A stretch of DNA of 62,761 nucleotides from Streptosporangiaceae bacterium (GTDB lineage Bacteria > Actinomycetota > Actinomycetes > Streptosporangiales > Streptosporangiaceae), in assembly GCA_050010815.1 (NCBI GenBank), contig JBEKKH010000001.1, forward strand, positions 1-62,761. The letters are read 5' to 3'. Positions 1 to 62,761 of the stretch are shown piece after piece. Numbering within the stretch: position 1 is the first letter of the stretch; each line of letters opens with the position of its first letter. Below the pieces are notes generated by a model, which worked only from the letters and a program-made list of their open reading frames with translations, searched no databases and was not told the origin of the DNA. The position numbers and the translations under genes were made by a program.

Positions 1-64
1 GGTTCATACCGCGTTCGAGGCCGCGCCGGGCTTCCTCGTCAAACGCGATCATCTTGGCTGCCAT
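1..64 (-). CDS. groEL: Chaperonin GroEL, first 21 codons only (gene continues beyond the left edge)
   Basis: Reverse complement of 1-64 translates MAAKMIAFDEEARRGLERGMN, the conserved GroEL N-terminus. Two CIRCE operators lie 125-185 bp upstream. Confidence 0.85.
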   Translation of the reverse strand, partial: MAAKMIAFDEEARRGLERGMN

Positions 65-187
65 AGGCTCCAGTCCTCCGTGGCGTAACGCGCGGATCGA
101 GCCGACGCCCGCGACGGACGGTACCTCCCGCGGTCAGTCCTTTCCTGCCGCGAGGCAGGCACCTCATCGCCCGATCCCGCCATCATG

Positions 188-214
188 CTGGCACTCACAT
201 AAGGAGAGTGCCAG
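188..214. promoter_or_regulatory. CIRCE (HrcA operator), copy 1
   Basis: CTGGCACTC-N9-GAGTGCCAG is a perfect 9-bp inverted repeat with a 9-nt spacer. The consensus is TTAGCACTC-N9-GAGTGCTAA. Confidence 0.75.
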
Positions 215-222
215 CACCATGT

Positions 223-249
223 TTAGCACTCTCATAGGGAGAGTGCAAA
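223..249. promoter_or_regulatory. CIRCE (HrcA operator), copy 2
   Basis: TTAGCACTC-N9-GAGTGCAAA has one mismatch to the CIRCE consensus and lies upstream of groEL. Confidence 0.85.
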
Positions 250-394
250 CGCCGAGGGTAAAAAACCGGGAGACCGGGTCCGCCGCGGAGGACAGAAAGC
301 CGTCATCCAGGCAAGCTCGCGCCCACCAGGGGACTCGCGTTCAGCGTGCCCGGAACGCGAGTCCGGTGCGGCCGAACGCGGAGAAATCAGATTA

Positions 395-418
395 GCCCGG
401 CCCCGGATGGGGCCGGGC
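395..418 (-). terminator. GC-rich hairpin downstream of cspA
   Basis: GCCCGGCCCC-GGAT-GGGGCCGGGC is a perfect 10-bp stem, 55 bp past the cspA stop. The trailing U-tract on the minus strand is weak. Confidence 0.5.
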
Positions 419-472
419 CGATCCGCGGTCCGGCCCTCCACCCGGGGGCGCCGACCGGAACCGCCAGCGAAC

Positions 473-676
473 CTAAGAGACCACGTGAACCTTGTCGGCC
501 TGCGCGCCCCGATCGCTCTGCGTGATCTCGAACTCGACCCGTTGTCCCTCTTCCAAGGTGCGATACCCATCCGACTGGATCGCGGAGAAGTGGACGAACA
601 CGTCCTTGCCACCGTCGACGGCGATGAAGCCGTATCCCTTGTCCGGGTTAAACCACTTGACGGTGCCCTGAGCCAT
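473..676 (-). CDS. cspA: Cold-shock protein (CspA family)
   Basis: [18 protein letters not shown]...DVFVHFSAI carries the RNP1/RNP2 cold-shock motifs. The ATG at 676 has GGGAG 9 nt upstream. The ORF-track start at 685 is a TTG abutting that RBS. Confidence 0.95.
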
Positions 677-857
677 GCCAAACAACTCCCTAACTGCCCT
701 CGAGCCCCGAGCCCCGCCCTTGTCACCGCGGAACCCGTCGATCCCACCAGGTGAGAACGGATACGTACGTTATTCGCACGAAACCCGCCCCCGTCCGACG
801 GCGACCGGAATTGACCTTACCTTGTACCGAGCGCGCCTGACGCCACTTACCCACCAA

Positions 858-1169
858 TCACGCCACCTGGTCCACGTTGGCCCCAGCCTCTGCCGCCCCG
901 CCGGCGACCGCGGGAATGACGGATACCCGCGTCCCGGCCGCAACGTGCGTGTCAAGTCCCTGCGCGAAACGGACGTCCTCGTCGCCCACGTACACGTTGA
1001 CGAACCGGCGCAGCTTGCCGCCGTCATCGATGATCCGGCCGCCCAGGCCGGGGTAGGCGGCGTCCAGGCCGGTGATGACGTCGCGGAGCGTGCCCTCGGC
1101 CGCCGTCACCTCCGACGCCCCGCCGGTATAGGAACGCAGGATGGTGGGGATGCGAACGTTGACGGTCAC
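858..1169 (-). CDS. MoaD/ThiS-family sulfur-carrier protein (103 aa) with a 12-residue extension after the GG motif
   Basis: This is the last 103 codons of ORF 858..2351 (VTVNVRIPTILRSYTGG...VSVIPAVAGG-AAEAGANVDQVA). The GTG at 1167-1169 overlaps the upstream stop as GTGA. The rest of the 497-aa ORF is an Arg/Ala-rich out-of-frame artefact. Confidence 0.8.
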   Translation of the reverse strand: MTVNVRIPTILRSYTGGASEVTAAEGTLRDVITGLDAAYPGLGGRIIDDGGKLRRFVNVYVGDEDVRFAQGLDTHVAAGTRVSVIPAVAGGAAEAGANVDQVA

Positions 1170-2425
1170 GGCACTGCCTCCTGGAACGCTTCGAGTGTGG
1201 GCTTGATCGGGGCGGGTAGCTGTATCGCCGAGGAGACCGCGTCGAGGGTTTTCAGCCCGTCGCCCGAGTTGATGATCACGGTCTCGGCCTCCGGGTCGAG
1301 CTGCCCGGCGGCGAGCAGCTTGCGCAGCACGCCCAGGGTAACGCCGACGGCGGTCTCGCCGAAGATGCCCTCGCACTCGGCCAGCAGCCGGATCGAGGAG
1401 ACGACCTCTTCGTCGCTGACGTCGGCGATCGTCCCGCCGGTGCGCCGGACCACATCGAGCACGTACGGCCCGTCGGCCGGGTTGCCGATGGCCAGCGACT
1501 TGGCGATGGTGTGCGGCCGGACCGGGCGCACCACGTCGTGCCCGGCGGCGAACGCCGCCGACACCGGCGCGCACCCGGTCGCCTGGGCCCCGAACACGCG
1601 CCACGGCGTCTGCGGCACCAGGCCGAGCGAGGTCAGCTCGGTGAAGCCCTTGTCCACCTTCACCAGCTGCGCGCCCGAGGCGATCGGCACTACCACCTGC
1701 TCGGGCAGCCGCCAGCCGAGCTGCTCGGCGATCTCGAAGCCGAGCGTCTTGGACCCCTCGGCGTAATAGGGCCGCACGTTCACGTTCACGAACGCCCAGT
1801 CCGGATATTCGCCGGCCAGCTCGGACGCCAGCCGGTTCACGTCGTCGTAGGTGCCGTCCACGGTAACGAACGTGCCGCCGTAGACCGCCGTGGTGATGAT
1901 CTTCGGCAGCTCCAGGTCGGCGGGCACGAGCACCACCGAGCGGATGCCGGCCCGCGCCGCGGCGGCGGCGACGGCGTTGGCCAGGTTCCCGGTCGACGGG
2001 CAGGCCAGCACCTTGAAGCCCATCTCGGTCGCGGCGGCCAGCGCCACCGCGACGACCCGGTCCTTGAACGAGTGCGTCGGGTTGCCCCGGTCGTCCTTGA
2101 TCCAGAGCTTGCGCATGCCCAGCGCGTGCGCCAGGTGGCCGGCCCGGATCAGCCGGGTGAAACCGGGCTCGGTCGTGGGCCGTTCGGCGATATCGGGCGG
2201 TACCGGCAGCAGCGGCGCGTACCGCCACATGTTGGGCGGACCGGCCTCGATGTCGGACCGGGTCAGGCGAGGGTAGTCGTAGCGGACCTCGAGCGGCCCG
2301 AAACAGTCCTCGCAGGCGTAGTGCGGCCCGAGCTCGTACACCCGGCCGCACTCACGGCAGGACAGTCCGGTGGCGTAGCCGAACCCGGAAGAAGCTGTGG
2401 ATGTTTGCGTCGTTGTGGTAGTCAC
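1166..2425 (-). CDS. Threonine-synthase-family PLP enzyme with an N-terminal Cys4 zinc ribbon (MetM-like candidate)
   Basis: Zinc ribbon CRECGRVYELGPHYACEDC, PLP-lysine motif HSFKDR, and fold-type II PLP pattern throughout. GTG start preceded by GGAAGGAAGG. Confidence 0.85.
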   Translation of the reverse strand: MTTTTTQTSTASSGFGYATGLSCRECGRVYELGPHYACEDCFGPLEVRYDYPRLTRSDIEAGPPNMWRYAPLLPVPPDIAERPTTEPGFTRLIRAGHLAHALGMRKLWIKDDRGNPTHSFKDRVVAVALAAATEMGFKVLACPSTGNLANAVAAAAARAGIRSVVLVPADLELPKIITTAVYGGTFVTVDGTYDDVNRLASELAGEYPDWAFVNVNVRPYYAEGSKTLGFEIAEQLGWRLPEQVVVPIASGAQLVKVDKGFTELTSLGLVPQTPWRVFGAQATGCAPVSAAFAAGHDVVRPVRPHTIAKSLAIGNPADGPYVLDVVRRTGGTIADVSDEEVVSSIRLLAECEGIFGETAVGVTLGVLRKLLAAGQLDPEAETVIINSGDGLKTLDAVSSAIQLPAPIKPTLEAFQEAVP

Positions 2426-2440
2426 CGGCGAGGCCTTCCT

Positions 2441-2582
2441 TCCCCATCTTTCCCGGCGGCCTGGTTGACCGCGGGGACGGATTTGGCACCAACTCGCGCG
2501 CCTCGCCGTTCACGACGGGAATTGCATGCGCGTTAGGTTGCCGGGGCTTCGCAGGGCCGATCCCTCCACCCCTCTGGATGAG
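2441..2582 (-). promoter_or_regulatory. SAM-I (S-box) riboswitch in the leader of the ThrC-like/MoaD-like operon
   Basis: The minus strand reads CUCAUCCAGAGGGGUGGAGGGAUCGGCCCUGCGAAGCCCCGGCAACC...GGUGCCAAAUCCGUCC...GGGAAAGAUGGGGA. This matches the S-box core (AUC-AGAG-GGC/UGGAGGGA-GGCCC-GAAG-CC-GGCAACC ... GGUGCCAAAUCC ... AGAU). The P1 3' strand abuts the RBS. Confidence 0.85.
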
Positions 2583-2722
2583 CGTTATTCAGTTGTGTCC
2601 CAAACGAAATTAATGGTACCAGCGCGGGAAGGTGCTGGCCCAGGGACAACAGCACCCCTGGCCCCGGAAGCCCCTGGGGCCTCTGAGACATCGTTGGCTC
2701 AGGGGCACTAGCCTGCCGGGGT

Positions 2723-4225
2723 ATGAGGCAACGGGTGCTGGTGGCGTCTAACCGCGGACCGATTTCTTACCAGTTCGCCGACGACGGCTCATTGACCGGC
2801 CAGCGCGGCGGCGGCGGCCTGATCGCCGGGGTGACGTCCGGGCTGGCCGCCGTCGCACCGCAGGCCGAGGTGATCTGGTTCTGCGCGGCGCTCAGCGACG
2901 CGGACCGCGCGGCCGCACGGGAGCAGCACACCGTGGCCCGCGATCACGGCAGCATACCGGTGCGGATGCTCGACATCCCGCCCGACACCTTCGACCGGGC
3001 TTACAACCACGTGGCCAACTCGACCCTGTGGTTCCTGCACCACCTGCTGTTCGACACCCCCAACGAGCCGGAGTTCGGCCTCAAGTTCGCCCGTGACTGG
3101 GAGTCTTACCTGGCCTACAACCAGGCATTCGCCGACGCGCTGGCCACGGAGGTCCGAACCGGCGCGGCCGGGCCCGGGCCAAGCCAGACCAGGGTCCTGA
3201 TCCAGGATTATCACCTGAGCCTGGCCCCCCGGCGGCTGCGGGAAAGACTCGGCGAGGCGGCCCGCGGCATCGGCATCGCGCACTTCTGGCACACGCCGTG
3301 GGCGCCGTCCGACTACTACCAGATGCTGCCCGCCGGCATCGGCCGCGCCCTGGTCGACGGCATTCTCGGGGCGGACCGGGCCGGCTTTCACGTCGGGCGG
3401 TGGGCCGACGCGTTCCTGGACTGCTGCGCCGCGGTGCCCGGCGCGGAGGTGGACCGCTGGCCGGGCGCCGACGCCGGCGCCACCGGGACCGTGGGCCGGG
3501 TCCGGTACCGCGGTCACGTCACCGACGTGGCCGTACAGCCGCTCGGGGTGGACGCCGACGCGCTGCGGGCCCGGGCCCAAGAGCAGGATGTGCGCGCTCA
3601 CGCCGGCTCGCTCAGGCGGGCCGCGGGCGACAGGAAGCTGATCGTCAGGGTGGACCGGACCGAGCTTTCCAAGAACATCGTGCGCGGCCTGGCCGCCTAC
3701 CGCGAGCTGCTGGCCACCCGGCCGCAGTGGCGGGGCCGGGTCACGCACCTGGCCTTCGCCTACCCGTCCCGGTCGGCCGTGCCCGGGTACGGCGTCTACA
3801 CGGAACGGGTCAGGCGGCTGGCCCACCAGATCACCGAGGAGTTCGGCACGGCGGACTGGAACCCGCTGATCCTGGAGGTCAAAGACGACTATCCCCGGTC
3901 GCTCGCGGCCTGCGCCCTGGCCGACGTGCTGGTGGTGAACCCGATCAGGGACGGCATGAACCTGGTCGCGCAGGAAGGCCCGATCCTGTCCGAACGCGGC
4001 TGCGCGCTGGTGCTCTCCCGGGAGGCCGGCGCCGCCGTCACGCTCGCCGCCGACGCGCTGCTCGTCAACCCCTACGACGTCACCGAGACCGCCGACGCCA
4101 TGCACACCGCGCTCGCCATGCCCGACGCCGAACGCTACCGCCGCGGCGCCGCCCTGGCCACCGCGGCCGCCGCGGCCCGGCCCGCGCTCTGGCTGGCCGA
4201 TCAGCTCGCCTGCCTGCGGACGTAG
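2723..4225 (+). CDS. otsA: Trehalose-6-phosphate synthase (GT20)
   Basis: N-terminus LVASNRGPISY, GGGLIAGV, and the later IQDYHL and VNPIRDGMNLVAQE motifs are typical of OtsA. Confidence 0.9.
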   Translation: MRQRVLVASNRGPISYQFADDGSLTGQRGGGGLIAGVTSGLAAVAPQAEVIWFCAALSDADRAAAREQHTVARDHGSIPVRMLDIPPDTFDRAYNHVANSTLWFLHHLLFDTPNEPEFGLKFARDWESYLAYNQAFADALATEVRTGAAGPGPSQTRVLIQDYHLSLAPRRLRERLGEAARGIGIAHFWHTPWAPSDYYQMLPAGIGRALVDGILGADRAGFHVGRWADAFLDCCAAVPGAEVDRWPGADAGATGTVGRVRYRGHVTDVAVQPLGVDADALRARAQEQDVRAHAGSLRRAAGDRKLIVRVDRTELSKNIVRGLAAYRELLATRPQWRGRVTHLAFAYPSRSAVPGYGVYTERVRRLAHQITEEFGTADWNPLILEVKDDYPRSLAACALADVLVVNPIRDGMNLVAQEGPILSERGCALVLSREAGAAVTLAADALLVNPYDVTETADAMHTALAMPDAERYRRGAALATAAAAARPALWLADQLACLRT

Positions 4226-4324
4226 CCGCCGCGCCGTTCGTCCTGCGCTGGCCTGGAACGTGACACCACGGTCCGTTCCGCTAAATTTACCGAACGGACA
4301 CCGGTGCGTGCCCGCAGCCCCGCC

Positions 4325-5146
4325 TCAGCCGCCCAGCCGGCGCGCGATCGCGGCGAGCAGCGCCACGACACCGCCCGGACCCTCCACCACCAGGTCGGCC
4401 GCGGCCGCCACCTGCGGCGACTCGGGGCTGGCGCTGGCCACCGCGCAGCCGCCGATGCCGTCCGCGCGCAGCGCCCGGACGGCGGCGAAGGCGGGCAGGT
4501 CACCGAGGTCGTCGCCGCAGAACAGGACCGAGGTGGCCGCGCGCTCGGCGACCAGGTGAGCCAGCGCGGTGCCCTTGTCCACGCCCGGCGGCCGCAGCTC
4601 GATGACGAACCGGCCCGGCTCCGCCGTCAGCCCCAGTCCGGCGGCCAGCTCACCGAGCGGACCGCGCAGGCCGCGCAGCGCGGCCTCCGGATCGGCCGTG
4701 CCGCGGGTGTGCACGGCCAGCGCGTGCGTCTTGTCCTCGATCGAGGTGCCCTCCGGGGCGCCCGCCGCACGCAGCAGGCCAGGCAGCGCGGCCCGCGCCG
4801 CCTCGACGGCCGGCCCGGGCTCAGCCGCGGTCAGCTGGCCGTCCTGCCAGCGCTGCTGGCCGTAATGACCGAGCACGATGAGACCGGGGACGGCCTCGAG
4901 CCCGCCCAGGCGGACCACGTCCGCTGGGGCCCGGCCGGTGATAACCGCCACCGTGCCGACGGCCTTGGCCAGGGCGATCAGGGCCGGCACGGCCCCGGGG
5001 TCGGCCCGGGCATCGGCCGGGCGCGCCACGATCGGCGCCAGCGTGCCGTCGAAGTCGGTGGCGATCAGCGCGTGCCCCGGGTCGGCGAGCAGCGCGTCGA
5101 GCCCGGCCCGGCCCTCGGCGCTGGCCGGCCGCGGCGCAGGCATCAC
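4325..5146 (-). CDS. otsB: Trehalose-6-phosphate phosphatase (HAD family)
   Basis: HAD motif I is FDGTLAPIV, followed by later GDDLGD. The gene is convergent with otsA. Confidence 0.85.
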   Translation of the reverse strand: MMPAPRPASAEGRAGLDALLADPGHALIATDFDGTLAPIVARPADARADPGAVPALIALAKAVGTVAVITGRAPADVVRLGGLEAVPGLIVLGHYGQQRWQDGQLTAAEPGPAVEAARAALPGLLRAAGAPEGTSIEDKTHALAVHTRGTADPEAALRGLRGPLGELAAGLGLTAEPGRFVIELRPPGVDKGTALAHLVAERAATSVLFCGDDLGDLPAFAAVRALRADGIGGCAVASASPESPQVAAAADLVVEGPGGVVALLAAIARRLGG

Positions 5147-5406
5147 CGGGGCTGTCCCTTACTGCCCTTCGGCCGGGGTGAGCGCATCCGCTGGCGGCGG
5201 GCCCGCTGGGCCCTCAGCCGCTTGACCAGCACCGGATCGAACGCGAGCGCTTCCGGCCGGTCGATCAGCTCGTTCAGCAGCTGGTAGTAGCGGGTGGCCG
5301 GGATGTCGAGGACCTCGGCGATGGCCTGCTCCTTCGCGCCGGGCGAGCGCCATCCGCGCCGCTCGAACGCCAGGATCCGCATGTCTGCCTCCGTCAACCC
5401 GGGCAT
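5143..5406 (-). CDS. DUF3263-like small protein
   Basis: LTEADMRILAFERRGWRSPGAKEQAI...TRYYQLLNELID matches this family. ATGA overlap with otsB. Confidence 0.7.
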   Translation of the reverse strand: MPGLTEADMRILAFERRGWRSPGAKEQAIAEVLDIPATRYYQLLNELIDRPEALAFDPVLVKRLRAQRARRQRMRSPRPKGSKGQPR

Positions 5407-5678
5407 AGGACCTCCTCCCGGCGCCTGCGACCGGCTAGTGCCGACCGTACCCGACCCGATCGTGGACAGCGCCGGGCTCAGCTGGCTCGCGGCGAACCGC
5501 GGGCCGGCGGCTCGGTCTGCCGCCGGCCGGCGCCCGGGTATCGATTACCGCCGTAGGGCAACTATTCCGCAATGACGCATTCCGCCCACGGTGGTCGCGT
5601 GGCACGATGGCATAGGCCAGATCGGACATCGCAGCCTGAGGTCAGCTCGGCCATCCTCGGAGGAGATTACTGACCAAA

Positions 5679-8138
5679 GTGTCACACCGATCGCTCCGCA
5701 GCCCTGTCGCCCCGCTCACCACAGGACTAGCTGCGGGTATTGCCGTTCTCGCCGTCGCCGGGGCCGTGCCCGCCTCGGCCGTGCCCGCCTCCGGCATCGG
5801 CTCGGCGACGACAGCCGCGCTCGCGAGCACGGCCAGCACTGCCAGCACCGTCCGCGCCCAGGAGTGGTGGCTGGCCGGGCTGAACGTGACCCAGGCGTGG
5901 CAGCTGACCCGGGGAGCCGGGGTCACCGTCGCGGTGCTTGGCACCGGGGTCGCCGCCAGCCACCCGGACCTGGCCGGGGACGTGGTCACCGGGCCCGACT
6001 ACAGCGACTCGGGCCGCACCCCCGGCGGCCCGTTCTGGGGCATCGACGGCACCCAGGTGGCGGCCATCATCGCCGGGCACGGGCACGGTCCCGGCCGCCA
6101 GTCCGGCATCGTCGGGGTCGCGCCCGCCGCAAAGATCCTGTCCATCCGGGTGGACCTGGAATTCAACGACCCGCTCAACGCGGACCAGGCGATCACCCGG
6201 CGGCTACCCGGGGCCATCGCCGCCGGCATCACGTACGCGGTCAACCACGGTGCTCGGGTCATTGACCTGCCGCTGGACCCGGGGACGTTCGGGCTGACCG
6301 GGCAGCCAGACCCGGCGGCGGCCGGCGGCAGCCCCGCCGAGCAGGCTGCGGTCTCCTACGCGCTGCGCAAGAGCGTCGTGCTGGTGGCGCCCGCGGGCGA
6401 CGACGGCGAAGGCCCCGGCCTGGTGAACCACCCGGCCGCCTACGCCGGGGTGATCGCGGTGGGCGCGGTCGACCGCAACGGGCGCCTCGCCCCGTTCAGC
6501 AGCAGGCGCTCCTACGTGGCGCTGACCGCCCCCGGGGTCAACCTGACGACCGCTTCCCCGCCCGCCGGTTACGCGACGGTCAGCAGCACCAGCGCCGCCA
6601 GCGGAATCGTGGCCGGCGTCGCCGCCCTCCTGCTGTCCAGGTTCCCGCAGCTGACCGCGGCCCAGGTCACCCAGGCGCTGACCAAGAGCACCGCCACCAC
6701 CGCCGTCACCGACGGCGCGGCCGGTCCAGGCACCGGCTACGGCACCCCGGACGCCGCACGGGCGATCACCCTCGCCGCCGACATCAGCACCGCCGCCAGG
6801 CCCACGGTTGCGCCGACGGTTTCGCCGACGCCCACGGCAACGCCCCGGCGGGCCGCCGCGATCCCCCGGCGGGCGAACGCCAGCGCCCTGGCCGGGTCGC
6901 TGGTCCGCGACATCGTGGCCGCCCTGGGCGTGCTCATCGTGCTGGTCGTGGTGCTGCTGCTGATCATGAGCTCGCGCCGCCGGCGCGTCCTCGCCGGGCG
7001 CGTCCCCCAGTCCGCCGGGAGCCCCGGCCCTTCCGGGCAGTCCCAGGGCCCCCGAGGGCAACACGGGCACCGCCGGCTCGACCAGGCCCCCCGAGCTGAC
7101 CGCGCCACTGGGCCGGACCGTGCCTCCCGAGGCGACCGTGCCACCGGGCCGGTTCAGGAAACCGCCCCGGGCATCCGGCCCCCGCTGGCCGGACCCGCAG
7201 CACCGGCCGGACCCGCAGCACCGGCCGGACCCGCAGCCGGCTGGCCTGCCCCGGGCGGCTGGCAAGGCGGCGGCGTGGGCGAGATCACCCATCCCCCGGC
7301 GGCGCCCGCCCGGCCGGCCATGGTCCCGGCACCCAGGACCACCCCGGCGCCCAGGACCACCCCGGCGGCCCGGAGCGGCACCGGCGCCGCGACGCCCGCC
7401 GGACCGCCCTGGGCCCCCGCGCCCGAACCCGAGCGCACGTTCGGCCTGCTCCCCGTCACGTCGGCCAACTCCGTCACGCCGGAGCCGGGCGGCGGCATCC
7501 GGGTCCCCAGGGACGTGCCGCCGCTGCCCACCACGATGACCGGCCCCTGGCCGGCTGCCTTCGATCCGACCGACCGGCCGGCCGCGCCCGGCTTTACCGC
7601 CCAGCCGCCCGTCTTCGACTTCACCGCGGTGCCGCCGGCCTCAGCACTTACCCCTCCGCCCCCAGCTTCCGCGCCGCCGGCCCCAGCTTCCCCGCCTCCG
7701 GCCTCAGCACTTACCCCTCCGGCCCCGGCTATGCCGAGGCCTTCCGCCGAGCCGGACACGTTCGAGCCGACCGTGATGCCGGACTTGGGGCCGCCCACGA
7801 TCCCGGGCTTCCCACGTCTGGACACGCGGCAGGACCCGGTGGATCGAGACGTCACGCGGCCGATACCGTCCGCCGCTCCGCCGTCCCAAACCAGCCTGGG
7901 TTTCGCTGCCGCCCCGGTGGCCGCGGTTTACCCGGCCCCGGACCTACCTGTCGATTACCGTGTGCCGGACGTGCCGCCCGGCGCCCCGGCGCCCGACGCC
8001 CCGGCGCCCGCTGGTCCCGGGGGCGCGACCGATTCCGGTTTCCTCTGGGACCTGGCGGCCACGGACGTTTTCCCGGTCACATCGCCCGTACCGCCGGAGG
8101 CACCAGACGACGACGCTCCCGGTGCCAGCGGGAGCTGA
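5679..8138 (+). CDS. Membrane-anchored subtilisin/mycosin-like S8 protein, probably catalytically inactive, with about 380 aa of proline-rich C-terminal tail
   Basis: Signal peptide (AAGIAVLAVAGAVPASA), S8-like core, a TM helix IVAALGVLIVLVVVLLLIM followed by SSRRRR, then a Pro/Ala-rich tail with tandem repeats. Confidence 0.8.
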   Translation: MSHRSLRSPVAPLTTGLAAGIAVLAVAGAVPASAVPASGIGSATTAALASTASTASTVRAQEWWLAGLNVTQAWQLTRGAGVTVAVLGTGVAASHPDLAGDVVTGPDYSDSGRTPGGPFWGIDGTQVAAIIAGHGHGPGRQSGIVGVAPAAKILSIRVDLEFNDPLNADQAITRRLPGAIAAGITYAVNHGARVIDLPLDPGTFGLTGQPDPAAAGGSPAEQAAVSYALRKSVVLVAPAGDDGEGPGLVNHPAAYAGVIAVGAVDRNGRLAPFSSRRSYVALTAPGVNLTTASPPAGYATVSSTSAASGIVAGVAALLLSRFPQLTAAQVTQALTKSTATTAVTDGAAGPGTGYGTPDAARAITLAADISTAARPTVAPTVSPTPTATPRRAAAIPRRANASALAGSLVRDIVAALGVLIVLVVVLLLIMSSRRRRVLAGRVPQSAGSPGPSGQSQGPRGQHGHRRLDQAPRADRATGPDRASRGDRATGPVQETAPGIRPPLAGPAAPAGPAAPAGPAAGWPAPGGWQGGGVGEITHPPAAPARPAMVPAPRTTPAPRTTPAARSGTGAATPAGPPWAPAPEPERTFGLLPVTSANSVTPEPGGGIRVPRDVPPLPTTMTGPWPAAFDPTDRPAAPGFTAQPPVFDFTAVPPASALTPPPPASAPPAPASPPPASALTPPAPAMPRPSAEPDTFEPTVMPDLGPPTIPGFPRLDTRQDPVDRDVTRPIPSAAPPSQTSLGFAAAPVAAVYPAPDLPVDYRVPDVPPGAPAPDAPAPAGPGGATDSGFLWDLAATDVFPVTSPVPPEAPDDDAPGASGS
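7200..7249 (+). repeat. 18-bp in-frame tandem repeat (2.8 copies) inside the S8 tail
   Basis: GGACCCGCAGCACCGGCC occurs twice plus a partial copy, encoding GPAAPA repeats. Confidence 0.9.
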
Positions 8139-8179
8139 CACCGGGAGCGTCGCATAGTGGGGCTCAGCCAGCGTGCGGC

Positions 8180-10600
8180 TCAGGCGGCCTCGGCCACCGC
8201 CGGCGCGGCCGAGGAGGAGTCGGCCGCCGCGGGCTCAAGCGCGAGCCGCAGCACCTCGCGGACATCGCCCACGGTGTGCACGTCGAGCTTGGAGAGCACC
8301 TCGGCCGGAACGTCGTCCAGGTCCGGCTCGTTCCGCTGCGGGATCAGCACGGTGGACATCCCGGCCCGGTGCGCGGCGAGCAGCTTCTGCTTGACGCCGC
8401 CGATCGGCAGCACCCGCCCGGTCAGGGACACCTCACCGGTCATCGCCACATCGGCCCGTACCGGGCGGCCGGAGAGCAGCGACGCTAGCGCGGTGGTCAT
8501 CGTGACGCCCGCGCTCGGCCCGTCCTTGGGCACCGCGCCGGCCGGCACGTGGACGTGCACGCCGCGGTCCTTCAACTCGCTGACCGGAAGGCCGAGCTCG
8601 TCACCATGCGAGCGCAGGTAGGACAGCGCGATCCGGGCCGATTCCTTCATCACGTCGCCGAGCTGGCCGGTCAGCGTGACCCCGGTCTCGCCGGTCTCCC
8701 GGCCGGCCAGGGACGCCTCGATGAACAGCACATCCCCGCCCGCGCCGGTTACCGCGAGTCCCGTCGCCACACCGGGCACGGCCGTCCTGCGGTCGGGCCC
8801 GGCCAGGCTCGTCTCCGGCGTGAACCGGGGACGGCCCAGGTAGTCGCGCAGCTCGGCCACGCCGACGGTCACGGGCAGGGTGATCTCGTCCAGAGCCACC
8901 CGGGCCGCGACCTTGCGCAGGATGCGGGCGACGGACCGTTCCAGCGACCGCACCCCCGCTTCCCTGGTGTACTCGGCCGCCACCAGCCGCAGCGCGTCCT
9001 CGCTGACGGACAGCTCCTCCACGTTCAAGCCGGCCTTGGACAGCTGCCTGGGTAGCAGGTGATCCCGGGCGATGAGGACCTTCTCGTCCTCGGTGTACCC
9101 GTCGAGTGAGACCAGTTCCATCCGGTCGAGCAGCGGGCCGGGAATCGAGTCGAGCACGTTCGCCGTGGCCAGGAACACCACGTCGGACAGGTCGAGCTCA
9201 ACCTCGAGGTAGTGGTCGCGGAACGTGTGGTTCTGCGCCGGGTCAAGCACCTCGAGGAGCGCCGACGCGGGATCGCCGCGGTAGTCGGCACCGATCTTGT
9301 CCACCTCGTCGAGCAGCACGACCGGGTTCATCGAGCCCGCTTCGCGGATGGCGCGGACGATCCGGCCAGGCAGGGCCCCGACGTAGGTGCGCCGGTGCCC
9401 GCGGATTTCCGCCTCGTCCCTGACGCCGCCCAGGGCCACCCGGACGAACTTGCGGTCCATGGCCCGGGCCACCGATTCACCGAGCGAGGTCTTGCCGACG
9501 CCGGGCGGCCCCACCAGGGCGAGCACGGCACCGGAGCGGCGGCCGCCGACGACACCCAGGCCGCGGTCGGCACGGCGCTTGCGCACCGCGAGGTACTCGA
9601 TGATGCGTTCCTTGACGTCGTCCAGCCCGGTGTGGTCCTCATCCAGGATGCGCCGCGCGTCGGCGATGTCGTAGGCGTCCTCGGTCCGCGCGTTCCACGG
9701 GATGTCTAGGACGGTGTCCAGCCAGGTCCGGATCCAGCCGATCTCGGGAGACGCGTCGGGAGTCCGTTCGAGCTTGGCCACTTCCTTCAGCGCGGCCTCC
9801 CGGACCGGCTCCGGAAGCTCGGCGGCTTCCACCCGGGCCCGGTAGTCGTCCTCCTCGGTGGCCGCGTCGCCGTTCAGGTCGGCGAGTTCCTTGCGCACCG
9901 CGGCGAGCTGCTGGCGCAGCAGGAATTCCTTCTGCTGCTTCTCCATGCCCTCGGACACGTCCTTGCGGATGGACTCGGCCACGTCGAGCTCGGCGAGGTG
10001 TTCCCGGGTCCAGCCGATGGCGAGTTCCAGGCGCTCGACCAGATCAGAGGTCTCGAGCAGCTGCAACTTCTGCACCGAGGTCAGATAGCTGGAGTACCCG
10101 GCCCGGTCCGCGATGGCTGACGCGTCGTCGAGCTGCTGAATCATGTCGATGACCTGCCATGCCCCGCGTTGCTGCAGGATCGAAGTCAGCAGGGACTTGT
10201 ACTGCTTGGCCAGTTCGTCGGCCCGCGGGCCGCGGCTGGTCTCCTCTATCACGGTGCCCTGTACCCACAGCGCCGCGCCGGGTCCGGTGGTACCCGAGCC
10301 GATCTTGACCCGGACGACGCCGCGGAGCACCGCGCCAGGCTGTCCGCCGGGCAGGCGTCCGACCTGCTCAACCTCAGCCAGCGTGCCGACGCCGGCCAGT
10401 CCGCGGTCGGGCAGCCGGGGCACGAGGAGCACCCGCGCCTTAACTTCTGAACGCACGCCGGGAACCTGCTGGGACGGCAGCCGCGCCGCGTCGATGGCGG
10501 CACCGACCTCTGCTTGTGATGTCTCTAGCGGCACCACCATCCCGGGCAGCACCACCTCGTCGTCCAGCGGCAGCACCGGCAGCGTGAGCGTTTCACTCAT
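8180..10600 (-). CDS. lon: ATP-dependent Lon protease (endopeptidase La)
   Basis: LON N-domain, Walker [10 protein letters not shown], and protease motif [15 protein letters not shown]. Confidence 0.95.
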
Positions 10601-10615
10601 TGATGGCCTCCAAAA

Positions 10616-10636
10616 CTTGAGTCATACTCACTCAAG
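10616..10636. promoter_or_regulatory. HAIR element (HspR operator) upstream of lon
   Basis: CTTGAGT-CATACTC-ACTCAAG exactly matches CTTGAGT-N7-ACTCAAG, 16 bp upstream of the lon start codon. Confidence 0.85.
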
Positions 10637-10714
10637 AAAGAAGAGCCCGCCGAAATTTCCCTAAAGCGTTCGCCCGCAGCGATCACGCCTGGGTGCCCCG
10701 GGATCTCCCCCGGC

Positions 10715-10750
10715 GGGGCCTATCCCCAGGGGCCCCCGGGGATAGGCCCC
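10715..10750. repeat. Strong GC hairpin
   Basis: GGGGCCTATCCCC-AGGGGCCCCC-GGGGATAGGCCCC has perfect 13-bp arms, and the loop is itself palindromic. Confidence 0.8.
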
Positions 10751-10847
10751 CGCCAGCCCGCGGCCACCTCACGTCGAGCGTTTCCGCAGGTCCAGGTGTC
10801 TCAAGGATCACACTTGCTACGGCAGTAACGCGGCGGGTCAGGTTTGC

Positions 10848-10923
10848 GTGGTGGATCCGGGCTTGGCGGTGGATCCGGTGTACGGGGATGCACCGGATCC
10901 ACCACGGAGCCCGGATCCACCAC
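10848..10923. repeat. Nested inverted repeat built from four copies of a GGATCC-centred 11-mer
   Basis: GTGGTGGATCCGGG..GGTGGATCCGGTG-(10 nt)-CACCGGATCCACC..CCCGGATCCACCAC. The outer and inner arms are both perfect. Confidence 0.85.
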
Positions 10924-11055
10924 AATAGGCGAGCTCTGACAGGCCACGGGCGTACCATCTGCCCCTCCTGGCACAGGCGCCTCGCCTCTTCGTGCGCGGC
11001 GCCGGTTACGTGGGTAGCTCGGGCTGATCGGTGCCGCGGGGATCCTCTCCGGCAC

Positions 11056-11430
11056 TCACTTTGGGATGATGGCGGGCAGCCGCGGCACGGTGCGGAGTGT
11101 TAGTGCCGCCGCGCTTAGCGTGATGAGGCTGGCGGTGATGGCCATGCCGGTGAAGTGGATGGCCTGGGCGATAAACGGACCGGCCACGGCGCCGGCCAGG
11201 GTGGCTGCGGCCTCGCCGGTGAGGAATACGGCGCCGACCCGGCCGAGTGCGGCGTTGGGGATGACTCGCTGCATGGCGGTCTGCGGGATCACCAGTGACA
11301 TGGAGCCGAACATGCCGACGGCGACCGCGGCGGGCAGCGCGGTGGTCAGCGACGATGAGCTGAACAGCAGGAAGTACGCGGCGGCGGTGGCCGTCAGGCT
11401 GGCGGTCAGCAGGTTCCCGGCCTGGAGCAT
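11056..11430 (-). pseudogene. C-terminal fragment (about 4 TM helices) of an MFS transporter
   Basis: The 124-aa ORF contains only hydrophobic helices resembling the last third of an MFS protein. There is no room upstream for the missing N-terminal helices. Confidence 0.55.
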
Positions 11431-11450
11431 AACTGCCGCCCGTCATCCGA

Positions 11451-11467
11451 CTATCCTGTCAGGATAG
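11451..11467. promoter_or_regulatory. Perfect 17-bp palindrome upstream of the XRE regulator (candidate operator)
   Basis: CTATCCTG-T-CAGGATAG lies 38 bp upstream of the ATG at 11505. Confidence 0.4.
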
Positions 11468-11504
11468 CTTTTCAGATTGGCGCTCTGTCAAGATCGGAGT
11501 TCGC

Positions 11505-12011
11505 ATGGGACAGTCAGCGATCGGCCGCGAGCTGCGGGCCCGGCGGACAGCGTCGGGCCGGACCGTGGCATCGGTGGCGGCTGACGCGGGGCTGTCGGTC
11601 CCTTACATCGCCAACCTGGAGAACGGCCGGGGCAACCCGACGACCGCGGCCCTGACCCGGCTGGCCGGAGCCCTGGGCCTGCAGCTAGTCATCACGCTGG
11701 TCCCGGCCGAGGAGGACCAGGAAGCGAGGCCGCCCGGAACGCCCCAGACGCCCGCCTCCCTGGTCCGGCTCGGCCGCACCACCAGGTTCCGGCGGGCGGT
11801 CAAGGTTATCGCCGAAACGGCAGACCTGAATGCCGACGAGCTCTCCGTCCAGCTCGTGGCCGCACTGGCGGCGCTCGCGCACGCCATGGGCAGGGACCTT
11901 GCCGAGCCGGACTGGTGGCGCCTTCTTGACGCCCTGCTGTTGATCGCCGCTCATCCCGCGCCCTTACCGGCCGGAGCGCGTTACCCGCCGGTCAGGAGGA
12001 CGTGCAGCTGA
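11505..12011 (+). CDS. XRE-family helix-turn-helix transcriptional regulator
   Basis: [41 protein letters not shown] is an HTH_3 pattern. Confidence 0.75.
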
Positions 12012-12099
12012 CGCGGGCCGTGCACGCCCTCGACCCGGATCAGCTCGATGTCACTGGTGGCCGAGGGACCCGAGATGAGCGTGTGCGGACGGGCCGGGG
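11981..12099 (-). pseudogene. 3' fragment of a lutC-like (LUD domain) gene
   Basis: The minus strand reads ...[35 protein letters not shown]. About 92 percent DNA identity over 110 bp to 15792-15901. Confidence 0.7.
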
Positions 12100-12369
12100 T
12101 ACGGCGAGTCGTAGGCGTGGCCGCCGGCCACTGCAGCCGCTGGGTCGCCTGGACTTCTACGCTACGTGCCTGGAACCTGACCTGGCGGTCTGCGTGGCGA
12201 CCGGGGACGACCGCCTCTACGCCAACATCCTGCTGACCGTCGGCTTCCTCACGCCGTCGTCCTGAACCACCGCCGGAACAGCTGGACCAGCAGGACTCCC
12301 GGCCGTAAAGGTCGGATCATAGTTACCATATAGCCTCCGTTTCGGGCTTCATATCGACGATATCTTGAT

Positions 12370-12384
12370 ATTGATCGGATCAAT
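12370..12384. promoter_or_regulatory. Perfect palindrome in an AT-rich patch upstream of the amidohydrolase operon
   Basis: ATTGATC-G-GATCAAT. The surrounding 12320-12400 is far below the window GC. Confidence 0.35.
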
Positions 12385-12562
12385 CGGTTAAGCTACGCAG
12401 CGCTGGACGTTAGTTCGGACCTGGTCACACCAAGGGACGCGGCCTCGCCGGACTGGGGCAAGAGCCCTCGCCGGTCACCCCCCGACGGCGTGACGTCATC
12501 GACCGAAATGGGGTTCGTCTCATGCCGCTCGCTGTCGCGCCTGCCCGCGGTGAGGTGCGGAC

Positions 12563-13474
12563 GTGAGCGGAACGGCTGACAGCCATCTTCAGACGGTTGA
12601 CAGCCATGTTCATCTGTGGGATGTCAGGCATACACCGCAGCCGTGGATGACGCAGGAGCACGCGGCCATCGCCCGCCCGTTCGGCCCTGGCGACCTGAAG
12701 CCGCTCCTGGAGCAGGAAGGGATCGACGCCGCCGTCGTCGTGCAGGGAGCATGCCTCGACTCCGACACGGACTATCTCTTCGCCGAGGCAGACCGCTACG
12801 ACTGGATCGCGGCGGTGACCGCCTGGCTCTGCCTGGACCGGCCGGGCCGCGCACGCGAGCGTCTGGACGAGCTTACGGCCAGGCCTAAGTTCCGGGCCGT
12901 CCGGCACCTCGTCCACAACGAGCCGAACGCTCACTGGCTGACCCGCAGTGATGTCAGCGAGAGCCTCGGGCTGCTCGAGGCGAGGGACGTCATCCTGGAG
13001 GTCCCGGTGGTCTTCCCCCGCCACTTCGACGACGTCGCCGCGGTGGCCAGGCGCTTCCCCGCGCTGCGCGTTGTCATCGACCACCTCGGAAAGCCGCCGA
13101 CCGGAACGAGCGAGTTGCCCCGCTGGGAAGCACTGCTCAGGGACGTCGCCAGGCACGAGAACGTGATGGCGAAGATCTCCGGGCTGAATACGACCGTGGC
13201 CCACGCAGGCTGGTCCGCGGCGGACATGAGCCGGCCGGTCGAGGTGGCCCTCGCAAGCTTCGGGCCGGATCGGCTGATGTGTGGCAGCGACTGGCCAGTC
13301 GCACTGCTGAACGGAGATTACGCCCGGGTATGGGACGCTACCCGCACGGCGGTCCAGACCCTAGCGCCAGGCCACGCCGAAGCCCTCCTCGGCTCGAACG
13401 CGCAGCGGATCTACCACCTGGAGATTCCCTCCGGCCGCGGGACGGCCGCTAGGTCAGCTAGGAGCGCGCTGTGA
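12563..13474 (+). CDS. Amidohydrolase-2 family protein (sugar-lactonase-like, for example L-fuconolactonase type)
   Basis: DSHVHLWD metal motif near the N-terminus, later VIDHLGKP and GSDWPV. GTGA overlap with the next gene. Confidence 0.7.
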   Translation: MSGTADSHLQTVDSHVHLWDVRHTPQPWMTQEHAAIARPFGPGDLKPLLEQEGIDAAVVVQGACLDSDTDYLFAEADRYDWIAAVTAWLCLDRPGRARERLDELTARPKFRAVRHLVHNEPNAHWLTRSDVSESLGLLEARDVILEVPVVFPRHFDDVAAVARRFPALRVVIDHLGKPPTGTSELPRWEALLRDVARHENVMAKISGLNTTVAHAGWSAADMSRPVEVALASFGPDRLMCGSDWPVALLNGDYARVWDATRTAVQTLAPGHAEALLGSNAQRIYHLEIPSGRGTAARSARSAL

Positions 13475-14487
13475 CCGCCGTGTACTACCAGGGATCCGGG
13501 CGATTCACCGTCGGGCCGGGCGAGGTCAGGCCGCCGGCCGGCGGCGAGGTCAGGCTCGACGTCGCCTACTGCGGGCTGTGCGGGACAGACCTGCACATCG
13601 GGCGCGGCGCCATGGATACCCGGGTGAAAGCGCCGCAGGTCATCGGACACGAGATGGCCGGGACGATCGCCGAGATCGGAACCGGGGTGAAGGGCCTCGC
13701 CGCGGGTGACAAGGTGGTCGTCCGCCCGCTTGACAGCCGGGGCGAGACAGCGGCGGACAAGGGCATCAGCCACATCTGCCGGGACCTGAAGTTCCTCGGC
13801 ATCGATACCCCCGGGGCTTTCCAGACTTCGTGGACCGTCCCGGCCTTTACGATCCACCGGCTCCCGCCGGATACCGACCTCAAGCTCGCCGCGCTCACTG
13901 AGCCCCTCGCCGTCGCCTGCCACGATGTACGCCGCGCTCGGGTGGCCGCCGGGGAGACGGTCGTCGTGATCGGCGGCGGCCCGATCGGGGTCATGATCAG
14001 CCTGGTGGCCCGCGCGCGGGGCGCCCGGGTCATCGTCAGCGAAACCAACGCCAGCCGCCGCGCCTTCGCGGGAGGTCTCGGGCTCCAGGCCGTCGATCCG
14101 GGCGCAAGCGACCTGGCCCGGATCGTGGACGACGTCACCGGCGGAGCCGGAGCCGACGTGGTCTTCGAGGTCTCCGGCTCCGCCGCCGGGGCCATGACGA
14201 TGACCGGGCTGGCCGGTTTGCGCAGCCGGATCGTGGTCGTGGCGATCTTCTCCACGCCGCCGCCGGTCAGCCTGTTCGACGTCTTCTGGAAGGAGCTCGA
14301 GGTCCTCGGCACGCGAGTTTACGAGCCGGAGGACTACGAGAAAGCGATCGATCTTCTGGCCGGCGGCCGGCTGCCGCTAGCGGACCTGATCACGTCCGTC
14401 GAGCCGCTCCAGCGGATGCCGGCGGCACTGGAACAGCTCGAGCACAATCCCTCGGCCATGAAGATCCTCGTGGATTGCCGGACGTGA
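13471..14487 (+). CDS. Zinc-dependent alcohol/polyol dehydrogenase (MDR family)
   Basis: CGLCGTDLH and GHEMAG zinc motifs, and a Rossmann VVVIGGGPIG. Confidence 0.85.
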   Translation: MTAVYYQGSGRFTVGPGEVRPPAGGEVRLDVAYCGLCGTDLHIGRGAMDTRVKAPQVIGHEMAGTIAEIGTGVKGLAAGDKVVVRPLDSRGETAADKGISHICRDLKFLGIDTPGAFQTSWTVPAFTIHRLPPDTDLKLAALTEPLAVACHDVRRARVAAGETVVVIGGGPIGVMISLVARARGARVIVSETNASRRAFAGGLGLQAVDPGASDLARIVDDVTGGAGADVVFEVSGSAAGAMTMTGLAGLRSRIVVVAIFSTPPPVSLFDVFWKELEVLGTRVYEPEDYEKAIDLLAGGRLPLADLITSVEPLQRMPAALEQLEHNPSAMKILVDCRT

Positions 14488-15263
14488 GCATGATCGGGCC
14501 GGGCAGCCGGTTTGACCTCACGGGCAAGACCGCCCTCGTGACCGGGTGCCGGCGCGGGATCGGCCGGGCCGCCGCGCTGGGACTGGCCGCGTCGGGTGCG
14601 GACATCGTCGGCGTGAGCGCCGCCCTGGAGGAGGACGGCGGCGACGTCGGCGCGCAGGTCCGCGCGTGCGGCCGGGTGTTCACCGGCTACCGCTGCGACT
14701 TCTCCGATCGCGGCGCGGTCCGCCGGCTGGCGGACGATCTCGGCCGGGCCGGCCCGCCGCCGGACATCCTGATCAACAACGCGGGCACGATCGCCCGCAG
14801 GCCCGCCGCCGAGCATCCCGACGACCTGTGGGACCGGGTGCTTGAAGTGAACCTGTCCGCGCAGTTCGTGCTCACCCGCGAACTGGGCCGCGGGATGCTG
14901 GCCCGCGGCACCGGGAAGGTGGTGTTCACCGCCTCCGTGCTGTCGTTCCAGGGAGGCATCAACGTTCCTGGTTACACCGCGAGCAAGAGCGGGCTGCTAG
15001 GGCTGATGAAGGCCTTCGCCAACGAGTGGGCCGCCCAGGGCATCAACGTGAACGCCGTCGCCCCCGGTTACATCAGGACCGATAACACGCAGCCGCTCCA
15101 GGACGATCCCGAACGGTCCGCCGGGATCCTGGCCCGGATCCCGGCCGGGCGCTGGGGTACCCCGGACGATCTCGTCGGCGCGATCATCTTCCTGTCCGGC
15201 AGCGCCTCCGATTACGTGCACGGGACCGTCCTGCCGGTCGATGGCGGCTGGCTGGCCCGGTGA
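14484..15263 (+). CDS. Short-chain dehydrogenase/reductase, KduD / 2-keto-3-deoxy-sugar-acid dehydrogenase-like
   Basis: TGCRRGIG, NNAG and YTASK motifs. The GTG at 14484 overlaps the upstream stop as GTGA. The ORF track gives a TTG at 14475. Confidence 0.85.
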   Translation: MSMIGPGSRFDLTGKTALVTGCRRGIGRAAALGLAASGADIVGVSAALEEDGGDVGAQVRACGRVFTGYRCDFSDRGAVRRLADDLGRAGPPPDILINNAGTIARRPAAEHPDDLWDRVLEVNLSAQFVLTRELGRGMLARGTGKVVFTASVLSFQGGINVPGYTASKSGLLGLMKAFANEWAAQGINVNAVAPGYIRTDNTQPLQDDPERSAGILARIPAGRWGTPDDLVGAIIFLSGSASDYVHGTVLPVDGGWLAR

Positions 15264-15737
15264 TGGCGACGCCCATGGTGCCGCTACCCGAGGCCAGCCC
15301 GGAGGCGGAGCGGCGGATCGTAGCGTGGCTTGCCGCCATCCGGGTGCTGCCGGTGCTGACCGTCACCGACGTGGGGAGGGTCGAGGCCACCTGCCGGGCC
15401 TGGCCGCCGAGGCGATGCAGGCCGCCAGGCAGCACGGGACGGTCGGGTCCGGACCGCCTCGGTCAACGACTGGAGCGGCGTGTGCCGCACCCGCACCTCC
15501 TTCCACGAAGGCCGCCAGATGACGGGACTCGAAATCCTCGACCGGGTCGGCGGCGGCGATTCATTCGTCTCCGGGCTGGCGTACGGGCTTCTGTCTGACC
15601 TCGACGTCGACACCGCCCTGGCTTTCGGCATCGCGCACGGGGCGCTGGCCATGACGACGCCAGGAGATACGTCGATGGTTACGCTCGCCGAGGTACGCCG
15701 GCTCGCGGTCGGCCGGTCTGCTCGCGTGATCCGGTGA
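15260..15737 (+). pseudogene. Decayed remnant: KDPG-aldolase (eda-like) N-terminus fused to internal and C-terminal pieces of a PfkB sugar kinase (kdgK-like)
   Basis: IRVLPVLTVTDVGRVEATCRA is Eda-like. In another frame, LAAEAMQAARQHGTV resembles a kinase middle region. Then ILDRVGGGDSFVSGLAYGLL...AFGIAHGALAMT is a PfkB C-terminal motif. The three pieces are in three frames with no full-length ORF. Confidence 0.65.
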
Positions 15738-15782
15738 GTGCGGGCCTCGTGCGGCCGGCCATCGAGAGTTCCCTGGCGGCCG

Positions 15783-16364
15783 TCAGGCCATGGTCAGCAG
15801 GACGTGCAGGTTGCGCGGGCCGTGCACGCCCTCGACCCGGATCAGCTCGATGTCGCTGGTGGCCGAGGGGCCGGAGATGAGCGTGTGCGGGCGGGCCGGG
15901 TCGAGCCGGGCGAACGCGTCGGCCAGGTCCGCGGCGACCTGATCGCCGCGGACGATCACCAGGTGGAAGTCGGGCATCAGGGTCAGCGCGCGGCGGCCCT
16001 GGCCGGGACCGTGATCCAGGATGATCGTGCCGGTCTCGGCGATCGCGACCGCGCAGCCGGTGAGCACGCCCGCCGCGTCTCCCGCCTCGGCGGCCAGCGC
16101 CGGGAAATACTCGCGGACCATCGAGGCGCACGAGGCCGAGGGGGTGACCACCGCCTCGAAGCCGCCGAACGCCTTGACGAACCCGCGGGCCATCGGCGTA
16201 GCCTCGCGCCGGTAGCCGGTGTTGAAGTGCATCTGGCCGCAGCAGGTCTGGGCCGCGGGGTACTCCACCTGGTGGCCAAGCCGTTCGAGCACGGCCACCA
16301 CGGCCTGGCCGGTGCCGGGGTACAGCGTGTCAGTCAGGCAGGTCACGAACAAGCCGATTCGCAT
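15783..16364 (-). pseudogene. In-frame chimera: LutA-like N-terminus (CCG domain) joined to a LutC-like C-terminus (LUD domain)
   Basis: MRIGLFVTCLTDTLYP...AAQTCCGQMHFNTGY is LutA-type. AIAETGTIILD...[29 protein letters not shown] is LutC-type. The rest of lutA, all of lutB and the lutC 5' part are absent. Confidence 0.6.
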
Positions 16365-16565
16365 CAGCGCCTCCGTTGGCTAACGCTACAAGACACGTTC
16401 CGGGCGACGGGATCCGCCCCCGGATACATCGGACCTTTCCGGATGTCACGCCCGCGCCACGAGAAGCACAGACCCCGTCCCGGGCCCGTACCGTGTCGCA
16501 GCGGCCGATGAGCAGCCCAGGCGGCTCGATGAGCCGCAAAGATCGGATGACATAGACGTATCTGT

Positions 16566-16576
16566 TTGGTATCAGC
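16566..16576 (+). promoter_or_regulatory. TTGGTATCAGC motif (candidate GntR/FadR-type operator) upstream of the sugar ABC operon
   Basis: The same 11-mer recurs upstream of the GntR gene (23778-23788, minus) and at 28796-28806 (minus). Confidence 0.4.
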
Positions 16577-16600
16577 CAGGCAATGCCGGGCTTAAGTCCA

Positions 16601-16630
16601 TTGACACCACACATACATCCGATCTATTTT
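16601..16630 (+). promoter_or_regulatory. Sigma-70-like promoter candidate for the sugar ABC operon
   Basis: TTGACA, an 18-nt spacer, then TATTTT, about 90 bp upstream of the ATG at 16717 in a low-GC patch. Confidence 0.4.
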
Positions 16631-16716
16631 CCTGACACACGGCACTCCGAGTATCTGTCCCGCCGCCCGCACCGACGCGCGCCGCGGACCCGGAGAGCGC
16701 CACCAGGAGGTTTCCC

Positions 16717-17883
16717 ATGAGTTTCCGCAGACGCCCGGGCGTGGGTCCCTCCCGCGCCGTCACCGCTGCCGTCGCCGCCGTCGCCGCGGCCACCCTGATT
16801 GCCGCCTGCAGCTCGAGCGGGTCGAGTTCCGGCGCCACGTCTACCAGCTCGGCCAAGTCCGCCGCCCAGACCGCGATCGGGGTGGACCTCACCTACAACA
16901 ACACGGCCTTCTGGTCCGCCTACATCAACTACGAGACCCAGTACGCGGCGCAGCTGCACATCCGCACCATCGGCCCGCTGCTCGCCGGGGCCGACGCCAA
17001 CCTGCAGAACACCCAGATCGAGAACCTGGTCAACGAGGGCGCCAAGGCGATCATCGTGAACCCGGAGACGGCGACCAGCCTCGGGCCTGCCATCGCCTAC
17101 GCGGCGGCCCGCCACGTGCAGCTGGTGTCCGTCGACACCATCGTCGGCGCCGGCAAGGTGTACATGGTGGTCCGCGCGTCCAACACGCAGTACGGCCAGG
17201 ACGCCTGCGCCGAAATCAGCTCGAAGGTCAAGTCCGGCTACGTGCTTGACATCGAGGGCGACCTGACCTCCTCCAACGGCGCCGACCGGACCAACGCCTT
17301 CAACCAGTGCATGGCGGCGAACGACCCGGGCGTGCACGTCCTGAAGGACCCGACGGTCTGGATCGAGGCCACCGCGGTCACCGACGCGCAGAACGCGGTG
17401 AACGCCTACGGCAGCCAGCTCAAGGCGATCTACTCGCAGTGGTCCAGCCCGGACACCGGCATCATCCCGCTGCTGAAGTCCAAGGGCCTGACCGGCAAGG
17501 TGATGGTCATCAGCGACGACGGGGTGCCGTTCGAGATGTGCGACATCTCCCAGGGGACGCTGAGCGCCTCCCAGTCCCAGCCCGCCAACCTGTACGCCTA
17601 CTGGGCGCTGAAGTACGCGCTCGACGCGGCCAACGGCGTCAAGCTGAGCGCGGGCCAGCCGGGCGGCGGCGCTCCTGCGCTGGCGATGGTCAGTTTCGCG
17701 GGCGACAGCAACCTGGGCGACCCGATCGTGCCGCCGTTCGTCACCAAGGCCGCGCAGAACCTGACCGTCACCCCGGTCGACGGACTGTCCGGGTCAGTGG
17801 CCACCACGCCGGTCAGCGACTCCTCGCTGTGGGGCAACGTGTACGGAAACGCGCACGGCGGCGTCTGCAGCTCCTCGGCTTGA
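16717..17883 (+). CDS. Sugar ABC transporter substrate-binding lipoprotein (PBP1 type)
   Basis: Lipobox LIAACSSSG and a periplasmic-binding-protein pattern. RBS is AGGAGG. Confidence 0.8.
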   Translation: MSFRRRPGVGPSRAVTAAVAAVAAATLIAACSSSGSSSGATSTSSAKSAAQTAIGVDLTYNNTAFWSAYINYETQYAAQLHIRTIGPLLAGADANLQNTQIENLVNEGAKAIIVNPETATSLGPAIAYAAARHVQLVSVDTIVGAGKVYMVVRASNTQYGQDACAEISSKVKSGYVLDIEGDLTSSNGADRTNAFNQCMAANDPGVHVLKDPTVWIEATAVTDAQNAVNAYGSQLKAIYSQWSSPDTGIIPLLKSKGLTGKVMVISDDGVPFEMCDISQGTLSASQSQPANLYAYWALKYALDAANGVKLSAGQPGGGAPALAMVSFAGDSNLGDPIVPPFVTKAAQNLTVTPVDGLSGSVATTPVSDSSLWGNVYGNAHGGVCSSSA

Positions 17884-17888
17884 TCCGC

Positions 17889-19493
17889 ATGAGCGATCCG
17901 GACGTTCCCGCCGCGCTGGCCACCGCCCCCCCGATGGCCAGCGCGGCGGGCATCCACAAGCGGTTCGGCAGCACGTACGCGCTGCGCGGCGTCGGGCTGA
18001 GCCTGTACCCAGGCCGCTGCCTCGGCCTGGTCGGCCGCAACGGCGCGGGCAAGTCCACGCTGGTCTCGATCCTGTCCGGCATCACCGCCCCGGACGAGGG
18101 CGAGGTCCGGTTCGACGGGCAGCCCGCGCCCTCGCTCGGCGACATCGCCGCCTGGCGAGGGCGCATCGCGACCGTGTTCCAGCACTCCATGGTGGTACCC
18201 GGCCTGACCGTGGCGGAGAACGTCTTCCTCGGCCGCCAGCCCCCCCGCCGCGGCGTCCCGAAGAGCCTCGGTGTCGTCGACTGGCGCCGGATGCGCGAGC
18301 AGGCCAGCAAGATCATGACCGACTGGGGCTTCGAGGTGAGCGCCGACGCCCCCTGCGCCAGCCTCACCGTCGAGCAGCGGCAGGTCGTCGAGATCACCCG
18401 GGCGCTGGCCGCGGGTACCCGCTGCCTGCTGCTCGACGAGCCCACCGCGGCCCTCGAGCGCGGCGCGGTGCTGCGCCTGTTCGAACGCATCCGCCAGCTG
18501 CGCGAGGCCGGCGTGGCCATCATGTACATCTCCCACCACCTGGAGGAGGTCTTCGAGATCTGCACCGATGTCGCCGTGCTCAGGGACGGCGAGCTGGCGC
18601 TGACCGCCCCGGTAACCGAAGTGACCAAGGACGGCCTGGTCACCGCCATGGTGGGGGAAAAGAAAAAAGATCATTACCCGGAACGGGCCGTGGTGCAAGC
18701 CCCGGCACCCGGGCTTGCTCCCCCGCAGTCACGCGGCCAGGGCCGGCCGGGCGCCGCGGACCTGGTCGTCACCTCGGTCACGATGGCGTCCACCGGCGTG
18801 CGCCTTTCCGGTGTCTCGCTGACCGTCCGCGGCGGCGAGCGGGTCGGCCTCACCGGCCTGCGCGGCTCGGGCGCGACCACGCTGGCCAGGATCGTGGCCG
18901 GGGCGGCCGCTCTGGACGCGGGCGAGGTGCGCTTCGGCGGCCGCGTGCTCGCCGCTGGCGACCGGGCCGCGGCGCTGCGGGCCGGCATCGGCTACATCCC
19001 GGAGGACCGGCAGGCCGATGGTTTCGTGCCGCTGCTCGGCGCGGCGGAGAACATCGCGATGACGATCACCGACCGGATCGCCCGGGCCGGCTTCGTCAGC
19101 CCGAAGCGCCGCGAGGAACGCGCGGCGCCGCTGGCCCGGCGGCTCTCGCTGGTGTCGGCCGGGCTCGGCCAGCAGGTCCGGGAGCTGTCCGGCGGCAACC
19201 AGCAGAAGGTCACGGTCGCCCGCGCCCTGGCCAGCGATCCGGCGCTGATCGTGGCCATCACCCCGACCCGCGGCGTAGACGTGGCCTCCAAGGAGCTGCT
19301 GCTGGCCGAGCTTGACCGGATCACCTCCGAAACCGGAGCGAGCCTGCTGCTCGCCAGCGACGAGCTTGACGACCTGGCCATCTGCGACCGCGTGCTGGTG
19401 CTCGTCCGCGGCGAGATCTTCACCGAGTTCACCGAGCCGCCCTTCGACCGCGAGGCCCTGATCGCGGCCACCGAAGGGCTGGGAGAAAAATGA
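17889..19493 (+). CDS. Sugar ABC transporter ATP-binding protein (two fused NBDs)
   Basis: The real start is the ATG at 17889 within ORF 17307..19493. Walker A is GRNGAGKST, with LSGGNQQK and a second NBD. Confidence 0.9.
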   Translation: MSDPDVPAALATAPPMASAAGIHKRFGSTYALRGVGLSLYPGRCLGLVGRNGAGKSTLVSILSGITAPDEGEVRFDGQPAPSLGDIAAWRGRIATVFQHSMVVPGLTVAENVFLGRQPPRRGVPKSLGVVDWRRMREQASKIMTDWGFEVSADAPCASLTVEQRQVVEITRALAAGTRCLLLDEPTAALERGAVLRLFERIRQLREAGVAIMYISHHLEEVFEICTDVAVLRDGELALTAPVTEVTKDGLVTAMVGEKKKDHYPERAVVQAPAPGLAPPQSRGQGRPGAADLVVTSVTMASTGVRLSGVSLTVRGGERVGLTGLRGSGATTLARIVAGAAALDAGEVRFGGRVLAAGDRAAALRAGIGYIPEDRQADGFVPLLGAAENIAMTITDRIARAGFVSPKRREERAAPLARRLSLVSAGLGQQVRELSGGNQQKVTVARALASDPALIVAITPTRGVDVASKELLLAELDRITSETGASLLLASDELDDLAICDRVLVLVRGEIFTEFTEPPFDREALIAATEGLGEK

Positions 19494-20629
19494 GCGAGCC
19501 GGAAAGCCGCGGCACCGCCCGCATTGAGAACCCGAGCGAGCCAAAGGGGGGCGGCGTCGCCTGGACTGAGGAGGGAGGACCGAGCGACGAGGCGCCCTGG
19601 AGGCGAGCGGCAAACAGAGCATGGGGAGATGGCCGGGGCCCCGGGGGCGAGCGGGCTAGCAGAGCGGTCTCATGGCTCCGCGAGGCCGCGCTGCTGCCGG
19701 TTCTTGTCGTCCTCATCGTCGTGGGCGCCCTCCTGAACAGTCATTTCCTGACCGTCTCGAATCTCACCGGGATCGGCCAGCAGATCTCCGCACTCGGCGT
19801 GGTGGTGGTGGGCGAGTCGCTGATCCTGCTGATCGGCGGCATGGACCTGTCGCTCGAGGCCACCTACGGGCTCGCGCCGATGGTGGCCGCGTGGCTGCTC
19901 GTACCGGTGGCGGCCTTCGGCGACGGGCTGCTGCTCAACCCCTATCTCGGCATCGGAATCTTGCTGGCGGTCGGCGTGGCGGTCGGGTTCGTCAACGGGC
20001 TGCTGATCGTCAAGGGCAGGCTGAACGGCTTCATCGTCACACTGGGCATGACGATCCTGCTCGCGGGCATCCAGGACGGCATCGTCAAGGGACAGTCCCC
20101 GTTCAACCTGCCCAGCGCGTTCAGCTATCTCGGTGCGGCGAATATCGGAGCCGTCCCGGTCTCGCTGATCGTCGCGGCGCTGATCTTCATCGCCGCCGGG
20201 CTGTTCCTGCGCTATCACCGGGCCGGCCGGGCCATCTACGCTATCGGCGGGAACCGGGAGGCGGCGCGGGCCGCCGGGATCAAGGTGGACCGGGTACGGA
20301 TCGGCGTCTACGTGACCGGCAGCGTGCTGGCCGCGATCGGCGGCCTGATGGAGGCGGGCCGGGTGTCGTCGGTGACGAGCTCCCAGGGATACGGCGAGGG
20401 CATCATCTTCGCGGTGTTCGCCGCCGCGGTCATCGGCGGCGTCTCGCTGCAGGGCGGCCGGGGCAACATGGTCGGCGCGGCCTCCGGCGTGGTGCTGCTC
20501 GGCGTGGTGCAGAACATCCTGGACCTGGAGAACGCCCCGAACTACTGGATAGACGCGATCGATGGCGCCGTCATCTTGTTCGCGCTGATGCTAGCCCGTG
20601 TCATCGGCGGGGAAGCGAGCGCCGAATGA
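19490..20629 (+). CDS. Sugar ABC transporter permease (RbsC/XylH type)
   Basis: Multiple TM helices and a conserved GGxDLS motif. ATGA overlap with the ATPase gene. It has an unusual charged N-terminal extension of about 60 aa. Confidence 0.8.
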
Positions 20630-21939
20630 CCAAGATAACCGGCTTCCAGACCTTTGACGTGCGGTTCCCCACCTCCAGGACGCTGGCCGGGTCGGACGCG
20701 ATGAACCCGGCCCCCGACTACTCCGCCGCCTACCTTGTCATCCGGACTGACGCGCCGGACCCCGCGCTGGCGGGCCACGGGTTCGCGTTCACCATCGGCC
20801 GGGGTAACGACGTCCAGCTCGCCGCGATCCGCCTGCTCGAGCCGTTCCTGGCCGGCCAGGACGTGGACGAAATCCTCGCCGATCTCGGCGGCCTCGGGCG
20901 CCGCATGGTCAGCGACAGCCCGCTGCACTGGCTCGGCCCGTCCTGCGGTGTCATCCACATGGCCACCGGCGCGGTGCTCAACGCGTGCTGGGACCTGGCC
21001 GCCCGCCGGGCGGGCAAGCCGCTGTGGCTGCTGCTCGCCGAGATGAGCCCGCAGGAGATCACCGAGCTGGTCGACTTCCGCTACCTATCCGACGCGCTAA
21101 CCCCCGACGAGGCGCTGGCCATGCTCGAGCGCGGCGCGGCCGGCCGGACCGGGCGGATCGCCACGCTCCGCCGGGACGGCTACCCCGCCTATTCGACCGG
21201 TCCCGGCTGGCTCGGCTACTCCGACGAGCGGCTGGCCGCGCTGTGCGCGGAGGCGGTCGCCGAGGGCTTCACCCAGGTGAAGATCAAGGTCGGCGCGGCG
21301 CTTGAGAACGATAAGCGCCGGTGCGCGATCGCCCGGGAGGTGGTGGGCGACGACATCGGCATCGCCATCGACGCGAACCAGGTCTGGGACGTGCCGACCG
21401 CGATCGCCTGGATCAGGGAACTGGCACCATTCCAGCCCGCCTGGGTCGAGGAACCGACGGCGCCCGAGGACATCCTGGGCACGGCCGCCATCCGCCGGGG
21501 CGTGCGCCCGGTCAAGGTGGCGACCGGTGAGCATGTCGCCAATCCGGTCATGTTCAAGCAGTTGCTGCAGGCCGGCGCCCTGGACGTCCTGCAGATCGAC
21601 GCGTGCCGCGTGGCCGGGGTGAACGAGAACATCGCCAACCTGCTGCTGGCCGCCAAATTCGGCGTGCCGGTCTGCCCGCACGCGGGCGGGGTCGGCCTCT
21701 GCGAGATCGTCCAGCACCTGTCGATGTTCGACTACGTGGCGCTGTCCGGTACGACGCAGGGGCGCCGGATCGAGTGGATTGACCACCTGCACGAGCACTT
21801 CGCCGCGCCCGCCAGGGTCACGGGCGGCAGCTACCGCACGCCGCTGGCGCCGGGGGCGTCCACCGAGATCCTCCCGCAGTCGCTGGCGGAGTACACCTAT
21901 CCATCGGGCCCGGCGTGGCGCAACGGCGGGTTGCCCTGA
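20626..21939 (+). CDS. fucD: L-fuconate dehydratase (enolase superfamily)
   Basis: [42 protein letters not shown] matches the FucD/ENOSF1 N-terminal signature. ATGA overlap with the permease gene. Confidence 0.8.
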
Positions 21940-22898
21940 CCGTGCCTCTGCTGCTGGACACCGGCTCGCTGGGATCCTTCCCGCTCGGCTCTTTCCCGCT
22001 CGTTTTCGGCGGCGGGTCCATCGGCGGCCTCTTCGCGCCGGTCAGCGACGATGAGGCCGCGCAGACGCTCGAGGCCGCGTGGGAAGCGGGCATCCGGGCC
22101 TTCGATACCGCGCCGCACTACGGGGTCGGGCTGTCCGAGCGGCGCATCGGCGATTTCCTGGCGGGCAGGCCCCGGGGCGAATTCACCATGTGCACCAAGG
22201 TGGGGCGGCTGCTGGTGCCCGCGACCGGGTCCGTGGACGGGGCCGAGGAGTTCTACGGAACCCCGTCCCTGTCCCGGGTAAGGGACTACAGCCGGGACGG
22301 CGTGCTCGCCTCACTCGAAGGAAGCCTTCGGCGGCTGCGGCTGGACCGGGTGGACATCGCACTCATCCATGACCCGGAAGACTTCATGAACGCGGCGCTT
22401 GATGACGCGTACCCGGCGCTGGCGGACCTGCGGTCACAGGGCGTCGTGGGTGCCATCGGTGCCGGGATGAATTCCGCGGCTCCGCTGACCTGGCTCGTCG
22501 AGCGCTGTGACCTGGACTGCGTGCTCGTGGCCGGCCGGTACACGCTGCTCGACCGCTCGGCGGCGGACCACCTGTTCCCGCTGTGCCTCCAGCGCGGGAT
22601 AGCGGTGCTGGCCGGCGGCGTGTTCAACAGCGGCATCCTCGCCGACCCGCGCGAAGGCGCGCGCTACGACTACGCCCCGGCTCCAGCCGCCGTGGCGGCC
22701 CGCGCTCGCCGGATGCGCGACGCCTGCGCCAGGTACGGCGTCCCGCTGGCCGCGGCGGCGCTGCGCTTCACCCTGCACAACCCGGCCGTCACGGCCGCCG
22801 TGGTCGGCGCCCGCACCCCGGCGGAAATCCTCAGCGACGTCTCCTGTCTGTCGGCGCACATACCGGGCGCGCTATGGGCCGAGCTGGCAGGCGGTTAA
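21915..22898 (+). CDS. Aldo/keto reductase (L-fucose / D-threo-aldose 1-dehydrogenase-like)
   Basis: [11 protein letters not shown] and later AKR motifs. An alternative GTG start at 21942 lies 2 nt after the fucD stop. Confidence 0.75.
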
Positions 22899-22979
22899 GA
22901 AATTTCGCGTGTGCGCTCGATGGTGATGGCGGCGGTTGACGGCGCGGAGCGCCAGGTCCCTGACCGAAACGATGTCCGT
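22895..22979 (-). pseudogene. Internally deleted remnant of a folB paralogue
   Basis: The 3' 48 bp and 5' 27 bp align with the two ends of folB at 27947..28300. The remnant reads [14 protein letters not shown] against YTAVVTIERSSEFS*, and TDIVSVRDL against MDTVSVRDL. The start codon is ACG, about 280 bp in the middle is missing, and the two ends are out of frame. Confidence 0.7.
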
Positions 22980-22984
22980 CCCGC

Positions 22985-23656
22985 TCACGGCACCGAGGCC
23001 AGCCACTGCTCGACGCCGGCGATGTGCACTGTCGCCCAGGACCTGGCGACCTCCGGCTCGTGGGCGGCGAGCGCGTCAAGGATGGAGCGGTGCTCGGCCA
23101 GCGTCTGTGAGCGCGCGCCGGTCTGGGTGAGGCCGCGCCAGACCCGGGCGCGGGTCGTCGGCCCGGACATCGACTCCAGCAGCGAGGAGAGCACCGAGTT
23201 GCCCGAACAGGCCACGATCCGCCGGTGGAACTCCAGGTCGTTCGCCACCAGTTCCTCCGCGGCCGGATCGGGCCCGATGCTGTCGAGCAGGGCGCGCAGG
23301 CCGTCAGCTTCGGAGTCGGTGATCCGCTCCGCCGCCATCGCGGTAGCGGCAGGCTCCAGGATGCGCCGGACGCGGAGGAACTCGAGCAGCGTGTCGTCCC
23401 GGTGGAAGTCGACGATGAAGCTCAGCGCCTCGAGCAGCAGCCGAGGTTCCAGGCTGGTCACGTAGGTCCCGTCGCCGCGTCGCACGTCAAGGATGTTGAC
23501 CAGGGACAGCGCGCGCACCGCCTCGCGCAGGGAGCTACGCGACAGGCCGAGGTCGGCGGCCAGGTCCGCTTCGCGCGGCAGCCGGTCGCCCGCGCGCAGC
23601 GTGCCAGACGTAATCATGTCTTTGACCTTTTCGATCGCCTCGTCAGTTACCGCCAA
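22985..23656 (-). CDS. GntR-family transcriptional regulator (FadR subfamily, FCD domain)
   Basis: Winged-helix pattern LPREADLAADLGLSRSSLREAVRAL plus an all-helical C-domain. TTG start. Confidence 0.85.
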   Translation of the reverse strand: MAVTDEAIEKVKDMITSGTLRAGDRLPREADLAADLGLSRSSLREAVRALSLVNILDVRRGDGTYVTSLEPRLLLEALSFIVDFHRDDTLLEFLRVRRILEPAATAMAAERITDSEADGLRALLDSIGPDPAAEELVANDLEFHRRIVACSGNSVLSSLLESMSGPTTRARVWRGLTQTGARSQTLAEHRSILDALAAHEPEVARSWATVHIAGVEQWLASVP

Positions 23657-23777
23657 GGCATCGCACCTGCCCTCCCCGCCCTTTCACGCCGCCCATCAGC
23701 CGCTATCTTCCGCCTTGGTAGATCCGATGTTTGCCCCGAGTATGGCATACCGTCGAGCTGGGCCATTGACGGCGGCA

Positions 23778-23788
23778 GCTGATACCAA
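23778..23788 (-). promoter_or_regulatory. TTGGTATCAGC motif upstream of the GntR gene
   Basis: Lies about 120 bp upstream of the GntR start, in the same orientation relative to transcription as the copy at 16566. Confidence 0.4.
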
Positions 23789-24093
23789 TGAGGGCATGGC
23801 CGATGACGACGCGGCGCGACCGCACGAGGCGCCGGGCGACCCAGCCGGGCGCTTCGCGGTCCCCGCGCTGACCGTCGAACTCGACGGTCAGGATCCGCCC
23901 CGGCGCGGGGCCGAACACGTACCCGCCCGTTCTAGCGTGGTTCCCGGCGGTCGTAGCCCTTCGCTGCCCGTTATCTCGACCACGGCCTGGTGCCCGGTGA
24001 TCGCCGGCCCGGTGCCGGGAAAGTCGAAGCGGCCCGCCTGCGCACCAGGCTTCCGCCGGAGCGAGCGCTCTGCGCACGGCCTGGCGCTAATGA

Positions 24094-24978
24094 TCACTGG
24101 CCTGCGGGCGCGACGTGAACGTCTTGATTGTGACCGGCTCGGCCGCGATTAGCCGGCAGCTGGGCCGCGATGCCGTCGAGCAGGCAGTGGAGGCCGAATT
24201 CGAAGCGCTCGTCCCTGGTCCGCGGATCGTCAGGGTCGACGCCCGATTCGATCAGGCGCGCGATCCGCGGGTAGCGGCCGCTGGCCTGGAACCACGTCCG
24301 GTAGCGCTCGCGGGTGGCCTGGAGCTCTTCGGCCGTCAGGTTCGCCTCGGCCAGCTCCTGGTCACGCTGGACGCGAACCTCCTGCGCCTCGCGTATCACC
24401 GCGCCCATCACGTAGGTCGCGACCGTGGCCATGATGTCCATGGTGACGCGGGGCTCCAGGTCAAGCCCGCCGAGCATGCCGAGCAGGCGCTCCAGGTTCC
24501 GTGCGTCGTTCGGCCCGGCCGGCGGCCTGCTGCCGATGAACTCCAGCGCCCACCGGTGCCGCTTCATGCCGGCCCGGGTCCGGTGGGCGAACGCTCCTAG
24601 GTCGGCGCGCCAGTCACCGGAAGGTTCGGGTACCTCGATTTCCGCCTCGATCGACTCCAGCATCAGGTCGAGCAGTTCTTCCTTCGACCCCACGTACCAG
24701 TACAGCGACATCGCCCCCGCGCCGAGCTCGCGGGCGATCCGCCGCATGCTGATCGCTTCGGGACCCTCGGCGTCCGCCACGGCGATCGCGGTGCGGACGA
24801 TCTCGGCCTGGGACAGGCCACGATCGCGGCGGGGCGGCTGCGCCCGGCGGTCGCGGTGCCGCTGGACGTGCCCGGCAATCCGCTGCTCGCGCTGGTCCTC
24901 CCGGGAGACCCGGCCGGCTCGCGGATAAGGGCGCGGGGGCCGGTCGAACGGCCACGGCTCCTCCTCGCGCTCGTCCAT
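24094..24978 (-). CDS. TetR-family transcriptional regulator
   Basis: EIVRTAIAVADAEGPEAISMRRIARELGAGAMSLYWYV is a TetR HTH. Divergent from the DrrAB-like genes. Confidence 0.85.
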   Translation of the reverse strand: MDEREEEPWPFDRPPRPYPRAGRVSREDQREQRIAGHVQRHRDRRAQPPRRDRGLSQAEIVRTAIAVADAEGPEAISMRRIARELGAGAMSLYWYVGSKEELLDLMLESIEAEIEVPEPSGDWRADLGAFAHRTRAGMKRHRWALEFIGSRPPAGPNDARNLERLLGMLGGLDLEPRVTMDIMATVATYVMGAVIREAQEVRVQRDQELAEANLTAEELQATRERYRTWFQASGRYPRIARLIESGVDPDDPRTRDERFEFGLHCLLDGIAAQLPANRGRAGHNQDVHVAPAGQ

Positions 24979-25081
24979 GCCTGCTCCTTTCGCCGCTCTA
25001 GCCTGCCCGGAACCAGTGTCCTGCTCGCCGATCCGGCGGCCGGCTAGGCGCGGAGGTTCGCGTTAAAGAAGTTGCCCTCTC

Positions 25082-25127
25082 GTACATCGTACTGTTATGG
25101 TACATCGTACTAGGACGTACAGCGTAC
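25082..25127. promoter_or_regulatory. Three GTACANCGTAC boxes (candidate TetR operators)
   Basis: GTACATCGTAC at 25082 and 25100, and GTACAGCGTAC at 25117, spaced 18 and 17 bp apart. They end 19 bp upstream of the ATG at 25146. Confidence 0.45.
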
Positions 25128-25145
25128 GAGTTACGGGGAGTAAGC

Positions 25146-26126
25146 ATGGCTGAGACTGCCGCCATCGAGGCGGAAGGGCTCGTCAAGAACTACGGAAAAA
25201 CGAGGGCACTGGCCGGGTTCGACCTGGCGGTGCCGCCCGGGACGGTCTACGGGCTGCTGGGGCCGAACGGCGCGGGGAAAACCACCGCCGTCCGGGTGTT
25301 CGCCACCCTCCTGCGCCCGGACGGGGGCCGGGCGCGGGTCCTGGGCTACGACGTGGTAACGCAGGCGGCCGAGATCCGGCGGCGCATCGGGCTGACCGGA
25401 CAGTACGCGGCGCTGGACGAATACCTCACCGGCCGCGCCAACCTGGTCATGATCGGCCAGCTCAGCAGGCTCACCGCGCAGGCGGCCAGGCGGCGCGCGG
25501 ACGAGATGCTCGAGCGGTTCAGCCTCACCGAGGCCGCCAGCCGGGCGGTCAAGACCTACTCCGGCGGCATGCGGCGGCGGCTGGACCTCGCCGCCAGCCT
25601 GATCGGCTATCCGTCGGTGCTGTTCCTGGACGAGCCGACCACCGGCCTGGACCCGAACGCCCGGGCCCTGATGTGGGAGATCGTGCGGGAGCTGGCCGAC
25701 GGGGGGACCACGCTGCTGCTCACCACGCAGTACCTGGAGGAAGCCGACCAGCTGGCCCGCCGGGTGGCGGTGATCGACGGCGGCCGGGTCATCGCCGAGG
25801 GGACGCCCGCCCAGCTGAAGGCGTCGGTGGGCGGCGAGCAGCTGACCGTCGTCCTGGCCGCGGGCGCCGACCTGGAGGCGGCGATCGTCGCGGCCAAGCC
25901 GTTCGCCACCGGCAGCGTCCAGCCCGGCGAGGACGGGCTCAGCATGTCTGTTCCCGTGACCGCCTCCGAAGGACTGACCACCCGCGTGGTGCGCGCTCTC
26001 GACGCCGCCGGAGTCCAGGTCAACGACGTGACGATTCAGCGCGCGTCGCTGGACGACGTGTTCCGCGCGCTCACCGGGAAGGCCGTCAGCACCGAAGCAG
26101 AGACCGAAGGGAGTGCGGCGGCATGA
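25146..26126 (+). CDS. ABC transporter ATP-binding protein, DrrA-like (ABC-2 exporter)
   Basis: Walker A GPNGAGKTT, signature YSGGMRRRL, and Walker B LFLDEPTTGLD. Confidence 0.9.
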   Translation: MAETAAIEAEGLVKNYGKTRALAGFDLAVPPGTVYGLLGPNGAGKTTAVRVFATLLRPDGGRARVLGYDVVTQAAEIRRRIGLTGQYAALDEYLTGRANLVMIGQLSRLTAQAARRRADEMLERFSLTEAASRAVKTYSGGMRRRLDLAASLIGYPSVLFLDEPTTGLDPNARALMWEIVRELADGGTTLLLTTQYLEEADQLARRVAVIDGGRVIAEGTPAQLKASVGGEQLTVVLAAGADLEAAIVAAKPFATGSVQPGEDGLSMSVPVTASEGLTTRVVRALDAAGVQVNDVTIQRASLDDVFRALTGKAVSTEAETEGSAAA

Positions 26127-26977
26127 CCACCCTCACCGCGGAACTAGCGCCTGAACGGGACGTCACCTACGGGCGCAGCTCGTTCACTCATTTCGTTACC
26201 GACGTCTGGGTGCTGACCAAGCGCAGCATCGCGCGGATCCGCCGGGAACCGGAAACGCTCGCCGACGTCACCATCCAGCCGGTCCTGTTCATCCTGATGT
26301 TCGCGTACGTGTTCGGCGGCGCGATCGGCCTGCCGGGCGGCGGGAACTACCACGAGTACCTGATCGGCGGGATGCTCGGGATGGGCCTGGCCCAGACCGC
26401 GCCGGGGGTGGCGGTGGCGCTGGTCACGGACATGTCCACCGGGCTGGTCGACAGGTTCAGGTCGCTGCCCATGTCCCGCTGGGCCATGCTGGTGGCACGA
26501 TCCTTCGCCGAGCTGCTCACCCAGGTCATCAGCACGGTCGTGGTCGTCTGCGTCGGTCTGGCCATCGGCTGGCGGGTGCACACCGATGCGGCGGACGTCA
26601 TCGCCGCGCTCGCGCTGGCCCTGCTGTTCGGCTACGCCTTCACCTGGGCGGGCGTCTGCCTGGGCATGGTGCTGCGCAGCCCGGAGGCGGCGCAGCAGAC
26701 CGGGTTCCTCATCTTCTTGCCGCTGACGTTCATCTCCAGCGCGTTCGTGCCCACCCAGGGCATGCCCGGCTGGCTGCAGCCGGTCGCGGACTGGAACCCG
26801 ATGTCTGCGCTGGCCGCCTCGTGCCGGCACTTGTTCGGCAACCCGAACCCCGCCGCCTCCATTCACTCCTGGCCGATGCAGCACCCGGAACTCGCCGTGG
26901 TCTGCTGGGCGGTGGGCATGCTGGTGGTCTTCGCCCCGCTGGCGGTCCGCCTCTACCGCCGTAAGGCGCTCGGCTGA
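26123..26977 (+). CDS. ABC-2 type transporter permease, DrrB-like
   Basis: The real start is the ATG at 26123 (ATGA overlap) inside ORF 25673..26977. Six hydrophobic helices. Confidence 0.85.
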   Translation: MTTLTAELAPERDVTYGRSSFTHFVTDVWVLTKRSIARIRREPETLADVTIQPVLFILMFAYVFGGAIGLPGGGNYHEYLIGGMLGMGLAQTAPGVAVALVTDMSTGLVDRFRSLPMSRWAMLVARSFAELLTQVISTVVVVCVGLAIGWRVHTDAADVIAALALALLFGYAFTWAGVCLGMVLRSPEAAQQTGFLIFLPLTFISSAFVPTQGMPGWLQPVADWNPMSALAASCRHLFGNPNPAASIHSWPMQHPELAVVCWAVGMLVVFAPLAVRLYRRKALG

Positions 26978-27006
26978 CCCGCGGCGAACGGTACCTCGGC
27001 CGGCGC

Positions 27007-27062
27007 GCCGCTGGACCGGCGCCGCTGGACCGGCGCCCCTGGACCGGCGCCCCTGGACCGGC
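27007..27062. repeat. 14-bp intergenic tandem repeat, 4 copies
   Basis: GCCGCTGGACCGGC twice, then GCCCCTGGACCGGC twice, in exact phase. Confidence 0.9.
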
Positions 27063-27091
27063 GCGTGGGGCGTGCGCTATACATCGGACCC

Positions 27092-27889
27092 ATGACTGAG
27101 CAATCGACTGAATTTGCCGGGCTGACGGCCCTTGTCACCGGCGGCGCGTCAGGCATCGGCCTGGCCACCGCCCGTTTGCTCGCCGCGCGGGGCGCCCGGG
27201 TGGCGGCGGTGGACCGGGTGACATCCGACCAGCCGTCCGCCGCTCCCGACGGCGCGGGCATCTACCCGGTGGTCGCGGACGTGACCGACGACGCCGCGGT
27301 CCGGGCCGCCGTCAGCGAGGTGGGCCGGTCCTTCGGCCGACTCGACATCCTGGTCAACAACGCGGGCATCGGCGCGGCGGGCACGGTCGAGGACAACGAC
27401 GACGACGAATGGCGCCGGGTCCTTGACGTGAACGTGCTCGGCATCGTGCGCACCACCCGGGCGGCCATGCCGCTGCTCCGCCGGGCCGCGCGCGAGCACG
27501 GCCAGGCGGCCGTCGTCAACACCTGCTCGGTCGTGGCCACCGCGGGCGTACCGCAACGGGTGCTTTACGCCGCGAGCAAGGGTGCCGTCTACTCGCTCAC
27601 GCTGGCCATGGCGGCCGACCATGTCGCCGAGGGCATCCGGGTGAACTGCGTGAACCCGGGCACGGCCGATACCCCGTGGGTAGGCCGGCTGCTCGACGCG
27701 GCCCCCGACCCAGCCGCGGAACGCGCCGCGCTCAACGCGCGCCAGCCCATGGGCCGGCTGGTCACGGCGGAGGAGGTCGCCGCGGCCATCGCCTACCTCG
27801 CCAGCCCGCTCGCGAGCGGCACCACCGGCATGGCCCTGGCCGTGGACGGCGGCATGCAAGGCCTGCGGACCAGGCCACGGCCCACGTAA
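27092..27889 (+). CDS. Short-chain dehydrogenase/reductase
   Basis: TGGASGIG, NNAG and YAASK motifs. The ATG at 27092 is preferred over the GTG at 27065. Confidence 0.85.
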   Translation: MTEQSTEFAGLTALVTGGASGIGLATARLLAARGARVAAVDRVTSDQPSAAPDGAGIYPVVADVTDDAAVRAAVSEVGRSFGRLDILVNNAGIGAAGTVEDNDDDEWRRVLDVNVLGIVRTTRAAMPLLRRAAREHGQAAVVNTCSVVATAGVPQRVLYAASKGAVYSLTLAMAADHVAEGIRVNCVNPGTADTPWVGRLLDAAPDPAAERAALNARQPMGRLVTAEEVAAAIAYLASPLASGTTGMALAVDGGMQGLRTRPRPT

Positions 27890-27946
27890 CCCCGCTCGTG
27901 CCGCGTGATCACGAAGACGTTCACAGTCTGTGCAGAGACTCCGCGA

Positions 27947-28300
27947 TCATGAAAATTCGCTGCTGCGTTCTATGGTGACGACGGCGGTGTAGCCCTCGGT
28001 GATGGGCTTGCGGACCTCGAGGCGGATCCAGGTCAGCCGGTAGGCGGCCAGGAGACGCTCGGCAACTCGCTCGGCCGCGGTCTCGATGAGGCCGAACTTG
28101 CCTTCACGCACCACGGCGGCGATGGTGGCCGCCACCGCGGAGTAGTCCAGAGCGTCGGCGAGGTCATCGCGGGCGGCGGCCTTGCGCACGTCCGCGGCCA
28201 TGTCCGCGTTAAAGACCAGGGTCTGCTCAACGACGCGTTCCCATTCGAGCACGCCTATCACCGCCGGGACAGACAGGTCCCTGACCGAAACAGTGTCCAT
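27947..28300 (-). CDS. folB: Dihydroneopterin aldolase
   Basis: MDTVSVRDLSVPAVIGVLEWERVVEQTLVFNADM...DYSAVAATI is a FolB pattern (117 aa). The upstream 66 codons of ORF 27947..28498 look non-coding. Confidence 0.8.
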   Translation of the reverse strand: MDTVSVRDLSVPAVIGVLEWERVVEQTLVFNADMAADVRKAAARDDLADALDYSAVAATIAAVVREGKFGLIETAAERVAERLLAAYRLTWIRLEVRKPITEGYTAVVTIERSSEFS

Positions 28301-28795
28301 CCCGCTCACGGTACGCAGGCCATCGCGGCCCAGTGGCGGCGGCTCACGGTATGCCGGGTGCGCGACACTTATCCAGAGCCAGCGAGTTTGCGCTGGTAGA
28401 GGCCTCCTGCTAGTTGCAGGTCCGGTAACCAGATCGGAACCAGGCCGGCCACCAGGTATCGCCGCGGCGTGAGCACACCCGCCCACCCACCCCACCACCC
28501 GGACAAAACCGGCAATACAGACCCTCGTTCAGGCATTCGAATTATCGTGGATATCTACCTGCCCTATGGGGGTAGTAGCGATCCACGATCGCAGCAGGGC
28601 CCGGGGGATTGGGATAGAGGGGCAGGCGAGGCTCGCGGGATTGGGCGGGCGGGGCGGCGGGCTGCTTTGGCCGCGGGCGGCTGGTGCACGACTGGGCAGA
28701 GCCTTTCTGGGCGGGCCGACTACAGGATGATCGTGACTGCCTAGGAATCCACGTACACCCAGGCGTGCCGCTGGACACCGCATCTGACGGCGGCG

Positions 28796-28806
28796 GCTGA
28801 TACCAA
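28796..28806 (-). promoter_or_regulatory. Third copy of the TTGGTATCAGC motif, inside the duplicated block upstream of recQ
   Basis: Part of an 85-bp block homologous to 23768-23850. Confidence 0.3.
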
Positions 28807-28813
28807 TGAACAC

Positions 28814-30973
28814 ATGACCACCGATGGCGGAGCGGAGCCGGACCAGGCTGGCCTGACGGACGAAGCAGGACTGCGGGACGAAGCAGAGAAGTACCTGCGG
28901 GCGCTGGCGGGTGAGCACACCCGCCTGCGCGAAGACCAGTGGACGGCGATCTATGCCCTGGTGGCGCGCGGGCAACGAGCGCTGGTGGTCCAGCGGACGG
29001 GATGGGGCAAATCGGCGGTCTACTTCATCGCCACGGCGCTGCTCCGGGCCCGGGGCGCCGGTCCGACCGTGATCGTGTCCCCGCTGCTCGCGCTGATGCG
29101 CAACCAGGTCGAGGCCGCCGGGCGGGCCGGGATCCGGGCACGCACGATCAACTCGGCTAATCCCCAGGACTGGGAGGCGCTGTACGCCGAGGTCGCCGAC
29201 GGCCAGGTGGACGTGCTGCTGGTCAGCCCGGAGCGGCTGAACAACCCCTCCTTCCGCGACCAGGTGCTGCCTGAGCTCAGCCGGTCCGCCGGGCTGGTGG
29301 TGATCGACGAGGCCCACTGCATCTCGGACTGGGGGCACGACTTCCGGCCCGACTACCGCCGGCTGCGCACGCTGCTCGCTCGGCTGCCGGCCGGCATCCC
29401 GGTCCTGGCCACCACCGCGACCGCCAACTCCCGGGTGACCAGGGACGTCGCGGAGCAACTCGGCACCGGCGGCCAGGGCGAGACGCTCGTGCTCAGGGGC
29501 CCGCTCGACCGGGACTCGCTGCGGCTGGCGGTGGTGACGCTGCCCACCGCGCACCAGCGGCTCGGCTGGCTCGCCGCCCGGCTGGGCGAGCTATCCGGAT
29601 CCGGCATCATCTACACGCTGACGGTAGCGGCGGCGCAGGAGACCGCGGCCTTCCTGCGTGACCAGGGGATGCCGGTGGCGGCCTACAGCGGCCGGGACGA
29701 GCAGGCCGAGCGGCTGCAGGCCGAAGACGACCTGCTGGCCAACCGGGTCAAGGCGCTGGTCGCCACCAGCGCGCTCGGGATGGGCTTCGACAAGCCGGAC
29801 CTCGGCTTCGTGGTGCACCTGGGCGCCCCGCAGTCACCGGTCGCCTACTACCAGCAGATCGGCCGGGCCGGACGCGGAGTGGAACGCGCCGAGGTGATCT
29901 TGCTACCGGGCCGCGAAGACCGTGACATCTGGGCTTACTTCGCTTCGCTCGCCTTTCCGCCGGAGCGGCAGGTCCGGGCCGCCCTTATGACCCTCGCCGA
30001 GGCAGGCCGGCCCCTGTCCACCGGCGCGCTCGAGACGTACGTGGACTTGTCCCGCGGCCGGCTGGAATCCATGCTCAAGGTGCTCGACGTGGACGGTGCG
30101 GTGCGGCGGGTCAGCGGTGGCTGGACGTCGACCGGCCAGCCCTGGCACTACGACGCAGAGCGCTACGAGCGGGTCGCCGCCGAACGGGCCCGCGAGCGCG
30201 AGGCGATGCTCAGCTACCAGGCGACGGATGGCTGCCGGATGGAGTACCTGCGCCGGCAGCTCGACGATCCTGACGCCGCGCCGTGCGGGCGCTGCGACAA
30301 CTGCACCGGCCAGCACTGGCCGACCGACGTGCCCGACGCCGGCGCGGCCGCGGCGCGCGACCGGCTGCTCCGCCCCGGCGTGCAGATCGAGCCGCGGCGG
30401 ATGTGGCCGACCGGGATGAAGGCGCTCGGCCTGGAGGTCACCGGGAAGATCCCGGGTGGACTGGTCGCCGAGCCCGGCCGGGCCCTGGGCAGGCTCACCG
30501 ACATCGGCTGGGGCGCCACGCTGCGGACCATGCTGGCGCCGGGGGCACCCGACGAGCCGGTCACCAGGCAGGTCATCGACGCGATGATCAGGGTGCTGGC
30601 CGCGTGGGACTGGGCCAGGCGCCCGGCCGGCGTGCTGACCCTGCCGTCGCGCACCCGGCCCCAGCTGATCACCAGCGTCGGTCAGCAGATCGCCGCCGTC
30701 GGGCGGCTGCCCTACCTGGGCACGCTCGGCTACGCCGATGACACCGCACCGGGTCCGCGCCGGCACAACAGCGCGCAGCGGCTGAGCTCGCTGTGGCACG
30801 CGTTCGAGCTGCCCGCGGAGGTTCGCGACGCCGTCACCGGGCTTGACGGCCCGGTGCTGGTCATCGACGATCGCATCGAGACCGGATGGACCATGACGGT
30901 CGCCGCCAGGCTGCTCCGCGAGGCGGGCGCCTCCGCCGTCCTGCCGCTGGTCCTAGCGGTCGGCGGCGGCTAA
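28814..30973 (+). CDS. recQ: RecQ-family DNA helicase fused to a C-terminal ComF/GntX-like phosphoribosyltransferase-fold domain
   Basis: Motif I TGWGKS, DEAH box VIDEAHCISDWGHDFRPDY, and RecQ zinc motif CRMEY...CGRCDNC. The C-terminus has NSAQRLSSLWHAFEL and VLVIDDRIETGWTMTVAARLLREAGA, a PRT-type nucleotide loop. Confidence 0.85.
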   Translation: MTTDGGAEPDQAGLTDEAGLRDEAEKYLRALAGEHTRLREDQWTAIYALVARGQRALVVQRTGWGKSAVYFIATALLRARGAGPTVIVSPLLALMRNQVEAAGRAGIRARTINSANPQDWEALYAEVADGQVDVLLVSPERLNNPSFRDQVLPELSRSAGLVVIDEAHCISDWGHDFRPDYRRLRTLLARLPAGIPVLATTATANSRVTRDVAEQLGTGGQGETLVLRGPLDRDSLRLAVVTLPTAHQRLGWLAARLGELSGSGIIYTLTVAAAQETAAFLRDQGMPVAAYSGRDEQAERLQAEDDLLANRVKALVATSALGMGFDKPDLGFVVHLGAPQSPVAYYQQIGRAGRGVERAEVILLPGREDRDIWAYFASLAFPPERQVRAALMTLAEAGRPLSTGALETYVDLSRGRLESMLKVLDVDGAVRRVSGGWTSTGQPWHYDAERYERVAAERAREREAMLSYQATDGCRMEYLRRQLDDPDAAPCGRCDNCTGQHWPTDVPDAGAAAARDRLLRPGVQIEPRRMWPTGMKALGLEVTGKIPGGLVAEPGRALGRLTDIGWGATLRTMLAPGAPDEPVTRQVIDAMIRVLAAWDWARRPAGVLTLPSRTRPQLITSVGQQIAAVGRLPYLGTLGYADDTAPGPRRHNSAQRLSSLWHAFELPAEVRDAVTGLDGPVLVIDDRIETGWTMTVAARLLREAGASAVLPLVLAVGGG

Positions 30974-31008
30974 GCCGCCAGGTCGGCGACGGGACCTGGA
31001 CCGGGAGC

Positions 31009-31084
31009 GGGCCGCCAAGGACCGGGCCGCCAAGGACCGGGCCGCCATAGGACCGGGCCGCCATAGGACCGGGCCGCCAAGGGG
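31009..31084. repeat. 15/16-bp intergenic tandem repeat, about 4.9 copies
   Basis: GGGCCGCCAAGGACC twice, GGGCCGCCATAGGACC twice, then a partial copy. Lies between the convergent recQ and rhodanese genes. Confidence 0.9.
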
Positions 31085-31096
31085 CGGAGCGGGCAG

Positions 31097-31432
31097 CTAA
31101 GCGATGTACGGCTCGGTGCCGTCCTCGCTGATCATCGGACGGCCCGCGACAGCCCAGCCGGTCATGCCGTCGGCCACGTTGATTACGCTCAGCCCGCCGC
31201 CGGCCAGCGTCTGGGCGGCGTACGCCGACCTGGCGCCGCTGCGGCAGATCACGTACACCTCGCGGTCGCGCGGCAGGTCGGCTGCCCGCAGGCCGAGGTC
31301 ACCGAGCCGGATGTGCACCGCGTCCGGCGCGTGTCCCGCGGTCCACTCGTCGTCTTCGCGCACATCAAGCAGGAACACCCCGGCCGGCAGGTCCGCCGAC
31401 AGCACTTCAGGCACGGTGGCGGGCTGGTTCAT
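31097..31432 (-). CDS. Single-domain rhodanese (sulfurtransferase)
   Basis: LLDVREDDEW..GH and the active-site loop CRSGARS. Confidence 0.85.
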   Translation of the reverse strand: MNQPATVPEVLSADLPAGVFLLDVREDDEWTAGHAPDAVHIRLGDLGLRAADLPRDREVYVICRSGARSAYAAQTLAGGGLSVINVADGMTGWAVAGRPMISEDGTEPYIA

Positions 31433-31634
31433 CTCGGTCTCCTCAGGCGGGCTCGCGATGGCGGGGTTCGACGGCCGCCCACTCGCTGGCCGCGGTCGCT
31501 ACTGTACCCGTGGTCGGCTCTTTACACCGGCCAGCACCGGCGCGGCGCCCAGGGTTTCCGCCCTGATCCCGTACCTGGCGTACCGGCCGCCAGTGGCGGC
31601 GGGGGCCGCCAGCTAGCCGGCCGGGTACCTTGGG

Positions 31635-32081
31635 TCACCACCCGCGGCGCCCCCGGCGGAGGGCGATGAGCGCGGCGGCGGCGAAGAGCCCCGCGACCGC
31701 CAGTTCCAGCCGCGCCCGGCGCGGCGCCTCATGCTGGATCCGGCTGTGAAAGCGGTCGACCGCAGCGGGAAACGGTGACCAGCCGAACCACACGTTCGCG
31801 GGCTTGTCCAGGTCGGGCAGCGTCGCGCCGGCCATGCCGGCCACCACGGCCAGTCGCCGGTCGGGCGGCGAGACGACCGCGAAGGCTCCCATCGTGGCCA
31901 GGCCGACCAGCCCATCGGTCATCGCGACGCGGAGGAACCGGCGCTGGCTGCCCCACTGGCCCCAGTGCGGCATCGCGTCCAGCACGAAGTGCGACGCTAC
32001 CCCGGCCGCGAAGGCGGGCAGCGGGCGGCGGACCAGCGCGCCGATCAGGGCTCCAGACAGGACATGGTTGGTCAGCAGCAC
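31635..32081 (-). CDS. YdjM/DUF457-like membrane-bound metal-dependent hydrolase
   Basis: VLLTNHVLSGALIG...SHFVLDAMPHW. GTG start at 32081 preceded by a GGGAAGG-type RBS. The rest of ORF 31635..32753 is an artefact. Confidence 0.6.
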   Translation of the reverse strand: MLLTNHVLSGALIGALVRRPLPAFAAGVASHFVLDAMPHWGQWGSQRRFLRVAMTDGLVGLATMGAFAVVSPPDRRLAVVAGMAGATLPDLDKPANVWFGWSPFPAAVDRFHSRIQHEAPRRARLELAVAGLFAAAALIALRRGRRGW

Positions 32082-32228
32082 TCGCCCTTTACCTTCCCGT
32101 GGTAACCGCGTCACCACCGTACCCGGCTCCCGGCGGAACTTATGGTGGGCGGCGCGGCGGGCACTGCTGGTAGCGTTTTTGTGGGGCAGGCAGGCAATTT
32201 CCAATCCGAACGAGGGCTTGGCACACTC

Positions 32229-33491
32229 ATGCTGGACAGGCGACAGATCAGGGACAACCCGGACGCGGTGAAGGCGGCCGTCCGGGTCAAGGGAATTGAC
32301 CTGGACGTGGACGAACTGATCCACCTGGACAAGGCCACCCGGGCGCTTCAGCACGAACTCGACCAGGCCCAGGCCCGCAGGAAGAGCTCCGCGAAAGAGT
32401 TCGCCAAGGCCGATGACGCCCGCCGGGCCGAGCTGCGGGCCGAGCACGAAGAACTCGAGGTCCAGCTCAAGACCCTCCGTGAACAGCTGTCCGAGACCAC
32501 GAAGAAGCTGCAGGGGCTGCTGCTGCTGACGCCCACCATCCCGTGGGACGGCGCTCCGGTCGGACCGGATGAGTCCGCGAACGTGGTCATCAGGAGCGTC
32601 GGTACGCCACCGGAGTTCGGCTTCAAGCCACTGGATCACGTCGAGCTGTGCGAAAAACGAGGCTGGGCCGACTTCGCCCGGGCTCGCAAAATCGCCGGGG
32701 AGCGCGCCTACGCGCTGACCGCGGACATGGTCCTGCTCGAACGTGCGGTGCACTCCTACGCCCTGGACCTGCTGCAGGCTAAGGACTTCACGCTTGTCTC
32801 CGTCCCGTCACTGGTCCGGGAGGAGCCGCTGATCGGGACCGGCCAGTTCCCGGCGCACCGCGAGGAAACCTACGCCATCACCGCCGACGACCTGTACCTC
32901 GCGGGTACCGCGGAAGTGGCGCTGGTCGGTTTCCACAGCGACGAGATCCTCGACCACAAACGGCTTCCGGTGCGGTACGCCGGGATCTCGCCGTGCTTCC
33001 GGCGTGAAGCCGGCAGCGCCGGGCGGGACGTGCGCGGGCTCCTGCGGGTGCACCAGTTCGAGAAGGTCGAGCAGTTCGTCATCTGCCTGGCCGACCCGGC
33101 CGAGTCCGACCGCTGGCACGCCGAGCTGCTCGGTACCGCCGAGCAGCTGCTGCAGGGTCTCGGGCTGGCCTATCGGGTCATGGAATGCTCCACAGGCGAC
33201 ATGGGCGCGGGCAAATACCGGATGAACGACATCGATACCTGGATGCCGTCGCTCGGCACCTACCGCGAGACGCACAGCTGCTCGTCCCTGCATGACTGGC
33301 AGGCCCGGCGGGCCAACATCCGCTACCGGGACTCCGGCGGCACGGTCAAGTTCGCCTACACCCTGAACAACACGGCGGTGGCCACGCCGCGCCTCCTCGC
33401 CGCGCTGGTGGAGAACTACCAGACCAGCGACGCCCAGGTCGAAGTACCGGCGGTGCTCCGGCCCTACCTGGGCGGCCGCGAACTTCTCTGA
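32229..33491 (+). CDS. serS: Seryl-tRNA synthetase
   Basis: MLDRRQIRDNPDAVKAAV, a coiled-coil arm, and class II motifs (FRREAGSAGRDVRGLLRVHQFEKVE, TLNNTAVATPR). Confidence 0.95.
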   Translation: MLDRRQIRDNPDAVKAAVRVKGIDLDVDELIHLDKATRALQHELDQAQARRKSSAKEFAKADDARRAELRAEHEELEVQLKTLREQLSETTKKLQGLLLLTPTIPWDGAPVGPDESANVVIRSVGTPPEFGFKPLDHVELCEKRGWADFARARKIAGERAYALTADMVLLERAVHSYALDLLQAKDFTLVSVPSLVREEPLIGTGQFPAHREETYAITADDLYLAGTAEVALVGFHSDEILDHKRLPVRYAGISPCFRREAGSAGRDVRGLLRVHQFEKVEQFVICLADPAESDRWHAELLGTAEQLLQGLGLAYRVMECSTGDMGAGKYRMNDIDTWMPSLGTYRETHSCSSLHDWQARRANIRYRDSGGTVKFAYTLNNTAVATPRLLAALVENYQTSDAQVEVPAVLRPYLGGRELL

Positions 33492-33583
33492 CCGGCCCTC
33501 GGACGCCGGCCGCGAGCAACGGGCCGCGAACCATACCCGAGGGCCAGCAGCGGAAGGCAGCAAGACGGCGTACTCTGCGAGGG

Positions 33584-34789
33584 GTGACCCTTGAAGCTGA
33601 TCGCGTGGCCGACCTGGCCAACCGACCGCTTAACGAGCTGACCAGGCGTGACGTGGCGCTTGCGCTGCTCAGTGTGCCATCGGTGGATGCCCTGGCGTCG
33701 CTGCCTGGCATCCGCAGAGGGATGCTGGTGGCCGCCAATCCGCTGTCCGCGGTGTTCTGGTCCTCCGCCGAAGCCATCCTGCAGCAGATCGCCGACGGTG
33801 TAGCCACGGTCGGCGACGTCCGGACCTGGCTGGAAGCCACCGGGACCGAGCCGAACGGGATCATCGGCCTGCACGTCTGGGATGACCTATCCGAGCGCAG
33901 CCAGCTGGCCGCCGAGATGCACACCAGGCTGGTGACCTACCTGGAGGAGCAGCTGGCCGCCGGGGCGATCGACCCCGACCTGCTGGCGACTTCCGACCCG
34001 GCCGCCTGTAGTGGCTACATCGAGCTGCAGGAGCGGTGGATGACCTCGGCCCTGCCCGACGGGCGCGTCCCGATGGATGCGCTGCTTGACGAGAAGGACG
34101 AGGAGTTCCTGGCCGAATGGGACGCCGCCGACGCCGAGGCCCTGGCCGCGATGCAGGCGCAGCTCGACCAGGTTGGTGACCGGCTGCGGCCCGACGAGGA
34201 CCTGCGCCGGGCCAGCGCCCGGCTGCGCGAGTTCATCGCCAAGCCCGGCTGGCCGGGCCAGCTGCTCATCGAGTGCGGCGGCGTTCGCGCCGAAGACCTG
34301 CCGGCCGACGATGCCGAGCTGTGGCTTGTCCTGGCCGCCGGGGTGGCGTCTCCGCAGGGATCTGACGACTGGGGCGCTCCGGGCGCAAGCCGCGGCGAAC
34401 CGCGCGAGATGGACAGCACGCTCGCCGCGATCTGCGCCATTGATCATTTCGACTGGCTCGCGGTCATCAGCGCGCTCACCGCCGGCGGCCCCGGCACCTC
34501 GGCGTCGGCCGAGGACCTCGCCGCTTACGTGCGGGACTACGATCCCGACGACGCTGAGCTGGACGAGGACGAGGTGGACTTCGACCTCGCCGACACCGAC
34601 ACCGATGATGATGACGACGACGACGAATTCGACGAGCTCGGCATGGAGGAATTGTTCCTGCCCGTCACCGCTCTGTGGCAGGCCCTGGGCGCGATAGATG
34701 GCGATGAGCGGCTGACCCCGCTGGGCTGGTGGGGGCTGCCCGAGGCCATGCGCATCGTGTGGGGTCCGTCCGACGAGACACCGGTCTAG
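33584..34789 (+). CDS. Hypothetical protein with a poly-acidic C-terminal region
   Basis: 401-aa ORF with consistent high GC3, no motif I recognise, and a DDAELDEDEVDFDLADTDTDDDDDDDEFDE tract. Confidence 0.6.
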   Translation: MTLEADRVADLANRPLNELTRRDVALALLSVPSVDALASLPGIRRGMLVAANPLSAVFWSSAEAILQQIADGVATVGDVRTWLEATGTEPNGIIGLHVWDDLSERSQLAAEMHTRLVTYLEEQLAAGAIDPDLLATSDPAACSGYIELQERWMTSALPDGRVPMDALLDEKDEEFLAEWDAADAEALAAMQAQLDQVGDRLRPDEDLRRASARLREFIAKPGWPGQLLIECGGVRAEDLPADDAELWLVLAAGVASPQGSDDWGAPGASRGEPREMDSTLAAICAIDHFDWLAVISALTAGGPGTSASAEDLAAYVRDYDPDDAELDEDEVDFDLADTDTDDDDDDDEFDELGMEELFLPVTALWQALGAIDGDERLTPLGWWGLPEAMRIVWGPSDETPV

Positions 34790-34834
34790 ACCGCACCGGT
34801 CTAGACCGCACCCGGGCTAGACCGAACCGGGCTG
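34780..34834. repeat. 15-bp tandem repeat containing the palindrome CGGTCTAGACCG, about 3.5 copies
   Basis: ACCGGTCTAGACCGC twice, ACCCGGGCTAGACCGA, then a partial copy. The stop codons of both convergent genes lie in CTAG cores. Confidence 0.9.
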
Positions 34835-35689
34835 TTCCCCGGCGGCCTGCGCGTCATCCGCGGCGAGCCGGTAGTAGGCGGGCATCAGCACCTCCGCCAG
34901 GTCCTTCCCCCTGACCTTGACCGGCGGCGGTGGAAACATACGCAGCAGCAGGTCGGGCGCGGCCGGGGCGGGTGCCGCGGCCAGCGCCCGCAGCCGGGCC
35001 GGGCTCAACCCGGGTGACCAGAACGCCTCCAGGCAGTCGGCGAGCGGCGCGGCCGGCACGTCGAGGCCGGCCGGGGACGGCCGGGCCGGAACCGCGGCCT
35101 CGATCTGGCGCAGCGCCGCGAGCAGCTCGTCGCGTCCCTTGCCGCGCCAGGCCAGCAAGCCGAACGGGTCACGGTCGAACTCCTCGGCCAGGACGTAACA
35201 GACGGCGGCCAGATGCTTGCACGGCACGCCCCAGTCCGGGCAGCTGCACCGCATGTCCAGGTCGCCGGCGCTGCGGGGAAACAACGGCGTGCCGCAGTCG
35301 TCGAACACCTCCTCGATCTCGTGCGGCATCTCGCCCGCGAGCAGCTTGGCCCGGAACAGCGCCTGGCTGGCCAGCCGTTTCTGCACGCGACGCCATTGCG
35401 CGGTGGTCAGCGGCAGGACCCCGATGCGGACCTGGTAGGGCCGCACCCGTGATCCCTGCACCTGGGCCGTGACCTTGCCCTGGGACAGCTCGAAGTCGAG
35501 CACCTGGCCGGCCCGGGCATAGCTGCGCCCCCGGGCCAGCCGGCCGCTCATGCCGTAGGACTCGAGCACGCTGATGAACCGCCGGGACCACCACTGCTCG
35601 CCGATCGCGCCCCGCTTGCTCCGGGCCTTGATCCCGCCCTCCACCCGGATCGTCCGGGCCGGCGGCCAGTCCCCCCACGAACCGGGCAT
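34817..35689 (-). CDS. SWIM zinc-finger protein (partner of the SNF2 helicase)
   Basis: The real start is the ATG at 35689 (MPGSWGDWPP...). SWIM motif CSCPDWGVPCKHLAAV. Its ATG overlaps the SNF2 stop (TAATG). Confidence 0.85.
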   Translation of the reverse strand: MPGSWGDWPPARTIRVEGGIKARSKRGAIGEQWWSRRFISVLESYGMSGRLARGRSYARAGQVLDFELSQGKVTAQVQGSRVRPYQVRIGVLPLTTAQWRRVQKRLASQALFRAKLLAGEMPHEIEEVFDDCGTPLFPRSAGDLDMRCSCPDWGVPCKHLAAVCYVLAEEFDRDPFGLLAWRGKGRDELLAALRQIEAAVPARPSPAGLDVPAAPLADCLEAFWSPGLSPARLRALAAAPAPAAPDLLLRMFPPPPVKVRGKDLAEVLMPAYYRLAADDAQAAGEQPGSV

Positions 35690-38600
35690 TATTCGCTCAC
35701 CGCGTCCGGGGAGAGGGTCAGGACGGCGCGCAGGTCGTCGGTGGACAGCTCGGTAAGCCAGCTTTCGCCGGTGCCGACGATGCTCTGCGCCAGGGCCTTT
35801 TTCTCCTCGATCATCGCATCGATCCGCTCCTCCAGGGTGCCGACGCAGACGAACTTGCGGACCTGCACGTTCTTGTGCTGGCCGATGCGGAACGCCCGGT
35901 CGGTGGCCTGATCTTCGACGGCCGGGTTCCACCACCGGTCGACGTGGATCACGTGGCTGGCCGCGGTCAGGTTCAGCCCGGTGCCGCCGGCCTTGAGCGA
36001 GAGCAGGAACAGGGCGGGCTCGTCGAGCTCGGCGAACGTGGCCACCATCGCGTCCCGCTGTTTCTTGGTCGTGCCGCCGTGCAGGAACAACACGGGGCAG
36101 CCCAGCCGGGCGGCGAGGTGCGGCTGGAGCATCCGGCCGAACTCGGCGTACTGCGTGAAGCACAGCGCCTTGTCCCCGTCGGCCATGATCTCGTCGCAGA
36201 TCTCCTCCAGCCGGGCCAGCTTGCCGGACCGGCCCGCCAGCCGGGAACCGTCGCCCAGCAGGTGCGCGGGATGGTTGCATACCTGCTTGAGCCTGGCCAT
36301 CGTGGCCAGCACCAGGCCACGGCGGCCAATGTCGTCGGCGGCCTCGGCGATGCGGCTGAGCATGTCGGTAACGGTGGCCGCGTACAGGCTGGCCTGCTCG
36401 GGGGTGAGGTTGCACCAGATCTTCATCTCCTGCTTGTCCGGCAGGTCGGAGATGATCGTCTTGTCGGTCTTCAGGCGGCGCAGCACGAACGGCTGGGTCA
36501 CGCGCTTCAGCGCCTGCGCGGCGTCCGGTGAGCCGTGCCGCTCGATCGGGAGCGCGTACTTCTCCCGGAACTTCGCCGCCGTCCCGAGCAGGCCGGGATT
36601 GGTGAACTCCATGATCGACCACAGGTCGGACAGCCGGTTCTCCACCGGCGTCCCGGTGAGCGCGATCCTGGCGGCGGCCGGCAGTGCGCGGACCGCCCGG
36701 GCCTGCCTGGTGGCGTGATTCTTAATGTTCTGGGCTTCGTCGCAGACCACCCGCGCCCAGGTCAGCTGGCTGAGCGCGTCGCGGTCCCTGGTCACCACCC
36801 CGTAGCTGGTGATGACCAGGTCGACGTCGGCCAGCGCGGCGGACAGCCCGTCCGCATCCAGCCGGTCCGCGCCGTGGTGGACGTGCACCCGCAAGTCCGG
36901 TGTGAACCGGGCCGCTTCCCGCTGCCAGTTGCCGACCAGCGACATCGGGCAGACCAGCAATGTCGGGGCGGACCCAACGCCCCCATAGGACCGCACGGTC
37001 CCGGCGCCCGCCTGATCCGCCAGCAGCGACAGCAGCTGGATGGTCTTGCCCAGGCCCATGTCGTCGGCCAGGATGCCGCCGAGGCCGAGGCCGCCCAGGA
37101 AGGACAGCCAGGACAGCCCCCGCTCCTGATAGGGCCGCAGCTGGCCGCTGAAGCCCGCCGGAGTGGTCATCGGCGCCAGCCGCCGGTCCGCCTGGCCCGA
37201 CAGCAGGTCGCCCAGCCAGCCGTCGGCGTCGACGCCGACCAGGGGAACCTCATCGTCCGGGCCGTTCAGCCCGGCGGCCAGCGCCTGCGCCGCGGTCATC
37301 GTCCCGGCCTGCTGACGTTCCAGGAACCGCAGCGCGGCCGCCAGATGCGCCTCGTCAAGCTCCACCCACTGGCCGCGGATCCGGACCAGCGGCACCTTGA
37401 GCCGGGCCAGCTCAGCCAGCTCGGCCGGATCGAGCGCCTCGTCACCGACGGCAACGTCGTACCGGAAATCCACCAGGTCGCCCAGGCCGAACCTCGATAC
37501 GGTGGCCGACGAGCCGGCCGACGCCCGGGAGCGGGTGGTCAGCTTCAGGCCGAGACGGGCCTTGCGGACCCAGTCGGGCATCAGCACCCCGAACCCGGCC
37601 CCGGAGAGCAGCGGTCCGGTCTGGGACAGGAACCGGAACGCGCCCGGAGTGTCCAGCTCCACCATGGCCGGGGCACTCTCGCGCAGCGCGACCTCGACCT
37701 CGCCGAACAGCCGGGCGGCGGCACCGAGCCCGGCCAGCAGTTCCTCCACCGGATCACGGCCGGCCGCCGCCGATCCGGTGGAGGCCCCGGCCCGGCCCAG
37801 GAAACCCGAGCCGTGACCGGCCCACACATCCGCCGCGGAAATCATCAGGCTGGGATCATCGGCGGACTGCAGCGCGAACTCGACCCGCCACAGGTCCGAT
37901 TCGGGCCCCGTCGGCTCGGGGGGCTCGGCCAGCCGGAAGCAGGTCCGGACCGGGCCCGCCGGTATCCGAGCGGCGTCCAGCCAGGTGCCGAGCTCCGCGG
38001 TGAGCTGCTCCGCTTCCGCCTCGTCCTGGGGCGTCACCACGTCGATGCGGGCATCGGTGGTGGTCAGGGAGACCACGAACCGTTCGGCCACCGGAATCCG
38101 AGCCGGGCTCCGGCCGCGCCTCGCGGTCAGCAGCGAAGCGGGCAGGCGGGAGCGTACGGCGGCATCGGTGAGCACTTCCAGCGCACCTGCCAGCAGCGGG
38201 CCCGGTGGCTGCCCGTCCAGCTCGTCACCGGCCGGCTCGGCCCGGCAGGACGGCGGCATGGCCGCAGCCAGGTCGCGTCCCCGCTGCCCGTCGGCACCGC
38301 CAAGCACCGGACGCCACCGGGCGGCGTGCGTCCCGCCCTGGCTGACCAGGACCGGCAGCACGCGGCCGCGGGCCGCCAGGTCGACGGCGAAGCGGGCCAC
38401 GGCCGCCAGGTAGGGCAACGATCCGCCCGGCGTCACCGCGGGCTCATCGAGCTGGCTGAACCGGCCGAGCACGTCCAGTGCGGCGGCCGGGTCGAAGACG
38501 AGCACCGGTACCCGCCACCGGGCCAGCGACACCCGGCCGACCGGACCGCGCCGGACCGGGCCCGCCAATACCGGATCCGCCAACGCCCGGTCCGCCAACG

Positions 38601-39003
38601 CCCCGTCCGCCAACGCCCCGTCCGCCAACGCCAGAGCTGCAGGAGCCAGAGCTGCAGGAGCCAGAGCTGCGGGGGGCTGGCCCAGCTGAGGTGAGGCGAG
38701 CGGCGCCCGGCCGGCCGATGGCAGCAGCAGCGTCAGCTCGTCATCGACGGCCTTGCGGGCGGCGCCGGCTCCCGGCCAGACCAGGCCGCCGAGCAGGCCG
38801 GCCAGCTCGGAGGCTGGCCAGGCGAAGGGGTGGGGCCGGAGGGTTCGCGGCGAGCCACCCCGGACAAAGCCCGCGGCCTGGTGCAGTACCGGGTCCTCGG
38901 CCCACAGGCAGAGCGCACCCTTCGCCCAGATCCCATGAAGGGTAGTGCTAGCTCTGCTGCTTTGCGCTTCCGCGGCCCTACCCACCTCCCCACGCCCCTT
39001 CAC
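35689..39003 (-). CDS. SNF2/DEAD-like helicase (HelZ-like), 1104 aa
   Basis: N-terminus LHGIWAKGALCLWAED, motif I DDMGLGKT, DEAQ box CDEAQNIKN, and helicase C motifs DRWWNPAVEDQATDRAFRIGQ. Confidence 0.9.
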   Translation of the reverse strand: MKGRGEVGRAAEAQSSRASTTLHGIWAKGALCLWAEDPVLHQAAGFVRGGSPRTLRPHPFAWPASELAGLLGGLVWPGAGAARKAVDDELTLLLPSAGRAPLASPQLGQPPAALAPAALAPAALALADGALADGALADRALADPVLAGPVRRGPVGRVSLARWRVPVLVFDPAAALDVLGRFSQLDEPAVTPGGSLPYLAAVARFAVDLAARGRVLPVLVSQGGTHAARWRPVLGGADGQRGRDLAAAMPPSCRAEPAGDELDGQPPGPLLAGALEVLTDAAVRSRLPASLLTARRGRSPARIPVAERFVVSLTTTDARIDVVTPQDEAEAEQLTAELGTWLDAARIPAGPVRTCFRLAEPPEPTGPESDLWRVEFALQSADDPSLMISAADVWAGHGSGFLGRAGASTGSAAAGRDPVEELLAGLGAAARLFGEVEVALRESAPAMVELDTPGAFRFLSQTGPLLSGAGFGVLMPDWVRKARLGLKLTTRSRASAGSSATVSRFGLGDLVDFRYDVAVGDEALDPAELAELARLKVPLVRIRGQWVELDEAHLAAALRFLERQQAGTMTAAQALAAGLNGPDDEVPLVGVDADGWLGDLLSGQADRRLAPMTTPAGFSGQLRPYQERGLSWLSFLGGLGLGGILADDMGLGKTIQLLSLLADQAGAGTVRSYGGVGSAPTLLVCPMSLVGNWQREAARFTPDLRVHVHHGADRLDADGLSAALADVDLVITSYGVVTRDRDALSQLTWARVVCDEAQNIKNHATRQARAVRALPAAARIALTGTPVENRLSDLWSIMEFTNPGLLGTAAKFREKYALPIERHGSPDAAQALKRVTQPFVLRRLKTDKTIISDLPDKQEMKIWCNLTPEQASLYAATVTDMLSRIAEAADDIGRRGLVLATMARLKQVCNHPAHLLGDGSRLAGRSGKLARLEEICDEIMADGDKALCFTQYAEFGRMLQPHLAARLGCPVLFLHGGTTKKQRDAMVATFAELDEPALFLLSLKAGGTGLNLTAASHVIHVDRWWNPAVEDQATDRAFRIGQHKNVQVRKFVCVGTLEERIDAMIEEKKALAQSIVGTGESWLTELSTDDLRAVLTLSPDAVSE
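38576..38672 (-). repeat. Two adjacent in-frame 15-bp tandem arrays inside the SNF2 N-terminal region
   Basis: TCCGCCAACGCCCC(G) about 3.8 times and AGAGCTGCAGGAGCC about 2.7 times, encoding (ALADG)n and (APAAL)n. Confidence 0.9.
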
Positions 39004-39293
39004 TGGCGCCGCCTTCCCTCGTCGCTCGTTCCTCGCTCCTCAGTCCAGGCGCCGCCGACGCCCCTTCAGCGCGACCTTAGCTCCGGGGTACGTCATTGGG
39101 GACCGGTAGCCGTGGGCCGCAGGATAGCCAAAAGTGACGTAAACGAAGATGGCGCGGCATCCGCGGCCGGCACGGCGGAAACTAGGGCCGGCTATGGCCG
39201 GCTCAACGGTTCATCGTACCGGGGCGGTGCCGGGTGAGAGCGAGGACCGGGCGACAAAGTAGGAGGTTGACCCGCTGAAGTGGTGCGGGTGGG

Positions 39294-39515
39294 TCAGCTG
39301 GGGGTGCTGGGACCGGTGACGGGTTCCTCGGCGTTACTAGCGGCGTCCTGGGGGACGGCGGCGGGATCGGGGGTGATCTTGCGGAACTGCTTGTTCATCG
39401 AGCGGAGCAGGAAGACAAGCACGACGGCGATGCCCGCCACCACGAGGAAGCCGAGCACCCCGGGCTCGACGTCGCTGACGGACGAGGAGGTCGCCGCGAG
39501 CACCCCGAACGTCAC
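39294..39515 (-). CDS. Small single-pass membrane protein
   Basis: GTG start overlapping the mca stop (GTGA). TM helix GVLGFLVVAGIAVVLVFLL. Confidence 0.6.
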   Translation of the reverse strand: MTFGVLAATSSSVSDVEPGVLGFLVVAGIAVVLVFLLRSMNKQFRKITPDPAAVPQDAASNAEEPVTGPSTPS

Positions 39516-40408
39516 AGGCTCACCCTCTCCCGGACGCCCGCGAACAGGTCGTCCTCTGGCAGATCGGTGTCGACCACCGACCTAGCCAGATGATAGTCCT
39601 CCGTCGGCCAAGCGGACCGCTGCACGTCGATCGGGCAGCGGAACCAGAAGCCAGCCGGGTCGACCTGGGTGGCATGCGCCTTCAGGGCCTGATCCCTGAC
39701 CTCGAAGAAGTCGCCGCACGGCACCCTGGTGGTGATCTCAAACTCGTGCTGGTCGTGCCCGCGCTCGGCCGCCCGGGCCGCCCGCTCCTCGAAGATCTTC
39801 GTGTACGGCGACTCCAGGCCGCGGCGGATCATCTCCTCGTGCAGGGCCACGAACTTCGCGCCGTGAAACGAGGCGAAGTAGTACAGCTTGAGCGGCTGCC
39901 ACGGCTCGCCGGAATCCGGGTACGCGTCCGGATCGGCGGCGGCCTCGAACGCCGCCACCGCGACCCGGTGGGTCATGATGTGATCGGGGTGCGGATAGCC
40001 GCCCTGTTCGTCGTAGGTGATCATCACGTGCGGCCTGAACTCGCGGATGGCCCGGACCAGCGGCTCGGCCGCCGCCGTCACCTCGGTGAGCGCGAAGCAG
40101 CCCTCGGGCAGCGGCGGCTTGGGGTCGCCCTCGGGCAGGCCGGAGTCGACGAAACCGAGGAAGCGCTGCTCAACGCCGAGGATCTCCCTGGCTCGCGCCA
40201 TCTCCGCCCGCCGCACGCCGGAGATGTCGGCCTTGATCTCTGGACGGTCCATGGCCGGGTTCAGGATGTCGCCGCGTTCCCCGCCGGTCATCGTGGCCAC
40301 CAGCACCTGGGCACCCTCGCGGACATAGCGCGCCATCGTCGCGGCGCCCTTGCTCGACTCGTCGTCCGGGTGCGCGTGCACGGCCATCAGCCGAACCTGG
40401 TTTTGCAA
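39512..40408 (-). CDS. mca: Mycothiol S-conjugate amidase
   Basis: RLMAVHAHPDDESSKGAATMARY and later HPDH motifs of the LmbE/Mca family. TTG start preceded by GAGGGAGA. Confidence 0.9.
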   Translation of the reverse strand: MQNQVRLMAVHAHPDDESSKGAATMARYVREGAQVLVATMTGGERGDILNPAMDRPEIKADISGVRRAEMARAREILGVEQRFLGFVDSGLPEGDPKPPLPEGCFALTEVTAAAEPLVRAIREFRPHVMITYDEQGGYPHPDHIMTHRVAVAAFEAAADPDAYPDSGEPWQPLKLYYFASFHGAKFVALHEEMIRRGLESPYTKIFEERAARAAERGHDQHEFEITTRVPCGDFFEVRDQALKAHATQVDPAGFWFRCPIDVQRSAWPTEDYHLARSVVDTDLPEDDLFAGVRERVSL

Positions 40409-40614
40409 CAGGGGTCTCCCTCACTTAAACCTTCAGTCCCGCCAACACCCGTTCACCTGCACGACATTCCCCAGTCGGGGGTCATGGCGCGGTTCTCCCA
40501 TTTGACTCCAGCGCTCAAGTCGCCGACGCTAGTTAGCCTCAGACAGATTAACCCCCCGAGGACCGACCCACGGTCCCGCGGACTTTACGTCCTGCGCAGT
40601 ACCAAGGAGTGCCC

Positions 40615-41115
40615 GTGACTGAGACGCGCGACGATACCGTCACCTGGTTGACCCAGGAGGCGTACGACCGGCTCAAGGCCGAGCTTGACCACCTTTCAGG
40701 ACCGGGGCGCGTCGATATCGCGAAGAAGATCGAGGCGGCCCGCGACGAGGGCGACCTGAAGGAGAACGGCGGCTACCATGCGGCCAAGGACGAGCAGGGC
40801 CAGATCGAGGCGCGGATCCTCCTGCTCATGCACATCCTGGAAAACGCCCGGGTGGGCGGGCCGCCGCGCACCGACGGCGTGGTCGGCCCGGGCATGACCG
40901 TCACCATCCGGTTCGTCAAGGACGACGACGAGGTGACGTTCCTGCTCGCCTCCCGCGAGGAGAGCGGCTCGCCGATCGACGTCTACTCGCCTCGCTCGCC
41001 GCTCGGGGCCGCGATCTCGGGTAAGAAGGTCGGCGAGCGGGCCACCTACTCGCTGCCGAACGGCCGCCCCTGCACCGTCGAGATCCTGGAGGCCGTCCCG
41101 TACGTCGGGGTGTAA
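40615..41115 (+). CDS. greA: Transcription elongation factor GreA
   Basis: VTWLTQEAYDRLKAELDHL...EGDLKENGGYHAAKDEQ. The GTG at 40615 lies 7 nt after AAGGAG. The ORF-track GTG at 40609 abuts the RBS. Confidence 0.95.
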   Translation: MTETRDDTVTWLTQEAYDRLKAELDHLSGPGRVDIAKKIEAARDEGDLKENGGYHAAKDEQGQIEARILLLMHILENARVGGPPRTDGVVGPGMTVTIRFVKDDDEVTFLLASREESGSPIDVYSPRSPLGAAISGKKVGERATYSLPNGRPCTVEILEAVPYVGV

Positions 41116-41196
41116 AAGCCAAAACCTTTGGGCCGAACGGGCCGTGGTCTTCCCGACCACGGCCCGCGCGGTCTGGCGGGTGGTTGCGCTGGGTGC

Positions 41197-42846
41197 TTAC
41201 GATACGAGTTCGGCCTGCTGGCTGGGGGTTTCCCCGGCTCCCTGGACGGGCGTCCGGCCGCGCAGCGGAACCTCCTTGATCAGCAAGGCCAGCACGAAGA
41301 TGAGCACTCCGGCAGGCGCGGCGAAGATGAACACGCCCTGGACCGCGTGCGCGATGGCGTAGAACACGTCATGCTTGATCGGCGCGGGCAGCTTGTTGAC
41401 CACGGTGGGATCAAGCTGGCCGCCGCTCACGTTGACGTGTACCCCGTTCCCGACCGCCGTGCGCAGCGAGGCGGTCAGCCGGCTGGCGAACAGCGCGCCG
41501 AACGCGGACACGCCGAGCGACCCGCCGATCTGCTGGAAAAACATCCGGGCGCTGCTGGCTACGCCCATGTCCTGGGGCTTCACGCTGTTCTGGGCGATCA
41601 GCGAGACCATCTGCATCAGGAAGCCCATGCCGAGGCCGAGCACGACGTAGTACAGGCCCGATGTCGTGCGGCTGGTGTCGACGCCCAGCCTGGTCAGCAG
41701 GAACAAGCCGACGGTCATGATGGCCCCGCCCAGGACCGGGAACAGCTTGTACCGGCCGGTCCTGGTGGTCACCTGACCCGACAAGATGGAGGTGACCGTC
41801 ACGCCGAGCATCATCGGGGTCAGCATCAGCCCGCTGACCACGGCCGACGCACCCTGCACGGTCTGCTGATACAGCGGCAGGAACGTCATCGCGCCGAACA
41901 TGGCCAGGCCGGTGAGGAACGTCAGCGCCATCGTGACCGAGAAGTTCCGGTTCCGGAAGACGTGCAGCGGCAGGATCGGCTCGGCCGCCCTGGTCTCGGT
42001 GACCAGGAACCCCGCGGTGGCCGCCACGGCGATCACGCCAAGGCCGATGATCTGCACCGAACTCCAGGCGTACTCGCTGCCGCCGAAGGTGGCCAGCAGG
42101 ATGACCGCGATCGCGGCCACGGCGAGCAGCCCGCCGCCCAGGTAGTCGATCGTGTGGCTGACCTTCTTCGCGGGCACGTGCAGGACGGCGAGCAGGTAGA
42201 TAAGCGCCGCGCCGCCCAGCGGGAGGTTGATGTAGAAGATCCAGCGCCAGGAGAAGCTGTCGGTGATGAACCCGCCGGCCAGCGGGCCGCCGATCGTGGC
42301 GAGCATCATCACCACCATCATGTAGCTCATGTAGCGACCGCGCTCGCGCGGCGCCACGATGTCGCCGAGCGTGGCCATCGCGCCGACCATGAGGCCGCCT
42401 GCCCCTAGGCCCTGGATCGCGCGGAACGCGATGAGCTGCGCCATGTCCTGCGACAGGCCGGACAGCGCCGAGCCGGCTAGGAAGATCACGATCGCGAAGA
42501 TGAACAGCTTCTTGCGGCCGTACATGTCGCCGAGCTTGCCGTAGAACGGCGTGGTCACGGTCGAGGCCAGCACGTACGCGGTGACCACCCAGGCCAGGTG
42601 GGTCACCCCGCCCAGGCTGCCCACGATCCGCGGCAGCGCCGTTCCCACGATGAGCTGGTCGAGCATGGCCAGCAGGATCGCCATCAGCAGTCCGGGCAGC
42701 ACGATCAAGACCTCGCGCCGGTCCGCGTACTGCGTCCCGTCCGCCCCCGGCCCGCCTGCCCCGGCCGCCCCCGGCCCGGCTATCCCCGACCCGCCGGGCC
42801 CGGCCGTGCCCGACCCGCCCGCTCCGTCGCCCGTTGCCTCCGCCAC
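41197..42846 (-). CDS. MFS transporter, DHA2 (EmrB/QacA, 14-TMS) type
   Basis: MLDQLIVGTALPRI, 14 hydrophobic segments. The GTG at 42846 with GGAAGGAG 6 nt upstream is preferred over the TTG at 42906. Confidence 0.85.
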   Translation of the reverse strand: MAEATGDGAGGSGTAGPGGSGIAGPGAAGAGGPGADGTQYADRREVLIVLPGLLMAILLAMLDQLIVGTALPRIVGSLGGVTHLAWVVTAYVLASTVTTPFYGKLGDMYGRKKLFIFAIVIFLAGSALSGLSQDMAQLIAFRAIQGLGAGGLMVGAMATLGDIVAPRERGRYMSYMMVVMMLATIGGPLAGGFITDSFSWRWIFYINLPLGGAALIYLLAVLHVPAKKVSHTIDYLGGGLLAVAAIAVILLATFGGSEYAWSSVQIIGLGVIAVAATAGFLVTETRAAEPILPLHVFRNRNFSVTMALTFLTGLAMFGAMTFLPLYQQTVQGASAVVSGLMLTPMMLGVTVTSILSGQVTTRTGRYKLFPVLGGAIMTVGLFLLTRLGVDTSRTTSGLYYVVLGLGMGFLMQMVSLIAQNSVKPQDMGVASSARMFFQQIGGSLGVSAFGALFASRLTASLRTAVGNGVHVNVSGGQLDPTVVNKLPAPIKHDVFYAIAHAVQGVFIFAAPAGVLIFVLALLIKEVPLRGRTPVQGAGETPSQQAELVS

Positions 42847-42890
42847 CCGTCGCTCCTTCCGGCCCGTTTCGCGGCCGGCCCGGTGCGTTG

Positions 42891-42944
42891 ACTTACCGGC
42901 CGGCAAGTCATTATCCTAAAATCGCTACTTACCGGCCGTCAAGT
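42891..42944. promoter_or_regulatory. Two copies of an 18-bp near-palindrome (candidate TetR operators)
   Basis: ACTTACCGGCCGGCAAGT (42891-42908) and ACTTACCGGCCGTCAAGT (42927-42944), in the MFS/TetR divergent intergenic region. Confidence 0.5.
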
Positions 42945-42985
42945 AAATTGGCGGCTCCGGCTTCGCGAGGGAGCACGAGACGTCC

Positions 42986-43555
42986 ATGCACGACGCGGCA
43001 GCCAGGCCGCGGACCGGTACGCGGGCCCGCGTCCAGCAGGTGGCGCTCGAGCTCTTCGCCGAGCAGGGGTACGAGAAGACGTCGCTACGCGAGATTGCCG
43101 AGCGCCTGGGGGTAACCAAGGCCGCCCTGTATTACCACTTCAAGTCCAAGGACGATATCGTCCACAGCTTCACCGACGACTATTTCGCCGAGTTCGACGC
43201 GCTCGTGGCGTGGGCCATCGAGCAGCCACGGAGCGAGGCGACCCGGCGCGAGATGCTTAACCGTTACGCGGGGATCGTACTGGCCGGCCATGAGGTCTTC
43301 CGCTTCCTTGAGCAGAACCGTGCCTCGGTCGAGACCATGCACGGCGGAAAGGACCGGTTCGCCCGCTTCCGCGACCGGCTCGACGACCTCGTCGACGCGC
43401 TGGTGGGCTCCGACGCCCCGCTGCGAGACCGGGTGCGGGCCAGCACGGCCGTGCTGGCGGTCGGCGCGACCTGCCGGTTCTACCTGCGGCAGGCGGACGA
43501 TGAGGACAAGCTGCGCGCCATCGTGCTGGAGATAGCCACCGACCTCACCAGCTGA
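42986..43555 (+). CDS. TetR-family transcriptional regulator
   Basis: RVQQVALELFAEQGYEKTSLREIAERLGVTKAALYYHF. Confidence 0.9.
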   Translation: MHDAAARPRTGTRARVQQVALELFAEQGYEKTSLREIAERLGVTKAALYYHFKSKDDIVHSFTDDYFAEFDALVAWAIEQPRSEATRREMLNRYAGIVLAGHEVFRFLEQNRASVETMHGGKDRFARFRDRLDDLVDALVGSDAPLRDRVRASTAVLAVGATCRFYLRQADDEDKLRAIVLEIATDLTS

Positions 43556-43589
43556 ACCCCCGGCCCGGCCGCACCGCGACGCCGCCCGG

Positions 43590-44190
43590 CTAGGGGAAGA
43601 AGGTCAGGAATCCGCCGGAGTCGGCCGGGGGCGGCGGAGGTGCAGCGGATGTAGGCGTGACCTCGACGTCCACCCAGTAGTTCGGGGCGCCGCCGGTGTC
43701 GTACGTGCCGGGGTAGGCGAAGGCCGATCCCTGGTTATAACTGCTCTGGCCGAGGCTGCTGGCCGCCGACTCGTTCGGCGCCGAAAGCGGGCCGCTTGAA
43801 ATCCCGCCGCCGCCCAGGCCGGTGGACCAGTAATTGAGCGTGGCCGAGTTCCAGGAGTCCGGATTGGCCGCGCCGTTGAACACCGCCACCTTGTAATAGC
43901 CACCGGGGACCAGCGTGACGCCCGCGCTGCTGTAGTCGCACGACACCCAGCCACTGCCGGCCCGCGTTCGTGTCGTCGACCTGCCACAGGGCGAACGACT
44001 GCGCGCTGGTCTGCTGGCCCGAACCGCAGACCCACCACCAGAACCCCTCGAACCAGAGGTTGGCCGCGGTGACCTGGAAGGCGATCCCGGCGAGATAATT
44101 TCCGCTGTGGGAGGCCGCGGTTGACGGGCCGTTACCGGGACGCCCGCCGACGCCGTCCATCAGTTTGCGGAACGGCACTTTCGGCCACAT
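43590..44190 (-). pseudogene. DUF4082-like protein gene split by a frameshift near 43955-43965
   Basis: ORF 43735..44190 (..NYLAGIAFQVTAANLWFEGFWWWV..ALWQVDDTNAG) continues in another frame as ORF 43590..43946 (SCDYSSAGVTLVPGGYYKVAVFNG..). A one-base shift in the GCGGGCCGG run restores ..TNAGSGWVSCDYSS.. Confidence 0.5.
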
Positions 44191-44211
44191 TCGACCGGGT
44201 GGATCCCACGG

Positions 44212-45840
44212 CTAAGCCCGTCCTGGCCTAGCGGCCCGCCGTAGCCAGGCCAGGACGGGCTTGGTGTCACCGTGGTCCAGGACGTAGGCCACCGCGCCGA
44301 ACGCGATGACCGCGCAGCTGGCCGCGACCACGGCGGTACCGGCCGCCAGCAGCTTGCCGCCCACCGGCGCGGCCAGGCAGATGCTCACGCCCACGGCGGC
44401 GCTGACCGCTCCGGCCGCCAGCCCGGCCAGGGTCGCGCGGCGGACGCCCTGCAGCGCCGCCCGGCCGCAGATCCGGCGGGTCGCTATCACCACCGGGACG
44501 GCCACCACGGTCTCGCCGATCGTGTACCCCAGGGCGAGCGCGGCCACGACCAGCCGGGCCGGAGCCAGCTCGGCCAGGACCACGTCGGCCGCGATCACCA
44601 GCAGCGAGCTTCCGGCCAGCGCCGCGGCCGCGACCTTGAGCCGCCCGATCGCGAACATCACCCGCGACAGGTTCGTGATCACCGCGACGCCCGCGATGCC
44701 GGGCGCGAACAAGACGAACGCCTCTATCAGCTCGGGCCTTTGATCCGGTTGCCGGGCCAGGACATGAGCGGCGGGAATGGCGATCGCCGCGATCACGGCG
44801 GTGCCGAGCCAGGACAGCAGCAAGACCGCCCGGGTCGAGCCCGCGCAGGTCCGGTCGAACACCGGCCCGTCCCGGGCGGCCAGGACCGGGAACACGCTGA
44901 CCACGACGGAGGTGGCCAGGACCGAGGAGACCGAGCTGAACACCTGCCAGGCGTAGTTGTAGATGACGATCGCGCCCGTGGACCCGCGTCCGTTGGCCAG
45001 GGTGATGGTGACCACGGAGGACAGGTCGATGACGACGAGCTCGACCACGCCGACGAGCGCCAGGCCGCCCGCCCGGCGGGCCACCCCGGGCGGGAACCGC
45101 AGCGCGGGCCGGAACCGCAGGTGCAGCCGCCACGTCGGCACTACGCCCACGGCCACCAGCGCGGCGATGCCCAGCGTGGTGCCCGCCGACAAGACCAGCT
45201 CGGCTGACAGCGGCATCTCCGATAGCGGGAGCCCCCGGCTCAGGGGCACGAAGGCCAGGCAGGCCGCGATCACCACGAGGCTGGCGACGGCCGGCCCGAG
45301 GGCGGGTCCGGTGAACCGGCGGTACGCCTGCAGCAGGCCGTAGAGGACGACCGATAGCCCGTACAGGAGGACCTGCGGGGCGAACACCTGAAGCATGTGA
45401 CCGGTGGCGTTGACTACGTCGGCCCGGACGCAGTGCGCGTTCTTATTGCCGGGATTCAGCAGCGAGGCGATCGGCCCGGCCAGCGCCGCGACCACCAGGG
45501 TCAGCGGCACCAAGATGACCACAGACCAGGTCAGCAGCGCCGAGGAAATCTGGCCGACGCGTGCCTTTTCCGCCGGATCGGCCGCTGACCGCTCGGCCGG
45601 GCGTGCCAGTACCGGGATCATCGCGCTGGTCAGCGCGCCGCCGAGGACCAGTTCGTAGACCAGGCTCGGCACCTGGTTCGCGGTGACGTAGGCCGTGCCC
45701 AGGCAGCTCGCCCCGACGGTCTGCGAGAACACCAGCGTGCGGATGAGCCCGAACAGCCGGGACAGCAGGGTCAGGCCCGCTATCAGCGCGGCCCCGCGGG
45801 CGATGCCCGCGGCGGGCCGCTGCGCCAGATCAGAGGTCAC
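44212..45840 (-). CDS. murJ: Lipid II flippase MurJ/MviN family
   Basis: LSRLFGLIRTLVFSQTVGASCLGTAYVTANQVPSLVYELVLGGALTSAMIPVLAR, about 14 TM segments. Confidence 0.8.
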   Translation of the reverse strand: MTSDLAQRPAAGIARGAALIAGLTLLSRLFGLIRTLVFSQTVGASCLGTAYVTANQVPSLVYELVLGGALTSAMIPVLARPAERSAADPAEKARVGQISSALLTWSVVILVPLTLVVAALAGPIASLLNPGNKNAHCVRADVVNATGHMLQVFAPQVLLYGLSVVLYGLLQAYRRFTGPALGPAVASLVVIAACLAFVPLSRGLPLSEMPLSAELVLSAGTTLGIAALVAVGVVPTWRLHLRFRPALRFPPGVARRAGGLALVGVVELVVIDLSSVVTITLANGRGSTGAIVIYNYAWQVFSSVSSVLATSVVVSVFPVLAARDGPVFDRTCAGSTRAVLLLSWLGTAVIAAIAIPAAHVLARQPDQRPELIEAFVLFAPGIAGVAVITNLSRVMFAIGRLKVAAAALAGSSLLVIAADVVLAELAPARLVVAALALGYTIGETVVAVPVVIATRRICGRAALQGVRRATLAGLAAGAVSAAVGVSICLAAPVGGKLLAAGTAVVAASCAVIAFGAVAYVLDHGDTKPVLAWLRRAARPGRA

Positions 45841-46085
45841 GGCACCGCCAGGCCCCCACCCGCTAGTTTGCTCATCCCGGGCGCGGATCGCCGCGGGCCA
45901 GCCGCCGGCCCGCGGCGCAGGATCCGCGATCGGCCACGATACGGCACGCTAACGGGACGCACGATGCATCTGACGGAATTACCTGGCCGGGGTGTTCGCG
46001 GCGGCCCGGACCGACGGCAGGACAACTCAACGGTGTGAAAGATAAAGACATCACAGGCTGAGCCCGACCTTAGCTAAGCCTGGAC

Positions 46086-48110
46086 ATGGACGAGAGAAGG
46101 CACCGACGATATGTTGTGCCTAGTGATTTTATCCAGTTCGGCCTGCGCGAGATGGGGGAGGGCGCGGTGAGAACTTCGATTGTCGGGCTGCAAGGTGACC
46201 TGGTCGGCATGCGCTTCGCGATCGGCGAGGCGCCGGTCACGTTTGGCCGTGAGGAGGACAACGACGTCGTTATCAACGATCCCCTGGCCTCACGCTGGCA
46301 CGCCGAGCTCCGGCAGGAGGCCGACGGCTATGTCCTCACCGACCGGCACAGCAGCAATGGCACCTGGCTGAACGGTGCCACCATTACCACTCACTATCTC
46401 CGGTCAGGCGACGAGATCACGATCGGCGACCAAAAGTTCCGCTTCGAGGTGTCGGATCCACGAGCCACGATTCAGCGCACAGGCCCGGGGTCGCCCGTTG
46501 GGTCGTCCGCCGAGCCGTTCGATCCCGCGTCCGTCTTGAGGGTTATCGTCAGCGGTGGCGGCCCCGTCGGCCTGACCTTCGCATTGCTGCTGGCAGACCT
46601 GATGGGACCGAGAGTGGCCATCAGGATCCACAACGGCCGCTGGAAGCGCGACGGCGACCAGGTGGTGTGGAAGGGACCGGAAGAGCGCAACACGCGGCGC
46701 CAGCAGGTTGTGACCATTCAGAGCCGCCAGTACCTCAAGCTCCCGCAGGAGATGCAGGACCATCTGTTCACCGCTGGTAACTTCACTGAGACATGGCCCA
46801 AGGGGCCTGACTCGATCCGCGACCACGGCCCGCGCAATATCCGCATCGCCCACGTTGAGGACCGCCTACTCGACCTCGCCAACCGCAAGCGCGGCCAGAT
46901 CGAGCTCATCCCTGAGCCTTTCGACGCTGAATCGGCCCACGAGGAGATAGCCGACGCGCACGTGCTGGCGATCTGCGAGGGCAGCCGGTCCCGCACACTC
47001 ACGCATTTCTCCGGTAAGTTCGGCGCGGCCGATCCGACCTTTTACGGGCTCGACGGCGAGCAGGTCGCCGACATGGTGCTTGGCCTGCGGGTGAAGTCGC
47101 TGCTGCCCGACCCTATGGCGGTCCTGCTGACGGTGGCGCAGAACCGGTTCCTGCTGAACTCGCTGCGCGGCGAGGGATTCCTGAACGTGCGGCTCACCAC
47201 CCAGGAGGCGAAGGAAGCCGTCGGGATCGACCCGATCAGGCAGCTGTTCACCGGTTGCATCCAGACCGAGCCCTGCTTGCTTGAGCGCGCCCCGGGCGGG
47301 GAGTTCATATGTGGCACGCACCACACCTTGTTCCTGCCGGCCTTGCTGCGAGGGTCGGCGTTCTGGTCGCGGATGCTGGAAGGGCTCGCGCTGTTCGGCG
47401 TCCCGGCGGAGAACCTGACCGCCGTGACCGCCTTCCAGCTGAGCATGGTGCAACGGCCGCGGTTCTCGGTCCGGTTGTTCCCGCGCACCCCGACGACGCC
47501 GGGTACGTTCGGCTTCCTGCTTGGCGATGCGGCCAACGCCATCCACTTCTGGCCCGGGCGCGGCCTGAACAGCGGGCTGGCGTCGGCGATCTCCCTGGCC
47601 CGGTGCCTGGCCAAGCCCCGGAGCGGCGCGCCGCTGCGGGACGCCGACTTCGTCCGGCATGAGGCCGTGATGTCCATGCTGCAGTACCGGCACAAGAGCC
47701 GGGCCTGGCTGCAGATGGTCACCGCCGATGACAACGGTAACTTCCGCGCGATCAAGGACATCATCGCGCAGGGCATTGCCGAGGGCGACGAAGGGAACTA
47801 CGACCTGGCGGCCGACCGTGACGCGCTGCTGCGTCGGCTGTTCCAGATCCGGGAGCGCTTGACATCGCGCATCGAGGGATTGCCCGACGACGCCAAGCTG
47901 CGCACGCACCTGGATTCGCTCAGCGGTCCGCTGATCCATACCCTGCTGGTCAGCGGCCCGTGGGACACCGCGAACGTCGGCGGTGAAGAGGTCGATGTCG
48001 ACTGGCTCTTCACCGAACCGCAGGCGGGGCAGTCGGCCGTCTCCAGCCAGTCGCCCCGTCTGCTCAGTGAACCCAACACCGCCCCTAGCTCCCAGCTCGC
48101 ACACCAGTAG
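46086..48110 (+). CDS. FHA domain fused to a group-A flavoprotein monooxygenase-like domain
   Basis: FHA signature: TFGREEDNDVVINDPLASRWHAEL...SSNGTWLNG. FAD fold: VIVSGGGPVGLTFALLLADL and LLGDAANAIHFWPGRGLNSGLASA. The start may instead be the GTG at 46167, which has a GGGGGAGGG RBS. Confidence 0.8.
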   Translation: MDERRHRRYVVPSDFIQFGLREMGEGAVRTSIVGLQGDLVGMRFAIGEAPVTFGREEDNDVVINDPLASRWHAELRQEADGYVLTDRHSSNGTWLNGATITTHYLRSGDEITIGDQKFRFEVSDPRATIQRTGPGSPVGSSAEPFDPASVLRVIVSGGGPVGLTFALLLADLMGPRVAIRIHNGRWKRDGDQVVWKGPEERNTRRQQVVTIQSRQYLKLPQEMQDHLFTAGNFTETWPKGPDSIRDHGPRNIRIAHVEDRLLDLANRKRGQIELIPEPFDAESAHEEIADAHVLAICEGSRSRTLTHFSGKFGAADPTFYGLDGEQVADMVLGLRVKSLLPDPMAVLLTVAQNRFLLNSLRGEGFLNVRLTTQEAKEAVGIDPIRQLFTGCIQTEPCLLERAPGGEFICGTHHTLFLPALLRGSAFWSRMLEGLALFGVPAENLTAVTAFQLSMVQRPRFSVRLFPRTPTTPGTFGFLLGDAANAIHFWPGRGLNSGLASAISLARCLAKPRSGAPLRDADFVRHEAVMSMLQYRHKSRAWLQMVTADDNGNFRAIKDIIAQGIAEGDEGNYDLAADRDALLRRLFQIRERLTSRIEGLPDDAKLRTHLDSLSGPLIHTLLVSGPWDTANVGGEEVDVDWLFTEPQAGQSAVSSQSPRLLSEPNTAPSSQLAHQ

Positions 48111-48141
48111 CGGGAGCGAGCCGGCGGCCTAGCGCGCAAAC

Positions 48142-49479
48142 TTAGTGGGCGGCTCCGTATCGCAGGCCGAAATCAGCCGAAGAGTGATAGACGGTGAACA
48201 TCTTCGGGAGCACAAAGATGGCCAAGATGGCGAGCACGATGATCGCCACGACGACGGCCACGATGATAAGCGTGCGGCGGCGGTCTGAGGACGGGCGCGC
48301 CGGTATCACGGCCGCGGTCTGAGGGCTGGCGGTCTGAGGGCTGGCGGTCTGAGGGCTGGCGGCGATTCCCCCGGTTCCCTGGGTGGGGGCGTGGGACAGC
48401 GGGTATTCACGCTCTCCGGTGACAATCCCGGACTCGGCAGGCGCGATGGTAGGCGAGGCACGCCTAGGTCCCGACGGGTATCCAGCGGCGCTGATGATCG
48501 GCCCGGCATCCATGATGGGGACCTGCTCGGCCGACATCCAGCCCGGGCCCCAAGCCTGAGTGCCCGCTTCAGCTAGTGCCGTTCCGAAGGATTCGGCCGT
48601 CCCGAACCGATCGGCCGACTCGGTCGCCAGCCCCCGCATCACCGCCGCCGCCACTGGCTCCGGCACGCCGGGCGCCACCTCGCGGAGCGGTACGGGCTGC
48701 TCATAAGCGTGCTGGAAGAGCAGCGCCATGTCATCCTCCACGTCGGGGAAGGGCAGGACGCCGGCCAGCAGCTCGTACAGCATCGTCGCCACCGCGTACA
48801 CATCGGTCGCGGGCGATAGGTCCCCGCCGCGTGCTTGTTCCGGGGCCATGTACGCCGGCGTTCCGATCACGTCGCCGCGGCGGGTGAGGACGGTGCCCGG
48901 ACCGCCGAGCACCTTGGCGATACCGAAATCGGCGACCTTCAGGACCTCGCTGGCGGAGAAGAGCATGTTCTCGGGCTTGACGTCGCGGTGCAGCACCCCG
49001 TGCCGGTGCGCCGCGCTGAGTCCGCTCAGGCAGGCCAGCGACACCGCCACCGCATGCGGACCGGTGAAGCCGCCTGCAGCAGTGACCTGGCTTCGCAGGG
49101 TCCCGCCGGGAAGGAATTCCATCACGAGCAGGCAGATGCCCTCGCGTTCGACGAAGTCGTAAACGGGCACGACATGAGGATGATCGAGGGAGGCAAGGAC
49201 GCGGGCCTCCGATATGAAACGGCGCCGAACCGCCGGGTCGGCGGCAAAGGCCACCGGAAGCTGCTTGATCGCCACCCGCCGGTCAAGCTGCCGGTGCTGG
49301 CCAGAGACCACTACCCCCATGCCACCGGAGCCCAGCTCCTCGCCGATGTCATATGCCGGCAGCGCGTTACTGAGTAGCTCGCGGTCAAAGCTCATGAGAC
49401 GGGCCGCCCTTTCTGCAGGCGGCTGAATCGGGCCCAGGCTCCCAATGGCGGAGATCCGCGAGCCGACCTGCCCGATCAT
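48142..49479 (-). CDS. Ser/Thr protein kinase, C-terminally membrane-anchored
   Basis: GSGGMGVV, VAIK, HRDVKPENML, DFGIAK and GTPAYMAPE. The C-terminal TM helix TLIIVAVVVAIIVLAILAIFVL leaves only about 20 residues beyond it. An alternative ATG start is at 49395. Confidence 0.9.
   Translation of the reverse strand: MIGQVGSRISAIGSLGPIQPPAERAARLMSFDRELLSNALPAYDIGEELGSGGMGVVVSGQHRQLDRRVAIKQLPVAFAADPAVRRRFISEARVLASLDHPHVVPVYDFVEREGICLLVMEFLPGGTLRSQVTAAGGFTGPHAVAVSLACLSGLSAAHRHGVLHRDVKPENMLFSASEVLKVADFGIAKVLGGPGTVLTRRGDVIGTPAYMAPEQARGGDLSPATDVYAVATMLYELLAGVLPFPDVEDDMALLFQHAYEQPVPLREVAPGVPEPVAAAVMRGLATESADRFGTAESFGTALAEAGTQAWGPGWMSAEQVPIMDAGPIISAAGYPSGPRRASPTIAPAESGIVTGEREYPLSHAPTQGTGGIAASPQTASPQTASPQTAAVIPARPSSDRRRTLIIVAVVVAIIVLAILAIFVLPKMFTVYHSSADFGLRYGAAH
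48314..48358 (-). repeat. 15-bp in-frame tandem repeat, 3 copies, in the kinase linker
   Basis: GCGGTCTGAGGGCTG three times, encoding (SPQTA)3. Confidence 0.9.
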
Positions 49480-49568
49480 AGCCCCCAGGACTGCGGGTTT
49501 TCATTTTCGGCCCCCCAGCGTGCCGTCAGTCACGGGACCGCCAGTCACACGGCACCGGCCGACCGGTC

Positions 49569-50612
49569 TCACCGTGCAACGCCCGGCCCGGTGAGCTCGA
49601 GGGTGAATACCTGCCGGCCGATGCGCAGGCTCCAGCCCGGGGGCAGCCGGCTCGGCTCCGTGCCTACCGGTGTCCACTCGCTGGCCCCCGGCGGGCTGAT
49701 ATAGGTCCCGTGGACCGAGGAGGCGTCGCGGACCAGGACGATCCCGTTCTCGACGGAGATGTAGGCGTGCACGCGCGAGATCATGTTGTCCGGATCCGGC
49801 ATCAGAACCGGTGAGGAAGCGCCGCTGACCACCGCGGGGTCCTGATGCGGCTCACGGCCGAGGACGTAGGCACGATCCAGGATGATGACCGGCCCCTGCT
49901 CCGACGTCAGCACGCCCAGCGGCGTCTTTGCCGCCACCGTGAGGCGGGCGGGCGGGATCTGGGCTTCCGGCGGCACCCCCGCCGCCACGGTAAGGCGGGC
50001 GGCCGGGGGCGTACCGGCGCGCTCGGGGCGCGAGCCCGTCTCCGCCAGGATGGTCGGCTTGCGAGCTTCGGCCGGAGCTGCCGCGGCCGGGACCGGTTCC
50101 GGACCGGGGGCGGCCGCGAGCCGGGTCAGGACGAAGCCCTGTCCGGGTACCACCCCGTCCCGCAGGTCTGACCACGGGTCTGCCTGCACGGCCTGGCCGG
50201 CCGTGCTGCCGATCGCAAGCCGCTCGAACGTGCCGGGGATGATTTGGTCTACCCAGGTCAGGGCCTGTTCTCCGGACAGCTGACGGACCGAGTCCGCCTC
50301 GGTGACCGCGCACCACACTGCGCCGCGCAAGAACGTGACGACGCCGTCAGCTACGGGTGTCACCATCCCGAACGCGGTGGCATCCGCGGGCATGCGGTCG
50401 ATAACCCAGGCGGCCAGCCGGGCCGCGATCGCGCTGGCCGGCCGTTGGCGGTCCGAGGCCACGTCGGCGGCCAGGCCGAGGAGCTCCCGGGCGGCCTCGT
50501 CAGCGCCGTCGGCGGCTGCGGCGTCCCGCGGGATCAAGATGACCGTGTCGCCGAACCGGCCGACGAGGCCGCGGCCTGGCTCGATGCCTATGCGCGTCGT
50601 CAACTGTTCCAT
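49569..50612 (-). CDS. Protein with an unknown N-terminal domain, a Pro-rich duplicated linker and a C-terminal FHA domain
   Basis: Real start is MEQLTTRIG (ATG at 50612, RBS GAGGGGAG). FHA signature: YVLGREPH...[10 protein letters not shown]...SSVHGTYI. The linker repeats [10 protein letters not shown] / PPARLTVAA. Confidence 0.8.
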
Positions 50613-50665
50613 CGCGCTCCCCTCTTCGCAGTTGGCAGCGGACCCCGGGGCATCGGTGAAGGTAG

Positions 50666-51226
50666 TCAGGAGTGCACCCCCTTGGTGGCGAACAGCCACA
50701 GCGCCGAGGTCGCCCACAGCGCGATCAGCGACACGAAGACCACGCCGCCCATGACCGGAAGGACCCACTTGGGCATGGCGTCGCGCCGGACGAGACATAG
50801 CATCTTGGTCACGAACGCGCCGTAGAAGATGCAGCCGAGCACCGAGTGCGCGATCACGCGGGCTGAGTAAGTCCCGAAGCCTAGCGCGTAGATGCAGTGG
50901 ATGATGACCGGCACCGTGAGCAGGATCGCGATCCGGCCCGACCAGCGGTGCACGATGGCCATCCAGGCCGGGGCGGCCCGCCGGGTGATCCGGGCACCGG
51001 TGATGAGCTGGACGATCGCGAACACGACCGCGACGGTAGTCAGCCAGGCTTTGGCGTACAACGGCGAGGAGAAGCCGCCGACGTCGAGCGCGTACTTGGT
51101 CGGATGGTGCAGCTTGGCGTACAAGCCCAGCACCAAGGCGATCCCGCAACCGCTGAGCAGGGCCACCAGGAGCGGCTTGGCGTACTGGTCACGGGCGGGG
51201 TACGCCGCCACTGGTTCGCTCGTCAT
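50666..51226 (-). CDS. Polytopic membrane protein (resembles the actinobacterial DUF6529 family, from memory)
   Basis: 186 aa starting at [10 protein letters not shown], with 5 predicted TM helices and His residues inside or at helices ([22 protein letters not shown]). Confidence 0.65.
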
Positions 51227-51269
51227 CGCGGTTCCTTTCACAGGCCGGGTGGCTGCGCCACCTCGGGTC

Positions 51270-52184
51270 TCACGGGCTGACGACGGTGTCTTGGCCGGCG
51301 ACGGGGGCGGCGGTGAAGCTGGAGCCGTCCAGCGCGAAGCCGTTGGTGCTGAGGTTGAGCGGCGGTGCCGGGTATTTGGTCGTGCCCGCGACGGCCACTC
51401 CGACCTGCGTCCCGTCGGGCAGCACCGCCCAGCCGATGCGTGTGGCCAGCCCGTTGACCGCAATCCGGGCCTGGTAGACGCCGGCTGGGCGCGGGGACAG
51501 CTCGGCTGAGAACGGGAAGCTCAGCCCGGCGCCCGCCGTGACCGTACCGAACATGTCCAGGCCGGACAGGGAGCCGGTCAGCCTGGCCCCCTTGTTGCCG
51601 GCCAGGCTGACCTGGTTGCCGTTCACCGAGCCCTGCAACCAGGCCTCGATGGTCTTGCCGTTGCAGATGTAGGCCGCAGCCTTGTCGCCTTCGGTGTCGA
51701 CCGCCAGCGTCACTTGGTTGCCGCTGCTCCGGCCGGTGTACACCGCTTGCACGACGGCCTGCGCGGCGGAGAACGGGAAGCTTTGCCCCAAGAATCCCGT
51801 GACCGTGCCGAACATATTCTGGCCGGAGATCGAACCGGTCAGGCCCGGGCCGTTCTGGCTGGTCAGGGCGAACTTGCCACCGTTCACCGAACCCTGCAGC
51901 GACACTTCGCTGGCCTGGCCGGCGTTCAGGTCGGCGGCGACCTTGTGCCCGTTGATAGCGATCGCCACGGTCACCTGGTCACCGCTGCTCCGGCCCGCGT
52001 ACAGGGCATGCAGCGGGGCCGCTGTCGTGGCCGGCCCTGTCGTGGCCGGCCCTGTCGTGGCCGGCCCTGTCGTGGCCGGCCCTGTCGTGCTGCCCGGCTT
52101 GGCCACCTGGGTGTTGGCCAGAAGGAATACCACGGCGAGCACCAGCACGGAGCCCAGCGTGATCAGGGGTCCTTGTCTGGTCAT
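51270..52184 (-). CDS. N-terminally anchored extracytoplasmic protein with three tandem copies of an unknown module of about 90 aa
   Basis: TM helix [16 protein letters not shown], (GPATT)4, then two clear repeats ([39 protein letters not shown] and [39 protein letters not shown]) plus a degenerate third. An alternative GTG start is at 52202. Confidence 0.7.
52023..52090 (-). repeat. 15-bp in-frame tandem repeat, 4.5 copies
   Basis: TGTCGTGGCCGGCCC four times, encoding (GPATT)4. Confidence 0.9.
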
Positions 52185-52584
52185 TCCCTTACCGCCTCTC
52201 ACCCTCAGTCGCGGTAATGCCGACGATTACATTCCCGGCGCCGTTCACGGCGCGCTACGTTAAGACCGGAGCTGATCTCTCGACACGGGTCGAGAAACGC
52301 GAGTGGCGGTACAGGAAAGAAATACTGTTCTTGTAAGCACCCGAATACACACAGTGCCTGTTAGCTGTCTTGACCGAGCTGAAGCGGGGTAAGGACGCCT
52401 TGGCGCCGATATCGACAGCGACCCGTTCCCGGCCAGCCAGTCTGGATCATTGGTCACACCAGGAACCCGTGGTACGCCGCGATAAACGTACCGCTGGATC
52501 GGGGATCCAACATCGAGTGGCCACCGAGATCACCGAACTCGCCGCCCACTGACCGCCGAGGCACGCCTTACTGCGCCTGCCGAA

Positions 52585-52657
52585 CGTCGCTTAATACAAT
52601 CGAACCCCTCCATGCCCCTCCCCTGCGGCGAGTCAGCTTGTCCGGAAAGCTGATTTC
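52585..52657 (+). ncRNA. Candidate small RNA: two C-rich tracts followed by a terminator-like hairpin
   Basis: CCCCTCC (52605-11) and CCCCTCCCC (52615-23), then TCAGCTT-GTCCGGA-AAGCTGA-TTT (52633-52656). Lies inside a 555-bp non-coding, lower-GC gap. Confidence 0.25.
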
Positions 52658-52757
52658 GACGCGCAAGGCGAACTTTACACAGTCACCGGCCGCTGGTGAA
52701 GCGAAGTCTGCGGCAATTACCTCGGGATTGCGGCTAAGCCCCGACCTGCCGCTCTGG

Positions 52758-53246
52758 CTATAGTCCGGCGGCGGCGCGGACTAGGGGGAGGACGCGGTAG
52801 GGGACCTGGGCGGCCAGCGAGATCAACGTGGCCGAGCGGACCACACCCTCGGCGGACACGATCTTGTCGATCACGCGTTGCAGGTCCGCGTTGGAACGGG
52901 CCACCACCCGGCAGAGCATGTCACCCGCCCCGGTGATCGTGTGCACCTCGAGCACCTCGGGGATCGCGCTCAGCCGCTCCGCGACCGGATCGTGCCCGCC
53001 CGCCTGGCTGATCTCGATGGTGATGAACGCGGTGACCTCGTAGCCGAGCGCCGCCGGATCCACCTCGGGCCCGTAGCCGGTGATCACGCCCCGGTCGGTC
53101 ATCCGGTCCAGACGCGCCTGCACGGTGCCGCGCGCCACCCCGAGCCGCCGGGAGGCCTCGAGCACGCCCACCCTCGGCTCGGCCGCCAGCAGTTCGATGA
53201 GCGCCGCATCAAGCCGGTCGATCGCCTCCGGAGCACTGGTGGTCAT
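52758..53246 (-). CDS. Lrp/AsnC-family transcriptional regulator
   Basis: The last 162 codons of ORF 52758..54371: LDAALIELLAAEPRVGVLEASRRLGVARGTVQARLDRM plus a RAM domain. Confidence 0.9.
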   Translation of the reverse strand: MTTSAPEAIDRLDAALIELLAAEPRVGVLEASRRLGVARGTVQARLDRMTDRGVITGYGPEVDPAALGYEVTAFITIEISQAGGHDPVAERLSAIPEVLEVHTITGAGDMLCRVVARSNADLQRVIDKIVSAEGVVRSATLISLAAQVPYRVLPLVRAAAGL

Positions 53247-53300
53247 GTTGTACACATGTACCACTGCCCGTTCGGAATAAATAGGCAAGCTGACTAGTGA

Positions 53301-54455
<1,155 letters not shown>

Positions 54456-54460
54456 ATACC

Positions 54461-55699
54461 TTAGGCGAAGGCCAGCGTGTAGCCTGCGGCGCGCAGCGCC
54501 TCGATCACGTCACCGCAGTGCTCGGGCCCGCGGGTCTCGACCTGCAGGACCACTTCAACCTCGTCGACGTGCAGTCGCGGGGCCAGCCGCTCGTGTCCGA
54601 CCTCCAGCACGTTGGCGCCCAGATCGGCCAGGTCAGCCAGGAGCTTGGCCAGCGACCCCGGGCGATCGGGCAGCCGGCAGCGGAACGCCAGGTAGCGGCC
54701 GGCCGCGGTGAGACCGTGCCGGAGCAGCTTAGACAGCAGCAGCGGGTCGATGTTACCGCCGGACAGGATCACCACCACCGGCGGGGTGAAGTCACGGGCG
54801 TGCTCGAGCAGGGCCGCCACCCCGGCCGCCCCGGCGGGCTCCACCACCTGCTTGGCCCGCTCCAGGCACAGCAGCAGGCCGCGGGACAGGCTCTCCTCCG
54901 AGATCGTGACGATCCGCTCGGCCAGGGCGGACAAGATGGCGAACGGGATCTCACCGGGCCGGCTGACCGCGATGCCGTCGGCCATGGTGGGCGTGCCGTG
55001 GACCGATACCGGGTGACCCGCCGCCAGCGAGCCCGGATACGGGGATACGGCTTCGGCCTGGACCCCCACCACGCGGATCTCCGGGTCCAGGCTCTTGACC
55101 GCCACCGCGACACCGGCCGCGAGACCGCCGCCGCCCACCGGGACCACGACGGTACGCACCTGCGGGCACTGCTCGAAGACCTCGAAGCCGAGGGTGCCCT
55201 GGCCCGCCACGATGTCCGCATGGTTGAACGGGTGGATGAAGACCGCGCCGGTGCGCTCCGAGAAGGCCAGAGCCTCAGCCAGAGCGTCTTCGACGTTGCT
55301 GCCGTGCAGGATCACCTGCGCGCCGTAACCGCGGGTCGCCTGCACCTTGGGCAGCGGCGCCCCGTGGGGCATCACCACCGTCGCCGCGCAGCCGAGCAGC
55401 CCGGCCGCGTACGCGACACCCTGAGCGTGGTTGCCCGCGCTGGCCGCGACCACGCCGCGGGCCCGTTCGGCGCTACTGAGCTTGGCGATCCGCAGGTAGG
55501 CGCCGCGAACCTTGAAAGAGCCGGTGCGTTGCAGGTTCTCGCACTTCAGGTACACCGGGCCCCCCACCGTCTCGGACAGCACCCAGGAGTGCAGCATGGG
55601 CGTGTCGGAGATCACATCATGGAGCAGCTTGCGGGCGGCGGCTACGTCATCGGAGCTGACCACGTCAGGTGTTGTTGCCACGGGATGCAAGTGTGCCAC
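54461..55699 (-). CDS. ilvA: Threonine ammonia-lyase (threonine dehydratase) with one ACT-like regulatory domain
   Basis: YLKCENLQRTGSFKVRGA PLP motif and ASAGNHAQGVA. Start is uncertain (GTG at 55699 or GTG at 55681). Confidence 0.85.
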   Translation of the reverse strand: MAHLHPVATTPDVVSSDDVAAARKLLHDVISDTPMLHSWVLSETVGGPVYLKCENLQRTGSFKVRGAYLRIAKLSSAERARGVVAASAGNHAQGVAYAAGLLGCAATVVMPHGAPLPKVQATRGYGAQVILHGSNVEDALAEALAFSERTGAVFIHPFNHADIVAGQGTLGFEVFEQCPQVRTVVVPVGGGGLAAGVAVAVKSLDPEIRVVGVQAEAVSPYPGSLAAGHPVSVHGTPTMADGIAVSRPGEIPFAILSALAERIVTISEESLSRGLLLCLERAKQVVEPAGAAGVAALLEHARDFTPPVVVILSGGNIDPLLLSKLLRHGLTAAGRYLAFRCRLPDRPGSLAKLLADLADLGANVLEVGHERLAPRLHVDEVEVVLQVETRGPEHCGDVIEALRAAGYTLAFA

Positions 55700-55795
55700 C
55701 CTCTCGCGATCCCGGCGGCCGCCGCCGCGCACAGCCTCCGGCCCGGTGCCGGGGCAGCCCGGATGCGAAGACGTACGATCACGACATACTGTCGA

Positions 55796-57262
55796 ATGGT
55801 GCAGCAACACAGCCAGCGTCATCACGCAAGTACGCCAGAGGGCGCCGACCGCGCTCAACGCACCGAGCCGCCGAGCCCCGCCACCCTGGCCGAGCTGCGA
55901 GCCAGCGGCCATGAATACCGTGGTGTCAAGGACGAGATCAGGCAGAACCTGCTCGCCCGGATGCGGGCCGGGCGCGATCCCTTTCCCGGCATCGTCGGGT
56001 TCGGGCAGACCGTCCTGCCGCACCTCGAGCGCGCGCTGATCGCCGGGCACGACATCATCCTGCTGGGCGAACGAGGCCAGGGTAAGACCCGGCTGATCCG
56101 GACCCTGGGCGGCCTGCTCGACGAGTGGACCCCGGTCGTCGCGGGCTGCGAGATCAACGACCACCCCTACTCGCCGGCCTGCGCGCGGTGCCGGCGGCTC
56201 GCCGCCGAGCTGGGTGCGGACCTGCCGGTCAGCTGGCGGCACGCCAGCGACAGATACGGCGAGAAGCTCGCTACCCCGGACACCAGCGTCGGCGACCTGA
56301 TCGGCGACATCGACCCGGTCAAGGTGGCGCAGGGGCGCACCCTCGGCGATCCGGAGACCATCCACTACGGGCTGGTGCCCAGGACCAACCGGGGCATCTT
56401 CTCCCTGAACGAGCTGCCTGACCTGGCCGAGCGGATCCAGGTGTCGCTGCTGAACGTACTGGAGGAACGCGACATCGGCATCCGCGGCTACGCACTCAGG
56501 CTCCCGCTTGACCTGCTGCTCGTGGCCAGCGCCAACCCGGAGGATTACACCAACCGGGGCCGCATCATCACCCCGCTCAAGGACAGGTTCGGCGCGGAGA
56601 TCCGCACCCACTACCCGCTGGAGCTGGCCGACGAGCTCGCCCTGATCCGGCAGGAAGCCGACATCGCGACGACCGCCGAGCTGCCCGACCACCTGGTCGA
56701 GGTGATCGCCAGGTTCACCCGGGGAGTCCGGGAATCGCCGGCCGTCGACGCACGCTCCGGGGTGTCCGCGCGGTTCGCCATCGCGGCGGCGGAAAGCGCG
56801 GCGGCCTCCGCGGTGCGCCGGTCCGCGCTGGCCGGGCTCACCGGGGAAACACCGGTCACCCGGGTCTGCGACCTGCCCGCCGTGGTCAGCACGCTCCGCG
56901 GCAAGGTGGAGTTCGAGGTCAGCGAGGAAGGCCGGGAGGAAGAGATCCTCGGCGCCCTGCTGCGGCGGGCGATCGCCGACACGTTCCGCTCACGGCTGGG
57001 CAACGTCGACCTTTCCGGTCTGCTGGCCAAGTTCGAAGAGGGCGGAACCGTGGAGTCGGGCGAGCTGGTGCCCGCCGCCGACCTGCTGCAGCGGATCGGC
57101 GAGGTCCCCGGGCTGGCCAAGATGATGGCCAGGCTCGGCATGGACGGCGGCGAATCCTTCGGCCACGCGGCCGCCGCGATCGAGTTCGCCCTGGAAGGGC
57201 TCTACCTGATGCGCCGGCTATCCAAGGACAGCGCGAGCGGCACCAACGTGTACCGGACCTGA
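55796..57262 (+). CDS. AAA+ ATPase of the Mg-chelatase (ChlI)/sigma-54-interaction-like type
   Basis: Real start is MVQQHS at 55796 within ORF 54518..57262. Walker A is GERGQGKT, with IFSLNELPDL..QVSLLNVLEERD. A Cys cluster CEINDHPYSPACARC is present. Confidence 0.8.
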   Translation: MVQQHSQRHHASTPEGADRAQRTEPPSPATLAELRASGHEYRGVKDEIRQNLLARMRAGRDPFPGIVGFGQTVLPHLERALIAGHDIILLGERGQGKTRLIRTLGGLLDEWTPVVAGCEINDHPYSPACARCRRLAAELGADLPVSWRHASDRYGEKLATPDTSVGDLIGDIDPVKVAQGRTLGDPETIHYGLVPRTNRGIFSLNELPDLAERIQVSLLNVLEERDIGIRGYALRLPLDLLLVASANPEDYTNRGRIITPLKDRFGAEIRTHYPLELADELALIRQEADIATTAELPDHLVEVIARFTRGVRESPAVDARSGVSARFAIAAAESAAASAVRRSALAGLTGETPVTRVCDLPAVVSTLRGKVEFEVSEEGREEEILGALLRRAIADTFRSRLGNVDLSGLLAKFEEGGTVESGELVPAADLLQRIGEVPGLAKMMARLGMDGGESFGHAAAAIEFALEGLYLMRRLSKDSASGTNVYRT

Positions 57263-57265
57263 CCG

Positions 57266-59290
57266 GTGGCCAACTACCGCTACGGCCGGTACACCGACGG
57301 CCCGGACCCGCTGGCGCTGCCGTACGACGTGCGCGGTGCCGTGGATGAGATGGGCGACGCGATCCTGGCCGGCGCTGACCCGGCCGACGCCCTCCGGGAC
57401 CTGCTCAGAAGGGGCCAGACCGGGCGGCGAGGGCTGGATGACCTGCTCCGGCGGGTCCGCGACAGGCAGCGGGAGGTCCGCGGCAGCGGCCGCCTCGACG
57501 GCATCCTCGAGCAGGCCCGCGCCCTGCTCGACACCGCCGTGGGGCAGGAGCGCGCCGAGCTTTTCCCCGACCCGGGCGATGAGGCCAGGCTGCGCGAAGC
57601 CGACCTGGACGCGCTGCCCGCCGATACGGCCCAGGCGATCAGGCAGCTGGCCGACTACGACTGGCGCTCGGCCGCGGCCCGCCAGACCTTCGACCGGCTG
57701 AAGGACCTGCTGCGCAGCGAGGTGCTCGACAGCCAGTTCCGCGGCATGAAGCAGGTCATGCAGAACCCCGACCCGCAGGCGATGCAGCGGGTCAAGGACA
57801 TGCTCGCGGACCTGAACCAGATGCTGGCGGCGGATGCGCGCGGTGAGCATACCCCGGCCGACTTCGAGCGCTTCATGGACCGTCACGGTGAGCTGTTCCC
57901 CGACCACCCGCAGAACCTCGAAGAGCTGGTCGACTCCCTGATCAGCCGGATGGCGGCGGCCGAACGGCTGCTGCGCTCGCTCAGTCAGGAACAGCGCGAG
58001 GAGCTCGCCGGGCTGATGGCCAGCGCCATGGACGACGCGGGCCTGGCCGCCGAGATGGCCAGGCTGGCCGACGCGCTCAGGTCCAGGCGCCCCGAACTCG
58101 ACCGGGCCGACCTGGCCGGCGGCGTCCAGATGTCCGGTACCGAACCGCTCGGCCTGGGGGACGCCACCACGGCGCTGGCCGAACTCGCCGACCTGGCCGA
58201 ACTGGAATCGGCGCTCGGCCAGGACTACCCGGGCGCGAGTTTGGACGACATCGACGAAGAGGCGGTCAGGCGGGCCTTCGGCCGGCAGGCGGTGGACGAC
58301 GTCGAGGCCCTGCGCCGGATCGAGCGCGAGCTGGAACGGCAGGGCTACCTGGCCCGCAGCGGCGGGCAGCTCGAGCTCACCCCCAAGGCCGTACGCAGGC
58401 TGGGCGACACGGCGCTGCGCCGGATCTTCGCCGACCTGAGCTTCGGCAGCCGGTCCGGCGACCATGACCAGCGGGACGCCGGCCAGGCGGGCGAGCTGAC
58501 CGGCACCACCCGCCCCTGGGAGTTCGGCGACGAGCAGGCCCTCGACGTCCCCGCCACCGTCCGCAATGCTGTCCTGCGCGGCGGGCCCCCCAGGGGGGTA
58601 CGAGGGGGCGGGCAGCCCCCCCGTGAGCAGGGGGGGTCTGGGGGGGATCGTCCCCCCGGGGCAATACAGCTCACCGCGGCGGACTTCGAGGTGGCGGAGA
58701 CCGAGCGGCGGACCGCCGCGGTCGTCTCCCTGCTGGTCGACCTGTCCTACTCCATGCAGCTGCGCGGGACCTGGGCCGCGGCCAAGCAAACGGCACTCGC
58801 GCTGCACGCGCTGCTGCGCAGCAAATACCCCCAGGACGCCGTCCAGGTCATCGGCTTTTCCAACTACGCACGCGAACTGCACGAGGCGGAGCTCGCTGGG
58901 CTCGGCTGGGACATGGTGCAGGGCACCAACCTGCACCACGCGCTGCTGCTGGCCGGACGCCACATCGACAAGCACCCCGAGCACGAGCCGGTCGTCCTGA
59001 TCGTGACGGACGGCGAGCCGACGGCGCACCTGCAGCGCGACGGACGGTCATGGTTCGATTGGCCGCCGTCGCCCGAAACGCTTGAACTCACCCTGGCCGA
59101 GGTCGATAAGATGACCCGCAGGCACGCTGCGCTGAATATTTTCATGCTGGCTGACGACGCCAGGCTCAGTGCGTTCGTTGACAATGTAGCGAGGAGAAAC
59201 GGTGGCCGCGTGCTGCAGGCGGCGCCCGAACATCTCGGTGAGTATGTCATCCGGGACTTCCTACGCACCCGCGGCGCCAGTCGAAGGTAG
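57266..59290 (+). CDS. von Willebrand factor A (vWA) domain protein, partner of the AAA+ ATPase
   Basis: A long helical N-region, then the MIDAS motif VSLLVDLSYSM and later LIVTDGEPT. Its start lies 3 nt after the ATPase stop. Confidence 0.8.
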   Translation: MANYRYGRYTDGPDPLALPYDVRGAVDEMGDAILAGADPADALRDLLRRGQTGRRGLDDLLRRVRDRQREVRGSGRLDGILEQARALLDTAVGQERAELFPDPGDEARLREADLDALPADTAQAIRQLADYDWRSAAARQTFDRLKDLLRSEVLDSQFRGMKQVMQNPDPQAMQRVKDMLADLNQMLAADARGEHTPADFERFMDRHGELFPDHPQNLEELVDSLISRMAAAERLLRSLSQEQREELAGLMASAMDDAGLAAEMARLADALRSRRPELDRADLAGGVQMSGTEPLGLGDATTALAELADLAELESALGQDYPGASLDDIDEEAVRRAFGRQAVDDVEALRRIERELERQGYLARSGGQLELTPKAVRRLGDTALRRIFADLSFGSRSGDHDQRDAGQAGELTGTTRPWEFGDEQALDVPATVRNAVLRGGPPRGVRGGGQPPREQGGSGGDRPPGAIQLTAADFEVAETERRTAAVVSLLVDLSYSMQLRGTWAAAKQTALALHALLRSKYPQDAVQVIGFSNYARELHEAELAGLGWDMVQGTNLHHALLLAGRHIDKHPEHEPVVLIVTDGEPTAHLQRDGRSWFDWPPSPETLELTLAEVDKMTRRHAALNIFMLADDARLSAFVDNVARRNGGRVLQAAPEHLGEYVIRDFLRTRGASRR

Positions 59291-59401
59291 ATTTTCCTAG
59301 TCGGCTGGGACCCTGGGCTTGGTGCGGCCGGCCGGCCTCGGGCGGCCGCATCCGGCCGGCAACTAACGGAGCTTTACCGCATGCCCAAACCAGGAGGAAT
59401 C

Positions 59402-59710
59402 GTGAGTTCTACGAGCGGATCGGTCGAGAGGTCGTCGGGTAAGACGATACTCGCCGCAATTCTCGGCATCATCGCCCTGATTTTCATCGTGGTGGCCGTC
59501 ATCTACCTGGCCGAACCGGCCAAATCGCTGCCCAGCTTCATCCCCGGGCACATCGCCGGCTCTAGCGGTCATCACCCGCTTAAGGCGACTGGCTCGTTCG
59601 TCGTGGGCATTGTCTTCGCGGTCGGTGCCTGGTTCGCCCTCGCCTACAAGCCCAAGCCGCAGGCCCCGGCCGCCAGCGACGTGGAGAACTCGCCCGCTGC
59701 CCGGAACTGA
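59402..59710 (+). CDS. Small two-TM membrane protein
   Basis: The GTG at 59402 lies 5 nt after AGGAGG. Helices ILAAILGIIALIFIVVAVIYL and FVVGIVFAVGAWFALAY. Confidence 0.6.
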   Translation: MSSTSGSVERSSGKTILAAILGIIALIFIVVAVIYLAEPAKSLPSFIPGHIAGSSGHHPLKATGSFVVGIVFAVGAWFALAYKPKPQAPAASDVENSPAARN

Positions 59711-59717
59711 CACCGTC

Positions 59718-59761
59718 GGCGCCCGCGCCCGCTGTCGCGGGACGCGGGCGCTTTGGGTGTT
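59718..59761 (+). terminator. Intrinsic terminator (bidirectional position)
   Basis: GGCGCCCGCGCCCGC-TGTC-GCGGGACGCGGGCGC followed by TTTGGGTGTT. Sits between the membrane-protein stop and the convergent metB stop. Confidence 0.75.
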
Positions 59762-60914
59762 ACCGGCTTTCCAGGGCCTGGCGCAGGTCATGAATCAGGT
59801 CGTCGCAGTCCTCGATGCCGACCGACAGCCTGACCAGGTCGGCCGGGACCTCCAGGGCTGAGCCGGTCACCGAGGCGTGCGTCATCCGGCCAGGGTGCTC
59901 GATCAGCGATTCCACCCCGCCGAGCGACTCGGCCAGGGTGAACAGCCGGGTGCGGCCGCATGTGCGCACCGCAGCGTCGGCGCCGGCCAGCATCCGGAAC
60001 GACACCATGCCGCCGAACGCCCGCATCTGTTCCTGGGCCGTCTTGTGACCTGGGTGCGAGGACAGGCCCGGGTAGAACACCTCGGCGACGGCCGGGTGTT
60101 CGGCCAGCATCTGCGCGATCCGCATCGCGTTCCGGCAGTGCCGGTCCATCCGTATCGCCAGCGTCCGCAGGCCGCGCAGCGTCAGCCACGAGTCGAACGG
60201 CCCGGCCACGGCGCCGGTCGCATTCTGCGTGAACGCGACCTGCTCGCCGAGCTCGGCGTCGGCGACGACCACCGCCCCGCCGATGACATCGGAATGCCCG
60301 CCCAGGTACTTGGTCGTGGAGTGCACCACGGCATCGGCTCCCAGGGTGAGCGGCTGCTGCAGGTACGGCGAGGCGAACGTGTTGTCCACCACCAGCATCG
60401 CCCCGGCCTCGTGCGCGGCCTGCGCCAGGGCGCGGATGTCGGCGATGTTCAGCAGCGGGTTCGTCGGCGTCTCCGCCCAGACCACCTTGACCGGCCGGGC
60501 CGCGAGCTGCTCGCGCACCGCGGCGAGGTCGGAAAGGGCCACCACGCTGTAGGTCAGCCCCCAGCCGGCCAGCACCCGGGCGAATAGCCGGTAGGTGCCG
60601 CCGTATGCGTCGTCGGGGATGAGCACGTGATCGCCAGGGGAGCACACCGTCCGGAGCAGGCAATCCTCCGCCGCCATCCCGGAGGCGAAGGCCAGCGCGC
60701 CGGCCCCCTCCTCCAGCGCGGTCAGGCACTGCTCAAGCGCGGTCCTGGTGGGGTTGGCGGAACGGGCGTATTCGTAGCCGCCACGCAGCCCGCCGACCCC
60801 GTCCTGCTTGAACGTGGACACCTGGTAGATGGGCGGAACCACGGCCCCGGTCAGCGGGTCAGGCTCCTGGCCCGCGTGAATGGCCAGGGTCTCGAACCCG
60901 TCTAGGCTGGTCAT
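59760..60914 (-). CDS. metB: Cystathionine gamma-synthase/gamma-lyase (Cys/Met PLP family)
   Basis: Real start is MTSLDGFETLAIHAGQ (ATG at 60914). PLP motif HSTTKYLGGHSD. Confidence 0.85.
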   Translation of the reverse strand: MTSLDGFETLAIHAGQEPDPLTGAVVPPIYQVSTFKQDGVGGLRGGYEYARSANPTRTALEQCLTALEEGAGALAFASGMAAEDCLLRTVCSPGDHVLIPDDAYGGTYRLFARVLAGWGLTYSVVALSDLAAVREQLAARPVKVVWAETPTNPLLNIADIRALAQAAHEAGAMLVVDNTFASPYLQQPLTLGADAVVHSTTKYLGGHSDVIGGAVVVADAELGEQVAFTQNATGAVAGPFDSWLTLRGLRTLAIRMDRHCRNAMRIAQMLAEHPAVAEVFYPGLSSHPGHKTAQEQMRAFGGMVSFRMLAGADAAVRTCGRTRLFTLAESLGGVESLIEHPGRMTHASVTGSALEVPADLVRLSVGIEDCDDLIHDLRQALESR

Positions 60915-60961
60915 GGCGGCGTGCCTTTCTTGATGTTCCGGCGTAGGGGTGGCACTGGCGG

Positions 60962-62338
60962 TCAGCTGCTTGCGGCCAGGAAGGTCAGCACGTCCTGCCG
61001 GGTGAGCAGCCCGGAAGGCTTGCCGTCCACGTGCACCACGGCGGCTCCGGCCTTCTCCAGGGCGAGCACCGCGCGCGAGACCGGCTCGCCCGAGCCGACG
61101 CTGGGCAGCGGCGGCGACATGTGCCCGCCCACCGGGTCCGCGGGCGTGGCCCGGCCGGCCACCAGGGCGTCGAGCAGGTCGCGTTCCACCACCGACCCGA
61201 CCACCTCGGCGGCCATCACCGGCGGCTCCTCCTTGACCACGGGCAGCTGGGAGACGTCGTACTCGCGCAGCAGCGCGATGGCCGCGCCGACGCTTTCTTC
61301 CGGGTGCACATGCACGAACTCGGGCAGGCTGCGCTCTTTCCTCGCCAGCACGTCGGCCACCAGCGGTTCTGAGGTCTGCGCGGACAAGAAGCCGTAGTCG
61401 GCCATCCACTCGTCGTTGAAGATCTTGGCGAGGTAACCACGGCCGCCGTCCGGCAGCAGCACCACGACCACGGCGTCAGGCCCGGCCGCCGCCGCGACCC
61501 GCAGCGCAGCCGCGGCCGCGAGGCCCGACGAGCCGCCGGTCAGCAGCGCTTCCTCGCGGGCCAGCCGCCGGGTCATACCGAACGACTCCGCGTCGCTGAT
61601 CGCGATGACCTCGTCGCAGACGGACGGATCATAGGTAGCCGGCCAGATGTCCTCGCCCACGCCCTCCACCAGATAGGGGCGCCCGGATCCGCCGGAGTAG
61701 ACCGAACCCTCGGGATCGGCGCCGATGATCCGCACCGCCCCGGCCGAGATCTCCTTCAGGTACCGGCCGGTGCCCGTGATGGTGCCGCCGGTGCCGATGC
61801 CGGCCACGAAGTGGGTCACCGTGCCGTCCGTTTGCGACCAGACCTCCGGACCCGTGGTCGCGTAATGCGAGGCCGGGTTCTGCGCGTTCGCGTACTGGTC
61901 GGGTTGCCAGCCGCCAGGCGTCTCGGCGGCCAGGCGGCGAGCGACGCTGTAATAAGAGTCGGGATGGTCGGGCGCGACCGTGCCGGGACAGACCACCACG
62001 TCAGCGCCGTAGGCGCGCAGCACGCCGATCTTGTCCTGCCCTACCTTGTCGGGGCAGACGAAGACGCACCGGTATCCGCGCTCCGCCGCGACGATGGCGA
62101 GTCCGACCCCGGTATTGCCCGAGGTGGGCTCGACGATCGTCCCGCCGGGCCGCAGTTCTCCAGCCGCCTCGGCGGCGGCGATCATCCGCATCGCGATACG
62201 GTCCTTGACCGACCCGCCCGGGTTGAAGTACTCCACCTTGGCGAGCACCGTGGCCCCGGGGATACCCCTGGTCACCGACCGCAGCCGGATCAACGGGGTG
62301 TTCCCGACCAGATCGCTCAGTGAGTCATGCACCTGCAT
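60962..62338 (-). CDS. cbs: Cystathionine beta-synthase (PLP domain plus tandem CBS domains)
   Basis: Real start is MQVHDSLSDLVGNTPLIRL (ATG at 62338). Motifs GGSVKDR and EPTSGNTG, with a C-terminal CBS pair. Confidence 0.85.
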   Translation of the reverse strand: MQVHDSLSDLVGNTPLIRLRSVTRGIPGATVLAKVEYFNPGGSVKDRIAMRMIAAAEAAGELRPGGTIVEPTSGNTGVGLAIVAAERGYRCVFVCPDKVGQDKIGVLRAYGADVVVCPGTVAPDHPDSYYSVARRLAAETPGGWQPDQYANAQNPASHYATTGPEVWSQTDGTVTHFVAGIGTGGTITGTGRYLKEISAGAVRIIGADPEGSVYSGGSGRPYLVEGVGEDIWPATYDPSVCDEVIAISDAESFGMTRRLAREEALLTGGSSGLAAAAALRVAAAAGPDAVVVVLLPDGGRGYLAKIFNDEWMADYGFLSAQTSEPLVADVLARKERSLPEFVHVHPEESVGAAIALLREYDVSQLPVVKEEPPVMAAEVVGSVVERDLLDALVAGRATPADPVGGHMSPPLPSVGSGEPVSRAVLALEKAGAAVVHVDGKPSGLLTRQDVLTFLAASS

Positions 62339-62480
62339 GGTTGTTCCTCTTCCTGGCCTGGTGGGGCAAGCCTCGCGGGTCCGGACCGAGGCTACCGGAT
62401 TCCCGGCCGCCTGACCCGCGGGCGGCAGGTTCCCGCCAGCGACATAGTCTGGATGCACCCTATGCGAGGAGGATCTTGTC

Positions 62481-62761
62481 ATGCCCGAAGCAGTGATCGT
62501 CGCCACCGCACGGTCGCCGATTGGCCGGGCCGGCAAGGGCGCCCTCGCCAGTATCCGCCCGGACGACCTGACCGCGCAGATCGTGGCCGCGGCGCTGGCC
62601 AAGGTACCGCAGCTCGATCCCGCCGACATCAGCGACCTCATGCTCGGCTGCGGCCTGCCCGGCGGTGAGCAGGGGTTCAACCTGGCCCGCGTGGTCGCGG
62701 TGCTGTCCGGGCACGACCACCTGCCCGGTACGACCGTCAACCGGTACTGCTCCTCGTCGCT
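62481..62761 (+). CDS. Acetyl-CoA C-acetyltransferase (thiolase), 5' end only; continues past the right edge
   Basis: MPEAVIVATARSPIGRAGKGALASIRPDDL...TVNRYCSSS includes the thiolase active-site Cys motif. RBS is GAGGAGGA. Confidence 0.85.
   Translation, partial: MPEAVIVATARSPIGRAGKGALASIRPDDLTAQIVAAALAKVPQLDPADISDLMLGCGLPGGEQGFNLARVVAVLSGHDHLPGTTVNRYCSSS

Follow-up and report, generated by a model that had tools for sequence, protein, structure and literature searches.

In the PknB-FhaA-MviN system of Mycobacterium tuberculosis, MurJ/MviN is fused to an intracellular pseudokinase domain with a phosphothreonine that is bound by FhaA. This FhaA-MviN precedent was reportedly described by Gee and coworkers (Gee et al. 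2012), and PDB entry 3oun is the complex of the FhaA FHA domain with Rv3910. Ferric-reductase-domain proteins, STEAP, MsrQ (YedZ), and cytochrome b561 conduct electrons across the membrane, as in the MsrPQ system with its flavin reductase, Fre; we know of no kinase/FHA coupling in these families. In Escherichia coli, YceJ (cytochrome b561 family) and YceI (a secreted beta-barrel protein) are encoded as a gene pair.

The window analyzed here, a 62,761-nucleotide stretch of a Streptosporangiaceae contig, carries a locus with parts reminiscent of these systems. An operon on the minus strand begins with REP3 (51270 to 52184), a signal-anchored extracytoplasmic beta-rich protein known from its translation and outside any Pfam family, and continues with DUF6529 (50666 to 51226; Pfam, 204 bits), a membrane protein with five transmembrane (TM) helices and a putative heme/redox-cofactor conduit, X_FHA (49569 to 50612), an adaptor with a C-terminal FHA domain (Pfam FHA, 29 bits), and STK (48142 to 49479), a tail-anchored Hanks-type Ser/Thr kinase (Pkinase, 160 bits). 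Convergent with the kinase, on the plus strand, is FHA_FAD (46086 to 48110), which joins a GarA-like FHA domain to a divergent group-A-type flavoprotein, followed on the minus strand by a MurJ-family (MOP flippase) paralogue (44212 to 45840). These six genes, their coordinates, and their domains had been described in an earlier note and were confirmed by ORF calls, translations, and Pfam, except for the number of repeats in REP3; the spacings of 43, 53, 89, 31, and 245 bp, derived from the ORF coordinates, also agreed. The Pfam search proposed in that note matched FHA, Pkinase, FAD_binding_3, and DUF6529 and left REP3 without a family.

Proteins encoded at the locus

From its translation, REP3 has a TM helix at its N terminus, followed by a (GPATT)x4 linker, two repeats of ~86 aa, and a C-terminal subdomain. 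It had previously been called a three-repeat protein. Residues 56 to 146 and 147 to 232 are true repeats (z = 33.6), whereas the C-terminal region scores z of about 0 against them and is not a repeat. Residues in the pattern Y..AYxCxG..E.W.G are invariant across the REP3 family; no obvious cofactor motif was seen in REP3, and its sequence matched nothing in Pfam or PDB.

The DUF6529 protein matches PF20139 above the gathering score (203.7 bits, profile positions 2 to 170 of 171), and its AF2 model has five helices (pLDDT 90.6). Conserved residues are H93-R94, H110-C111, H127, and K141. H93, C111, and H127 are nearly invariant in the family and are all retained in the window protein, while H110 is present in 25 of 34 family members and absent in 9. 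The cytoplasmic tail carries a conserved MT(S/T)xP motif. Sequence searches gave no match to solved structures. The best Foldseek match in PDB, STEAP1, is weak (probability 0.92, E of 0.14, TMq of 0.44, rmsd of 13 A) and is followed by STEAP2 and cytochrome b561, with the top matches overall at E of 0.14 to 1.4 and TMq of 0.28 to 0.46. Weak Pfam side-hits (E of 0.003 to 0.02) to Cytochrom_B561, DUF4079, Ferric_reduct, and DUF4405, all four of them heme-binding or related membrane families, occurred in 2 to 6 of 34 members. We regard DUF6529 as a putative redox/heme-type membrane protein with a weak resemblance to STEAP, cytochrome b561, and ferric reductases.

The kinase was earlier described as tail-anchored with intact catalytic motifs, and this holds: the Gly-rich loop, VAIK, HRD, DFG, and APE elements that define Hanks-type kinases (PF00069) are all present (GSGGMG50, VAIK69, HRDVKPEN164, DFG184, and APE212), and the translation ends in a TM helix followed by an extracytoplasmic tail of ~20 aa. 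The kinase sequence contains no extracytoplasmic sensor domain. It has a juxtamembrane (PQTAS)x3 repeat, has no PASTA domains, and scores 263.5 bits against the PASTA kinase model PknB/Stk1 (NF033483), below the cut-off of 450.

X_FHA, with >1,000 homologues, is built from a highly conserved N-domain (residues 1 to 165), a variable disordered Pro/Ala/Thr linker, and the C-terminal FHA domain. Searches of Pfam and PDB with the N-domain sequence gave nothing but noise at E of ≤10, and the domain, judged from its sequence, is novel. Both X_FHA and FHA_FAD have recognizable FHA domains (PF00498) that keep the phosphothreonine-binding residues: G252-R253, S279-R280-x-H282, and G302-T303, invariant in the alignment, in X_FHA; and G54-R55, S69-R70-x-H72, and N91-G92-T93 in FHA_FAD, whose FHA domain (66 bits) matches the fold of GarA/OdhI at 31 to 32% identity. 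Homologues of FHA_FAD align with it from residue 24 on, which makes M23 (46152) its probable start. Its flavoprotein part reaches 22.1 bits against FAD_binding_3 (PF01494; cut-off, 22.0), with no single stretch passing alone, and contains the motifs GGGPVG157, CEGSRSR297-303, and GDAANAIHFWPGRGLN480-495; the second of these, an invariant C-E-G-S-R-S-R, replaces the DG motif of group A monooxygenases. PDB profile matches to TetX, MtmOIV, and RebC are weak (E of 0.003 to 0.2), and the putative substrate domain (residues 315 to 458) was modeled at pLDDT below 50. Assignment as a monooxygenase is putative and is based on three short fingerprints.

A generic module and its kinase-type paralogue

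The conserved core of the locus, overlooked in the earlier note, is a pan-actinobacterial REP-DUF6529-Rieske module. At least 581 genomes from across Actinomycetota have relatives of DUF6529, and at least 581 actinobacterial genomes have the REP3-DUF6529 core pair; in 78 of 80 genome loci, a REP3 homologue lies immediately 5' of DUF6529. Directly 3' of generic DUF6529, on the same strand, a Rieske gene was identified in 60/75 called neighbors (Pfam; best E of 6e-16) and, by tblastn, in 71/78 loci. Since these Rieske proteins have RR and LAGC signal motifs, they are exported. No widely shared neighbor family other than REP3 and Rieske was found around DUF6529 loci. The REP3-DUF6529 membrane pair is widespread in actinobacteria and unstudied. 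The generic module consists of a signal-anchored beta-rich exoprotein, the five-helix DUF6529 protein, and a Tat/lipobox-exported Rieske [2Fe-2S] protein, and its predicted job is most likely electron transfer across the membrane. Adenylate cyclases adjoin generic DUF6529 loci in 10 genomes.

The REP3-DUF6529-X_FHA-STK operon, in our reading, is a clade-specific paralogue of this module in Trebonia-related soil actinomycetes. The earlier proposal that a kinase, an FHA adaptor, and two envelope proteins form a unit is borne out by their recurrence in at least six flanking contexts. The association of REP3, DUF6529, X_FHA, and an STK orthologue persists where X_FHA is 54 to 88% identical, and STK orthologues with 66 to 92% identity sit in the same cluster in relatives. 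The locus is chromosomal and syntenic across relatives, with housekeeping genes on its flanks, and one MAG holds both module types (L011 and L014). By tblastn, neither the window nor any kinase-type locus has the Rieske gene. The kinase-type paralogue is therefore without the extracytoplasmic partner of the generic module, and REP3 offers no obvious cofactor motif.

Among metagenome loci in which X_FHA has DUF6529 upstream, a kinase or another FHA protein lies directly downstream in 23/23 (STK in 14, an FHA-cyclase in 7, and FHA-Pyr_redox_2 in 2), compared to 0/29 metagenome loci without DUF6529, counts that are phylogenetically nonindependent. Solitary X_FHA accounts for 41 of the 65 informative metagenome loci, so the protein is not dedicated to DUF6529. 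Two loci (L106 and L173) are reduced to X_FHA only or to X_FHA plus a 48-aa DUF6529 remnant. The interval between AsnC and TetR is an indel hot spot in which murJ, FHA_FAD, FHA-cyclase/reductase/cNMP genes, and GH15 vary.

Of the five-gene unit proposed earlier, the four operon genes are co-conserved, but FHA_FAD is not. It is missing from the near relatives L101 to L105 and L011, where the four-gene operon is present without an adjoining FHA-flavoenzyme; it adjoins the kinase only in relatives that are ≥90% identical, and its homologues at 68 to 84% identity occur alone in unrelated neighborhoods. Its place beside the kinase traces to a single insertion in the ≥90% identical lineage; FHA_FAD is an accessory, lineage-specific neighbor. 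FHA-tagged flavoenzymes of two nonhomologous families recur beside the operon in relatives. The sister-lineage form is a 1,037-aa protein with FHA, membrane Fe-S, 2Fe-2S, and Pyr_redox_2 parts; it has about eight TM helices and carries the motif CxxCxxCxxxC. One locus (L174) has the flanks of the window (PALP, glyoxalase, AsnC ... TetR) but a long version of the cluster with FHA-Pyr_redox_2. Long-form clusters also encode an FHA-cyclase and two cNMP-binding proteins. To our knowledge, no protein has been described that joins FHA with either a group-A-type flavoprotein or a membrane Fe-S/Pyr_redox_2 reductase.

Possible function of the kinase-type operon

Given the observed domain content, conservation patterns, and Rieske association, our best reading, which we hold tentatively, is that the kinase-type operon encodes a trans-membrane redox module coupled to phosphothreonine signaling. 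In the Trebonia-related clade, a duplicate of the generic module would have shed its Rieske gene, acquired a second REP domain by duplication, become co-operonic with X_FHA and a sensor-less tail-anchored Hanks kinase, and gained interchangeable FHA-tagged flavoenzymes. The membrane-tethered kinase would phosphorylate threonines, with the PQTAS repeats of the kinase itself, the X_FHA linker, and the MT(S/T)xP tail of DUF6529 as candidate acceptors, and FHA domains would dock on the resulting phosphothreonines. In this way X_FHA may assemble with FHA-tagged NAD(P)H flavoenzymes on DUF6529, gating electron entry into the membrane conduit. The flavoenzyme role would fall to the group-A-type FHA_FAD here and, in sister lineages, to the 1,037-aa FHA-Pyr_redox_2 reductase with the FHA-cyclase and cNMP-binding proteins. 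Binding of a cofactor (heme or other), the phospho-acceptors, the docking pairs, and the direction of information flow are proposals of this model. A stronger claim, that DUF6529, its beta-rich partner, and Rieske are a new electron-conduit family whose Trebonia-related paralogue is run by phosphothreonine-gated assembly with FHA flavoreductases, strikes us as speculative and rather unlikely. If it were true, Ser/Thr phosphorylation would be a direct switch of trans-membrane electron export (or redox sensing); we know of no phosphothreonine-gated assembly control in bacterial respiratory-type or ferric-reductase-type proteins.

REP3-DUF6529 could instead be a redox sensor for the sensor-less kinase, with X_FHA as the relay and the FHA enzymes and cNMP-binding proteins as outputs. 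The extracytoplasmic part of the kinase is only its short tail, no other operon component than REP3 and DUF6529 is exposed, and loss of Rieske fits a lost throughput function; the cyclase and two cNMP-binding proteins in long-form clusters look like a signaling cascade, and the adenylate cyclases beside generic loci fit as well. However, the candidate cofactor residues of DUF6529 are all kept, and equivalent electron donors, rather than equivalent outputs, are the simpler explanation for two unrelated NAD(P)H flavoenzymes in one slot. We consider a sensor somewhat unlikely. Mere adjacency, of genes that are co-transcribed or chance neighbors in an indel-prone region without shared function, would be consistent with the abundance of STPK and FHA genes in these genomes, the AsnC-TetR hot spot, the two reduced loci, and the frequency of solitary X_FHA. 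It is improbable considering that REP3, DUF6529, and X_FHA have the same order and orientation in all of the six or more contexts, down to ~54% X_FHA identity, that the downstream co-occurrence is all or none, and that intergenic gaps in the operon are short (43 to 89 bp).

The earlier note suggested a possible link of the locus to murJ, by analogy with PknB, FhaA, and MviN: the kinase and FHA proteins would control an adjacent MurJ flippase and cell-wall export. The MurJ-family gene is indeed divergent from FHA_FAD at a distance of 245 bp, and X_FHA is built like FhaA, with a long disordered linker between a globular N-domain and a C-terminal FHA domain, but the gene sits, together with a short unassigned ORF, in a genome-specific 2.5-kb insertion (43546 to 46072, minus strand) that is missing in relatives 88 to 92% identical in DNA. 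By blastn against L005 and L093, the flanks of the insertion are joined with about 15 nt between them, and the insertion is absent from these two loci, L103, L011, and all other cluster loci. The only MurJ-family gene at any relative's locus (L008) lies on the opposite side of the cluster and is 69% identical, compared to ~90% for its neighbors. Because the window protein passes only the broader Pfam MurJ model (132 bits versus a cut-off of 27.4) and not the MurJ equivalog TIGR01695 (122.5 bits versus 235.55), we call it a paralogue in the MOP/MurJ family whose substrate is uncertain. The protein is without a pseudokinase domain on which a phosphothreonine site could lie (542 aa; MurJ domain, residues 39 to 466), the X_FHA N-domain matches neither the FhaA N-domain family nor any other Pfam family, and the kinase is without PASTA domains. 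Control of cell-wall export is largely refuted already by the missing co-conservation and is very improbable. We rejected the MurJ-family gene as a module member, given the absence of the insertion from near relatives, and regard it as a bystander. An anti-phage defense island around a PD-T4-6 or MADS-like kinase, suggested by kinase scores that reach 282 bits with the PD-T4-6 models of PADLOC, 224 bits with mad6, and 137 bits with NCBIfam MAD6 (below the cut-off of 460), is extremely improbable: the match is confined to the generic kinase domain, the other four proteins have no PADLOC match, the chromosomal locus is syntenic between housekeeping flanks, and no methylase, nuclease, or other known-defense partner and no defense-island neighbors were seen.

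Comparison with described systems

Compared with the STEAP/MsrQ/b561 conduits, DUF6529 is likewise a small putative heme-type membrane protein that has no reductase domain of its own and presumably receives electrons from a separate flavoenzyme in the cytosol, and the generic module is likewise encoded beside an extracytoplasmic redox partner, here Rieske. DUF6529 differs in having five helices rather than six, no significant sequence or fold score, and a different His pattern (H93, H110, and H127 plus an invariant Cys), and in contrast to MsrPQ-type systems the partner is a Rieske lipoprotein with a beta-rich protein rather than a molybdoenzyme. YceJ-YceI has no detectable homology to the module and no Rieske, kinase, or FHA parts; as a candidate parallel, it also pairs the gene of a membrane b-type cytochrome with that of a secreted beta-rich protein.

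The operon shares with PknB-FhaA-MviN a Hanks kinase, an FHA adaptor of the same architecture, and a polytopic membrane protein as the presumed docking partner. Unlike in that system, the conserved membrane partner is DUF6529/REP3 and not MurJ, the MurJ paralogue is a genome-specific insertion without a pseudokinase domain, the X_FHA N-domain falls outside the FhaA N-domain family, and STK has no PASTA repeats. GarA/OdhI, DgcB (FHA-GGDEF), and Rv1747 (FHA-ABC transporter) offer a further likeness, a domain that reads phosphothreonine and is either fused to an enzyme or controls one. Read as a redox module coupled to phosphothreonine signaling, the operon is a new variant assembled from known kinds of parts.

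Gene content of the window

The window has a G+C content of ~70%. Uncultured actinomycetes from soil and peat that carry the annotation Trebonia or Streptosporangiaceae are its nearest relatives, and MAG GCA_003168295.1 is one of them. All six ORFs of an earlier note, which had read five of them as a possible phospho-signaling module beside murJ, were present, with spacings of 43, 53, 89, 31, and 245 bp following from their coordinates, and Pfam searches bore out their domain content. The operon begins on the minus strand with REP3 (51270 to 52184), a signal-anchored, beta-rich exoprotein with no Pfam match; two of its three proposed repeats are clear (z = 33.6), while the third does not hold, the C-terminal part not being a repeat. 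Next on that strand come DUF6529 (50666 to 51226; Pfam DUF6529), for which a confident model (pLDDT 90.6) contains the five transmembrane helices previously described; X_FHA (49569 to 50612), with a C-terminal Pfam FHA domain and a 165-aa N-domain without a match; and the Ser/Thr kinase STK (48142 to 49479; Pfam Pkinase). The kinase is tail anchored as claimed, with all catalytic motifs kept and a C-terminal transmembrane helix followed by ~20 residues. The convergent FHA_FAD gene (46086 to 48110, plus strand) matched Pfam FHA and, at borderline level, FAD_binding_3, and a MurJ-family gene (Pfam MurJ) lies at 44212 to 45840 on the minus strand. A promoter and terminator scan gave no signal exceeding shuffled expectation.

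Two short in-frame tandem peptide repeats were found on the minus strand: (GPATT)x4 at ~52026 to 52085, within the REP3 linker, and (PQTAS)x3 at ~48313 to 48363, in the juxtamembrane segment of the kinase, where it is a candidate array of Thr phospho-acceptors. Upstream of the operon, a mechanical 537-aa ORF (52758 to 54371, minus strand) is an overextension of an AsnC/Lrp regulator gene that truly encodes ~162 aa (52764 to 53246; 93% identical to the copy in L005, a relative's locus), and a glyoxalase-family gene occupies the opposite strand (53313 to 54455, plus). Farther away, positions 35689 to 42906 encode an SNF2 helicase with DUF3670, a PIG-L deacetylase, GreA, and an MFS transporter with a divergent TetR, all syntenic with relatives L005 and L103.

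The generic DUF6529 module and its kinase-linked derivative

The DUF6529 family comprises 765 clusters at 50% identity. Relatives were found in at least 581 genomes of actinobacteria, among them Streptomyces, Nocardia, Micromonospora, Amycolatopsis, and some Mycobacterium. With DUF6529 as the anchor, one genome per species was scanned and 80 loci were fetched for neighborhood analysis. A REP3 homologue was directly upstream in 78 of the 80. Directly 3′ of generic DUF6529 genes, on the same strand, lies a gene whose 140- to 200-aa product bears CTHQGC...CPCHGS motifs and a signal of the twin-arginine/lipobox type; Pfam identified it as Rieske in 60 of 75 generic loci, and tblastn located it in 71 of 78 (among L013 to L090; for example, L014:10594-11073 and L019:10548-10973). 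All-against-all ORF clustering of the DUF6529 flanks, which was noisy because high-GC DNA gives many spurious ORFs, missed the Rieske gene, and it was recovered by a GC3-based gene caller. No further neighbor family was common at generic loci, the best being adenylate cyclase (10 of 126 neighbors), and these counts therefore define a generic module in which REP and DUF6529 are accompanied by a Rieske [2Fe-2S] lipoprotein that is exported. The adenylate/guanylate cyclase gene (~650 to 700 aa), in 10 genomes of several orders, is on the strand opposite the REP gene and ~1 to 3 kb upstream of it (L017, L043, L044, L050, L054, L059, L063, L068, L069, and L074), echoing the cyclase and cNMP genes of kinase-linked clusters.

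Foldseek matched DUF6529 best, although weakly, to STEAP1/2 and cytochrome b561; family members have side matches to Cytochrom_B561, DUF4079, Ferric_reduct, and DUF4405, and H93-R94, C111, and H127 are nearly invariant. Because of these three observations, a transmembrane redox role with putative cofactor binding is the most economical reading of the predicted structure and sequence.

In the clade of the window, REP3 (with its first domain duplicated) and DUF6529 are followed by X_FHA in place of the Rieske gene, which was found neither in the window nor in any kinase-type locus. DUF6529 copies of this clade are 73 to 96% identical to one another and at most 60% identical to generic copies. 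One MAG carries both module types (L011 and L014), and the kinase-linked set is therefore a paralogue. In X_FHA, an invariant-rich N-domain is joined to the FHA domain by a disordered linker whose length varies greatly; Pfam and PDB sequence searches detected no relatives of the N-domain, which has no similarity to the Rieske proteins filling the same slot in generic loci. DUF6529 was upstream of X_FHA in 24 of 65 informative metagenome loci. Where DUF6529-linked loci had enough downstream sequence, the next gene after X_FHA was STK (14 loci), an FHA-cyclase (7), or an FHA-Pyr_redox_2 gene (2) in 23 of 23, and none of the three was directly downstream in any of 29 loci without DUF6529.

Some loci depart from this arrangement. 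L106:622-1863 and L173:7801-9215 represent a degenerate locus that has lost REP3 and the kinase, leaving X_FHA alone between AsnC/TetR-type flanks, with a 48-aa DUF6529 remnant upstream of X_FHA in L173. An additional truncated kinase gene lies upstream of REP3 in L011 (L011:7403-8095).

FHA-tagged flavoenzymes of the neighborhood

The FHA-flavoprotein gene, FHA_FAD, is accessory. It has more than 1,000 homologues, and those at 84%, 75%, and 68% identity stand alone in three unrelated neighborhoods; it adjoins the kinase gene only in relatives with 90% identity or more and is absent from L101 to L105 and L011. The five-gene neighborhood was accordingly rejected as a conserved unit. The FHA domain is GarA/OdhI-like, and the flavoprotein part is recognizable only by GGGPVG, an invariant CEGSRSR, and a GD motif, together with weak profile matches to TetX, MtmOIV, and RebC. 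An AF2 model was confident in the FHA and Rossmann parts only, with the putative substrate domain poorly modeled, and FHA domains took up the Foldseek list, which was thus uninformative on the flavoprotein domain.

A second, unrelated family of FHA-tagged flavoenzymes occupies the same neighborhood. The FHA-Pyr_redox_2 protein (1,035 to 1,037 aa; L009:12801-15914, minus strand; also in L010, L012, L171, L174, and L175) contains FHA, ~8 transmembrane helices, a CxxCxxCxxxC motif, a Fer2-like segment, Pyr_redox_2 (NAD(P)H/FAD reductase), and Rubredoxin_C, and by this predicted architecture is a membrane electron-transfer protein in itself. In long-form clusters, its gene is always flanked by genes for an FHA-adenylate/guanylate cyclase and a cNMP-binding protein. 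Locus L174 has the long form (REP3, DUF6529, X_FHA, FHA-cyclase, convergent FHA-Pyr_redox_2, cNMP-binding, STK, cNMP-binding, and GH15) between the window's own flanks (PALP, glyoxalase, and AsnC on one side and TetR on the other), and the window therefore probably has a reduced form derived from the long one, into which a different FHA-flavoenzyme was inserted.

Proposed function and alternative explanations

Judged by its motifs, the membrane kinase is intact but sensor-less, and the FHA proteins (two here, three elsewhere) have intact phosphothreonine pockets; the membrane pair is conserved, with an exported Fe-S protein as the partner of its generic relatives. We propose that the kinase would make phosphothreonine docking sites. 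Candidate phospho-acceptors are the kinase PQTAS repeats, the X_FHA linker, in which T225 hardly varies, and the cytoplasmic tail of DUF6529, whose MT(S/T)xP motif is conserved in the clade. These sites may gather X_FHA and the FHA-flavoenzymes on DUF6529, gating electron entry.

The main rival to this gating model, which fits the data comparably well, reverses the flow through the same parts: the redox module would act as a sensor for the kinase. Chance adjacency of the operon genes is less likely, the kinase-linked unit having been found in at least six flanking contexts. Phage defense is also less likely: the best kinase score against the PADLOC PD-T4-6 models was 282 bits, and mad6 gave 224 bits, but these matches are generic to Hanks-type kinases and the locus has no further defense component, and this reading was rejected. 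Such scores could mislead automated defense annotation.

Control of MurJ by the kinase and FHA proteins, by analogy with FhaA and MviN, is likewise less likely. In DNA alignments with L005 and L093 (88 to 92% identical), the MurJ-family gene falls within a 2.5-kb insertion in the window (43546 to 46072), where these relatives have TetR and the FHA-flavoprotein gene ~15 nt apart; L103 and L011 have neither murJ nor the FHA-flavoprotein gene. The only other copy, in L008, is nonorthologous and lies at the opposite end of the cluster, with only 69% identity versus ~90% for adjoining genes. No pseudokinase domain was found in the window protein, which scored 122.5 bits against a MurJ equivalog cutoff of 235.55 bits. 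Because of these observations, the analogy fails on every testable defining feature; the linkage to murJ is rejected, the MurJ-family gene is a bystander, and a tempting but wrong comparison is thereby removed. The insertion also contains overlapping short ORFs (118 to 151 aa; 43590 to 44190, minus strand) with no Pfam match and no counterpart in relatives.

A full-text search of a literature library found no paper mentioning DUF6529, and the REP-DUF6529-Rieske trio, extending from Streptomyces to Mycobacterium, is apparently not yet described. If the proposed role is true, it would provide a first functional handle on the family. The near-universal gene order predicts transmembrane electron transfer that can be tested in culturable model actinomycetes, and this prediction for a widespread trio is the most useful product of the analysis. 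Conduits of the ferric-reductase or b561 type belong to a known kind, as do STPK/FHA modules; we know of no description of their combination, of the trio, or of FHA-flavoenzyme fusions. If the gating model is true, Hanks-type kinase and FHA signaling would be wired to a membrane redox module with FHA-tagged flavoenzymes as exchangeable parts, and the known targets of actinobacterial Ser/Thr signaling (cell wall, TCA cycle, and transport) would be widened to extracytoplasmic redox chemistry.
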